The position numbers were made by a program, and so were the translations under genes. From assembly GCA_002633005.1 (NCBI GenBank), contig NMRA01000560.1:211740-275739 (forward strand): a stretch of DNA of 64,000 bases. Reading direction: 5' to 3'. The notes under the pieces were generated by a model. It saw nothing but the letters and a program-made list of their open reading frames with translations. It searched no databases and was not told the origin of the DNA. Positions 1 to 64,000 of this stretch are shown piece after piece (the first letter of the stretch is position 1; every line of letters starts with the position of its first letter). The stretch comes from Phoronis australis. Its lineage: Eukaryota > Animalia > Phoronida.

Positions 1-219
1 AACGCACGCCTGATACGCGTTCGATCGATTAGTATGAGATCATGCGAAGGTAAATAATGTCTTGCTGAACGCCAGAGCACTAGACCGCACTATAACGATA
101 ACACGGAGCTGCTTGCACTATTACGTGTACTCGTCGCGGCAAACGAAGGCAAAGCCTACGAAAACGGAAACTGGTTGAGAGCGTTTTTTGAGGAAAAAAA
201 AGCATTTCGTTACCCCTCA

Positions 220-1239
220 ATGATGGAAGCTGAAAACGGTTCGTCTGTGAAACAGCCCACAGATCTAAATCAGGGCATCGTACCTCAGTGGGCGACAGTG
301 TTTGTGGTGATGATTTATTTATTAACCGCAGTCGTTGGAACAGTTGGAAATATGCTCACTATAATTGTTATAAGTATTAACAAAAAGCTTCAGAAAGGAC
401 ATAATGTTTATATTGCCAACTTGTCAGTTGCTGACGTGTTGATATGTTCCATCGTGTGTCCTGTTCAAGTGTCTTGGATAGCTAAAGGAGAAAAGCCTGA
501 TTATGAACTGTGCATATTTATGGCTCAGTTTACAAACTGTAGTATTATTGTATCAGTGCTTAGTCTGGGTTTTATTGCTGTCAATCGCTACATCAAAATT
601 GTTAAACCTACTTCAGTTTATCTAAAAGTCTTCACCAAACTAAACATTGGTATCAGTTTGATTATAATGTGGCTTTGGGCTCTGATGTTGTCGTCCCTTC
701 CGTTGGTGGGTTTTGGAAAATATGGCTTTTACACTAAAACGTTGACATGCGCTTTCACTGACGACTCTTTAAGTACAATATTCATTGTCGTTTCGATTTG
801 CGTTAATTTCATCCCCACCGTGTGTCTAACAGCCGTCTGTTATATTGCCGTAATACGTCATTTTCGAAAGATTCATGCTGCGGCGCAAGCTCATGGCGCG
901 CTCACATTATCCGATTCAACTGCTGCAGACTCAAACAATGCAAGTTTGGAGTCACAGCATCACCACCATCATCATCAAACAAACGGTAAATCATTTATTG
1001 TGGTTAAAAATGTGCTCGTGGTGTTTGTACTATTCATAGTGTTCTGGGCACCTCTAGGTACTCTAATTGCGTTGTTTGAATACGGCTCCTTCCCAAGTTC
1101 TGTCTGTGCGTTATTAATGGCTTTGGCTACAGCAAACTCTTCAGTTAACTTCTTTGTCTATGCCGGAATGAACAATGCTTTCCGAAAGGCCTACATGAAC
1201 CTTGTTACGTTCAAGTGGACGCAATTACGACACGGTTAG
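220..1239 (+). CDS. Intronless class A (rhodopsin-like) GPCR, melatonin-receptor-like
   Basis: Seven hydrophobic segments. Motifs: TM1 GN, TM2 NLSVAD, TM3 NRY in place of DRY, TM4 W, TM6 FWAP, TM7 NSSVNFFVY, helix-8 NNAFRKAY. N-terminal NGS sequon. The ATG at 220 is preferred to the TTG at 175. Confidence 0.9.
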   Translation: MMEAENGSSVKQPTDLNQGIVPQWATVFVVMIYLLTAVVGTVGNMLTIIVISINKKLQKGHNVYIANLSVADVLICSIVCPVQVSWIAKGEKPDYELCIFMAQFTNCSIIVSVLSLGFIAVNRYIKIVKPTSVYLKVFTKLNIGISLIIMWLWALMLSSLPLVGFGKYGFYTKTLTCAFTDDSLSTIFIVVSICVNFIPTVCLTAVCYIAVIRHFRKIHAAAQAHGALTLSDSTAADSNNASLESQHHHHHHQTNGKSFIVVKNVLVVFVLFIVFWAPLGTLIALFEYGSFPSSVCALLMALATANSSVNFFVYAGMNNAFRKAYMNLVTFKWTQLRHG

Positions 1240-2735
1240 AGGACAATTGTTGTCTCAGATTGTCAATTACTGTCAGTGACTTTTTGGAGAATCACGAGAA
1301 TGTCGTTAATACTCTCGTTTCACATCGACATATAGGAATTCGGTACTGAAATTGAACGTTGTGCGGTTTCCGGCCGGCTGTGCTCCGTTGTACTATATAT
1401 TAGTGAATACTTTCAAGGAATTCCTGAACGAAAAGTAGACTTCATGAACAGTCAGAGAACGGATGAAACTGAAAGGGAAGAATGTCCGACGTGACTGTTC
1501 CGGATTACACTGGGACACTTGAATCTTACGGTATTTACCCGCAATGCTGCGGCATCTGTCAAGCAATTCTTTAGACTCGTTTTAGTGTCATTGGAGTTTC
1601 TCATATTATTTGTTTGTACCTTGCATTGACATGTAACAACGCGTCTCCTTCCTCAATGTATTTTAACATCACTAAGGCAGTGACTACGTGATAAACGGAA
1701 CATATGTACAGTACCACACTTTTTTATTCCATGTGACAACTTCATATGAAGAGAAATAATCAACAAAGCATGAAAAATTCCGCAAAGGTCAACAGAATTT
1801 CACGAATTTCGACTCGAACAACACTTTAACAGTTGCTCGGATTTTCACACAAAACTATTTTTTTACGTGAATATTTTTTGTTTTATTTTCGTAAAAAATT
1901 TGCGAAGGCACGTGACCTTCAGGTACAGTCTTACCAGAACACTCACCATGCACGTCATAAATGTATGTACTTGTAGAGTTCAGACATCGCGCACAAATCA
2001 CAATACACGTGTTAGCTTCTCCCCACAGTTATGATGATGTTCACACATTTTCTATTCGGGAAGCGAGTTTTGTATTTCAGGTGGTTGACCGACATCGTTC
2101 AAATAGCGGGATTTTCAAATTGGCGCACTCTAGAGTAATGAGAGCGCAAAACCGAGCTCCGCTCGATCCCGACTCAGATTTGGTGGACAGAAATTCAATT
2201 ACTGCATCGTGTTTCATTAATTTAAAAACATAGGGATAAATCCCATAATCAGCGCCAGCTCCCATTGCTGGATTAAGTGAAGTTCACTTATTTATTTTTG
2301 ATTTTTGACATCGGCTGGGATCATAATTCCCCCGCTTTTGAGTCGTAGCTAACTGTCTTTGCAGGCACGTATTCTTCTCTCAGGGTAAGTTCAGGAGCGC
2401 GCCCTGCGCTATTGGCGCAAAAATACAATCACTGACGCGCTGTGATTGCTTAATCCAGGCCAATGGGCCTGAAAGGAAAATAACATGTAATTCAAATTGG
2501 TCCATAAACTTGAGGACGTGTGAGTCATTTCACCCATACTCGAGTTTTTTTAATGATCAATCATCTGCCTGTTCTCCCTAGTGGGAAACGTATAGAACTT
2601 GATGCCTTATCAACGAATACATGTACTTCAAAAAATTTGCGTTTTGTCGTAAACTATTAGTACACCCAAATGCACTGCAATGGAAATTTGCCGGCTTCAT
2701 GATAGAAGGAAACGTGTTGAAGCGCTGTTAATACC

Positions 2736-3840
2736 CACAGGCGCTTGGGTTCATCGCAAATGACGTCACTCATAATATATAAGAAAACATAAAGGTTGGA
2801 CACTCGAAATCTGTTTGCTCAAAATTTTCTTCTCAAATGTGCACGGAACTCCACGAAACTAGCATCGAACAACTCTTAGAATACTTTCTTTCATTCGATC
2901 TCTTCAAATTGCCTTCAAGTGGTAATTTGGCGACAAAAATGCCAAAAGAATGCCAAAATCACAAATTCAAGGACCTAATTCCGTGATGTCATGACAGAAG
3001 GGTCTTCGCACATCCGGGTTTTGACAGACGCTCCCCAGCTAAATCCGAAGTCTAATTTCGCGCCGCTTTCGCCGTCAATCCATCGACTACTTGATCATGA
3101 GAAGCAGAGAGCACTTTATTGCCAAATAAATGTAATTACTCACATATTTGTGTCAAATATAAATCATCCTGAAACTGTATTGATATGCGAAGTTTTTTGT
3201 GTACGGTGATTTCTTATGAAGGTTTTACTTTTGGCCAAAACCATTGAGTTAACTCGTCGGCCACGCGCATTGTAATACTTGCACGGACTGCGTTTCCTGG
3301 CCGAGTGTGTGTTGTGCTTCAATCAAAAAAGTGCGTGATGTCAAGATGAGAAACAAGATACGCCAGTTTATGCAATAAAATTCTAAGTTAAGGGCTAAAA
3401 TGAGCCGTCAGTGGAATAAAATTACAAATAATCATTAAAATACTAACTTTAACATTCTCAATTAGTTGAGTTTTGGATTAGAGTTATTGAAATATAGGTT
3501 GCTTGCTCAAACTCGAAGTTTCACCTACGTCAGGCGTACAAGTTGAAGCACAACTGAAATCCGCCATGTTTACTATTTCAGGTCCTTGAATTAAGAGTTT
3601 TGAGATTGTTTTGGAAATTCCATCGCCAATTCACCACTCACGAAGACAGTTAATGGGATCTAGGAAAGATAAGGCTTCGAAGGTTTATGCAACACCAGAC
3701 TGAGGGAGGTGCACGAAGATTTTATTTGGATTTTGGACGGTTGAAGTTGGGAGCCTCGGCTTGGCAAAGTTTAAGTGTCCAACCTTTATATTTTCTTATA
3801 ATTTGAGTGACGTCATTTGCGATAAACCCAAGCGCCTGTG
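2736..3840. mobile_element. Non-autonomous TIR element (MITE) with 8-bp TSD, hAT/P-type
   Basis: Termini are CACAGGCGCTTGGGTT...AACCCAAGCGCCTGTG. The inverted repeat is clear for ~70 bp and imperfect to ~240 bp. Perfect TSD TTAATACC at 2728-2735 and 3841-3848. No coding capacity. Confidence 0.9.
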
Positions 3841-4189
3841 TTAATACCAAAGGCAGAAACTTCCCGTTTGCATTGCATGAACCCTGTAGGTGGCACTGAA
3901 AGCCTGTCTACAAAATGTCTGATCGCCGTCTGACGGGGTAGTGAATTTTAATATGGCGCGGCCATTTCGAAAATCATCTATTTCGGTGGGACTAACCGGG
4001 GAAGACAATCAGTTGATAGGTCAAAACTGAAACTAGCGTAACCTTTTCAAAACTAATTTCATTTTTACGCTTGAAACCAATAAGAAGTGAGCACAAATTT
4101 TACACTACATTTTCCTCGACGTTACTGAACATGCTTTACTATCTCGCACGGCTGTCTAGATTTCGAGTTCGTTCCCAAATGTTTGCTAG

Positions 4190-5200
4190 GGAGAAGGCGT
4201 GATGTGATAGTAGACAGAACTGATTACATAAATTCTTTAAAAAACAATCTTAAGGATGAAGTTACACTTTACATAGAAGGGCAGTTACAGAGTTATTTAC
4301 GCAAGGTTAAGAATAGTGGTCGATTCGGTGCCGATACTATTTATATCCTCAAGATACAACTTTATGGTCTACATAAAATGTACCAGGGTGGAGACGGCTT
4401 CTTTCATCCATTTAAAACCATTGTGTCTTCTGTGAACCGTAGCGCACCATAGGGGGCTGGGGGGAGGGCTATAGCCCCACTTTTTTCAGTGCTGCGCCGC
4501 CCATGGTCTGTACGTGGTGCGCCACAGGGGGGCTGGGGGGCTTTACCCCCACTTTTTTCAGTGCTCCATCGCCCATGTGAACACGTAACCGTTTGTAACC
4601 TTGCCACATACCCAGTACAAGCTACTCAAACTCCATGGTAATGGTGATTACGGAGCAGGTGAGAAGCTCTGTTTTGTCTACGAGATCACTGACTGTTTCA
4701 TGGCCTGGTTTGACTTTGAAAGTCTCTTTCCTAACTTGCCTGTTGATGACTGTTTGTCTGGCAATTGATTGTATTCTTAGAACTAGCCCTGACCTTCAAT
4801 TGACACGAGAAGAACTCATGGCGTTATTTGAATTTTCTAGAACTAAGTCCCATTTTCTGTTTAATGGGTAAGTTTTTAATCATGTCGATGGCATAACAAT
4901 GGGCTCTCCTCTTAGCCCCCGCATAACACTTGGTCATCATGAAAAACACGGAATGAGCATAACACTGGTTCCTGTTTACATTTCTATAGTAGACATTAGA
5001 TGATGTGCTTTTTTATTTGATCATGAACAATATTTTTAATAAAGAATTTTATATCTTTTTAAACTCCAGGCATCCAAATTTCATATTCACTATAGCGTTT
5101 GAGACGCGAAACCAAAGGGCCTTTCTAGGTGGGTTGGTGAAACATTCTTTGAGTTCTGTGGTTATATCCTTGTTTCGTAAGCTCGTGAGAAAACTTACGC
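4190..5200 (+). pseudogene. Degenerate Penelope-like retroelement reverse transcriptase
   Basis: Frameshifted remnants in the expected order: LYGLHKMY..PFKTIVSSVN, FDFESLFPNLPVDD-like, SHFLFNG..DGITMGSPL, IDD-like, FLNSRHPNFIFT. Interrupted by a two-copy G/C-run insert at ~4445-4580. Confidence 0.7.
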
Positions 5201-7723
5201 TGGACTACTTGCTATTGATGTTTCATGAGCCATTCCACGAAAAAAAAGAAATCAAAAATCACTCCAGAGGTAATCAGCTTAAACTTTGTGTATGTGATCA
5301 TGGTGTGGCTCTGACTCAAAAATCGCCAATTTTGCACTTATTGACCTCTTAGTTTTTTACCCCTATAGGCCTTCAAAGGTGTATGAAGAAAATGACACGT
5401 TTTTGCATGCCAAAAACAGCAATTTTCCAAAATAAATAAAAATAGATTGCATGCAATGAGAGAAAACTATATTATGGGAACAAAATACGAGACATGAGGA
5501 CAACCAAGTAAAATTAATATTAATGATTTGGCTGCATTAATCACGTAACAGGGGAGGTGAATCCGTAGCACTTTTTGTACTGTTGAAAGTGGGCATCACT
5601 CAAGTTCTTCAACAAGTCAGTTTGCGGGGCTTTGGACATAGAAATATACGTTTTTGGATAGATATTGGATTTGTGAACAAATTTAAAAAATCTCTCAAAT
5701 GGGCTTTTTTAATTTTTTTGTTCTAAAAATGCTCCAATGTTGCGTATTTTGCACTTTTTAAACGAATATTTTTGTAACTTCGTTACATTTAAAATGGTTT
5801 CAAGAAAAATGAATAATGGGAATCAACATTTGAGGGACCATGATGCTGTTTGACACATCCCTATCACCATTTCATCCTGCATATGGCGTTCATAACTGAC
5901 CGTGGGCCAGAGATTATGCTATGTTCAGCGTTAACGATATTGTGAGAAACGTCTTGACAGCTGTGGATGCAGAGTAGGACTAATTTTTGGAAACGAGGAA
6001 GTTGAGATTTAAAATCTTGTTTAGACATGCGCCAACTTCAAAAATTGATTATTTCTGAACTATCGGCAAGTACGGTATTGTTTGCAAATACAACTATATC
6101 CTTCTGTAGTTTGCCACGAAGACCTGAATTCAGACTGTATTTTTTACATGCAGCTTACATCTAAACGTGAGTATACCCTCCGTGTTATCATTTTTTCTCT
6201 TGTTGAAGACTCTCCTTTTCCTGGGTCTCGTTCCACGATGATGTGTAAGTTCAAAAAATGCGTTAAGTTGAACTCTGGAGGCAGACATTTTTAGAAAACT
6301 AGCGAGGACTAGTCGGCTATGGCTGCGGTCACCGGGTCATTAGAATAGCTGGTAATGGGCATACAAAACACACGATTTTATGAGGAACGGGCCTCAATAT
6401 TCTTAGATGAATAAAGTGATTTAATTGAGTGATTTGAACTAGGTTTCATTGAAAGTGGGTTGTATGGAACAAAAACGGCCAACGTCGAAGTCACCGATGT
6501 TTAATATTCGTTTTTATGCGATGTAGCAAAATGGTTAGTATTCAAAATTGCCTTATCTGTCTACAACCATGCGTGATATTGACAGCGATCTGCAACACAA
6601 AAATGGCGCATCATGAGACACGTGACTTCACGTCCATTAATACTAGAATGTCCAATCTCTGTCTTTATTTATATGTGCTTTGGACTAACGAACATTTACC
6701 AAATAGCATATTCTATCTTGAAAGATAATAGAAAGAGAAAATGCATGTTTTTGAAGTCCGAAAGGACGACAGTCAGCTATTTTGGAGTTAAACTATCGAC
6801 CAAGACCCGGTTTGAGCAAAATGATCATATCCCTTCAGAGTGCCAACGTATTTTCTTTTTCTCCCGCCAGGCCTTTCAATTTACGCATACACGTCACGGT
6901 TTTATACGTTGTTACCACCATGATTTCAGACATGTTTGACATCATAGGAAGAATGATATTTCTTTCAGCTTTTCACTTGTTTAAAACACGTTACTACGCC
7001 GCCACTTTTTAAACTATTGGCTCGCCCTTCCCAAAGGCGATCCTTTGCTGTTGCACTGGCAAAATCCTGCAAATAAATGCGTGCTTTTATTTCCTTCCAC
7101 CACAAATGTCTTTAAGAAATTGTCTTTCGTAACCAAGGTGGTTGACAGAACCCGTCGGCATCAGAAACTTAAATTGGTCTTTTTGCGTGGAACATGAGCG
7201 ATGACTCCAAAGCAATAAAACACTGACTGAAATAAATCAAACTATCGTGGACTCAAACGGGTGTTTTTCTTCTATCAAATTGGCTTCCGAAATTGAATTC
7301 TCCATGAAAAACAAATTGTTATTGTCGTTTTTACCCGAAGAAATGCGATAAATATTAGCCAAAATATGATGTCGTTGTTTTTGTTGTGCTTACCAAGGGA
7401 AGTGTGTTCCCTGTAATGCCGTAATACCTTTGAGCGCCAATAAAAATTGCAAGAACGCTTTAACAATAAAAACGAGTTACCAGATCCTGGAAACTTCTTT
7501 CATCTGAATTTGAAACTGTACGGGGTACATTTTTGACTATACCAAGAAACTACTCATGTTAAAAAAAACAATAGAAAGCACATAGGGACACATCTATAAA
7601 TTCGAGCTGGCACCTTCGACAGAATTTCATTCAAACAATTTTAGAAAGGAGACGTAAAGTGTGTGAACCGTTTTTCCCCGTGTGACAAGCACCATGCAAA
7701 TTCATGAAATATGACATCCCTTT

Positions 7724-7881
7724 CGTAAAATGTAACAATGCTACATTTCTCGCATTCAACGTAAAGTACGTGTAACAATTACATAAAATGTAACAACTTG
7801 TTACATTTTAGGAGAGGCCTAGCAACGTAAAATGTAACAGTGACGTAAAATGTAACAGTTATTACATTTTACGGCGTATCA
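7724..7881. repeat. Cluster of (T)AAAATGTAACA motifs in both orientations; probably one end of a TIR element
   Basis: About six direct or inverted copies ending ...TACATTTTACGGCGTATCA. No partner end was found. Confidence 0.45.
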
Positions 7882-8956
7882 GTGCGTCTCGATCTACTCG
7901 CTGTGTCGTTCTTATATTTTATAACAATACAACGAGACGCGTGTTTGTCACGTTGTATCGTTGTAGGAAAAACCGGATCCCGCGCTTATATGAGAAAAGC
8001 GCGGGCTTCACTTTTCTAGTATCAAGAGCAACACTTGTAAGATATCGGAAGATCGTCAATTGGCCATATCTGGCAAAAGCCTACCGGTCAAAACTTAACA
8101 TAAGCACCGCGGCTCTACTTATACAGAGTTACTTCTACAGTGTTATAGATATGCGGATAAATGCATGAAGTGGTCGACAAGGTCTTACATAGGCTTACCC
8201 TTAATCCTTATTATAATGAAAAATTAAAAAGGTCTTTGAAGATTTACTGAACTGATCTTAGAGATATGTTGCATTAACACTCGGGAGAGTTAAGATCTTT
8301 AATTTGCTAGTCCTTGCTTAACTTGTGCGCCTGTCTACATCTTTACCGTCACCTTCCCTGAAAGTTATTGAATTTTTGCAGCGTAGGTGTTTCAAATTTA
8401 TCTAGCGTGGTAAACAGGATAAAATTAGTAGAAGCCAGATTCAGAATTTCCAATATGGTGGATGCAAAATTATTGATACATAGTCTTTTATAGAAATCCC
8501 TTAATTTCCATGTCTCATTAGATTTATAAAATACGTTTATAATATCACATTTTGCTATGCTCTGCTGAATGATAATATTCTGCACTTTGAGGTCTCCTTT
8601 TGGAAGGATGCATTTCTGTTGTAGCAGACGTACGCTAAAGATACTCTATCGCATGTAGTGAAGAAGACTCTTCACGAACCAACATAGTATAATCCAACAA
8701 CATTAATATGATAGATCAATTGAGGTTTAACAGAGCCTAATGCAAAAAGGGTGTAATATCTGTCCATCGACAAGTTAAGCTCTGAAGATGAATTCTGCAA
8801 TATCAGTGTTCTGTGTAACTTATAGCTTTTCTCATTCATTTATATTATCTTTGGTTTGTGATACATTACTCGACCAAAACAGCATAGATTTAAAAATAGT
8901 GCACTATCAAGTGTCACTGGTCTTCCACATTGCACCAAATTCAACTTTAGTTTCTG

Positions 8957-9445
8957 ATGAAGTGGAGTCAAAAAATTAGATCTCCCGGATGCTGCAGAAT
9001 GGTGATACAATGTTTTTCTTACACCTATTCATTCACCGAAAATGTTTCTCTGAGATGGTTTCAGTTTAGGCTGGTTCATAGAGTTATAGGTTGTAATGAA
9101 TTTTTATACAGGATTGGCGTAACTGATAGCTCATTGTGCACTTTTTGTTTAGATGAAATTGAATTTATTGTCCATGTTTACTGGTCTTGTAATGTTACTC
9201 AGCAGTTTTGGACTAATGTAAATAACTGGCTCGAAGATGCTGTTGGACATAGTTTAGAACTGTCTACACAATCAGTTCTGTTTGGTGTTCAGGTGGAAGC
9301 AGTTTTACAAAGTATGGATCTTTCTCTTGGCCAGTACCACATTTATAAACAAAGATTAAAATGCAAATATCCCTGCATTGTACTGTTTAAAAAGGAAGTT
9401 GCATTGTACATTTCCACTGAACGGTATTATAAACAAAATGAAGTA
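8957..9445 (+). pseudogene. 3' fragment of Tx1/L1-clade LINE ORF2 (zf-RVT region)
   Basis: LRWFQFRLVHRVIGCNEFLYRIG...LCTFCLDEIEFIVHVYWSC matches the CCHC zinc-binding C-terminus of L1/Tx1 ORF2. Confidence 0.8.
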
Positions 9446-9446
9446 T

Positions 9447-9518
9447 GGTGAATTTAGTTTAGTGGCAAGAGCACTATACCGGCAATCTAGGGACCTGTGG
9501 TTCGATTCCCAGTTGGGG
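9447..9518 (+). mobile_element. tRNA-derived SINE head or pseudo-tRNA
   Basis: A-box-like TAGTTTAGTGG and B-box GGTTCGATTCCC at tRNA spacing. The acceptor stem does not pair. Confidence 0.55.
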
Positions 9519-12500
9519 TTCCTGATTTTTCTGTGTTTATTTGATACATTTCACTACTGGCCAACCTCAGCGTCTATGTATTTACTATATAAAATTATAA
9601 TGTTTTAGTGATAATTAAGCTAATTAAGCACTGCAACTTCAGTGGACATTGCGAGTGAATGTTGAAATGGAAAACATGGTAAAGGCATGTATAGATTATA
9701 CGGACAGAAAACAAGTTTTCACAGAATAATTAACTGAAGACCTTTAGATTTTCACTTCTCAAAACTTAATCGACTTTTTCTAGGCTTCGGCAAATCGGCT
9801 TAATTTGAACTTAAGAATACGAGTTCTCGAACACGGCATGGTGGATTTCGCTGAAACTTTCAAAAGTCAATGCTTGTTCATCAATCTCAAAAACAACGTT
9901 TGGATTTTTGATATGAACTCGTAGTTTTTGCGTAATGTAACAAAAGCGAATGCGACTGCTATTTTTTAACAAAATTAACTTACGTTTTGCGGGTTAATCT
10001 ATCACAGAAACCAAACAAAAGACCAATCGAAAATTCCTAACAGCGTTTTTGAGGTAACTGGTGAAGTTTTCATTTAAAAAGATTTCATTAAAAACGACCT
10101 TTCTTAAGAATGAAATTCTGACTTTAAAAAAGTGTTCACGTAATAATAATAATGACACATAAATATAAAACATATTTTCACAATCTTCCCTGATCTTTTT
10201 CTTTCAGAATATATTTACTTTTTACTAGTTGACAAATCCCACTTAGAATGCAGGCCACTAAATAAGGTCTGAGATAACCTTAATACAGTCGAGCTCAGCA
10301 GCAAGAAGTCGATATCATACTGAGATTAAAAATATAATTAATTTTGACGATGGTAAATGGGAATCAACAGCAAATTCAAACCGCAACAACCTTCAGATTG
10401 GTTATTATGGCTTCAGACAGACAGATTGAGACTACTTTGCTTCAAAATTTAAAATACGTATTGTTGTTTTTATAATCGTACAGAGTTAATGTCAGTACAC
10501 TTAGGAATAACTTCTAGTCGTGATCGAATCTTGGACTCTGTCGCGCACTTTGATTAGTTCCCCATTACATTTATTATGACGTCATTAACTTTATAGCCTC
10601 ATAAAGATGATTACTGTTTTTCATCTTCCGAGTGTATATTGTAATCTAGCAATGGACATTATCTTTTTAAACAAATCGTTTATCACTTTGAATATTAAAA
10701 GAATTTCCAGAAAAATCGTCAGATTCAGTGTTTTTGAACCACAGACGAAATATTCACTTATTCACCCCAATAAAGTTTTCAAAATTTTCACCCTTAATAA
10801 GATTTATGCGCGTATGCGTTCAAAGAACTGCCTAGTAAACATTTCCCCCGTCAAATGCCAAAGGTCACATTTTCCATATAAGGTAAATGTGCTATGTCTT
10901 ACTATACCAAATAAAAAAACCTGTGGGAGAAAAATCGTCGAAGTGATGAGCAGCTGACAGGTTGTTTTTTGGAAATTTGAAGCTAAAGGAAAAATAGTAT
11001 GACATCAACAGAAATTTTTAAATTTATCTACTTTAAAAAGTATTTACAAACAAACCGTTAAAATACCTGGTGAACAAGTTGGCTGCTCTTTCAGAAGTAG
11101 AGAACTATTTTGAATAATGCAATTTAGTCTGGTTTTCGCGGTGTGTGCCACTTCAATGCAAGGGATCTGTGGAGCTTTCGACTGCTACAGTAGAACGAAT
11201 GGGTTCGAATCTGTGACGCTGCTAATTTCTCTGGCATTACTGTTCTTGCCAAGAGAGATCTTATATCTAAAGTAGGTGTATTGTTTTCAAGTAAAATCTA
11301 TATTTGAACGTAGAATATCTGTTTAATGGAAACCCGGCGGACTTTGGCCCTCCTCACAGTAACATTAAGAACACCAAATAATGCGTGTTGATTACTTTAC
11401 ACGCTTTCCGTCGATTTATCTTTAACAAAAATTGTTATATTGGATAGCTCTTTAATATGTAATAGTGCTCCACTACTAAGAGATCAGCGATACTTTGAGC
11501 ATTTCTTTAATCCCATTTTGACTTCTATTGCCCCGAGCCACTTCATTTCTCATTTAGACCATGGGAGCTTCTTTCGATCTCGGTACCCGATCACTTAAAA
11601 TATGCCATTAGTATACGCCATACATGTATAAAGTAAAGGAGGGAGTACTGCAAGCGTACGCTATTGCACAGGCAAACAATGTGCCCGAAGTCAGATATAG
11701 ATGCGCCGGAAGTCTACCGAGGTCGCCATCTCACCACTAAGGTGGCACTGAATAGTTAGGCTGCGGCCGCGGCCAATTTGCACTGCCAAAATATAGAAAT
11801 TTTGGGGTAGGCCAAGTTTGGGGGCATTTTGTAGGTGGGCATTGCACGTAGGCTCAGTGAATGTGGTTTGTTTGTATTTGTGAACATGCTGTGAATAAAA
11901 AGGCCACTTTCTTGGCTGTAGCTGCACTCTTCTTCAAGACGGCGGCCCCCGGCTGCAATTGTGCATTGTTGGGTAGCGACCGAGAAATCGGCTGTGACTT
12001 TAGGTAGCCCTCAAACAAGCAAGAATTGCCAAAAAACTAGTTGGTTGACAGTACTTTTGGACCACATTTTCGGAATCGGTAGGAAATTTGCTTTCAGACT
12101 CTAATGTTGGTTTTAGTCGTGCATCGGCAGGGAAGTGGTGTTTTTCGGGTGAAAAGTGCCGATTTTGCATTTTTTGCCCTTATTTTTCTTAGTCTAGCTT
12201 GGTTTTCAGTGGGAATGAAATGGTCAAAAATACAAGAAAGAATAAAGTTTCTGTGCTCATCTGCTGGGCTTTTTATGTGAAATAATTGAAAACATGCCAT
12301 CCTTTGCATCCTGTTTTTGACAGAGTGAAGAAAAGGTTACAAATCAAGTGATGTGCGTTTTGCTAGGCAAAACCCAGTGAGAACTGTTCTGTGCCTCCTA
12401 AGTGTGCGTCGACCGCTGTGATTGCCAACCTTGTCCACAAGCCTCAAGATGGCGCTGATCGGTTTAGCCATTTGAGGCTTGGATATGGGAAGTGCAACAT

Positions 12501-13684
12501 GTCAGAATTCTGACACATTTTTACGAAAATCGGCGGAATATCACAAGTAATATGAAGTTATATCAACTTAACATTTTCTACCAATATAATATAAAAGTGA
12601 AAAATGACGGTATATTGCAGCAATTTAGGTATGAAATGATGCATTTTCATTCGAAAACAGATTTAATTCCTATGATACTAGTAACAAAAAAGAATTGAAA
12701 ATAAGTAGTCGAACAACCTTTATTTCAAACAGTAACCAAATGTCTTCTGCTTCATGAATTGCAGCAACAACGCCTGTGAAAATAATTAAAATCTGCCTTT
12801 GTTTAAATGCCGTCAAGGCAGCGGCCAATCATTGGGCGGAAGGTATTTCCCATAGACCCAATTCACGCGGCGGACATTAAAATCCAAAGCGAGGCTCACT
12901 GTGATAAACAACTTGAAGTTAACATTGCGTGAGTTAAATAGCCGGTCTTTCGAGTCCAACCTGGATATTAAATTTTAATAATGTGTCGACAATTAACTAC
13001 AGAGATGTAGAAAATTACATTAGAGAACAGGTTAAGGCGCCAAAGAGTTGTCTGACGAAAGAGTTTAATTTTTTTCGGAAAACTGGGTTCGAAACATGAA
13101 AAGTAAATATGACGGCGATCGTAGTGTTACGCTAAGTGAACATAATGGGTCTGGGGTCTTGACCCATTATGACCATTTTAACCCATTAAGACCATGCTGA
13201 CATGCAAATCTTATGCTAACAGGATTTGCATGCAAGTGGACGAGAAAGCGTGCATTGTTTACCAAGAGTAACCAGCGAAGTCCTCATCACCCCAAGGCTT
13301 AATGGCGCCCTCACGGATTGAGGTGAGCTAATCACTATTCGTGGCTTGGCTGAACCAATGAGCTATACCTGCCTCCCGTTCAGTAACGCTAGTACCTCGC
13401 TAAAAAGCAAGACTTCGCGAGATTACGTGACTAGATATAGCCGTGTATTTTAAATGAGAACACGTGATTCTGGCTAGATTTTAGGTAGGTCAGTCATAAC
13501 GTAGGTCCTAGCGCTACTGAACGCAAGCCTGGTATAGCTAATGGGGCTATTCGGAAAATTGTCCTCGCGGTGTCGCTGCTGTACTGGTGGTGATTGAATT
13601 GCGCATGCATGGCTGTCTGCATGTAAACAACTGGTAAAAGATGCAATTTTTATCAAAATACGTCGTCGCGCTAAGCCTTATTAC

Positions 13685-13733
13685 CACCCCGGCCAACCCG
13701 CGATCGAGAACGACCGGAAGGCGATCGAGAACG
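13685..13733 (+). repeat. Left TIR
   Basis: CACCCCGGCCAACCCGCGATCGAGAACGACCGGAAGGCGATCGAGAACG. Confidence 0.95.
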
Positions 13734-13762
13734 AAATTTGGCGCGAGAAGTGAAGCCAGAAA

Positions 13763-16700
13763 ATGTAAGTAAATTTGATGAATTTTCGGTTGTTTTGAGC
13801 TTCAATACAAAAACAGAGACATGAGTTCAAGGCGTAACACATTGAGGAAGGCCAGGTAGAAGTTTAGGCTTGTGTCTCGTCCAAATATTGGAGAAAAGTT
13901 ACGTTAACCGATGCATCGCTTGAGCCGAAGGTGATTTGTATGTCATTTTTGCAGATTTTGGTTATTTTTGGTTCTATATCAATATATTAATCATGAAGTT
14001 ATGAAGAAATGACGTATGAAAATGTAACTCAACGCCTGCTTTCCGTAGCATTGTCAGGATCTCTGATTTATGAACCTTTTTCTGTTAAAAGAAGCGATCG
14101 AGAACGCAATGATAAGCGATCGGGAACGCACATAAGAGCTCGCTAAAGCGATCGGGAACGCATTGCGGTGTGTTGAACAATAGTGAACTTTTCAGTAATA
14201 AAGAGTTTTAAAAGTTACAAAACAAGTGTGGTTCAATGAATTAATGATATTTTNAGCTTCCGATTTTACCCGTTTGGGAAACCGGCTTTCAACTGCCGTA
14301 GGCTACAATAAGAATCCCCTCCCCGTGAAAGGATTTTTTCTAAGCGTTTATTAGAGCTAATACAGTATACAGCTTTCCACCAAGGCTAGGTGATACTACG
14401 ACAATATTCTTTGTTGCATTAGTAACTGGTCTTGGCTAATATTATCATTTTATGGTCTGGTCATCCTTTCAGCCAAAAGTAGTTCCAGAGGTGGCTTATC
14501 AGCCAATTATTCACGCATGCTGACTCACAATAGAAGCCTGATAAGAGTGAAGGTGGATAAATGCGGTGTTCCTACAGTTTCTTGTTTTAGTGGATGTGTT
14601 CACGACATGTTTTTGCAGATTTTGGTTATATTTGGTTCTATATCAATATATTAATCATGAAGTTATGAAGAAATGACGTATGAAAATGTAACCCAACGCC
14701 TGCTTTCCGTAGCATTGTCAGGATCTCTGATTTATGAACTTTTTTCTGTTAAAAGAAGCGATCGAGAACGCAATGATAAGCGATCGGGAACGCACATATG
14801 AGCTCGCTAAAGCGATCGGGAACGCATTGCGGTGTGTTGAACAATAGTGAACTTTTCAGTAATAAAGAGTTAAAAGTTACAAAACAAGTGTGGTTCAATG
14901 AATTTATGATATTTTGCATCATTACTGTGTTACTTTCGTGTCAAAAACTAAATTTCATAGCATAGCATCCCTTACCAAAAAGGCCTCCTGCAAACACTTC
15001 CAGCAAGCTTGCCGCAAAAGTTTCTGCAAACCAGCCACAAACACATGGAGTGATCTGTTGTAAGTTTCCTGCAACCCAGCTGCAAACATTGCAGCAAGCT
15101 TGCTGCATGTTTGCCGCTAGCATGCATCAAACTTTCACCACGCAAATGAAGTTTGCAGCAAGCTTGCAGCAAACACCTCCATGTCCTTATTTGGAACAGT
15201 TCCTGCAAGGCAGCTGCACACATTGCTGCAAACTTGCTGCAAACATCTTCATGGGGTTATATAGAAGTTTCTGCGAACCACCTGAAAAAATATTGCTGAT
15301 TACTATTTTTGCTTCCCAATATGGTTTCATGAAACGCCAGTCTACTGAATGGGCTTTTGTTGAAGTTGTATGTTGAAATTTGCAATATTTCGACTAGGGA
15401 TATCATCCAACAGCAACATTCATTTAGCTAAGGCATCAAACATAAATTAAACCTTTCCATTCTACAATATTTCTTAGGTGTTGAAAAGAACAATTCTACT
15501 TCAGACTAATCTGCATTGCAGCAATCAGTGGTGTTCCATAGGGATCATGGGATGATCGCTCCACTTTTCTTCCTTAGCATATATTTCCATAAAATCACCA
15601 TGAGCACTACATGTACAGCAAGTGTTATATTTTAGTTATGGATATTTTCACAAATGATTTTTTTTTTCAGGAAACAATTTCATTGTTATTATTGCCCTGC
15701 AAGCTTCAACGACCATGAAAAAATCATTGCCCACGCTGTGGCGGTGCACCCTTCCAGGGTTTTAAAGTACAGGCGNCAGCAATCAGTGGTGTTCCATAGG
15801 GATCATGGGATGATCGCTCCACTTTTCTTCCTTAGCATATATTTCCATAAAACCACCATGAGCACTACATGTACAGCGAGTGTTATATTTTAGTTATGGA
15901 TATTTTCACAAATGATTTTATTTTTATTTCAGGAAACAATTTCATTGTTATTATTGCCCGGCAAGCTTCAACGACCATGAAAAAATCATTGCCCACGCTG
16001 TGGCGGTGCACCATTCCAGGGTTTTAAAGTACAGGCGTCTCCTTTTAGATGAAACTACTGGGAAAATGGGACTCCAAACTAAGACGCACCCAGGAGTTAC
16101 TCCACAAGACGTATCAGCTGGGGGAAAACAAATTGTTGCGGCTGATGAAAGTGAGTGCCGAATATTTTTATAAAACTGCGACAACAAAAGAAAAAAACCA
16201 AACACGCCAGTGAAGTCAAGCAATGATAGTGAGTTTGCCAAAGAAAATCTGAAAATAGTTGAGACTCCCAGTAATGAAGAATTAGAGTTTGAAAAGTTGT
16301 GCTTCTTGCTTCCCCAAGTCATAGAGACAATGAAAGAAAATGGTCCCATGGAATCTTACGTGAAACTGAATGAACTTCTTGCCTCAGGTAGACTGCCTTT
16401 GAACAACATATGTTTCCTACTATTCCTGGATATAGTCGAGTGGTTTTCGGTAGAAAACACTTCCAAAATGCGTTACCAAAACCCACAAACTCTTCGGTTC
16501 TGGGAAATTGGCTACCAGCTATTTCCTGGAAAGTTCATCAGATTTATGTCTGGACAACGAAATACAGGTCAGATTTTAGATCAGTCAACATCAAGGGGAG
16601 AGTATAGCCCAGATGAATCCAAAGTGAACTTTGCAGTGCCATCTCTGACTACAATACAACAAATCCCTTCTAAAAGGAGTCCGTTTTTTCCAGGAATAAA

Positions 16701-19700
16701 CAAGCAGACAATTGAAAATATAGCCCACACTTATGAAAGCTCTCCTGTAATTTTAGTTGTGGATGGAAAAAAAATAAGTAGCGGAAAGGGCAAACGCATG
16801 GGGATATTGACCTGTGGGGTTTTGAACCAAAGCCAACTCTTCAGGAAAGACTGAACCAAGTTGAAAGGGAAGTGGAATTCGTGAATGAGCTAACCAAAGA
16901 AACGGATAGACTAATGACCTATAGTGTTCAGACCATTAGTGCAATACCCTCAACATCACGTGAAAAAATTCATTCCGGACTCGTTGAATTGATTAAGTTC
17001 ATAGGATATCGTAATAAAACAATGAGAGACACTGAACAGACGCTAATCCGCTCTGAAGAGAAGTTCAAGCGACTCGGCGGAGATGACTGGATGAAATCCA
17101 AGTATTTCCCGGTCATCTCTTTGATGAGGACAAAACGCAGTGAAATTTGTGCCCACCTAAAAGAAGGTCTTCAGCTGTCAGACGAGATCACAAAATTGGG
17201 AATTGACCTAAATGGGAAATCAAACCTTTATTCCGAGAAGTTAGTTAAGCTTGCGGAACAACAGAACTTTTATTCACTGAACCCGAACTTCAATAAGTCG
17301 ACTGATCCACGTTATATGCAACAAAGAACCCCGGAGTGGTTTTCTTTGCACAGCGAAGCGAAAGTTACTGGAAGTACAGCCAACTGTGCACTCGGCTTAG
17401 AGACCTTAAAAAGACAAAAAGAACAGTTTCACCAAGTAATTCACGGCATAGAAAAACCTCGTCACAGTGCACTTAACACTCAGAGAATGCTTTATGGAAC
17501 TGAACATGAACTGGATGCAGTCGCAACAATGACATCTAAAGTGTTGCCGTTTCTGTTTTCAGAACTGAGCTATTATGAAGAAGGATGCCAAACAATACCT
17601 CACGGCGACAAAGCAGCATTCATGTTAGTGAGTTCGGATGGCAGTCTCAGAACAAATGATAATGCAGAACCAATAATGATGTTTGAAAACAAGTGCAAAG
17701 CACCCCAGTCCTATAATCCTAATGCATACTACAAGATTCCTAAATATTACGCTGTATAGTTACTCTCTGAGATGTTTGCTTACAGATGTGAGAAATTACT
17801 CTTTACGTGCTGGTCAGAGACGTCACTTACTGCTTTCATGGTTAAGTTCGACCATCATCTATGGGGAATGTGCTGGGAGGAAATGACAGAAGTGTATGGC
17901 AGTCCAAATCCAAATCTACCTACTAAGTTCAGACCTAGTCGAAAGCTCATCCAAGAACAAATCGCTGCATTTATGGAGAATGACATCCACTTTCTCGGTG
18001 AGTTTATGTCGTGTGTTGCTGTGAGATCACCATCGTCAGACGTCCAAAGTGATGACGCTTATATATCGCCACAGAGTTCAAATGACGCCAAGCCAATTTC
18101 TACAGCTAGAGACTTACAGAACTGCCTTGTGTCGACGAAAAACTGGATTAATCGGGCTTATCAGTTGTCTAGGACAACTGCATCAGAGATTCTGGTCTAC
18201 ATGGTGAATGATTTAGACCGGACTTACCATGCCGAAATAAATGTTGCTCATCCTATAGCGTATGCAATGAAGGGAACAAGCATGAATAATGCCACCTTTA
18301 GAAGTATGATGAATCACGTTATCTCTGAATGTGAAGCAAGGGGTCTAAACGTGCTGGCCACGTCTAGTGATGGACAATGGCATAAGTACGGAGTTCGCGG
18401 TGATGACAACGAACCATTGACTGTCTTGCAATTACAGAAAGATCACTGGTCAAGTGTGATGTCACAAGATAAGAAGACGATTATGTCCCAAATAAAATCT
18501 AAAGCAAGTGTAAAGAGTTTTCCTGAAGATGTCCAAAAAGAGTACAATGTCAATGGTTCCGTGACTGTCTGGCACAAGACAGATTCACCGATGACTGGGT
18601 ATCTAAACACAGAGCACTCAAAATCCCAGAGAAATGCAATCATTGATGCTACTTGCCAGAACAGATATGATGGAACTGAATCTCAGCTGTTATCTGTAAA
18701 AGAAACATGTCTCGCACTCCTTGAGGATGAACACTTTGAAAACACCTCTCTCGAAACTCTAAATGCTGTTGAAAATGTAATTGAAAGCTCAGTAACAAAT
18801 AACGTGCAGAATTCACATGAGTTCCTTGGACAGGACTATTTTGTCGAACCATGGTTGTTCCAAGAAGAACCAGGTACTGCACAAAGTTTTGGTGTAACAT
18901 CTGACGTGCTCTCAGGGGCTTTTGAGGCCATGTACAGTAGTGGCCATGACGACTTCTATGTGCAAACTGTGATCGATATGAGTGTTGATAAAATACCTTT
19001 AAGAAGAGATGGTGAGCATATGGAATTGGGCGAAGAAAATCTCAACTACACAGTATATCCCAATGATGACAACACGTGTGGACACAGAACATGTACTTGA
19101 AAGTAAGGAGAATGGAAATGCGGAGCTATTAGTTTCTGAGAATCGTTACACTGTGGACACTGCAACGTCTGAATCTATGCTGAATGCTTTAAAAGCAAAT
19201 GAAATGGCTGAAAACTATCATAAATGGTCTCAAAACTGTTGAAGACTTCAAAAGACTTTTTGCATGTAAGACCATGTGCACTTGCAACAAGGCACTCCAC
19301 AATTTTGAACTCCAAATGTGTCTACAAGTGTTACGTGTGCAGCACGGTGTTTGTTTTGACATTAAACCCTCAAAGAAGGAGCTAATTTAGTTGTTCACGT
19401 CTACATTGAACTTTGGGGTAAATCCCCCTAATAGGAAGTATCATCAGCGCAATCGAAGTGTTTGCTCACTTAGAAAAAAGTTTTGAGGGCGATGTAAGTG
19501 TAAATTTATTTTCACACAAGGGCTCGTATGTATAATTAAAATAGTTAGGAACTAGTTGAACTGTAAGAAATTATATTAATTTAACAATTAGCTTGTCATG
19601 TTTTGTAAGAGGTGCCACTAAGAATTTAAATTGTTTCAAATGCATTCACGTTTACATGTTTAATCTTCTATAAAACCCCCTACTTGGTTTCAGATCATTC

Positions 19701-20436
19701 TATATGTCAACCACACGAGCCGGAGTGTATCCAATGAGACAGTTTGAGTCCGATGAAACCCAAGAATGTTTTCACTACCAAACGCAAGGCATTCATTCTG
19801 CATTAGTTTCTAGTCTGATAACTTCAAGGTTAGTGTTATGTGATACACGTTAACTGTAATTGTTTTCTTATATGCATTACTTTTTTCTGTAGTCTCTTTT
19901 TTCGTCTTCATCTATTCGTTATCATAATGTCGCGTATTAGTGCTGATAAAGGCACGTAAAGCACCATTGTTTTAAAAAATATTCAAATCGTGGCATTGTC
20001 ACATAAGCAAGGTCTTCATGAGCGCCGGGTCAAAAATACCCTTCAATAAATAAACGTCCAAGCGCTTATGCATGATATTACGGTATTTCCACTACTTTGA
20101 AAACAGTGGCAAGTGTAATGCAGCTTACAGGCTAGCGTCGAAAGCTTTAAAGGAGGATTGATTATTCATAAAGTTTTGAGACCTCATAAGGTCGTAACCC
20201 TTTCATTCTCTTCAGTAGACGACGATACTAAATTCAAGATTCCTTTTTCCAGGGACCATTAATTTGATTCAGAGCAAAGGGATCGGAAGAAGCATCTTCA
20301 GAAAGGAGGGAAAGTGTCGTTGCCAAGCGAGCCCGCCCATGGTGAGAAAGGAGTGCGACAACACCATTCGCGAGATGACTCGAAGATACCTGCTCATAAA
20401 CGACTCGGATTTCAAAATTTGTCAGAAGTTGTATAG
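13763..20436 (+). pseudogene. Disrupted spliced transposase gene: N-terminal C2H2/BED-like finger, P/THAP9-like RNase H core, inserted YqaJ domain
   Basis: AT|GTAAGT at 13763-13770 joins AG|G at 15933 to give MKQFHCYYC...H....H. The main exon (15933 to ~19493) reads through TAA 16171, a 1-nt frameshift near 16801 (repair gives GDIDLWGFE), TAG 17757 and later frameshifts. D1 is in ILVVDGKK (16762) and D2 in LATSSDG (18369). YqaJ motifs lie at ~17320-17815. Putative small exons at 19694-19828 and 20216-20436. Confidence 0.75.
14969..15256. mobile_element. Small MITE-like insert with CCC...GGG ends and repeated GCAAAC/GCAAGCTT motifs, inside transposase intron 1
   Basis: Dense direct and inverted (T)GCAGCAAGCTTGC and GCAAAC repeats between CCCTT and ATGGGG. 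TSD not clear. Confidence 0.45.
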
Positions 20437-20964
20437 CCAAAAGTATTGTGGTGATAAAAGTGGTGGGATTTTGTTTAATGGTTTACTAATAACATCCATA
20501 CAGAGTTGAACAGACTGACTTGCTACATCCTTGTGGCTTGTATGTGTTTGTGTTCTTGGTCCCCAGTTCACTGTGCTATTTCAGTTCATGGGACATTGAA
20601 AAAGAGTGAGAGGAGTTGTAATACACATACTATATTGTGATTTTCTCAAAACGCGACAATGTTGTCTTTAAGTCATTTCAAGACACACTATAGTAACTAC
20701 ACTGGAAATCAACAATATGAAAGCAAATTCCGTAATAATAGTAATCTTTTAATCACACGTCATCTCAAAATAGCTCTGGGTATTCAACATTACAAAGTCA
20801 TTGAACATTCCCCACGAGGTATTTTTGGAATGCATTGCACTTATTATAGACACTTATTTTCTTTTTAAAATCTTATGGTAATAACAATGGCCAATGGCAC
20901 TTAGTACGGTCATTTGAATATACCTAAACACTACTGGACTTAATGAAGCTTCTGTTTTTTGTGC

Positions 20965-21434
20965 CTACAGATGCTTGTACGATTTGCCGCATTCACAACA
21001 GAAAGCAGTGACCTCGTGTTGTGACGCAATGTGTCGCTTTAGGCTCACTTTCTCTGTGAAACATTGGTTGCAGGCATGACACTGAATTGTCTTGTCTCCT
21101 GAGCACAGTGCTTCATGTTGTGACTTTTTGTACCTATTGAAGAAATTCTTGCCACATAAAACACATGAAAATGCTTTGTAGTTTGCGTGCTGGCTCATGT
21201 GATCTTGAAACTTTGTTTGTCTCACGAACACTTTCCCACAGTTCGTCACTGGGCAGGTGAACGTCTTAGTTGCAGTCCTGTCACAATGCTTTGTTGCCCT
21301 GTGGTCAAGCAGTGTTGATTTTTTACTAAACAAAGCTCCACAAGTCACACATAGTCCTTTGTCACAAGCACTAGTTCTCCTTTTTGAAGGCGTAGACGTT
21401 AAGAAGCGAAAAGACTCATCTTGTGGCAGAAGTT
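20965..21434 (-). other. Near-identical second copy of the zinc-finger exon ending at a single N; probable allelic or assembly duplicate
   Basis: ~20770-21434 repeats ~21450-22252 with scattered SNPs and one indel; junction N at 21435. Confidence 0.75.
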
Positions 21435-21782
21435 NAAAATATATAAAATATAGCTCTGGGTAATCAACATTACAAAGTCATTGAACATTCCCCACGAGGT
21501 ATTTTTGGAATACATTGCACTTATTATAGAAACTTATTTTCTTTTTAAAATCTTATGGTAATAACAATGGCCAATGGCACTTAGTATGGTCATTTGAATA
21601 TACCTAAACACTACAAAAATGCACTGGTTCTATTTAAGATAGATAAAATAACACAAATGTAGAAACAGAAAAAGGTTCAAAATATCACATCTGGCAACTG
21701 CCAACCATAAACTCTTTTAATCAGAATAAAAACTTAAAACAAATTTCACTACTGGACTTAATGAAGCTTCTGTTTTTTGTGC

Positions 21783-22876
21783 CTACAGATGCTTGTACGA
21801 TTTGCCGCATTCACAACAGAAAGCAGTGACCTCGTGTTGTGACGCGATGTGTCGCTTTAGGCTCACTTTCTCTGTGAAACATTGGTTGCAGGCATGACAC
21901 TGAATTGTCTTGTCTCCTGAGCACAGTGCTTCATGTTGTGACTTTTTGTACCTATTGAAGAACTTCTTGCCACATAAAACACATGAAAATGCTTTGTAGT
22001 TTGCGTGCTGGCTCATGTGATCTTGAAACTTTGTTTGTCTCACGAACACTTTCCCACAGTCCGTCACTGGGCAGGTGAACGTCTTAGTTGCAGTCCTGTC
22101 ACAATGCTTTGTTGCCATGTGGTCAAGCAGTGTTGATTTTTTACTAAACGAAGCTCCACAAGTCACACATAGTCCTTTGTCACAAGCACTAGTTCTCCTT
22201 TTTGAAGGTGTAGACATTAAGAAGCAAAAAGACTCATCTTGTGGCAGAAGTTCAACTAAAAAATATCAAAAGCATTTCAGTTATACTTGTTAGGTTAAAT
22301 CTCACAAAAATCATGAAAAACAGTGAAGTATAATAAACAATCAACCCGCCCGGCGCCTATTTCAGGGCCGGTACGTATTAAATGTAAAACTGACATAACA
22401 GCGTAACTTGAACGAGTATTCAGGCTAATGCATAGAAAAAGAATGTGCATTCACGATCGCTTTTTTTGCGTTCACGATCGCCATATGAAAGTAACGATTT
22501 CGTTCTCGATCGCCGTCTCGCACAAGGACAAGCTTGTATTGGTAAATATCTCGAATTGTTTCACAAAACATAACTTCGAAAGGTGTCACCTGGGGCAATG
22601 AAGCTCTAAACGTCACACTTCTTTACTTTAGAACTCTGGAACTGCTAATAACAAGTAAAACTTGTTGACTTTACGACGCGCAAGACATTTTATCCCTTCC
22701 GTAATGAAAGACCCGGGAAATAAACTATTTTATTCGTTTTCGGTTCGTAGTAAAGTATAGCGCAACAAAGCTTAAGCTCTGACGCTTTTCTCTGTGTCGC
22801 ATTCGTGCCAAAGTAGCCACTATTTAAGAAGAAAATGACACTAAGACTCACTGGGTACATCATCGTCGTCTGCCAT
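21783..22876 (-). CDS. Two-exon C2H2 zinc-finger protein carried by the transposon (four complete fingers plus a truncated fifth)
   Basis: Exon 1 (22876-22852) encodes MADDDDVP and ends at GTGAGT. It splices in frame to exon 2 from 22255 (TTTTTTAG acceptor): IELLPQDESFCFLMSTPS..., then CxxC...H...H fingers. The last finger (CECGKSYKH) stops early, but ...CRHKKQKLH* continues in another frame. Confidence 0.8.
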
Positions 22877-22892
22877 TTTTGCGACAAAGTGG

Positions 22893-22941
22893 CGTTCTCG
22901 ATCGCTTTCCGGACGTTCCCGATCGCGGGTTGGCCGGGGTG
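22893..22941 (-). repeat. Right TIR
   Basis: Reverse complement reads CACCCCGGCCAACCCGCGATCGGGAACGTCCGGAAAGCGATCGAGAACG, three mismatches to the left TIR. Confidence 0.95.
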
Positions 22942-24476
22942 CTTATGCAGTCGACCTCACCGCTTGTCGAGAGGCATCACGTTAACCTGAGAGAAAGGTG
23001 AGAAACGATGCAGCGACGCCAGTGCTTCATATCTGCAGAGTGAATGCCGCTATATATTGTGGTACATCGCTTCACGCTTGTCCGAACTATGAAGCTGCGA
23101 AGAAAGCGGGTATATTGTTTTTTCGACTTCCTCGAGAGCTAGAAATGCTTAGGAAGAGGCTCGTGGTAGTGAAGAATGAAAAGTACGCTGTTAATAGCAA
23201 ATATGAGGCCGTCTGCGGCCGGCATTTCGTCGACAGTGATTTCTCTGACGAATTCCGTCTTACCAAAGAACTATCCATACGTTCCGTTGCCTGTGCATGT
23301 TCACGGGGCATCTCTAGTATTCCTTGATCAGTGTATTCCGGTTGGAACTGATAGCCTGTGAAACCTAACAATCCAACCTGTGAAGTCTTCGTCGGATGAG
23401 CTCTCTAAGTCGAGATTTGCGGAGGGCGAGTTGCCATGTAGACGTTCATTATTATGCGTTCTGTTTCAAAATGAATTATTCTCACCCAAACCAATGCTGA
23501 TATAAAACTGAAACAGTCTGTCTCATTAGATACAATTTGTACTGCCTTTGGAGTATTCGTGAGTGCAAATGTTTTGAGAAGCCAGCAATGAATAAACTAC
23601 TGCGTTACCGGCTTTAGATGCAATAAAAGTAATTGACCGGGCACCGAGGCCGTGTGAGCGCATGCTAATTAATTCAGTGTTTGCTGACAGAAAGCTGTTG
23701 TGAAAAAATAACTCGACTTGATATGCTATGGTCACATGTTAAGGGAATCTTTATTTAGATATACAAATACATTATTCAAATCAGTGTTACTCGGTACAAC
23801 CTCCGGCTCTGACAGTTCTGTGGAAGGGGAACCTGACTTCGCAGCGTGGCTAATTCACCTAAATAATTACGTGCACAGTATTTCTTTGCCTCACTATTAT
23901 GTGTTTTCGTGATTGGAGGTTCATTTTCCAACTTAAGCAGGTTTATGTTCGTGATGTCCAGTCCAGGCGGCCGCGACGGGCCTGACCAGGTTCCGAGCCA
24001 CCTGCGGGGAGTAACAAGCGTTTTGTGTGTTTAGAACTGAAAAAATCGCAAGACTAAAAGTGCAACACACAGTTATGTTCCCCCGTCTGTATTTCACGGA
24101 AGAATGATTCCAATTTATCACCAAACAGACCCAAACTCCCACGATCGACCATGATAAATTGGCCTAAGGAACCTAGGAGTCTACACTCCTTGACCGGCAA
24201 ACTCTGTGAGTTACCGTACGTTCAAATACCTACAAATCCGTAACAGCAAAATAAAACAACACGTTTGTTCAAGAGCTCTATGTATTTGTAAGGGTTTTAC
24301 ATCGAAATTTGATGATTTATTGGGGTGAAACGACGCATTCAAGCGAAAAGTTGACACCAGTAAGCGTGTTGTGAATGGCTGAACAGACTGTGAGAACCGA
24401 TTATGTCATTGGTTGGAGTAGAACTACACGATCTAAATTGATACAAAATAGGTTGTTTTTTGGGTGGCATTCTCCT
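22942..24476 (+). mobile_element. Right part of a non-autonomous Kolobok-like element with a THAP remnant
   Basis: Homologous to 47952-49644. THAP motifs FFRLP, CGRHF..DF. Ends GGGTGGCATTCTCCT followed by TCAA. Confidence 0.75.
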
Positions 24477-25067
24477 TCAATATATTTGAACTATTCTTGC
24501 TTCCTATGTAATACACCATACTACAAAAAAAAACAAAATAAACATTTTTAACTGAACAAAATGCAACAGAACCCTAAAATTTTATGTAATTTCAAATCCA
24601 TTTTACATTACACCAAAAATCCTGATGGTAACTTTTGTGGTTAGGAACACATAAAAAGTCAATTTCAAATTTCAAAAAATAAAGCACAGCCTCGATGTTT
24701 AAAAGAAAAATCCAATTGTAAATAAAGTAAACTGCTTGCAACATTACCGCGAGGCAAAAGATGTTAACAATGAACATACTTGCACAAAATTTAGCCCAAT
24801 CCTTAATTTGAATTTTACTTTAATATCAAACATATTATTACCTATTTCTAACAAGTGCTATTTTTTGTATTTCATGGAAATTATTGAGACTTCTGCAGCA
24901 ACAATTGACAATCAGGTTCCAGATAAGCTTGAAATCTTATGAAGGTCAACAAGGATCTTTAAAGTGCTTAAAACTACAATTTATCTTATTTTGACAATTG
25001 ACTACATTGTCAGCATTAAAACTTCCTTTATAACACTGCATACCACAATCAAGGACTCAATATCCCA

Positions 25068-28000
25068 ACAAGAGCAACGCGGAGCGTTGAAATGCTCCCA
25101 CGAATGCATTGCAAATGGTGTGCTTCTAGGGTTATTTATTTGTATCATGGCGACTAGATGGCGCAAAAACATAAAATCCATCCAAAAACTGGAACATGCC
25201 ATATTTCATAAAAATCGGTCAAGGAACTTCAGAGAAACAAAGGAAAACAGAATAAAATGAGAGCGCTCGGAAGAGCGACACTTGGCGGAATTAATCGAAA
25301 AGACGACAATGAGAGCGACGACGACAATCATGACGATCTAGGCGGCAATTATGAATAAAACGATAACATGCATGTGACTAGCGAAGAAATCAAATAGAGA
25401 GCATACAATCAACTACAATAAAGAACAATAGATGGCGCAACATGACGGACGAGCCATGCTTTACAGCAGGACAGTGCTGGCTGGGTCAGTCTGGGTCAAC
25501 TAGGCATAATCAAAACAAAGTGAACTGAAAGCCAGCTGCGTGCTTGCATTGGTGACCGAAGGAACAACGGTATCCGAAAATCTCGAATAATTCAAAAAGT
25601 AGACGTCGTAGCGCAAAATGGAAAATATCTTCTGAAAGCCCGTTCTAAATTCTATCTAAAGTGGTAGTTTGGCAAAAATCAAAAAAATTTTTGAGAAAAT
25701 TGAAAATTTGCGGTTTTTTTTAAATTTAAAGTCAAATAAATCGAAAACGGTAAGTCTGAGAAATACGCTCTTGCAGTCTTTTTGAAAGGCCATACTTCAA
25801 GGAATTCACATGCAAAAATTCACGTCATTTACTCTTCCCGTTAAAAATGCGACACCAGAGCGATTGAAACCGTGTGAACATGCGCCACAGCCGCCATCTT
25901 GAGAGTGACTTCCGGTTCAATAAATTTTTATAAAAGCTTATTAAACTCAACAAACATGTGACCAGTTTGAAAGTGATTGGTTTGCAAATGCGCCCTCTAC
26001 AGGAGAAAACGTTTTTAGCCATATTTCGGGGTGCGCATGCGCCACGTCCAATATTTCCGCCATCTTTAACCGGAAGTCAACGATTCTCTGCATAATTGTA
26101 GCACATGCGTTGTAGTATATTCGTACCGATTTTCAGCCGTGTAAGTCGTAAAATGCGGCCTCTACGAGTATTTGACTGTGAAATCGGATACAAAATGGCC
26201 GCCACGTCCGCCATTTTGCATCCGATGATGACCAAAAACAATAGCGTTCCAGTACTTCCGGATCTACATGTTGTGTGCAAATTTCGTGAAAATCAGACCA
26301 AAATTGTGACCTGTAGAGAGCGAACAAACAAAAAAAATGAAAGCGCTCTGAGGAGCGAACCTTGGCGAAATTAACCAAAAGGATGACGATAAAGATGATG
26401 ACGAAGATGACGACGATGGTGGTGAGGATGAACAAAAGAAGTAATAATAACATACACATGACGAACGTAGAAGTCCGAAATCAGTAAGAAAAAGGCTAGT
26501 CTTGTGCGACACTTGGCGAAATTAACGGAAAAGACAACGACGGAGAAGATGACGACGATGATGACGAATATGATGATGGTGGTGGCGATGATGAACAACA
26601 TCACAACATTCGTATGATGAACTTAGATGTCATCAATCAATAAGAAATGGGCTTCAGTCTAGTTCAATAGAAGGTAAACCAACATCAATGCAGCAAGAGC
26701 GCTCAACAAAGGAACATTGTTATCAGAAAATCTCCAATAACTCGAAAAGTAGACGCCCTAGCGATAAAGGGAAACATCCTCTGAAAGCCCGTTCAAAATT
26801 CTATCTAAACTGATGGTATTGCCTGATTCCGTAAATTTTTCGAAAAAAATGAAATTTTGAGTTTTTTTTAAGAAATTCAGTCAAATAACTCGAAAACGGC
26901 AAGTCTGAGAAAAAATTGAAAGAACATACTTCAAAAAATCCACATGCAAAAAATCACGTCTTTTTTTCTTCCCGTTTAAAATCGCACTCCAGCACGACTG
27001 AAAATGGGTCAACATGCGCCAGATCCGCCATCTTGAAAGCAACTTCCGGTTTTTTGCCTTTGTATAATAGCAAGTTATAAGAAACTAATACCTGTAAAAA
27101 TTCGAAGAAATTGGTCTTATAATGCGCCCTCTACAGGAGAAAACGTTTCTAGGCCAAAATCGAGGTGCGCATGCGCGATCGCCGATATTTCCGCCATCTT
27201 TAACCGGAAGTGAACAATTTCCGGTATACTTGTAGAAAACTTCCGGTCCATTTACTGTGCCGATTCTTAGCCTTTTACGTAAAAAATTATAGACTCCAGA
27301 AGCATTTGAACCTTGGATCCGATTTTGACGAAAAACAATAGGCTTCCAGTACTTTTGGAAGTACGTGTTGTGTGTAAATTTCGTGATGATCGGACGAAAA
27401 TTGCGACCTGTATCGTGCGAACAAACAAAAAAAAGCTTAGTGGAAGAGCAACATACTTGGCGAAATTTATTTCGCGAAGTAAAAACTTCCTGTCAGACCA
27501 ACATACTTGGCGGAATTCTTCCGCCAAGTAATGAAATTGACACTAGTGGGCACAGTGTCCGTTCCGCCTGAAAGTGATCGTCGTCTGTTGTTATCTTCAT
27601 ATAAATACACTTTCTAAATTTAGTAAAGATCCTGCAGTGGGTTTAAGAGATACAACTATGGGCGCAAAACAAAACTACCACTATGAGGCGCCACAGTAGT
27701 CAGTCACCATCATCAAAGGTCGTCTTCACACTGAGAGCCTTTATGCCAATTTTCATATGATTTGGTTGATACAGTGGTGGACACCAAAAACAAGATTTGA
27801 AAACGCCAAAAATGGCCACTAGGTGGCAAAGTACCTTGATTCCATCCAAAAACAGGAAGATAGCATCATCACACCAATAGATGCCTATACTAAAAATTTG
27901 ATGAAGATATGTTAAGGACCTTTGAAGATACTGAGTTAAACGTAAAAAACTAAAATTGCCACTAGGGGACACAGCAGTAATCAGATCTGTCCGAAAGTCG

Positions 28001-28608
28001 TCGTCATCCGTAGTCAACACCATATTGCTAAATTAAGTAAAGATCCTGCGAGCAGTTTAGGAGATACAGCCATAGGCGCAACAAAAACAAAACTGCCACT
28101 AGGAGGCGCCACAGTAGTCGAAATCGTCGGCAAATCATCGTCAACCGTCCTCTTTATAGTAAGCACATACATGCCAATTTTCACAATCATCCTTTGAGCG
28201 GTTTGGTTGATAGAGGTGTGGACGTAAAAAACAGACTCGAAAACAGTAAAAATGGCCACTAGGTGGCGCAAACTACGTCGGATCCATCCGAAAACGGGAG
28301 GATAGCGTCATCTCACTAATAGGTGCCTACATACCAAATTTCATGAAAATCTGTTCTGGACTTTTGAAGACACAAAGGTAAGCGTAAAAAACTAAAATTG
28401 CCACTAGGGGACACACCGGTAGTCGGATCCGTCCGCAAGTTCGCTCATGCCATGCCGTCCCATTCATGAATGGACCATATGTGCCAAATTTCATGAACGT
28501 ATCTCAAAGGGTTTGGAGATAGAGCAGCGGACGCCGGACGGACGCCGCCCGGACGGGCGGAGATGACGGCATAATGCGTCCACATATAAATATGTGGGCG
28601 CATAAAAA
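25068..28608 (-). mobile_element. Helentron-associated (HINE/DINE-1-like) element, family A, interrupted by family B elements
   Basis: Same termini as 60020-62460: hairpin CAACGCGGAGCGTTG plus a subTIR at the left; GACG/CGGA microsatellite and ATGCGTCCACAT..ATGTGGGCGCAT-AAAA palindrome at the right; CCACTAGG core repeats. Confidence 0.75.
25258..27531 (-). mobile_element. Stack of family B Helentron-associated elements
   Basis: Reverse-complement homology to 53125-54563. Three hairpin+CTTGGCG(G/A)AATT ends (~25259, ~26341, ~26495) and two palindromic ACTTGGCG..CG(C)CAAGT-type ends (~27454, ~27505). Confidence 0.7.
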
Positions 28609-29316
28609 CGAGAACATATAAGAAAGGCGACTTCAATTGACATGCGTGTGACGTGTGCACGTACCCAGCGCCAGTGCGTCATAAACACGCGAGTTTCTTC
28701 AGCAAATTTGTGCTACAGCTGCGCGGCTCCCGGCCGATTTACACCCGTGGAAAGTGAAAAGAACCAAAGCATGGCCAAATACTTTGTTGACGCAACCACC
28801 ACAAACGCAAAGCATCGACATTCCTTACTACACTATACTAGTGAAGTAACCAGAAATGGGTACGTAGAAATTCTTGGCAGTATAAGGACGGGAAAACGAG
28901 AACTAATACCAGACGACTTTTCCCACTCAAAATAGCGCGTGACTAGTACTTTGATTGGTTATCCCGATCCAACGTCAGTTTGTATCGACTAATGCTCGAG
29001 GTCTACTAATTTAACACTGATGTCGTCAGATACTATTTGCCGATGTTCTAATTTGACCGTTGATCGACTGGTGAAATTGTTTTCTTAGATTTTTTGATAT
29101 GAAACTAGAGGCGCCGTGGGACGCGATCAACAGCCTAAGTACGGTGTACATCGGGCAGTGGTAATGAAAAACTCTGACCCGACAAAAAGTCACAAGAATT
29201 AAGTTACTGGTGAGTGAAAAAATTGTTATAAATACCCACATTCTTTAAGTTTCAAAATATTCTTTTATAAATGTACCCTTTTGTCGTAATGGATATCAAT
29301 ATTAAGAAGAAAGAAT

Positions 29317-29540
29317 AGGCGGATTTAGGGGGGGGGCAGGGGGCCCGCCCCCCCCCCTTGGCTGCCGCAAAAAAATAAAACAGTAAGAGCGTAGGGAAAT
29401 GTTGAGTTTATTAATTAAAACCGGTAATTAAAATTATACGGATGAAAAAAAAACCTCCTGACCTCCCCCCATTTGGTGCCATGCGCATCTACAATCGTGG
29501 TTCAGTTTGCGCAAATGCTTATAGCCGGACAATTTTCTCA
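29317..29540 (+). mobile_element. MITE fragment (GGCGGAT terminus with G/C runs)
   Basis: Homologous to 57766-57887 and 58725-58847. The latter ends with the inverted terminus AGATCCGCCACTG. Confidence 0.6.
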
Positions 29541-29989
29541 TGACCTAAGCTATCCTAATTACCCAGAGTTACCAACATTGGGGCACAAAGGTCATGATCA
29601 GTTTTGTGGTTTTGGTTGACCATTCACTTAACAATGAAGATTCACAAAATAATACATACACTATAACAAAAATACTCAGAAAGACATGCATTTAGACAGA
29701 TAAGACTAATGCAACAAAAAGTGTTGATGGATGTATGGAAACTGTTAGGCTGGAAATTAATTACAACCAGTTATAGAATGCCAAATTATTAGGTTCAAGT
29801 TTTCTTACAAAAATTCACAAGTACAACACTAACTTAAGAAGTACAATATATATCTTCGTGAGGATTTTGGCTTGTGTGCAAGAACTACAGTAACCAGCTT
29901 ATACACCTGCTCCTTTTGTATCAAGTTCTAATGATAAAAAGACAAATTTTGAGTAATTGCCCACAGCCAAAAATTGATAGATAACAAAT

Positions 29990-30958
29990 CTACCAATAAC
30001 ATTTTAAAATTGATGGTAAATATGACATTAAAATGCCTAAAAGTTGTGGGAAGACAATTCTGGTCACTCGCCAGTATTTCAATTTACAGAATATCTAAAC
30101 AAATTCACTACTTGTAAACAAATAAGATGGAATCATCTGAGAGACAAGAGTACTCTAGTCACTCCATTTTTCCTGAGCATATTTCTCGAATCTCCCATGA
30201 TAAAAGGGACGGGAAAAGTCTATAAATTAATCATTTCCAAATTGTATGTCAAACCTGTCCCAGAATTCAAGTGGGAGAGAGAAATTAACTTTTTGGGTGA
30301 TACTCGGGTCTTGGAAAAAAATTCATTCTGTAATTCATCATTGTACTTCTGATGTCAGACTCAGATGGTTTCAATTCCGTATCAGCCACAGACTCATTGG
30401 TACAAACTCTTACTTAAAGAAAATGGGCGTTAGTGAATCGTCTTTGTTTTCTTTCTATGAGGAACATGAAGAAACAATCATATTCTACATTTGTATTGTT
30501 AATGTTCACATATTCTACATTTGTATTGTTAATGTTCACATATTCTACATTTGTATTGGCAATGTTCACTTGTTCAGGATTTTTGGAGGTGTTTAAAACA
30601 TGGATGATAAATCAGTGTGGTGTCCCTCTGCAGTTAAATATGTCTACAGCTTTGTTTGAAGATCCAGCTTGTAGATTAGAAGTTGTAAATTGCAAAAGGC
30701 TAAGCCCAAATTTCAGTCATATTTACAGGACGTTTGCGACTACCACAACCTCGGAAAAATTATTTACAATTGTAAATTGCAGCCTGAGAGATTCAAGGCA
30801 AGGTGGTCTCATTTTTTGACTGGTAATTAGCTTTTATAGGGTTCAATGTTTCTAATCTGTTTGATGTACGGTACTTGATTAGATTTCATATCGCTGTGAT
30901 ATGTCCTGGTGGGTTGAATTAATAAATGTTTTATATAAAAAAATTAATAAAAAAATAA
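29990..30958 (+). pseudogene. 5'-truncated Tx1/L1-clade LINE 3' end
   Basis: RLRWFQFRISHRLIGTNSYLKKMG..EETI zf-RVT region; a 30-bp x3 tandem at ~30479-30569; AATAAA and an A-rich tail at 30921-30958. Confidence 0.75.
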
Positions 30959-31625
30959 GATCACTCGCAAGTGATAACTAAATGAAAATAACTTTAGTTA
31001 TGACTTGATGTCCATTTCATGGGATGAAGTTACGAGGAGTAATGATCCTATTGATTAGACTATGCATATTCCTGGGTTCCATTTAAATGATGATGATATT
31101 AACTAAAGATCCTTTTGGAACCAAAAAGCCGTATATGTCCAAGTAGACTGTCCATGATCTTTGTTCTAACTTGGTCTGTGGACTTGAATCTCAATAGCCT
31201 CCCGTTCCCTACACTGTCACCTAAGTAAACTTAATACACTGAAATCCTCAACAGTCTACAGAGATACTTATACATGAAAGATGGGGCAAGGCCAATTAAC
31301 AGGTTCTGACATCACTGTTTTTAGTGAATAAACACCATCCCTAAAGAGAATAAAGTATGCCATAAAATAAGGAAATCTCCATGGATAACAAATGTATTAA
31401 AGAATGCTTGTAAGAAACAAACACTTCACAAAACCCGATACTGTATGATTAAAACATTTATTTATTTTTGATATGGCTTACTGACCAAAGAGTGAGGAGG
31501 CTAGTTACAGGACTTAGAATGCAAATGAACAAGCATCACAATGCCACCTGGCAGTTGATGTTGCAACGATTAGTATACAAGACAGTCTCACTTTGAAAGA
31601 AGCATACAGTAAATTGATCCAACTC

Positions 31626-34600
31626 TTATGCATTTCTTTTGGCCATTTTTGCCGGACCAGTGCCTATTGATGTTATCTAGAAAGAAGAGAATAAAGTGAT
31701 CACCTAAGGAAAACACTTAAGCTAACATTCATGAATGAATGGTTTATCTCTTACTGACTCCATAAAGCAAAGTTTGCCACTTGTGAACAGAGAGACATTC
31801 ACAACTGTAACTATTAACCAGCTTCACTAGCATTCAGCCAGCTTGATAATGAACACTCTCATAAGAGAGAGGGGGCAACTACAATTTTCAAAGAAAAAAA
31901 TGTCCATGTTGCCTCTAGAAAAACCATGCCAATGTTTTTTGTTATGCCTGTAGGATGTCCAAATAGACCATAAAAAATTCACGCCTTTTTTGAACATGGC
32001 TATAGAATGAAGGAAACTTTTGTGGTGGTAGTTTTTTTGTTTTATATTTACTATGTTACTCAGAGATCTTAGATAAGGAATACTAATCTGAATGTAATGC
32101 AATGAAGGTCTGTATGGAAAACTAGAAAAAAAATCCTATCATAATTATCTTATTAAAGAATCCATTCCGTTTACAGTTTACAGTAATACACAGAAAACAC
32201 ACCTTATAAACAATTATTCCGAAATTCCATTCACTGAATTAAAAAGTTACCATTTCAACAAAAAACAGGCTCATGGCTTGCATTACAAGCAATGAAAATA
32301 AACTGGTTATCAAGATGAGTGATCTAAACAGTTCAAAGAAACTCACGTACAGATTTAATTTTCCTCCCGATAGTCCTTGTGGTATCTTCTAGGGAAACAT
32401 CACCAGTTAACGAGTCCTTCATAATTTCTCTTTTCCCTTCTTCATCAATCCATGGTCCTTGTACTGCACCAAGAACACAGGCATTTTTCTTTATTTCACT
32501 GTTCAGTGTTGCATCTTTACTACTGGAACTAGCGGATTTGTGAGGAACGTTCTTTGGCATAACCTGAGCCTGCCTCGGTACAAACCGGGCCACACACTGC
32601 TTGGGTGCAGAATAGTTCCGCACAACCAGTAGAGGATTCTTTTCAATGTTCGGATTCATTTCAGTCCTAACTGTTGTTTCAGTATTGTCACGAGACTTCT
32701 TGGTATTCAGTTTGAAGGGAGAATTACTTTTGCTGCAACTCTTACTACTAGTTAGTAATTTTTCAGGACATTCTGTGAGCTCTTTTTCGTTTTGTGTTCC
32801 AGGTCTTGGAAAACCAGGGAGTGAACTTCCGAAATATTCTTCTGAGTTCCTCTCCAATTTTCCAGTAGGTACAGAATAGGGCATTTCATACTGACATGAC
32901 TGCACACAGTTTACACGAGTCATCATATGTTGGTTTGACTGCGAGTCCATTACTATGGGACACTGTGGCGAGGCATTCTGGGAAGGATCCACTAAAAACT
33001 GTCCATGTTGGGGTGGCAGAATATGTTCAACATTCTCTCNTCTAGAAAGAAGAGAATAAAGTGATCACCTAAGGAAAACACTTAAGCTAACATTCATGAA
33101 TGAATGGTTTATCTCTTACTGACTCCATAAAGCAAAGTTTGCCACTTGTGAACAGAGAGACATTCACAACTGTAACTATTAACCAGCTTTACTAGCATTC
33201 AGCCAGCTTGATAATGAACACTCTCATAAGAGAGAGGGGGCAACTACAATTTTCGAAGAAAAAATGTCCATGTTGCCTCTAGAAACACCATGCCAATGTT
33301 TTTTGTTATGCCTGTAGGATGTCCAAATAGACCATAAAAAATTCACGCCTTTTTTGAACATGGCTATAGAATGAAGGAAACTTTTGTGGTGGTAGTTTTT
33401 TGTTTTATATTTACTATGTTACTCAGAGATCTTAGATAAGGAATACTAATCTGAATGTAATGCAATGAAGGTCTGTATGGAAAACTAGAAAAAAAATCCT
33501 AACATTATCTTATTAAAGAATCCATTCCGTTTACAGTTTACAGTAATACACAGAAAAAACACCTTATAAACAATTATTCCGAAATTCCATTCACTGAATT
33601 AAAAAGTTACCATTTCAACAAAAACAGGCTCATGGCTTGCATTACAAGCAATAAAAATAAACTGGTTATCAAGATGAGTGATCTAAACAGTTCAAAGAAA
33701 CTCACGTACAGATTTAATTTTCCTCCTGATAGTCCTTGTAGTATCTTCTAGGGAAACATCACCAGTTAACGAGTCCTTCATAATTTCTCTTTTCCCTTCT
33801 TCATCAATCCATGGTCCTTGTACTGCACCAAGAACACAGGCATTTTTCTTTATTTCACTGTTCAGTTTTGCATCTTTACTACTGGAACTAGCGGATTTGT
33901 GAGGAACGTTCTTTGGCATAACCTGAGTCTGCCTCGGTACAAACCGGGCCACACACTGCTTGGGTGCAGAATAGTTCCGCACAACCAGTAGAGGATTCTT
34001 TTCAATGTTCGGATTCATTTCAGTCCTAACTGTTGTTTCAGTATTGTCGCGAGACTTCTGGGTATTCAGTTTGAAGGGAGAATTACTTTTGCTGCAACTC
34101 TTACTACTAGTTAGTAATTTTTCAGGACATTCTGTGAGCTCTTTTTCGTTTTGTGTTCCAGGTCTTGCAAAACCAGGGAGTGAACTTCCGAAATATTCTT
34201 CTGAGTTCCTCTCCAATTTTCCAGTAGGTACAGAATAGGGCATTTCATACTGACATGACTGCACACAGTTTACACGAGTCATCATATGTTGGTTTGACTG
34301 AGAGTCCATTACTATGGGACTCTGTGGCGAGGCATTCTGGGAAGGATCCACTAAAAACTGTCCATGTTGGGGTGGCAGAATATGTTCAACATTCTCTCGT
34401 ATTGCACAAGACAGTCTTGACTGCAAGCCAGTAGATGGCGCTTCGTGAACCAATTGTGAAGTTGGAGTGTGTGTGCAGTCTCCTATATCAATGTTTATGG
34501 CAACAGATGGGCCTGAAGTAGAACTGTGTTTAAGTTGTTGGGAAGCTGTCCATGATGATGACGATGACGATGATGATGGTTCAAGAACTCCTGGAAAATA

Positions 34601-37600
34601 ACCAATATAAACCCTGTTAGATCTTTATTAGGTCAGTTAAATCTATATAGGTCGGTAATGGATCCTCTCTTTCACAAGTTTTGCTGAATGCACAAAATTT
34701 GTCTCTACCAGCTTCAAAGCCAGTCTTTCTGAATTTCTCATTTGAATTCTGTCAACTGGTGACAGTGCCTGTAGACATTGTCTCAAGGGCAGTCACATTA
34801 TGATCTCATAGACACAAATAAACATACTAAGATGTACATATATTCATATGATCAAACCACGGAAGTTTCACCATCCTAGACAATCAAATGTAAAAATAAA
34901 ACTCTTGTGCCTTTTCAACAAGAAATCAAATTACACACAGTGAGAGTTTATACTACACAATGAACAAAGTCAAAAGCTCGACGTAAGCAGATTACACGAG
35001 AGACACCTATGGGGGAATAACAATTTTTTGTACAAAGATAAAATTCTATGGAGACCTCAGAAATAATAGATGGAGATTCAAATTTAATTATAAGAGCCTC
35101 AAAATTTTTCAGTCGGTGTACAAGTCGCAAAGTAGTGAATGCTTACTTTAGCCATACGTTCAACACATCTGATTTTGCCACCATTGAAGTAAGTGGTCTT
35201 TAATGGACCCGTTTTGTATATGAAAAAATAATGTACACCACAAGGAACAAGTGGTATGTCGAACATGATATAGGATATTGGTGCGGAAATGAAAGCATTT
35301 GTCATGAGGGTACATACAACAAGGATCTCAGTTTTCATATTCTCGTAGAAAATAACTAGGGATACTCTATCATTAGGGAATCAGTATGCTTCAGGGTCCA
35401 CTCATCAAGGCAATGAAATTGGTTTTGAAAAAAAAATGCTTCTTGACTTGACTTGGTTCCCCAATAACAGGATCTTGACGCATCCTATCTATACAAATTT
35501 CTCTACATTATCATCAATAAATTTGTTGGAGTTGTAACGGGGGCGGTATCTACGACCAAGGCGCCCGGATTTTACGAGCCCGGTGCGGACTGAGGGTGAT
35601 GTTGAAAACTAAAAGTTGGTGAATAATACATAGGTTTATTGTAAGNTGTACAAAGATAAAATTCTATGGAGACCTCAGAAATAATAGATGGAGATTCAAA
35701 TTTAATTATAAGAGCCTCAAAAATTTTCAGTCGGTGTACAAGTCGCAAAGTAGTGAATGCTTACTTTAGCCATACGTTCAACACATCTGATTTTGCCACC
35801 ATTGAAGTAAGTGGTCTTTAATGGACCCGTTTTGTATATGAAAAAATAATGTACACCACAAGGAACAAGTGTCCAACATGATATACGGTAGGATATTGGT
35901 GCGGAAATGAAAGCATTTGTCATGAGGGTACATACAACAAGGATCTCAGTTTTCATATTCTCGTAGAAAATAACTAGGGATACTCTATCATTAGGGAATC
36001 AGTATGCTTCAGGGTCCACTCATCAAGGCAATGACATTGGTTTTGAAAAAAAAAATGCTTCTTGACTTGGCTTGGTTCCCCAATAACAGGATCTTGACGC
36101 ATCCTATCTATACAAATTTCTCTACATTATCATCAATAAATTTGTTGGAGTATTCATTATCAACCATAATTAGTTTGATGCGACAACACTTAGTAACAAA
36201 GAGATCCCCAGCAGAGCATACAGAATGACCTCTCAGTAGATTATCGATCACAAATCTCTCTGGGATACAAATATTACAAGCAGCTCATGCAGTATTCTAT
36301 GTGAAAATGTAGGGGGTCCTACTGTTTGGGTGGTCCTACTGTTTGGGTGGTCCTACTGTTTGGGTGGTCATGAACAAACAATATTATAAGGTCTAAACCC
36401 TTGCGCTAAGAACCAGACAACTTATGAAGAAGACTGCCCTTGACAGCACCACACACCAAATGATGTTTATTGCTATCCAAAATGGCTACAAGGAGGCACA
36501 GAATATATATAATGGAACTTGTCCGAAAATGGAATGGCCTAGTCAACTTCACAACAGAAACCTGTTTATATAATTTCGAGAAAATCTGTCTAGGAACTTT
36601 GAAGATGAGGCAAACATAAAAAATAGAATTACAACCAAAGAAGTTTTCATCTGTGCTGTGTTCATGGGAATCTACTAGTCACATTTCACAAAGGTTCTGA
36701 AAGGACTTTAGGAGACAGAATTGTGGAAGTAAAACATTATAACCAAGAAGTGCCACACTAGTCTGACACATCTAAAAAATAAATGTCAGTGCGCTGTTGT
36801 CATTTGTGAAACATTTTTCTGCATGATTATTTGTGGAGCTTGGCTGATCAAGAGCTTTACGCCAGAACAGACTACAAACTAAAAAAGATTAGTCACGGTG
36901 TGACAATAATGGACTCTGCGCGTGCGTATTACTGGTATTGTTATGGGAAGTTATTGACTGCAACCTGTTTACCGATATGAAAAGGATTTCTTTAAAATTG
37001 TAGAAGAAATTACATGTTAATATTTTGATGACCTTTCCAATAATTGACCTCTTCCGGTGAATTACGAATCCTGATCAGAGAATAATTGTAAACTCGATTT
37101 AAAGTGTGGTTAACGCTAAGAATAACAGATGTTTTACTTTAAGCGCTTCACAATACAAGATGAATGAATTGGTCAAACTTTCACAAGAAAAATGCACCTA
37201 ATGACCCCATGGGCGCACCAAATGACCCGAAAATTTAGAATTCAAACTCAATCGCATATAGTAAACAGATATGTAATATTGAAGTCTCCAGCTCAAAATT
37301 TTAGTTTGCATTCAATGACCTTTGACCTATTTTTTCTGATTGGTTAGGCCTAATGCATAGTAAATCCTTTGACCTATTTTTTCTGATTGGTTAGGCCTAA
37401 TGCATAGTAAAACCTTTGACCTATTTTTTCTGATTGGTTAGGCCTATTGCGTAGTAAAGTAGGGTGTTCAATGGGTATGTTGACTTACCCCAGTGTGCTG
37501 AAATTGAAAAGAATTCCTTGAAAAACGTGAGATATTACATTATGAACGTTAGATGACATTTGCACTAATTGACCCTATCCGGTGCATTATAAGCGTGTTG

Positions 37601-40600
37601 AGGAGAATTATTGCAAAGCCCCTGAAAAATGTGTTTAATGCTGAGAATCGCAGTTGTCTAACGGTTGACACTTCAGAATACTTGGTGAATGAAAAGGTCA
37701 AATTTTCAGAAGAAAAATGCACCTAATGACCCCATGTTTGCACTCAATGACCTGAAACTTTGGATTCCGAACTGAATTACCTGTGCCAATCAGACCTGTG
37801 AATTTGAAGAGTCTAGCTCAAAATTTTAGTTTGCACATAATGACCTTTGACCTGTTTAACCTGAATGGATGATCCGATTACTTAGAAAAGTAATTTTTTA
37901 AATTGCCTTATTGACTTATACCTGTGTACTGAATAAAGGAGTAGCATTTTGAAAATTACATGACCTTTGCACCAAATGACCTTTTCGGTGCATTATGGAA
38001 TATGAATATATAATGAATCAAAATTTATATACTGCCTAACATCATATTTTAAATTTGAGGAACATACCTGCAACCAAATTGGAGTTAGTAAGTGTCAAGG
38101 TTGGTCGGAAGATGAATAAGAACAAGAAAGATTATTGTCAAGGCGTGACAATAACGGACTCTGAGTGTACGTATTTCTGGAATTATTACGGGAAGTTACT
38201 AACAGCAACCTGTTTACCGATATGAAAAGGATTTCTTTAAAATTGTAGAAGAAATTACATGTTAATATTTTGATGACCTTTCCAATAATTGACCTCTTCC
38301 GGTGCATTATGAGCCCCGATGAGGGAGTAATTGTTAACTCAATTAAAAGTGTGGTTAATGCTAATAATCACAGATGTTTTATAGACCGGGATCCCAGAGC
38401 TTTTTTGGGCATGAAAAGGTAACCAATTTTCTTTGGTGCCACAGTGCTCTATGGGTATCCTGATGCTTGGAAATGGCCTTCTGGCAGGTTCGCTCTGGTG
38501 GGTGTGGTCAGGGGAGCCAAGAGAATTGCACTAAAAAATTGAGCTAGATCAACTTTTCTGGTAACCACTTAAAACTGCCTTCAATACCTGCTACGTCATC
38601 CATTGTATCAAAATTGGTCACTGCCAGACAATTTCAGTGGTGGGGAGTACCCGCCAGACGAACATATACAGGGTACAAAAATTGAGCTAGATCAATCCAA
38701 GAGGNCAAGATGAATGAAGTGGTCAAACTTTCAGAAGAAAAATGCACCTAATGACCCCATGGGTGCACCAAATGACCTGAAAATTTAGAATTCAAACTCA
38801 ATCGCACTTAGTAAACAGATATGTAATTTTGAAGTCTCTGGCTCGAAATTTTAGTTTGCACCCAATGACCTTTGACCTATTTTTTCTGATTGGTTAGGCG
38901 TATTGCGAAGTAAAGCAGGATATCCAATTGGCATGTTGACTTACACCAGTGTGCTGAAATTGAAAAGAATTCTTTGAAAAACGTAAGACATAACGTTTTG
39001 AATGTTAGAAGACCTTTGCACTAATTGACCCTATCTTGTGCATTATAAGCATCTTTAGGAGTATTATTGCAAAGCCCATGAAAAATGTGTTAAATGCTGA
39101 GAATCACAGTTGTCTAACGCTTGACACATCAGAATACTTGGTGAATGAAAAGGTCAAATTTTCAGAAGAAAAATGCACCTAATGATTCATGTTTGCACTA
39201 AATGACCTGAAACTTTATATTCCATATTGAATTACCTGTGCCAATTAGACCTGTGAATTTGAAGTGTCTAGCTCAAAATCTTAGTTTGCACCTAATGACC
39301 TTTGACCTGTTTAACCTGATTGGGTGACCCAATTACTTAAAAAAGTAATTTTTTAAATTGCCTTATTGACTTATACCTGTGTACCCAATTTGAAAAGAAT
39401 AGCTTACAAAATAAAGAAGCAGTAGCATTTTGAAAATTAGATGACCTTTGCACCAAACGACCTCTTCCGGTGCAATATGGAATATGCTTATATAACGAAT
39501 TAAAATTTATATAGTGCCTAAAATCATATGTTAAATTTGAAGAACATACCTGCAACCATTTTGGAGATATTAAGTGTCAAATTTGGTCGGAAGAAGAATA
39601 AGAATAAGAATAAAAAGAATAAAATTGACGAAAACCTAGGAACAACAGTACTCTGCGCTTACACGTGCAGAGTAATAACAAAAATGACCGCCAAGTGGCA
39701 CAGAAAATGTCTTATCTGTCCAAAAATAACAAGACCAACGTGGAGCGTTGAAATGCGCCCACGAATGCATCACAAACGGTGTGCTTTTAGGGTTGATTAT
39801 TGGTCATAAAAATGGCCACTAGATAGCGCAAAAACATTCAATCCCTCCAAAAATGAGAACGTCATAGCTTCTTTAATAGAAAGCTCTTCACCAAATTTCA
39901 TAGAAATTTGTCATGTAAATACACATGTTAAATTTAGTAAAGATCCCGCAAACAGTTTAAGAGATACAGCCATAAGCGAAGAAAACGAAACTGCCACTAG
40001 GAGGCATGACAGTAGTTGCTGAAGTCATCGGAAAATCATCGTCAGCTGTCCACTTCATAGTAAAAACATACATGCCAATTTTCACAATTATCCTGAAAGC
40101 GATTTGGTTGATAGAGGGGTGGACGCTTAAAAATAGACTCGAAAACGGTAAAAATGACCAATACGTGGTGCAAACTAAATTGAACCCATTTGAAAATGGA
40201 AAGATAGCGTCACCACAGTAACAGAAGCCTGTATGCCAAATTTTTTGAAATTACGTTGAGGACCTTTGAAGATACAGAGGTAAACGTAAAAAAATAAAAT
40301 TGCCACCAGGGGATACACCAGTAGTCAAATCCGTCCGAAAGTTGTGGTCGTCCTTTGTCAACATCACATAAATGCACTTACTACATTTAGAAAAGATCCT
40401 GCAGACGGTTTACGAGATACAGCCATAGGCGCAAAAAAAACAAAACTGCCACTAGGAGGCTTCCACCACAGTTGTCGAAATCGTCGGAAAGTCAGCCGTC
40501 CTCTTCATAGTAAGAAAATACATGCCAATTTCCACAATCATCCTCAGAGCGGTTTGGTTGATAGAGTGGTGGACAACTAAAAACAGACTAAAAACAGTAA

Positions 40601-43600
40601 AAATGGCCACTAGGTGGCGCAAATTATGTCGAATATATCCAAAAACAGGTGGATAGCCTTATCTCACTAATAGATGCCTACATGCCAAATTTTATGAAAA
40701 TACGCTGAAGACCTTTGAAGATATAGAGGTAAGTGTAAAAAACTAAAATTGCCACTAGGGGACAGACCAGTGGTTGAATCCGTGCAAACGTTCGCTCATG
40801 TCGCCCCATCTATGAATGGAACACATGTGCAAAATTTCATGAGCATACGTCAGACGGTTTTGGAGTTAGAGCAGCGGACACCGGACGGATGGAGATGACG
40901 GCATAATGCGTCAAATATGTGGGTGCATAAAAATGAGTTGTCTTCTATTTAACAGATACTTATTTGCGAAGTTTATGTCATGTAACTATGGAGGTACAAG
41001 ATGTGAATGTAAAAAAGTCAACATTCATAAAAAACATTTGCAGAATTTCACAAAGAATCTGCAAGGCATAAAGGAGATATAGCGGTGGTTATAAAAAACG
41101 AAATTGTCACTAGGGGGCAGCACAGTAGTCAGACCCATCTGAAACTCAACATCACCTGNTAGGAACAACAGTACTCTGCGCTTACACGTGCAGAGTAATA
41201 ACAAAAATGACCGCCAAGTGGCACAGAAAATGTCTTATCTGTCCAAAAATAACAAGACCAACGTGGAGCGTTGAAATGCGCCCACGAATGCATCGCAAAC
41301 GGTGTGCTTTTAGGGTTGATTATTGGTCATAAAAATGGCCACTAGATAGCGCAAAAACATTCAATCCCTCCAAAAATGAGAACGTCATAGCTTCTTTAAT
41401 AGAAAGCTCTTCACCAAATTTCATAGAAATTTGTCATGTAAATACACATGTTAAATTTAGTAAAGATCCCGCAAACAGTTTAAGAGATACAGCCATAAGC
41501 GAAGAAAACGAAACTGCCACTAGGAGGCATGACAGTAGTTGCTGAAGTCATCGGAAAATCATCGTCAGCTGTCCACTTCATAGTAAAAACATACATGCCA
41601 ATTTTCACAATTATCCTGAAAGCGATTTGGTTGATAGAGGGGTGGACGCTTAAAAATAGACTCGAAAACGGTAAAAATGACCAATACGTGGTGCAAACTA
41701 AATTGAACCCATTTGAAAATGGAAAGATAGCGTCACCACAGTAACAGAAGCCTGTATGCCAAATTTTTTGAAATTACGTTGAGGACCTTTGAAGATACAG
41801 AGGTAAACGTAAAAAAATAAAATTGCCACCAGGGGATACACCAGTAGTCAAATCCGTCCGAAAGTTGTGGTCGTCCTTTGTCAACATCACATAAATGCAC
41901 TTACTACATTTAGAAAAGATCCTGCAGACGGTTTACGAGATACAGCCATAGGCGCAAAAAAAACAAAACTGCCACTAGGAGGCTTCCACCACAGTTGTCG
42001 AAATCGTCGGAAAGTCAGCCGTCCTCTTCATAGTAAGAAAATACATGCCAATTTCCACAATCATCCTCAGAGCGGTTTGGTTGATAGAGTGGTGGACAAC
42101 TAAAAACAGACTAAAAACAGTAAAAATGGCCACTAGGTGGCGCAAATTATGTCGAATATATCCAAAAACAGGTGGATAGCCTTATCTCACTAATAGATGC
42201 CTACATGCCAAATTTTATGAAAATACGCTGAAGACCTTTGAAGATATAGAGGTAAGTGTAAAAAACTAAAATTGCCACTAGGGGACAGACCAGTGGTTGA
42301 ATCCGTGCAAACGTTCGCTCATGTCGCCCCATCTATGAATGGAACACATGTGCAAAATTTCATGAGCATACGTCAGACGGTTTTGGAGTTAGAGCAGCGG
42401 ACACCGGACGGATGGAGATGACGGCATAATGCGTCAAATATGTGGGTGCATAAAAATGAGTTGTCTTCTATTTAACAGATACTTATTTGCGAAGTTTATG
42501 TCATGTAACTATGGAGGTACAAGATGTGAATGTAAAAAAGTCAACATTCATAAAAAACATTTGCAGAATTTCACAAAGAATCTGCAAGGCATAAAGGAGA
42601 TATAGCGGTGGTTATAAAAAACAAAATTGTCACTAGGGGGCAGCACAGTAGTCAGACCCATCTGAAACTCAACATCACCTGTGGACTTCTCACAAGAAAC
42701 ACACCTGCCAATTTTCATAATTATCTTGGAGTGGATTGATAGAAAGAGAGGCAGACAGAAAAAATGCAAAGAATGAAAAAGTGTCAGACATAAGCAAAAC
42801 ATACGCAAAACATACAATAAACTACACTGCGGCATTTTACCGTTGATCCCAACTTGTTCGACTCTATAAACCAACAAGTTGGGAAGATGACCCCTGTAGC
42901 CTGAATATCTTACACGACTGATTAAACCCGTTCTGGCATTTATGGTTGGAGGGCCAGCTCTCTTTTGTTCGATAACTGCTCTTTAATAGAACCATCTGAA
43001 GGTGATAGGAGAGCCTTCTAGACAACATACAGGTGATAAGGCAAATACAACTTTATTCATCATTACGACCTATGCATCAGTATGGACAGGGGCAAGTAAA
43101 AAAACTCAAAAGCGTTTTAACTCATTATGCCTTGACCAGTCAGGGGAGGTAATATACCACACCAGGTGGCAGAACCAATTTTGGAGGGAATGGTCCAGAA
43201 ATTGTCGAAACAACCCAAAACGCTCTTCAGTGTTGGGATAACTGTACAAATGAGCAACAGAAAGGATGGCGAGATTCACGTCTCACCTTCCTTCTCTAAG
43301 TACCGCAGTCTTCTGGCTACAACTTTCCGTCTCTCCTGCAGTTTGAATCTCGTGTCCGCCACACTCTCATACTCTGGTGCATAGNAAAGCGGTTTTGTTT
43401 CACGGAGGAATAATTCCAATTTATTACCCAACAGACTCCATCTGCAACTGACCTCGGTAAGTTGGCCTACCGCAGTGAATTTTGTAAGCTACGGTACATT
43501 AAAAATTTCTATAAATCTGTAACAGCAAAAATGACTCATTTGTGTAAAAACTCAATGTATTTGTAAGGGTTTTACATCGCATTTTGATGATTCATTGGTA

Positions 43601-44430
43601 TAAAACGATGAATTCAAGAGATAAGCCGACACCAGTAAACGTCTCGTGAACTTCTGAGCAGACTGTGTTAGAACCTGTGACATCATTGGTTAATTTCAAC
43701 AACTCCGTCTGCAGTCTGGTGTCAGGTAAAAGAATTGAGCTTGCTGTTATCGAGAGGAACTACACAATCTAAATTGATACAAAGTACGTTGTTTTTTGGT
43801 GGCATTCTCCTTTAAACTACAATGCTCAGAACATACCGGGTATTTTAATATAAAGAAATTATAAATAAAGCTCAGAACATACCGGGTATTTTAATATAAA
43901 GAAATTATAAATAAATAAAGGGCCAAGTCCCTTCCATGATGTCAAAACTACGCACTAGCAGTAAGCCTCGGCCACTCCATCACTAAGTTAGTACTTATTT
44001 CGTAAGCAATGAATTTTATTTGCTCAAATTTCTCACTGAAGCTATCTGTTGCAAACATTATTGTTATCAGTATGGTTTGCACTGCACCTGGTAAAGGACA
44101 ATTAGGCAACCCATGATCACTATTGTGTTGGAAGTTCATTAAATCATACATTTACACAATATCTCGGGTGGAGGTGGAGGGACAAGGGAGACTGGGGGTG
44201 GGGGGAGGGGTGTGGAATGATGATGCCAGTACCAACCGTGCAGCCTGTATCTTCTTGAACTTGAACCAGTAGGTCTCTGTAAACTGGTCTGTATCAGGGT
44301 ATTCATCTAGTATTCTGTACTCATCAATTTCACCATAAAGGGCAAAGAGTCGCACAAGATCTTGCATGGCACCGACTGCAGGTACACCATGAACCATTAG
44401 GTATAATGACTCCTGGCAAACTGTGTACAC
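31626..44430 (-). CDS. RBM48: RNA-binding protein 48 (minor-spliceosome factor), multi-exon, 5' exon not located
   Basis: Exon 44430-44237 encodes VYTVCQESLYLMVHGVPAVGAMQDLVRLFALYGEIDEY...KFKKIQAAR, the RBM48 RRM. Exon 43384-43287 (cut by an N) encodes YAPEYESVADTRFKLQERRK. Exon 34590-33710 is in phase and ends SLEDTTRTIRRKIKS|GTACGT. The last exon 31676-31626 encodes ITSIGTGPAKMAKRNA*. AATAAA on the minus strand near 31460. Confidence 0.85.
31676..33039. other. Duplicate of 33041-34398 across a single N (allelic overlap); duplicates part of the large RBM48 exon
   Basis: Near-identical sequence on both sides of N 33040; ORF 32333-32992 mirrors 33692-34453. Confidence 0.8.
35533..35645 (+). 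mobile_element. Start of a probable LTR (TGTAAC...) present in only one of two duplicated copies
   Basis: TTGTTGGAGT|TGTAACGGGG here versus TTGTTGGAGT|ATTCATT at ~36151. Truncated by N at 35646. Confidence 0.5.
36316..36369. repeat. 17-bp tandem repeat x3
   Basis: GGTCCTACTGTTTGGGT repeated. Confidence 0.9.
36880..39680 (-). mobile_element. Helentron-associated elements, family C, with TGACCTTTGACCT-rich internal repeats
   Basis: Hairpins GTCAC-GGT-GTGAC (~36891) and ATTGTCA..TGACAAT (~38134) next to ACTCTG subTIRs. An (AAGAAT)n microsatellite and the palindrome TACTCTGC...GCAGAGTA at ~39590-39675. Repeated GAAAAATGCACCTAATGA units and a ~47-bp x3 tandem at ~37319-37458. Confidence 0.65.
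39729..40933 (-). mobile_element. Family A Helentron-associated element (duplicated at ~41252-42456 across N 41159)
   Basis: Same hairpin, subTIR, CCACTAGG core repeats and GACGG microsatellite as 60020-62460. Confidence 0.75.
43386..43811 (+). mobile_element. Right-end fragment of the Kolobok-like family
   Basis: Homologous to ~24100-24476 and ~49230-49644; ends GGTGGCATTCTCCT|TTAA. Confidence 0.75.
43824..43915. repeat. ~46-bp tandem duplication
   Basis: GCTCAGAACATACCGGGTATTTTAATATAAAGAAATTATAAATAAA twice. Confidence 0.85.
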
Positions 44431-46514
44431 CTGAAATGCATGAAATCACATGACTAGTGCAAGCTGTGCAAATATTTACACAAGACGCTCTTCATTTTTT
44501 GACGCAAAGATCAATTCAGTTATGAAAATGAGAAACTTATTTATTTTAACTTCCCATAACAGTGCTGAGTAACAGCCGAGTGCAACAATCGTTTTAGAAA
44601 ATCTGTCTCAAACAGATATTTTTTGAGACAACGTGCTGGCTTTTTGTAAGTCGTAGTGATTGCTTAAAAATAGGAGCCTCAGTCTTAAGTCAAGAGGGTT
44701 GGTAACTAGTACCGGGACAGAGGTAATACCAGACCAAAAGAACCATGTCTTCTAATCTTCAGTAAAGAGCAGCTCTCTCTCCACTTCTTTACACAGTTCA
44801 TTATTCAAAGATAAGTCAGTTGCCCATGTTTAGGGAGCAAAAGTCTGGTGAAACGTGGGCACTTTTAAGTATGTCTCAATAGTATAAGTATCATAAACAC
44901 ATTATTGGTTGGTATCCTGTCCAATATTTCTTTATCTTCATCTTCCACAGTCTTCAACTAACATTTTGTGTTTTTTAGTTGGGATGGTATATAAATATTT
45001 CTTTGAGTGACTTTGATTCCTGGTTGGGTTTCACTTTTCTAGGGAAGAGGGAAATGTTTTAATACTCAAAATCATTAACCATTGACCTTGTCCTGTGATT
45101 CATCTGTATGTCACCTTCATAAATTCACCGGCAAGCATTGTGTAAGTCAAGTCAGGACTGTGGCTGTTTCTGGTTCATTAGGCTCTCTGTAGTACAGATT
45201 GGTCGGATACTGTAAGTACTCTCCATGAACCTGAGTATTTACAAAACTGCTTCTCCTAGACTAGAATTGCGTTAGCTGCTCGCCATTGGCAAATTCTGAG
45301 CGGGACTGGCGATGGTAAAGGTAAGTCTATTAACTTGGCGAATGCTGCTAAAATAAATTGCATCGCAAACGACATTCTCACTTCGATTCCGAGTCCTCAA
45401 TATAGCAAGCAAATGTTTCATTTCATGCCCGTCACTTCCCTTGAAATCACTCTTTTACCGCAATGAAATGTTCAATTGTGTAGGCCGGGTCAGTGCTCTT
45501 GGTAATGGTGATTTCTCGCTTCATAAGAGATCTCGTGTAGGTGCTACCGCTTGTCGTCTGCATGTGAGATGTCAAAGCAATGGATAGAAGACTATTTCGG
45601 CGGTAAACGCGTCGCAGACTCTCAATAACTTTTTACACAAGTGACATTTAGAGAGCTGACGAGGTATGACATTTTGATTTAAAAACAGATCACAAACTTG
45701 ATCTTCGTGGTGCCATCTGTGGCTTTTACTTCTCAAAAGGAAAACACAACAAATGATGCGCTGAAAAATTGCATATTTTAGTGATGAAGGCAGGGAGATT
45801 TAACACTATGTGAAAATATTAAATTTAAACCTTGAGTTCATATTTCACGTTTGAGACAGCTCAACTCAGTTCAGCCTTATTCTCCGAGTAGTTAATTCTC
45901 GTCAGACTGGCTCATACCACGTCGCAAGCATAAAAAGTTATTGAGAGACTTTATCAAGTTTGCATTTCGGCGGCGGCCGAAAGAAATCAAGGTAAATTTT
46001 GTTACTTAATAAGTTTTATATTCACCACACTGCATGATTTAGCTTTATATTGCAAGCCACAAAATGTTTTTGAACCTACATACCTTGCTCACAAAATGCC
46101 CACGTGGCCGGCGCGCCCCCACTGAAACCCGGGGATGGAGGGAGTCCCTGCACAATTTTTTAAGTGAAGATCAATGAAATGATCATGTGGCCGCCGTAAT
46201 CCGGGGATAGGGGTGAGCCCCTACCCAAATTTTTAATGTCAACCTCAATGAAATGCCCGTGAAGCGGAAAAAAAGACTGTAAAAGGCAAGTTGTTTTCTA
46301 AAGGCACTTTTCCATTGGAGCAACTTGGGTTTAATGAAGCTTCCCCAGAACTTTGCTTACCATTCCCATTAGACAGTGATATCGAAGAAGACACCAGACA
46401 ACGCAGTTCATTCGTACTCTCAAATGAACATTAAGAAGTGGCTTTGTGGCTAACTCAAAATTGTTCCCGTCATTAACGAGTGTTCATGAAAATAATCAGA
46501 GTCGTTCTTCTTCT

Positions 46515-47699
46515 TTTCAAAATTCTAATATTGTTCTCTATGCGGATGACACAACAATACTGTCTGCAGGCAAAACCTCATCTGAAATCCAGGCCAATCT
46601 CAACTCTGGTTTAACAATCATTTCAGATTGGCTTGTATCCAATAAACTATCCTTAAATGTTTCTAAAACTAAAACTCTTCTATATGGCACATCCCAAAGA
46701 CTTAGAAACCAAACCCTGTCATTTACTGTGGATGGAAGACCAATTGAGAACGTCAACTCCTTCAAAGAAATATCTGGGACTTATATATGATCAAAATCTT
46801 AAATTCTCTCACCATGTTGATTATATCTCGAAAAAGGTGTCTAAGAAAATTAGCGTATTGAAACGCATCAGTAAATTCGTTAACAGAGCAACACTGAAAA
46901 CCCATTTTACTACTATCATTCAGCCTCACCTAGATTATTGCCTCCCGGTGTGGGGTGTTGAATCAGGCAAGGATATGAAAACCATCCAGGTTATCCAAAA
47001 TAGGGCTGCCCAGATTATTCTGGGAGCTGGTGTTAGAGATATTAGTATCGAAAACCTTCATAAAGAGACTGGTATAATGAAAATTCACACAAGACATCAA
47101 TTCCTATCTACTTGCTGTATGTACAATTGTTTTAAAGGCTTTGTCCCATCTTACTTATGTGCTAAGTTTAAGATGACTACTAATCGCTACAATACTAGGT
47201 CCTCATCATCATCCGATTTCAATCTTCCTAAACGCAGAAGCGAGACTGGGAAAAAATCATTTTCCTACAGCGGGCCCTTTTTATGGAACTCTCTCCGTGC
47301 AGATGCTAAATCTACATCATCCTTTCTAACCTTTCAAAGAATTATAAGAAATAGATTTAACTGCATGTAGTGTCTAAATTGCATGTTTATTCATTTGTTA
47401 TTTATATAATGTCTTACTTTTATTAATTATTTATTGTCTGTTTTAACTTTTTATATTTATATTTTACATATATATTTTTAGTTAATTATCTTGTCTTAAT
47501 TTCTTTATCTTTTATTTATCATATTTTATTTTTATTTTGCTTCATCAGTCTTTCCATGTTAATTTCTTATTCTTTGTCTTTCATTGTGTAATTCTGTTTT
47601 TGTCTTACTGTCTGTTTGTTTTTACTGAGGACCCCCATGGAAAGCAGTGTGAACTGATGGGGCTACCCTCATTGTAAATATTACATTAATAATAAATAA
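46515..47699 (+). mobile_element. 5'-truncated L2/CR1-group LINE
   Basis: RT motif LYADDT, LSLNVSKTK, then a frameshift to KYLGLIYDQNLKF, IQPHLDYC, FSYSGPFLWNSL. AT-rich 3' UTR, a 3' stem-loop (GAGGACCCCAT...ATGGGGCTACCCTC) and an (AAT)n-like tail. Confidence 0.85.
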
Positions 47700-47951
47700 C
47701 TAAATATCATATATGCTTTCTTTTATTTATTTACGGAGCGTCTACTTAGAGCACGTCGGCAATGCTACAATAAAAAAGAACACGTTTCGCGAGTCTTGCG
47801 TGATTGTATTACGTTGCCGCGACCTCCATGAATAACCTTGACGAACCTTCGCTTTGAGTGTTCCCACTATGCCGAAATTTCAGTGAATACCGAAGCTTTG
47901 CATTCATATCCTACTATTTTTAGCAAAGTTTTGCTTGCAGACTTTAGTTAA

Positions 47952-49644
47952 AGAAGAATGCCACCCGATTTAATTAGTCTTTTTTGCCGTCTTAATCGGT
48001 CTATATCCACATCGCCTTGCATACGGTCGACCTTATCTTGCCAAGACGTGTCGCGTTAACCTGTGAGGAAGGTGAGAAACGACGCTAGCGACGTCAGTGG
48101 CTCATATGCAGAGTGAATGCCGCTACATGTATGTTGCGGTGCATCGTTCCCGCTTGCCCGAACTAAGCAGCTGCGAGGAAAGCGGGTATAACGTTTTTTT
48201 TCTTCCTCGAGAGTCCGAAATGCTTAGGAAGTGGCTCATGGTAGTGAAGAATGAAATGTACACTGTAAATAGCAAGTATGAGGCCGTGAAACATGTCCGT
48301 GTCTGTGGCCTGCAGACGTCGACCGTGCCTGACGAATGCTGGCTTACCAAATAACTCCATACATTCAGTTGTGTCTGAGCTTGTTCACGATGCCTCTCTA
48401 GTATTTCTTCATCACTGTATTCCTGTTCGAATTGATAGCCTGTAAAACTTAACGTTCTACCTGCGAAGTCGGGACTGATGAGCTCTAACTGGTCCTAAGT
48501 CGGGATTGCGAGTTGCCATGTTGGCGTTTATTACTGAGCATTCTGTTTCAAAATGAGTTATTCTCACCCTAACCAATACTTATATAAAACTGAAACAAGG
48601 TCTGTCTCATTAGATGCAATTTGTAATGCCTCTGGAGTGTTCGTGAGTACAAATGATTTGAGAAGCCAGCAATAAACTTCGTTACCGGCTTTAGGTGGAA
48701 TAAAACTAATTGACGGGACACCTAGCCTGTGTGAGCTCATGCTAATTTAGTATTTGCTGGCAGAAACTGTTCTGAAACAACTCAATTTCCATCCCACGGC
48801 CAGGTGTTAGGGGAATCTTTATTTACATTTACATTACTCAAATAATGATTGTCAATGTACAACTTCTGCCCTGACCGTCAGGGCAGGGTGCTGTGGCCAA
48901 AGCGGAACCACAATTCGCGTCCCCCGAAGAGTAAGTAGATTTGCAGTTTCGTGGCTAATTCACCAACATAATCAGGTGCACATTACTTTGGCTCACTAGT
49001 ATAGTATTTTCTTGACTGGAGTGGAAGTTTAGTTTCCACTGAACTTTGGCTGGTTTATGTTCGTGATGTCTGATCAGTTTCCGAGCCACTGGCGGGGATA
49101 ACGAGTCAATCCGACCGGCCGCGATGGGCCCGATCGTGCTCCGAGCCACTGGCCAGGCTAACAAGCGTTTTGTGTTTAGAACTCAAAAAATCACAAGTCT
49201 AAGCAAAGCAGATCTAGGTTCTCCTGTGACTATCTCACAGAAAATACTTCGGAAATTATCTAGTCCGACCCAAAACTCCTGCTACGAACCTTATTGGCCT
49301 GACGAACTTTGTAGGCTACGGTGTGCCCAAATATCAATAAATCCGTAAGAGCGAAATAAAACAACACGTTTTTATAAGTATTCGGTGTGTTTTCAAGGGT
49401 TTTACATCGAAGTTTGATGATTTATTGATGTTAAACGATGACTTCAAGCGATAAGCTGACACCAGTAACCCGTATTTTGAACTGCTGAACAGACTGCATG
49501 TGAAACCGATGACGTCATTGGATAACTTCAACACCTGCGTCTGCTGTCAGGTGTCAGGTAACGCAACCGTACGTGTTGTTATGGAGTAGAACTACTCGAT
49601 CTAAATTGATACAAATTAGGTTGTTTTTTGGGTGGCATGCTCCT
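47952..49644 (+). mobile_element. Complete non-autonomous Kolobok-like element with TTAA TSD
   Basis: TTAA|AGAAGAATGCCACCC...GGGTGGCATGCTCCT|TTAA (13/15 TIR, purine-purine terminus). THAP remnant FFLPRESEMLRKWLMVVK...VC. Confidence 0.85.
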
Positions 49645-52600
49645 TTAAAATTACCAGAGCAAACTTTTCCAACTTGCCGAATCTTCAGTAAAAGCAAAAT
49701 TTCACGTCTAATGGGAAGGCAACTTTAGTTGGACACTTGCTAGAGTTTGTTGTAGCTGTGGTTTCATTACCTAGTGTTTTACTCACACCGCTTAGGTGCA
49801 TTAGATAACAGTGTTGGTGTGGTATCATAAGTTAAGAAAGTCTCAGACAGCTAAAGTCCAACACTTGCCAGTGTTTTTGCTTGATGACCTTGGAATGTTG
49901 ATCATTTTTTTTCTTAAGGCAAACATCGTGTCTTATAGCACATTACGATAATGACCTGTGTGTAACGCGAAAAATGAAACATTCGGTCAGTGGAATTTTT
50001 TTTTTATCAATTGCGAAGGTTGGGAAAAGAGAAAATGTTTGGCTAATAATTTTTCAAAATGGATAGATGTTTTCACATGCTTTAGCCACTTTGGCTAATA
50101 CCTTATAAAAGTCTTGCACAAGACTAGCTACATCATATATGTAATAGCATATGATGTATGAGACCTATATACGTCCCTGTGCATGAAAATGAAATAGGTG
50201 TGGTTCCCGCTATATGCTGTATGCTTTTCTAGTGCTGCAAAAAGGCCTCACCTTCCATCACATTACACAAATAACACATTTACATCATTCCTAAAATCTA
50301 TTGGCATAATTAATACACGAACCTCCAGCCACTGGCACGACGTTTCGGTCGCTCTCTTCTCCAATGAACCATTTTCAGATGTAATAGAAGAATGGGCACG
50401 GGTATATGGTGGTCAATGAGAAGCATTTTTTCAAATTATCAGTCTAATACTCTAACCATTACACCACCGAGCCATGGTTACACTTATCTTCTTTAGATTT
50501 TAAATTAATGCTCCAAGATGCGTCATGCATGCTGAAAACCAGTCGCATGTTGCACACACTGCCACCTGGTTTCTACTGCAGTCGATAGGCAATACCGGCT
50601 GATTGCCCATGCCTACCACCCCGTACTTGTTTTGCCACCGTCAAAGGGAACAAGAAAACGAGAGATCCTGGCAGTCTACCATATTTACTTCATAGTTATG
50701 AAATTTTCAGAACTCTTTCAGCTGAAACATTTTGTCAAATATTTGATCAATATTATTAAAAGATAAACACTTTAATTTTTTAATTTTTCAATGGTAAATC
50801 GTATCTTTAAAACACTTGAAGCTGTTAATCGATACTTTCATGTTAGAAAAATGAAAAAAAAGAAAATAGGTGAACGTGTGCTTGTCATGATGCACACTTG
50901 TTCGTGTTCTAATATTCACTTTGGTAATCCTCAGTCACCAGGACGTACTGCCACCACTTTTGTTACTTCGACTTGATGTGACATTACGTTGAGCATGTGC
51001 ACTGAAGCTGCAGAACCATCGTTAATGGGTGAGTGAATGCACAAATATGGAATTTGAGGCATATTACCTATCCTATGATTAGGTTTTAGAATTTGTCTTT
51101 AATGGTTATGTCTTCACTAAAGTTGAACAAACATGAAGTTAAGCACCAATACCTGCAGTTACGAATTTGAAGTATATTTTTAACTGTTCCGTTAAGTTTA
51201 ATAAGTACTCGCCTGCTCGTCAAGCGGCTCATTAATAATTAAGCCACTGGCAAGGTCTGTGCAACGCCACCAGATTTTAAATTTAAAAATGTTTTGTTAC
51301 CACATCACCAACTCAAAGTAGTTTTAGGAAGATCCTTCTTCTTCTTCTTCCGGTTTCAACAAAACGATAGAAGAACCAATCCTGATATGATGGCACATGT
51401 TAGTGATAAATTTGAACTATATGCATAACTGTGAAAATAACAACAAAACAAAGTGCGGGTTAGTGCCAGGATAAAAACAAGTTTTATTATTTATAATTTA
51501 CTGAGTAAAATTGATTTTCGAGATGTGACTCGTGAACATCTCTACTGTTTCTAATGAAATGGTATGTTGTGAGAGTCTACTTGAGAGTAGATGGGAAGAA
51601 AGAAATTGTGTAGTATGCACTTTGAATGTATGTTGATCCCTCAAAGCTCAGCTTCGTCAAAGACAAAGGTATGAGACTGGGAATTAGGTGACCTAGAAAT
51701 ATGCACATACTACAAGGTACGACACTCGGGACAAGGAATTTCACAGGTGCTTCACTTCAGCCGTCCATATCAAACACAAAACTCAATAAATTTACACAAA
51801 ACAAAATTTGAACAAACACTAATTAGTAATCGTTCTTTCTTATAATACCATTCACGGTGTCCTGCTCCAGCGAGATCGCAAGAAATTCGCAGTCAAAACA
51901 CAAAAATGTTCCCAAAAAGCCCGTGCATCAGTCCTCCTTTGACGGTTTGAGGTAAAGGACGGTATCGCAATTGCTGATTTGTCACGGAGTGTCACGACAT
52001 CGATAACTCCACACTTAGCCAGACGTAACCTTCCGTGATAAATTCTGTGGGTGAAACCTCGGAAACCGCTTTTGGTATTGGCATGGACTGCCAGCCCACA
52101 ATCATGGTGAACCTCGGAGAGGTAAGCCTAGAAGTTATAGTCGATTCGGGAGCCGCCACCAATATNAGTCCAACACTTGCCAGTGTTTTTGCTTGATGAC
52201 CTTGGAATGTTGATCATTTTTTTTCTTAAGGCAAACATCGTGTCTTATAGCACATTATGATAATGACCTGTGCGTAACACGAAAAATGAAACATTCGGTC
52301 AGTGGAATTGTTTTTTTTTTATCAATTGCGAAGATTGGGAAAAGAGAAAATGTTTGGCTAATGATTTTTCAAAATGGATAGATGTTTTCACATGCTTTAG
52401 CCACTTTGGCTAATACCTTATAAAAGTCTTGCACGAGACTAGCTACATCATATTTGTAATAGTATATGATGTAGGAGACCTATATACGTCCCTGTGCATG
52501 AAAATGAAATAGGTGTGGTTCCCGCTATATGCTGTATGCTTTTGCTGCAAAAAGGCACCACCTTCCATCACATTACACTAATAGCACATTTACATCATTC

Positions 52601-52749
52601 CTAAAATCTATTGGAATATTTAATACACCAACCTCCAGCCACTGGCACCACGTTTCGGTCGCTCTCTTCTCCAATGAACCATTTTCAGATGTAACAGAAG
52701 AATGGGCACGGGTATATGGTGGTCAATGAGAAGCATTTTTTCTTTCTCT

Positions 52750-52812
52750 TGGAATTTAACTAGGAACCCTCAAATTATCAGTCTAGCACTCTAACCATTC
52801 CACCACCGAGCC
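52750..52812 (-). mobile_element. tRNA-derived SINE head or pseudo-tRNA (partial copy at ~50433-50473)
   Basis: Minus strand reads GGCTCGGTGGTGGAATGGTTAGAGTGCTAGACTGATAATTTGAGGGTTCCTAGTTAAATTCC; A box clear, B box degenerate. Confidence 0.45.
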
Positions 52813-53124
52813 ATGGTCACACTTAACTTCTTTAGATTTTAAATTAATGCTCCAAGATGCGTCATGCATGCTGAAAACCAGTCGCATGTTGCACACACTG
52901 CCACCTGGTTTCTACTGCAGTTGATAGGCAATACCGGCTGATTCCCCATGCTTACCACCCCGTACTTGTTTTGCCACCGTCAAAGGGAACAAGAAAACGA
53001 GAGATCCTGGCAGTCTACCATATTTACTTCATAGTTATGAACTTTTCAGAACTCTTTCAGCTGAAACATTTTGTCAAATATCTGATCAATATTATTAAAA
53101 GATAAACACTTTAATTTTTTAATT

Positions 53125-54563
53125 ACTTGGCGGAATTCTTCTGCCAAGTATGTTGGTCTGACAGCAAGTTGTTTTTTTGTTTTTTTTGTTTGTTCGCTCT
53201 CTACAGGTCGCAATTTTCGTCCGATTTTCACGAAATTTGCACACAACGTGTAGATCGGGAACTGCTAGAACGCTATTGTTTTTTGTTTTTGGTCATGATC
53301 GGATACAAAATGGCGGACGTGGCGGCCATTTTGTATCCAATTTCACAGTCAAATACTCGTAGAGGCCGCATTTTTCGACCTACATGGCTGAAAATCGGTA
53401 CGAATATACTACAACACATGTGCTACAATTGTGCAGAAAATCGTTGACTTCCGGTTAAAGATGGCGGAAATATTGGACGTGGCGCATGCGCACCCCGAAA
53501 TATGGCCAAAAACATTTTCTCCTGTAGAGGGCGTATTTGCAAACTAATTACTTTCAAACTGGTCACGTGTTTGTTGAGTTTAATACGCTTTTACAAAAAC
53601 TTCTTGAACCGGAAGTCACTTTCAAGATGGCAGCTGTGGGGCATGTTCACACGGTTTCAATCGCTCTGGTGCCGCATTTTTTATGGGAAGAGCAAATGAC
53701 GTGAATTTTTGCATGTGGATTCCTTGAAGTATGACCTTTCAAAAAGTCTGCCAGAGCGTATTTCTCAGACTTACCGTTTTCGAGTTATTTGACTTTGAAT
53801 TTCAAAAAAATGGCAAATTTTCAATTTTCTCGAAAATTTTTTGGATTTTTGCCAAACTACCACTTTAGATAGAGATTTGAACGGGCTTTCAGAAGATATT
53901 TTCCATTTTGCGCTACAATGTCTACTTTTTGAATTATTCGAGATTTTCGGATATCGTTGTTCCTTCGGTCACACGCAGCTGGCTGGCTTTCAGCTCACTT
54001 TGTTTTGGTTATGCCTAGTTGACCCAGACTGACCCAGCCAGCACTGTCCTACTGTAAAGCATGCCTCGTCCGTAATGTTGTATTGTTCTTTATTGTAGTT
54101 GATTGTATGCTCTATCAAAGTACGTAGAGTTGTGGACAGGCTTTCAGACGATATTTTCCATTTTGCGCTACAACGTCTACTTTTGAATTATTCGAGATTT
54201 TCGAATGCCGTTGTTCCTTCGGCCACCTATGAAAGACGCAACTGGCTGGCTTTCAGTTCACTTTATTTTGGTTATGCCTAGTTGACCCAGACTGACCCAG
54301 CCAGCACTGTCCTACTGCAGACTGGACCGTCATGTTGCGCCATCTATTGTTCTTTATTGTAGTTGATTGTATGCTCTCTATTTGATTTCTTCGCAAGTCA
54401 CATGAATGTTATCGTGTTTGCCAAACTACCACTTCAGATAAAGTTTTGAATGGGCTTTCATTCTTTATTGTAGTTGATTGTATGCTCTCTCTCACATGAA
54501 TGATATCGTGTTCGTCGTCTTTTCGATTAATTCCGCCAAGTGTCGCTCCTCCGAGCGCTCTCG
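53125..54563 (+). mobile_element. Family B Helentron-associated element inserted in a T-run
   Basis: 5' ACTTGGCGGAATTCTTCTGCCAAGT palindrome; 3' AATTCCGCCAAGT subTIR plus CGCTCCTCCGAGCG hairpin. Absent from the duplicate at ~50781-50790. Confidence 0.85.
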
Positions 54564-55659
54564 TTTTTCAATGGTAAATCGTATCTTTAAAACACTTGAA
54601 GCTGTTAATCGATACTTTCATGTTAGAAAAATGAAAAAAAAAGAAAATAGGTGAACGTGTGCTTGTCATGATGCACACTTGTTCGTGTTCTAACATTCAC
54701 TTTGGTAATCCTCAGTCACCAGGACGTACTGCCACCACTTTTGTTACTTCGACTTGATGTGACATTACGTTGAGCATGTGCACTGAAGCTGCAGAACCAT
54801 CGTTAATGGGTGAGTGAATGCACAACTAAGGAATTTGAGGCACATTACCTATCCTATGATTAGGTTTTAGAATTCGTCTTTAATGGTTATGTCTTCACTA
54901 AAGTTGAACAAACATGAAGTTAAGCACCAATACCTGCAGTTACGAATTTGAAGTATATTTTTAACTGTTCCGTTAAGTTTAATAAGTACTCGCCTGCTCG
55001 TCAAGCGGCTCATTAATAATTAAGCCACTGGCAAGGTCTGTGCAACGCCACCAGATTTTAAATTTAAAAATGTTTTGTTACCACATCACCAACTCAAAGT
55101 AGTTTTTGGAAGATCCTTCTTCTTCTTCTTCTTCCGGTTTCAACAAAACGATAGAAGAACCAATCCTGATATGATGGCACATGTTAGTGATAAATTTGAA
55201 CTATATGCATAACTGTGAAAATAACAACAAAACAAAGTGCGGGTTAGTGCCAGGATAAAACAAGTTTTATTATTTATAATTTACTGAGTAAAATTGATTT
55301 TCGAGATGTGACTCGTGAACATCTCTACTGTTTCTAATGAAATGGTATGTTGTGAGAGTCTACTTGAGAGTAGATGGGAAGAAAGAAATTGTGTAGTATG
55401 CACTTTGAATGTATGTTGATCCCTCAAAGCTCAGCTTCGTCAAAGACAAAGGTATGAGACTGGGAATTAGGTGATCTAGAAATATGCACATACTACAAGG
55501 TATGACACTCGGGACAAGGAATTTCACGGGTGCTTTACTTCAGCTGTCCATATCAAACACAAAACTCAATAAATTTACGCAAAACAGAATTTGAACAAAC
55601 ACTAATTAGTAATTGTTCTTTCTTCTAATACCATTCATGGTGTCCTGCTCCAGCGAGAT

Positions 55660-56279
55660 CGCAAGAAATTCGCAGTCAAAACACAAAAATGTTCCCAAAA
55701 AGCCCGTGCATCAGTCCTCCTTTGACGGTTTGAGGTAAAGGACGGTACCGCAATTGCCGATTTGTCACGGAGTGTCACGACATCGATAACTCCACACTTA
55801 GCCAGACGATTTCGTAACCTTCCGTGATAAATTCTGTGGGTGAAACCTCGGAAACCGCTTTTGGTATTGGCACGGACTCCCAGCCCACAATCATGGTGAA
55901 CCTCGGAGGGGTAAGCCTAGAAGTTATAGTCGATTCGGGAGCTGCCACCAATATTATGGACGAGAAAACCTGCAACATGTTGAAGAACAAGGGCATAAAA
56001 ACGCTGACAAAGCCAGTTAAATCTGCAAAACGGTTATGTGCGTACGCGTCGAAAAAACCCTTGGACATAACAGGACAGTTCCGCTGTTTTATTTCAGCTG
56101 GAAATAATTCAGCACAACGTGAATTTCTCGTTATTCGTGGAGAAGATATTCCTCTTCTTGGACGCAAGACAGCCACGGAATTGCGCATACTACAGCTTGG
56201 CATAAACCAGGTAAGTGAGATCAACTTGGAATCGCTACAGCAGAATATGCAAAAGTATTTACTGGAATTGGCCTGTTGA
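55660..56279 (+). pseudogene. Ty3/Gypsy gag-pol remnant (aspartic protease)
   Basis: LEVIVDSGAATNIM active-site motif, AYASKKPLDITGQF, PLLGRKTATELRIL. Partial duplicate at ~51880-52166. Confidence 0.8.
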
Positions 56280-57887
56280 ACATAACGTGGAATTGTTGTG
56301 AGGACTCAGCTGGGACCTCAGGGGTCTCGCGCTCCACCAGCTTATCTACACTAATTTGAAAAGACTTTGTCCAGTCACGCGTTGTGGGTCATAAATCGAG
56401 ATGATACCAACCGCTGACGCGACAAGCAGAACTACTTTCATTTATTTCAATGGTGCACTAACAGGAGAAATTGAGAATAAAACTTTTAAACACTATCCGA
56501 TCGTCAACTTATTTCGGAAGACTTAAATCTCAATGTAGTTTGCGCAACGACGATGCGCGATTTTTAGAGGTGTCTTCACGATGATCAACGTTAAAAACGG
56601 AGAGCAAATAAGTGCGTAGCTTTGCGAGAAAATGACAACCTTGCCGAAACTGAATAACAGAAACCCTTGAAAATCATTATAAGCGAGAAAGAGAAAACAA
56701 ATATTTTCTGACGTTTAGGCTCAATAACTTTGAATAAACGAAACATCGCAAATATGTTCATTTTCTCTTGCGCGCTCATAATCAGATTCCTATAACTATT
56801 ATGGCTAAAAACCCAAAATGGAAACATCTACACTAAAATCGTGATGGTATCTTACTTTGCCAGCGACCATACACGGTATGAAAATGAATGAAAAAATGAA
56901 TTAGACGAAACTTGAATTGATGGAATTCTCGTCATGGAACGCATAAATATCGCCATCATCTTCATGGCAAAATTGCTAACTACAACTCGAGGGGGAGGGC
57001 ACAAACCTTAAAATCCTGGTACACGTTTTCGTTAACGAATTTCAAAAATAGACCGTGGTGGGGTGTTTGAAGGAGCCAAAATCCATCCAAGTCAAAGTGG
57101 CCATAACAGAGCGATATGGAGATTTAAAATGATGTGATTTATGCATTTGTTTCAGTTGCTGTGTACCTAAATTAACAGGCACAGAAAAAATTACCAGCAG
57201 TGCAATTTTCTGAAACATACCTCAGCGAAATTGTCTAAGAAAAAAGCGCCACTTATCACCTAAAACGGACAAAAACAATCAAAGCATGCAACGCGTAGTT
57301 TGCCTGAAAACGTAACTTTCAGTTGCTTTTTGTGGTTACATGTGTACCCATATTTTTGGTCATGGCCCCCTACAATGGGCTACTACTTTAAATGTCTGGT
57401 ATATATTGTTAATGTCCAAATTTAAGTGCCTCACCGGTTCACTGGGTTTCATGTTTTGTAATTCAAAATGATTGCATACACGAGCACTGCGTCCACAAAG
57501 AGTAAGAAAACAAAACAAAAACCCAGCAGCATACAATCACCTCGCTCTGACAATGCTTTGTGTGCATTCACCACAACAAGTAGGTGACTCTTCAGGTTAG
57601 TGCTTTCCTAATGAAAATAACAGTAAGATTTCTAAATAATGTAATATATATTGTACATGAGAATTTCAAATGTTAAAATGACTAGTTGTTCACACTATGG
57701 GAAAGTAATAACAGACAAAGGCACTAGCAATACTAAACTCATCAGTATAAATATTACACTTCACATAGGCGGATTTAGGGGGGGCCCGCCCCCCCCCTTG
57801 GCTGCCGCAAAAAAATAAAACAGTAAGAGCGTAGGGAAATGTTGAGTTTATTAATTAACCCCGTTAATTAAATTTATACGGATGAAA

Positions 57888-58303
57888 NNNNNNNNNNNNN
57901 NNNNNNNNNNNNNNNNNNNNNNNNNNNNNNNNNNNNNNNNNNNNNNNNNNNNNNNNNNNNNNNNNNNNNNNNNNNNNNNNNNNNNNNNNNNNNNNNNNNN
58001 NNNNNNNNNNNNNNNNNNNNNNNNNNNNNNNNNNNNNNNNNNNNNNNNNNNNNNNNNNNNNNNNNNNNNNNNNNNNNNNNNNNNNNNNNNNNNNNNNNNN
58101 NNNNNNNNNNNNNNNNNNNNNNNNNNNNNNNNNNNNNNNNNNNNNNNNNNNNNNNNNNNNNNNNNNNNNNNNNNNNNNNNNNNNNNNNNNNNNNNNNNNN
58201 NNNNNNNNNNNNNNNNNNNNNNNNNNNNNNNNNNNNNNNNNNNNNNNNNNNNNNNNNNNNNNNNNNNNNNNNNNNNNNNNNNNNNNNNNNNNNNNNNNNN
58301 NNN
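57888..58303. other. Assembly gap
   Basis: Run of N. Confidence 1.
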
Positions 58304-60019
58304 TGAATCACTCAGAAACTCGCAATACTCTCTTTGTCAAACCTTATCTTAAGACGATTTCCAAAGCAATCCCGTCATTATTGCCAACACGAAAAACGGA
58401 TTTGGTCTTTTGGGCATTTGAAGACTATTTTAAATACGACAAATTTGTTAAGAATTGATGGCACAAAATACAAAACGTGTAATAAGCATTACAAAAAGAA
58501 GTAGGTTTCGCGCGCAAACGCTGTGGACCATAAACAAGTAGGTCTCTTAGTCTGATATTAACAGTTAAATCGTGGTGGTGTAGTGGTAACGCCGCGCGCT
58601 CTACCCTCCAAGTCGTTGCAGTTTTTCATGTTTGACACGTTCTCCATTTTTTTGCCTTTTTTTCTTGGATAATACTTCAAGAATCAAGGAAAATGCTTGA
58701 TTTTTAGAGGTAAAAACAGAAACCCCCCTCCTGACCTCCTCCTATTCGGTGCTATGCGCATCTACAATCGTGGTTCAGTTTGCGCAAATGCTTACAGCTG
58801 GACAAAATGTTGGGCCCCCCCCCTTGTGATATTCTAGATCCGCCACTGCTTCATAGTTTGAGCAAAACAAATGCACAAAATACTGTTGAGATGACCTACC
58901 GACATCTTTGAAACTAACAATTATAAACTCTGCAATATAAACAATACACTTCATACAATGAACATGTAACAAATATATACACACAAATAGTGTTACGTGT
59001 AATCCCTGATGAGATCACCCATGAGAATGAATCCTTCAATGTAAATAATAACTCACAGGGTGAGCAAAAGATTTAAAGTGGGACTTAACCACAACATAAA
59101 TCTAGGAACCTTCAAAATTTGTGACATACCAGTACAAGGTTCAACAACATAACAAAACACCATAAGTGATATAGCTGCTGAGATCACTACCTTCACAAGG
59201 AAAAGTTAACAATATAAAGATATATGTAACATGAGCTTGAGCAAACTACCCCTACGTGCACAACACTGCCATTCTTGGTGGAACCAGTCACTGAAACCGC
59301 AATAAATTGCACACCTCACAAGATGAAAATAATATGTACACAAGAATTTGCTTTTAAAGATCAACCACGTGGAAATGACAGGGACATTGCAGAAGCTAGT
59401 AAAAATCTGCATTTCAGCATCAAAAACACGATCACTTTTAAAACCACACCAGGAGTCCCTCTGCCTGAATAAAAAATACTGCAAAAGACAATATAAGACA
59501 ATATATATAATACACTTTAAGGGATGCAAACAATAAGTACCCAACACTGAAAAGATCAGTCATCCAAGGCAATAAACTAGTAACAACAATAACTGACATA
59601 TGTCGCAATAAATACACCCCTAGTTTTTTAAGAGCAAAACTATCATTTCAAGCTCAACAATGAGGAAACAACACAAGCAGTTTATACATTTCTAAAACCA
59701 CACAGGCAATACTGATGTGGTACATGAATGAGGTGCATATCTGGAGAAAAAGTAAAATATTCTCCCTAGTTGTGAATGTCCTAACTGCATGAAGCATTCA
59801 GGTCATTCATTGAATACAAGGCACACATCATACTATGTATTCAAATACACATGAGCAGGACATTCTCACCTACCACAATGGTCAACAAAGCTGCATGCAG
59901 AATACTGCGCTGGCATCTCAGAGCATTTGATATACACAGAACATTCGGAATGGTGAGTGGAGGGCACACTAATAAATGCTCTGGTGGGGTCATTGAATCC
60001 AGTAAGGTGATAAGCTGTT

Positions 60020-62460
60020 AAGAGCAACGCGGAGCGTTGAAATGCGCCCACAATTGCACCGCATACGGTATCCTTCTAGGGTAGTTTATTGGTACCATAA
60101 AGTGGCCAGTAGAGGGCATACTTTGCAAAATGGAAAGGCATGGTCCTTGTCTCCTCAATAGGCTAGGGGCAAAATGTGAGTAATCTTCATAATACAAGCA
60201 CATCCTATACACCAGTTGCTTAAAGCACCACAGAAACATAGAATTAAAAACAAATTTACCAACATACGAGATTAGCACAGCATTAGAATGCCAGAAACAA
60301 ATTTCTACTTGGAACTTTTCCTTCACAGTCACGAAGTAACACAAAGTATACACCTGAAGACCTATGAAAATACAGAGGTCAATGTAAAATACTAAAATTG
60401 CCACTAGAGGCAAATACTAAAATTGCCACTAGAGGCATACCGGTAATCAGAATCATCCTAAAGTCGTCATCGTCCGTTGTCAACATCACATAAATACACT
60501 TGCTAAATTTAGTAAAGATCCTGCAAACGGTTTGGGAGATACAGCCATGGGCGCAAAAAAACAAAACTGCCACTAGGAGGCGCCACAGTAGTCCAAATCG
60601 TCTGAAAATCATTGTCAGCTGTCTTCCTTATAGTAAGCACATACACGCCAATTTTCACAATCATCCTTTGAGCGGTTTGGTTGATAGAGGGGTGGACGCA
60701 AAAATACAGACTCGAAAACAGTAAAAATGGCCACTAGGTGGCGCAAACTACGTCGAATCCATCTGAAAACAGTAGGATAGCGTCATCTCACTAATAGGTG
60801 CCTACATACCAAATTTCATGAAAATCCGTTCAATACTTTTGAAGATACAAAGGTAAGCGTAAAAAACTAAAATTGCCACTAGGGGGCACACCGGTAGTCG
60901 GATCCGACCAAAAGTCGTCATCTTCCGTTGTTAACATCATATAAATATACTTACACAATTTGTAAAGATCCTGCGAACGGTTTAGGAGATACAGCCATAG
61001 GCGCAAAAAAACAAAACTGCCACTAGGAGGCGCCACAGTAGTCGAAATCGTCGGAAAATCATCGTCAACCGTCCTCTACATAGTAAGCATATACATGCCA
61101 ATTTTCACAATCATCCTTTGAGCGGTTTGGTTGATAGAGGGGTGGACGCACAAAAACAGACTCGAAAACACTAAAAATGGCCACTAGGTGGCGCAAACTA
61201 TGTCGAATCCATCTGAAAACGGGAGGATAGCGTCATCTCACTAATAGGTGCCTACATACCAAATTTCATGAAAATCCAATAAGGACTTGTGAAGATACAA
61301 AGGTAAGCGTAAAAAAATTAAAATTGCCACTAGGGGGCACACCGGTAGTCGGATCCGTCCAAAAGTCGTCATCTTCCGTTGTTAACATCATATAAATATA
61401 CTTACACAATTTCGTAAAGATCCTGCGAACGGTTTAGGAGATACAGCCATAGGCGCAAAAAAACAAAACTGCCACTAGGAGGCGCCACAGTAGTCGAAAT
61501 CGTCGGAAAATCATCGTCAACCGTCCTCTACATAGTAAGCATATACATGCCAATTTTCACAATCATCCTTTGAGCGGTTTGGTTGATAGAGGGGTGGACG
61601 CACAAAAACAGACTCGAAAACACTAAAAATGGCCACTAGGTGGCGCAAACTATGTCGAATCCATCTGAAAACGGGAGGATAGCGTCATCTCACTAATAGG
61701 TGCCTACATACCAAATTTCATGAAAATCCAATAAGGACTTGTGAAGATACAAAGGTAAGCGTAAAAAAATTAAAATTGCCACTAGGGGGCACACCGGTAG
61801 TCGGATCCGTCCAAAAGTCGTCATCTTCCGTTGTTAACATGATATAAATATACTTACACAGTTTCGTAAAGATCCTGCGAACGGTTTAGGAGATACAGCC
61901 ATAGGCCCAAAAAAAACAAAACTGCCACTAGGAGGCGCCACAGTAGTCGAAATCGTCGGAAAATCATCGTCAACCGTCCTCTACATAGTAAGCACATACA
62001 TGCCAATTTTCACAATCATCCTTTGAGCGGTTTGGTTGATAGAGGGGTGGAAGCACAAAAACAGACTCGAAAACAGTAAAAATGGCCACTAGGTGGCGCA
62101 AACTATGTCGAATCCATCCGAAAACGGCAGGATAGCGTCATCTCACTACTAGGTGCCTACATACCAAATTTCATGAAAATCCGTTCAGGACTTTTGAAGA
62201 TACAAAGGTAAGCGTAAAAAACTAAAATTGCCACTAGGGGGCACACCGGTAGTCGGATCCGTCCGAAAGTTCGCACATGCCGTCCCATTCATGAATGGAA
62301 CATATGTGCCAAATTTCATGAACGTATGTCAAAGGGTTTTGGAGATAGAGCCGCGGACGCCGGACGCCAGACGCCGGACGGACGCCGCCCGGACGGACAG
62401 ACGGACGGACAGAGATGACGGCATAATGCGTCCACATATAAATATGTGGGCGCATAAAAA
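60020..62460 (-). mobile_element. Full-length family A Helentron-associated element with an internal ~451-bp tandem array
   Basis: On the minus strand: TTTT-ATGCGCCCACAT..ATGTGGACGCAT palindrome, (GTCC/GTCT)n, ~4 units with AATTGCCACTAG at 60421, 60871, 61322, 61774 and 62226, then the 3' subTIR GTGGGCGCAT and hairpin CAACGCTCCGCGTTG. Confidence 0.85.
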
Positions 62461-64000
62461 TCAGCTTTTCAAACAAATTTCCAAACACAATGCAGCACTT
62501 TCAAACATGATTAAGCGCCAAAAATACTGGAATTGATACCTGGGCCCTGTCATTGATATTTTTACAGGAAATAACTCGAAATTATGTTTGGCATTTTGTA
62601 CTTTACTCTTGTGCGAACTCAAGATAGGTGTCTATTATTCTATGCTCCTGTACATAATGACTTACGTGGTTATTTTATTAGTGATAGTTTACAGTTAATA
62701 ACCCCAACAAGAAGCCAGCTCAATAAACTGGTATGTTATGAAATCCATTCTAGTTACTTCACAAAAAATAAGCAGAGCTTGGAATGAACAATAACAAAAA
62801 CAGAGGAGAAATTACCAGTTAATGTATTGATACACAAAAAATAGGCATGTGTGATAGACATTTTTGGTTGTAAAATTTACCTGAACTAAACATTTAATAA
62901 AGTCGAAATAATGTTAAAAAGAGGAAATCGACACCAAAAAGATATCCTCTTAAAAGAGGAAAAGTCCAAGCCCTGATCAAGTCTGTATTCTGCAGGCTTC
63001 AAAGTGTAAATAAATGCAACTGTCAGCATTATACCTTCTTGAAATTCTCAAGGCGAGCTCTCTTGTTATGACGTTTTCACAGGTGCTTATTTCACCAACA
63101 GTCTTCCTCATCTGCAAGTACAAAAAAATGGGTGAAACAAGACCTCATCCCCAATATAGCACTTTTATAGAGAAAAAATTAGCAACCATATTTACTTGAA
63201 GCTAATATGATAGCATAAGGTGTCTGCTGGTCACAACTTTTTTTCAAAAAAGGCAGACTTTTTATAATCAGGTGCGCCCAAAGGTTCAAACCTGGTCAGA
63301 AATATCCCTGGGCAACCATAACACACAGTTCCAAAAAAGATGATAACATAGCTGCATACAGGCCTTCATGCAGCGTACTAATGTAGCAGCCTTGGCAAGG
63401 ACGCCCAATGTATCATTTGGACGCCCTGTCAATCAGAATTTCTCCAGTTTGGACACCCACATTGAAAAATTACTAAGACTCCCAGTTAATCAAAGCTGGA
63501 AGTTGGCCCTTTCAACTCGGAAAGAAATATACAAAGTATTTAAAATGTTGCAATATTCAAACTATTTGGTAAACCTGTCAATCATTAGCAGTGGTTGGTT
63601 GCCAGAGTGTCTGCTTTCAATAGACTCACATGCTACTGCTATTCTGTACTTTATATAGGGACATGGACCTTGGTTAACTCCAAACTGGTGTTTCAGAGCT
63701 GTAATTTCATGTACTTCATCTTTTTTTTAAAAATACCAAAAGCAAAATAAATGTCATTATTTTAATAATATGATGTGCCGCAAGAATATCCCCATTTAAA
63801 ATGTTTGAGTTTCCGCCTGTTTCATGCTTTTTCTATGTGCGTCTAAAATGGAGCAGCAGTGACACCTGTTGTCAAAATATAAACCACACATCATCTGTGC
63901 ATTTTTCTTTTGTTGGTAACTGCAGCTTTGATGACTCATTGTACAGAATATAAAGCTAGTGAAGTTGATATACCGTAATCGTTCGGGTTAACGCCCTGGG

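Follow-up and report, generated by a model that had tools for sequence, protein, structure and literature searches.

Transposons of the P superfamily have CA..TG termini. The Pdre elements of zebrafish carry 12-bp subterminal inverted motifs ~400 bp in, and Pdre2 starts with CAT. In Tn7, a second protein, TnsA, handles the non-transferred strand, and the fold of TnsA is restriction-endonuclease-like. The Drosophila P transposase performs both cuts without an additional nuclease and leaves 17-nt 3′ extensions, and the order and mechanism of its cleavage are stated to be unknown (PMC7776569). Here we analysed a 64,000-nucleotide stretch of Phoronis australis DNA (hereafter, the window), in which a first-pass annotation had proposed a P-like transposase with an internal exonuclease, accompanied by a separate zinc-finger gene between shared inverted repeats. 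We put at roughly 0.6 the probability that this element is a dead cut-and-paste transposon with a P-type fold, in which a nested nuclease would process the 5′ strand and a five-finger protein would bind a 13-bp motif.

Boundaries, genes and decay of the element

The 49-bp terminal inverted repeats (TIRs) at 13685–13733 (+ strand) and 22893–22941 (− strand) both start with CAC, giving the element CAC..GTG termini, and are identical at 46 of 49 positions, precisely as first annotated; in 30 shuffles of the region the top 49-nt inverted match reached 28–33. A target-site duplication (TSD) of 8 bp, possibly degenerate, is only suggested: the best register pairs CTTATTAC (13677–13684, + strand) with CTTATGCA (22942–22949, + strand) at five of eight positions, with a chance probability of 0.011–0.035 at a single locus. 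No clean TSD was found at the flanks of the element at this locus, and no TTAA flanks it. The span of ~9.26 kb between the TIRs stands as first described, but as a length it is inflated because assembly overlaps were counted twice. Duplications of 87–99.9% span eight of the nine single-N joins in the window, three of those eight lying inside the element; ~1.6 kb of the element is redundant overlap, which when collapsed leaves 7657 bp. Beyond the right TIR lies a THAP-encoding ORF (23043–23321), which was rejected on that position as the element's THAP; no TIR pair was found for a host element of its own.

The two spliced genes do point inward from each end, the transposase gene on the + strand and the C2H2 gene on the − strand. 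In the former, the start codon is split by intron 1: to judge from the sequence, coding exon 1 (13763–13764) supplies AT ahead of a GTAAGT donor, and splicing would yield the N-terminus MKQFHCYYC, resembling homologues P0027, P0029 and P0032. Exon 2 (15933–19485) encodes, in order, a single C2H2-type finger (15946–16011), a helical region, the first catalytic aspartate (D1; 16762–16764), a helical stalk, a nested YqaJ/lambda-exonuclease-like PD-(D/E)xK domain (17319–17870, with catalytic residues D at 17637, E at 17685 and K at 17691), RNase H strands that resume from 18180, the second catalytic aspartate (D2; 18369–18371), and an acidic linker with a helical insertion. It ends at a deletion breakpoint (19485–19486), where ~0.8 kb (~270 codons, as estimated from homologues) is gone. 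Exon 3 (19694–19828) and exon 4 (20253–20436), the latter encoding a basic C-terminal tail, are joined by spliced reads at 19828/20253 (6, 8 and 2 reads in three RNA runs, with mapping that covered 15777–20930), and exon 4 aligns by tblastn with P0032 residues 1481–1534 (E 1e-8). Run X3, labelled 'DNA?', contains the spliced joint and was excluded as DNA evidence.

The separate, convergent C2H2 gene claimed at first pass is a five-finger gene on the − strand, inside the TIRs, with a splice read from sequence only. Exon 1 (22852–22876) opens with an ATG at 22876, 66 bp in from the right-hand terminus of the element, and exon 2 (21758–22255) encodes four C2H2 fingers and one C2HC finger, with a frameshift in the fifth. 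The second copy of the zinc-finger exon (20756–21435, − strand), 98% identical and overlapping across a single-N join, differs by two synonymous and six replacement changes and is most likely the other haplotype; tandem duplication as biology was rejected, the repeat being explained by assembly overlap.

This copy is dead and internally deleted, and is more damaged than was held when it was first called inactive. Exon 2 is interrupted by stop codons at 16171 and 17757, and its frame shifts near 16799, 19071 and 19231; exon 4 has a premature stop at 20260. The deletion after 19485 takes out DxxH together with the GTP-binding-like insertion and E, the third catalytic residue, and tblastn of the window returned no match for any of them; loose ends occur in seven reads and two contigs behind 19485 and in 11 reads before 19691. 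These lesions are missing from most RNA reads, which are spliced, in a species with near-identical copies. Multiple copies are transcribed, as is seen directly in read identities that range from 99+ to under 90%, and in contigs at about 99% and 87–91%. Spliced sense transcripts would also suit two domesticated host genes lying between incidental repeats, but the TIR match far beyond that of shuffled sequence, the neutral-looking decay of this copy, the several diverged copies, and the absence of its lesions from most reads make that reading most improbable.

Fold and family of the transposase

Structure was predicted for homologue P0014 and not for this copy. Among 48,161 chains, the best match to the P0014 model is the Drosophila P transposase 6p5a (Z 30.8, rmsd 3.0 over 329 residues, chain 165–569), while RAG1 reaches Z 11.7 and Hermes and Transib Z 9.1; the P-like core proposed earlier is hence on firmer ground than that annotation could provide. 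Searched by sequence with the family profile, the PDB yielded no matches, and Pfam PF21787 was weak in 20 of 36 aligned rows, every one below the curated cut-off. The similarity to P was found by fold comparison only, because long insertions probably mask similarity in sequence, and it is on this modelled fold that we place the large gene as encoding a P-superfamily transposase. In agreement with the first annotation, THAP had no match in the 36 rows at E ≤ 0.1, nor was a THAP-like pattern present in the 150 best relatives, many rows of which lack the N-terminus.

The lambda-exonuclease-like domain is inserted after D1 and ahead of the strand that follows. Residues 244–452 of the P0014 model resemble lambda-type exonucleases (Z 14–16), the helices flanking them jointly match four-helix bundles (model residues 87–533), and the nuclease is predicted to be carried on a four-helix stalk. 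Pfam YqaJ was detected in 28 of the 36 aligned rows and is unlisted for the window's own two pieces, each scanned alone; together with the fold match and the conserved residues, this substantiates the internal YqaJ domain of the earlier description. Conservation was counted in the 150 best relatives, using only rows that cover each site, and is near complete both in the core (D1 76/76, D2 133/137, DxxH 109/109, E3 95/96) and in the nuclease (D 129/132, E 130/131, K 128/131). The R-motif residue of the nuclease, counted separately, is present in 33/33. In 71/71 rows that span both D1 and strand 2, the nuclease is positioned between them; the profile used to rank the 150 rows included the nuclease, which biases this count toward fused forms. 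Across the 17 rows retained out of 26, nuclease and core distances are correlated (rho 0.75, 0/2000 permutations), and the core tree recovers each of the four clades starred in the nuclease tree. From the agreement of the two domain trees, the nuclease appears to be co-inherited with the catalytic core. We regard it as very probable that this kind of transposon belongs to the P superfamily and has a nested nuclease that works.

The family comprises 1011 clusters at E ≤ 1e-30, fragments counted, and its named relatives are from molluscs, one annelid and amphioxus; named homologues include XP_053383231.1, CAH1798622.1, CAH1782775.1, KAK7507914.1, KAI8490370.1 and KAI8508949.1. Its proteins reach ~1,400–1,700 aa, with a second long insertion after D2 (P0014 model 794–931). 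Homologue clusters include four near-identical full-length proteins on separate contigs, which could be alleles from several assemblies. Several relatives retain the N-terminal C2H2-type finger, and a fused finger array is absent from all 186 proteins scanned. Candidate loci were lacking in viral contigs (0/51 and 0/60) and genome contigs (0/47), as were matches to the TIR pattern in both, blanks that mean little because these collections are mostly prokaryotic; metagenome contigs gave one of 96 candidates, an intron-rich 4.6-kb fragment without ends (L001). The Atlas held one weak match to the transposase (0.82, YqaJ 64%).

UniRef automatically labels some members 'YqaJ viral recombinase domain-containing protein', and the family accounts for many invertebrate proteins labelled just so or 'hypothetical'. 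Given these labels, the size of the family, and host genomes that are heavily mined by repeat curators, the architecture may already be catalogued in Repbase or Dfam among ordinary mollusc and amphioxus P families, with no publication devoted to its nested nuclease. Against this, no P-element-plus-YqaJ description emerged from the full-text literature searched, and we give prior cataloguing a little short of an even chance. As to the earlier claim that the element fits no nameable family, none of the systems compared here matches the combination of features, but the element is not unplaceable: it is an apparently undescribed variant within the P superfamily, for whose nuclease we infer a role below.

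Proposed roles of the nuclease and the finger protein

The 13-bp motif GCGATCGRGAACG occurs 12 times, always within the element and pointing inward, against an expectation of 0.01, in an arrangement mirrored between both ends. Each TIR carries it at +16 and +37. A left subterminal cluster of three (14094–14160, + strand; +410, +432 and +464) recurs at 14758–14824 owing to assembly overlap, and the three motifs of the right cluster (22448–22513, − strand; +429, +461 and +482) have 0, 1 and 2 mismatches. The clusters fall in intron 1 of both genes, and both start codons lie 66–79 bp from the ends.

We propose that the five-finger protein would bind this motif, replacing the missing THAP domain. 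Perhaps together with the transposase's own finger, it would occupy the motifs at +16/+37 and those from about +410 to +480, helping to bring the ends together. The DDE site would then nick the 3′ end of each TIR, and the nested nuclease would cut or trim the other strand inward, stopping at protein bound at +16; the product would be a 3′ overhang of ~15 nt, near the P element's 17 nt. Finally, the DDE site would join the ends to target DNA at positions staggered by 8 bp.

We lean slightly toward the zinc-finger protein as an end-binding partner: its gene layout mirrors that of the transposase gene, a 13-bp site suits five fingers, and diverged transcripts, with loose ends at 20582 and 20653, extend over the region that separates the 3′ ends of the two genes. 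It is possible, if on balance doubtful, that the gene is instead a passenger or regulator (a captured host gene, an autorepressor or a promoter factor), and that the transposase finger and helical domains recognise the ends. The transposase/zinc-finger linkage is known from this one locus; no homologous zinc-finger protein was found among six candidates at E ≤ 1e-15, and the Atlas matched only generic C2H2 clusters; the finger kept by several transposase relatives would also be consistent with such a division, and the motifs surround both promoters too, so binding could be regulatory.

Our assignment of the nuclease to the non-transferred (5′) strand of the element itself is tentative. It is suggested, indirectly, by a nuclease nested in and co-inherited with the catalytic core, as would befit action near the transposon end. 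Lambda exonuclease is a processive trimeric ring, and the role is harder to fit because such a ring sits poorly in a dimeric transposase; further, a second nuclease is unneeded in principle, since the Drosophila P transposase makes both cuts alone. The nuclease might instead act at the donor site, resecting host ends after excision such that refilling from the sister chromatid yields more copies. Enzymes of the lambda type serve recombination by resecting double-strand ends, and similar nucleases accompany the unrelated transposases of KolobokE and ISL2EU, which suits a generic repair function. P donor sites are mended by homologous recombination or NHEJ (PMC7776569). Set against the nesting and co-inheritance, this donor-site role seems rather unlikely. 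Returning to action on the element's own ends, a strict three-way split across a widespread two-component P branch, with the DDE site dedicated to cutting and joining the transferred strand, the nested nuclease, as a built-in eukaryotic TnsA counterpart, producing the long 3′ overhang, and the five-finger protein recognising the end motif and setting the trimming stop, would be a still more specific scheme, and we consider it unlikely.

A P lineage that retains a second nuclease in its catalytic fold in molluscs, an annelid and amphioxus would make cleavage steps separable by point mutation, and bears on second-strand cutting by the P transposase, likewise stated to be unknown (PMC7776569). 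It is also a case in which to examine why lambda-type exonucleases have been taken up time and again by Kolobok, ISL2EU and other transposons.

Comparison with known transposition systems

KolobokE shares with the element a DxxH-group transposase and a PD-(D/E)xK lambda-exonuclease-like nuclease, but has RR..YY ends, a TTAA TSD and a nuclease that lies downstream of its transposase domain (PMC9587614); membership of Kolobok or KolobokE was rejected on the CAC..GTG ends, the absence of TTAA flanks and the internal nuclease. ISL2EU, of the PHIS group, shares two ORFs and a YqaJ domain, but carries YqaJ on the second ORF, with a THAP-HTH-DDE Harbinger-type transposase, GG ends and an AT TSD (PMC4482050), and was rejected on the CAC..GTG ends and the YqaJ domain inside the transposase. 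RAG-like and Transib elements share the CAC ends, and differ in fold match (Z 9–12 versus 30.8 for P). ProtoRAG has a convergent two-gene layout, as does the element here. Membership of this group was rejected on the scores of RAG1 (11.7) and Transib (9.1) against P, and on a partner that is C2H2 and not RAG2-like. TnsA and TnsB of Tn7 likewise combine a DDE transposase with a second nuclease, a likeness by functional analogy only, as Tn7 is bacterial, with separate proteins and an unrelated transposase family.

With Drosophila P, zebrafish Pdre and THAP9 (6p5a, 6pe2), the new family shares a predicted fold made up of an HTH, a split RNase H and a GTP-binding insertion. Common to the P superfamily are also the D..D..DxxH..E order (DxxH and E being deleted in this copy), TIRs starting with CA, subterminal inverted motifs and internally deleted copies; the 8-bp TSD suggested here, if real, would fall within the 7–8 bp of the superfamily. 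Unlike animal P and THAP9 proteins, the new family has no detected THAP, and many members have a single C2H2-type finger; it differs from P, too, in a ~480-residue insertion (stalk and nuclease) after D1, which leaves about 530–560 residues between D1 and D2 versus 73 in P, and in the second long insertion after D2 of its lengthy proteins. P and THAP9 in the strict sense are single genes, whereas the element here has a second, convergent zinc-finger gene. If a separate zinc-finger array does recognise the ends, then specificity in this lineage would be modular, unlike that of THAP-fused P transposases.

Termini, overlaps and neighbouring features

The element at 13685-22941 is bounded by 49-bp terminal inverted repeats (TIRs), the left at 13685-13733, starting CAC, and the right, inverted, at 22893-22941. 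These are identical at 46/49 positions, as the first-pass annotation had stated, and the best inverted match in 30 shuffles of the region reached only 28-33. A search of the 64-kb window for the 13-bp motif GCGATCGRGAACG, allowing one mismatch, gives 12 hits where 0.01 are expected. Every hit falls within the element and faces inward. Among them, each TIR has one at +16 and another at +37, the left side has three more (+410, +432 and +464) and the right side two (+429 and +461). A further right-hand copy, with two mismatches, lies at +482. Each cluster falls within a first intron, so that the left and right parts of the element are mirror images in layout. The flanks hold no clean target site duplication (TSD), the best register at this one locus being 8 bp with 5/8 matching (chance 0.011-0.035).

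Of nine single-N joins present in the window, eight (at 14254, 15776, 21435, 33040, 35646, 38705, 41159 and 52166) have near-identical sequence (87-99.9% identity) to either side. Three of these joins fall within the element, where they repeat the left motif cluster, the beginning of transposase exon 2 and the zinc-finger exon; we read these duplications as unmerged overlaps. The ends of the reported ~9.26-kb element are real and its length inflated, collapsing to 7657 bp. Other apparent tandem duplications are probably artefacts as well, among them the two ORFs at 32333-33064 and 33692-34624.

A decayed THAP-domain ORF on the plus strand (23043-23321; Pfam THAP E 7e-6) begins about 100 bp beyond the right TIR, and the element seems to have inserted immediately upstream of this other transposon-like gene, for which a search for ends found none. 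A non-autonomous element at 2736-3840 has TIRs of 44 bp (CAC..GTG) and a perfectly matching 8-bp TSD, TTAATACC; it belongs to another family, yet demonstrates that 8-bp insertions of the P type occur in this genome. The window also holds an uninterrupted 393-codon ORF (58-1239, plus strand) resembling by eye a rhodopsin-type seven-helix receptor; a ~450-bp tandemly repeated unit with CCACTAG motifs, arrayed at three places (27500-28500, 39900-42700, 60300-62400); a long dispersed, inverted repeat (25254-27536 and 53118-54567; up to 94% over 690 bp); and fragments resembling, by eye, the end of a LINE reverse transcriptase (46428-47370) and an LTR-retrotransposon protease (55818-56279).

A P-like transposase with a nested nuclease

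Two spliced genes point inward, as proposed. The transposase gene (plus strand) begins 79 bp in from the left end, its start codon apparently split by intron 1, and continues in one long and two short exons, the last splice being carried by 6, 8 and 2 reads in three RNA runs, in a single orientation throughout. Opposite it, 66 bp from the right end, starts the separate C2H2 gene (minus strand), with five fingers, the fifth frameshifted, and a splice predicted from sequence. Intron 1 of the transposase contains a repetitive, CTGCAAAC-rich stretch (14916-15290) and one where many RNA reads leave for other sequence (15804-15886), both probably other repeats inserted there. A distant relative on a metagenome contig (L001:1064-4627; 29% identity in the best segment) has several introns in its coding part, versus one long exon here.

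The structure model is of a homologue, P0014, rather than of the window copy (36-row alignment, mean pLDDT 81.9). The best Foldseek hit was Drosophila P transposase, followed by lambda exonuclease, and VIA-align agreed with the suggested P-like core, giving Z 30.8 against P transposase (rmsd 3.0, 329 aligned), 11.7 against RAG1 and 9.1 against Hermes and Transib. Residues 244-452 matched lambda-type exonucleases at Z 14-16. A wide structure search agreed with this, and the helices flanking the nuclease jointly matched four-helix bundles, consistent with these helices forming a stalk in the modelled protein.

Among the 150 best relatives, counting only rows that cover a given site, conservation of the transposase was 76/76 for the first aspartate (D1), 133/137 for the second (D2), 109/109 for the DxxH motif and 95/96 for the third catalytic residue (E); the nuclease retained its D in 129/132, E in 130/131 and K in 128/131. 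The YqaJ-like nuclease is internal: in 71/71 rows it follows D1 and precedes the next strand; the ranking of relatives biases this figure. Nuclease and core trees agree (rho 0.75; 17/26 rows kept for coverage), which points to a single ancient capture. No THAP domain was detected in the 36 aligned rows by Pfam or in the 150 relatives by pattern, many of which lack the N-terminus, in keeping with the initial description.

Word-indexed searches returned 25 and 11 relatives, and a profile search, counting fragments and single-domain hits, gave 1011 clusters at E<=1e-30 and, at the looser cut-off of 1e-10, 2688. Names, present on a minority of rows, comprise six bivalves, one gastropod, the annelid Owenia (two families) and amphioxus. 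In each of two clusters there are four full-length proteins from different contigs, 1-19 residues apart, which suggests recent copies; they may instead be alleles.

A dead copy and its transcribed relatives

The window transposase is interrupted by three stops (16171, 17757 and 20260) and by frameshifts close to 16799, 19071 and 19231, and a deletion follows 19485, in accord with its being called inactive. Full-length homologues align with it up to D2 and again in the last exon, with no match over DxxH or the catalytic glutamate. RNA reads of organism A, in whose runs more of the window's words occur than in any others (0.64), mostly lack these lesions: a sense codon stands at 16171 in 11/13 reads (two runs) and at 17757 in 11/11, and the frame-keeping form at 16799 in 2/8 and 9/10. 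To either side of the deletion, loose read ends continue into transposase-like sequence. For 20 replacement differences, drawn from 40 listed of 320 rows, homologues favoured the read residue 11 times and the window residue 4, with 5 ties. Reads of run X7 filled every identity class (29 at 99+%, 119 at 95-99%, 48 at 90-95% and 76 under 90%); hence there are several diverged copies. Expression is low, with 683 reads placed of about 35 million records. Exon 2 (15949-19216) drew reads in both orientations in two runs, and the 3' exons almost only sense reads; the antisense reads may reflect antisense transcription or silencing.

Proposed mechanism and known systems

We conclude that the element is real and dead, a deleted copy belonging to a large P-superfamily lineage which carries a nested, conserved exonuclease, with the zinc-finger protein as a probable partner. 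Its predicted way of working is like that of the P element, whose transposase, in passages of PMC7776569, nicks the 3' end and cuts the opposite strand 17 bp inside, in an order and by a mechanism described as unknown. We infer two further steps, in which the nested nuclease would process the non-transferred strand as far as a protein-bound motif, and the five-finger protein would bind GCGATCGRGAACG. The former (probability about 0.4) is favoured by the start of the first motif at +16 and by the presence of a conserved 5'-3'-type nuclease within the catalytic core; the latter has slightly better than even odds. Resection of the donor site by the nuclease instead ranks below processing of the non-transferred strand, and is rather unlikely. 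Lambda exonuclease is a trimer, which counts against the proposed steps, as does linkage of the zinc-finger gene being known from one locus only. So too does the P element's working without a second nuclease (passages of PMC7776569).

Identity with KolobokE or ISL2EU was rejected, as their ends, TSD and nuclease position, in passages of PMC9587614 and PMC4482050 respectively, differ from those of the element. Comparisons with zebrafish Pdre and Tn7 TnsA drew on passages of PMC10983969 and bioRxiv 2025.08.27.672191, respectively. Passages of PMC3985635 and PMC5751038 make no mention of YqaJ, and no description of a P-type transposon with a nested YqaJ was found in searches of the main text of open-access papers. 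The claim that no family could be named thus holds for the combination, which is unmatched in that literature, but not for the superfamily: fold, catalytic signature and ends place the element in the P superfamily, whereas it differs from the strict P/THAP9 family in lacking that family's THAP and single-gene features.
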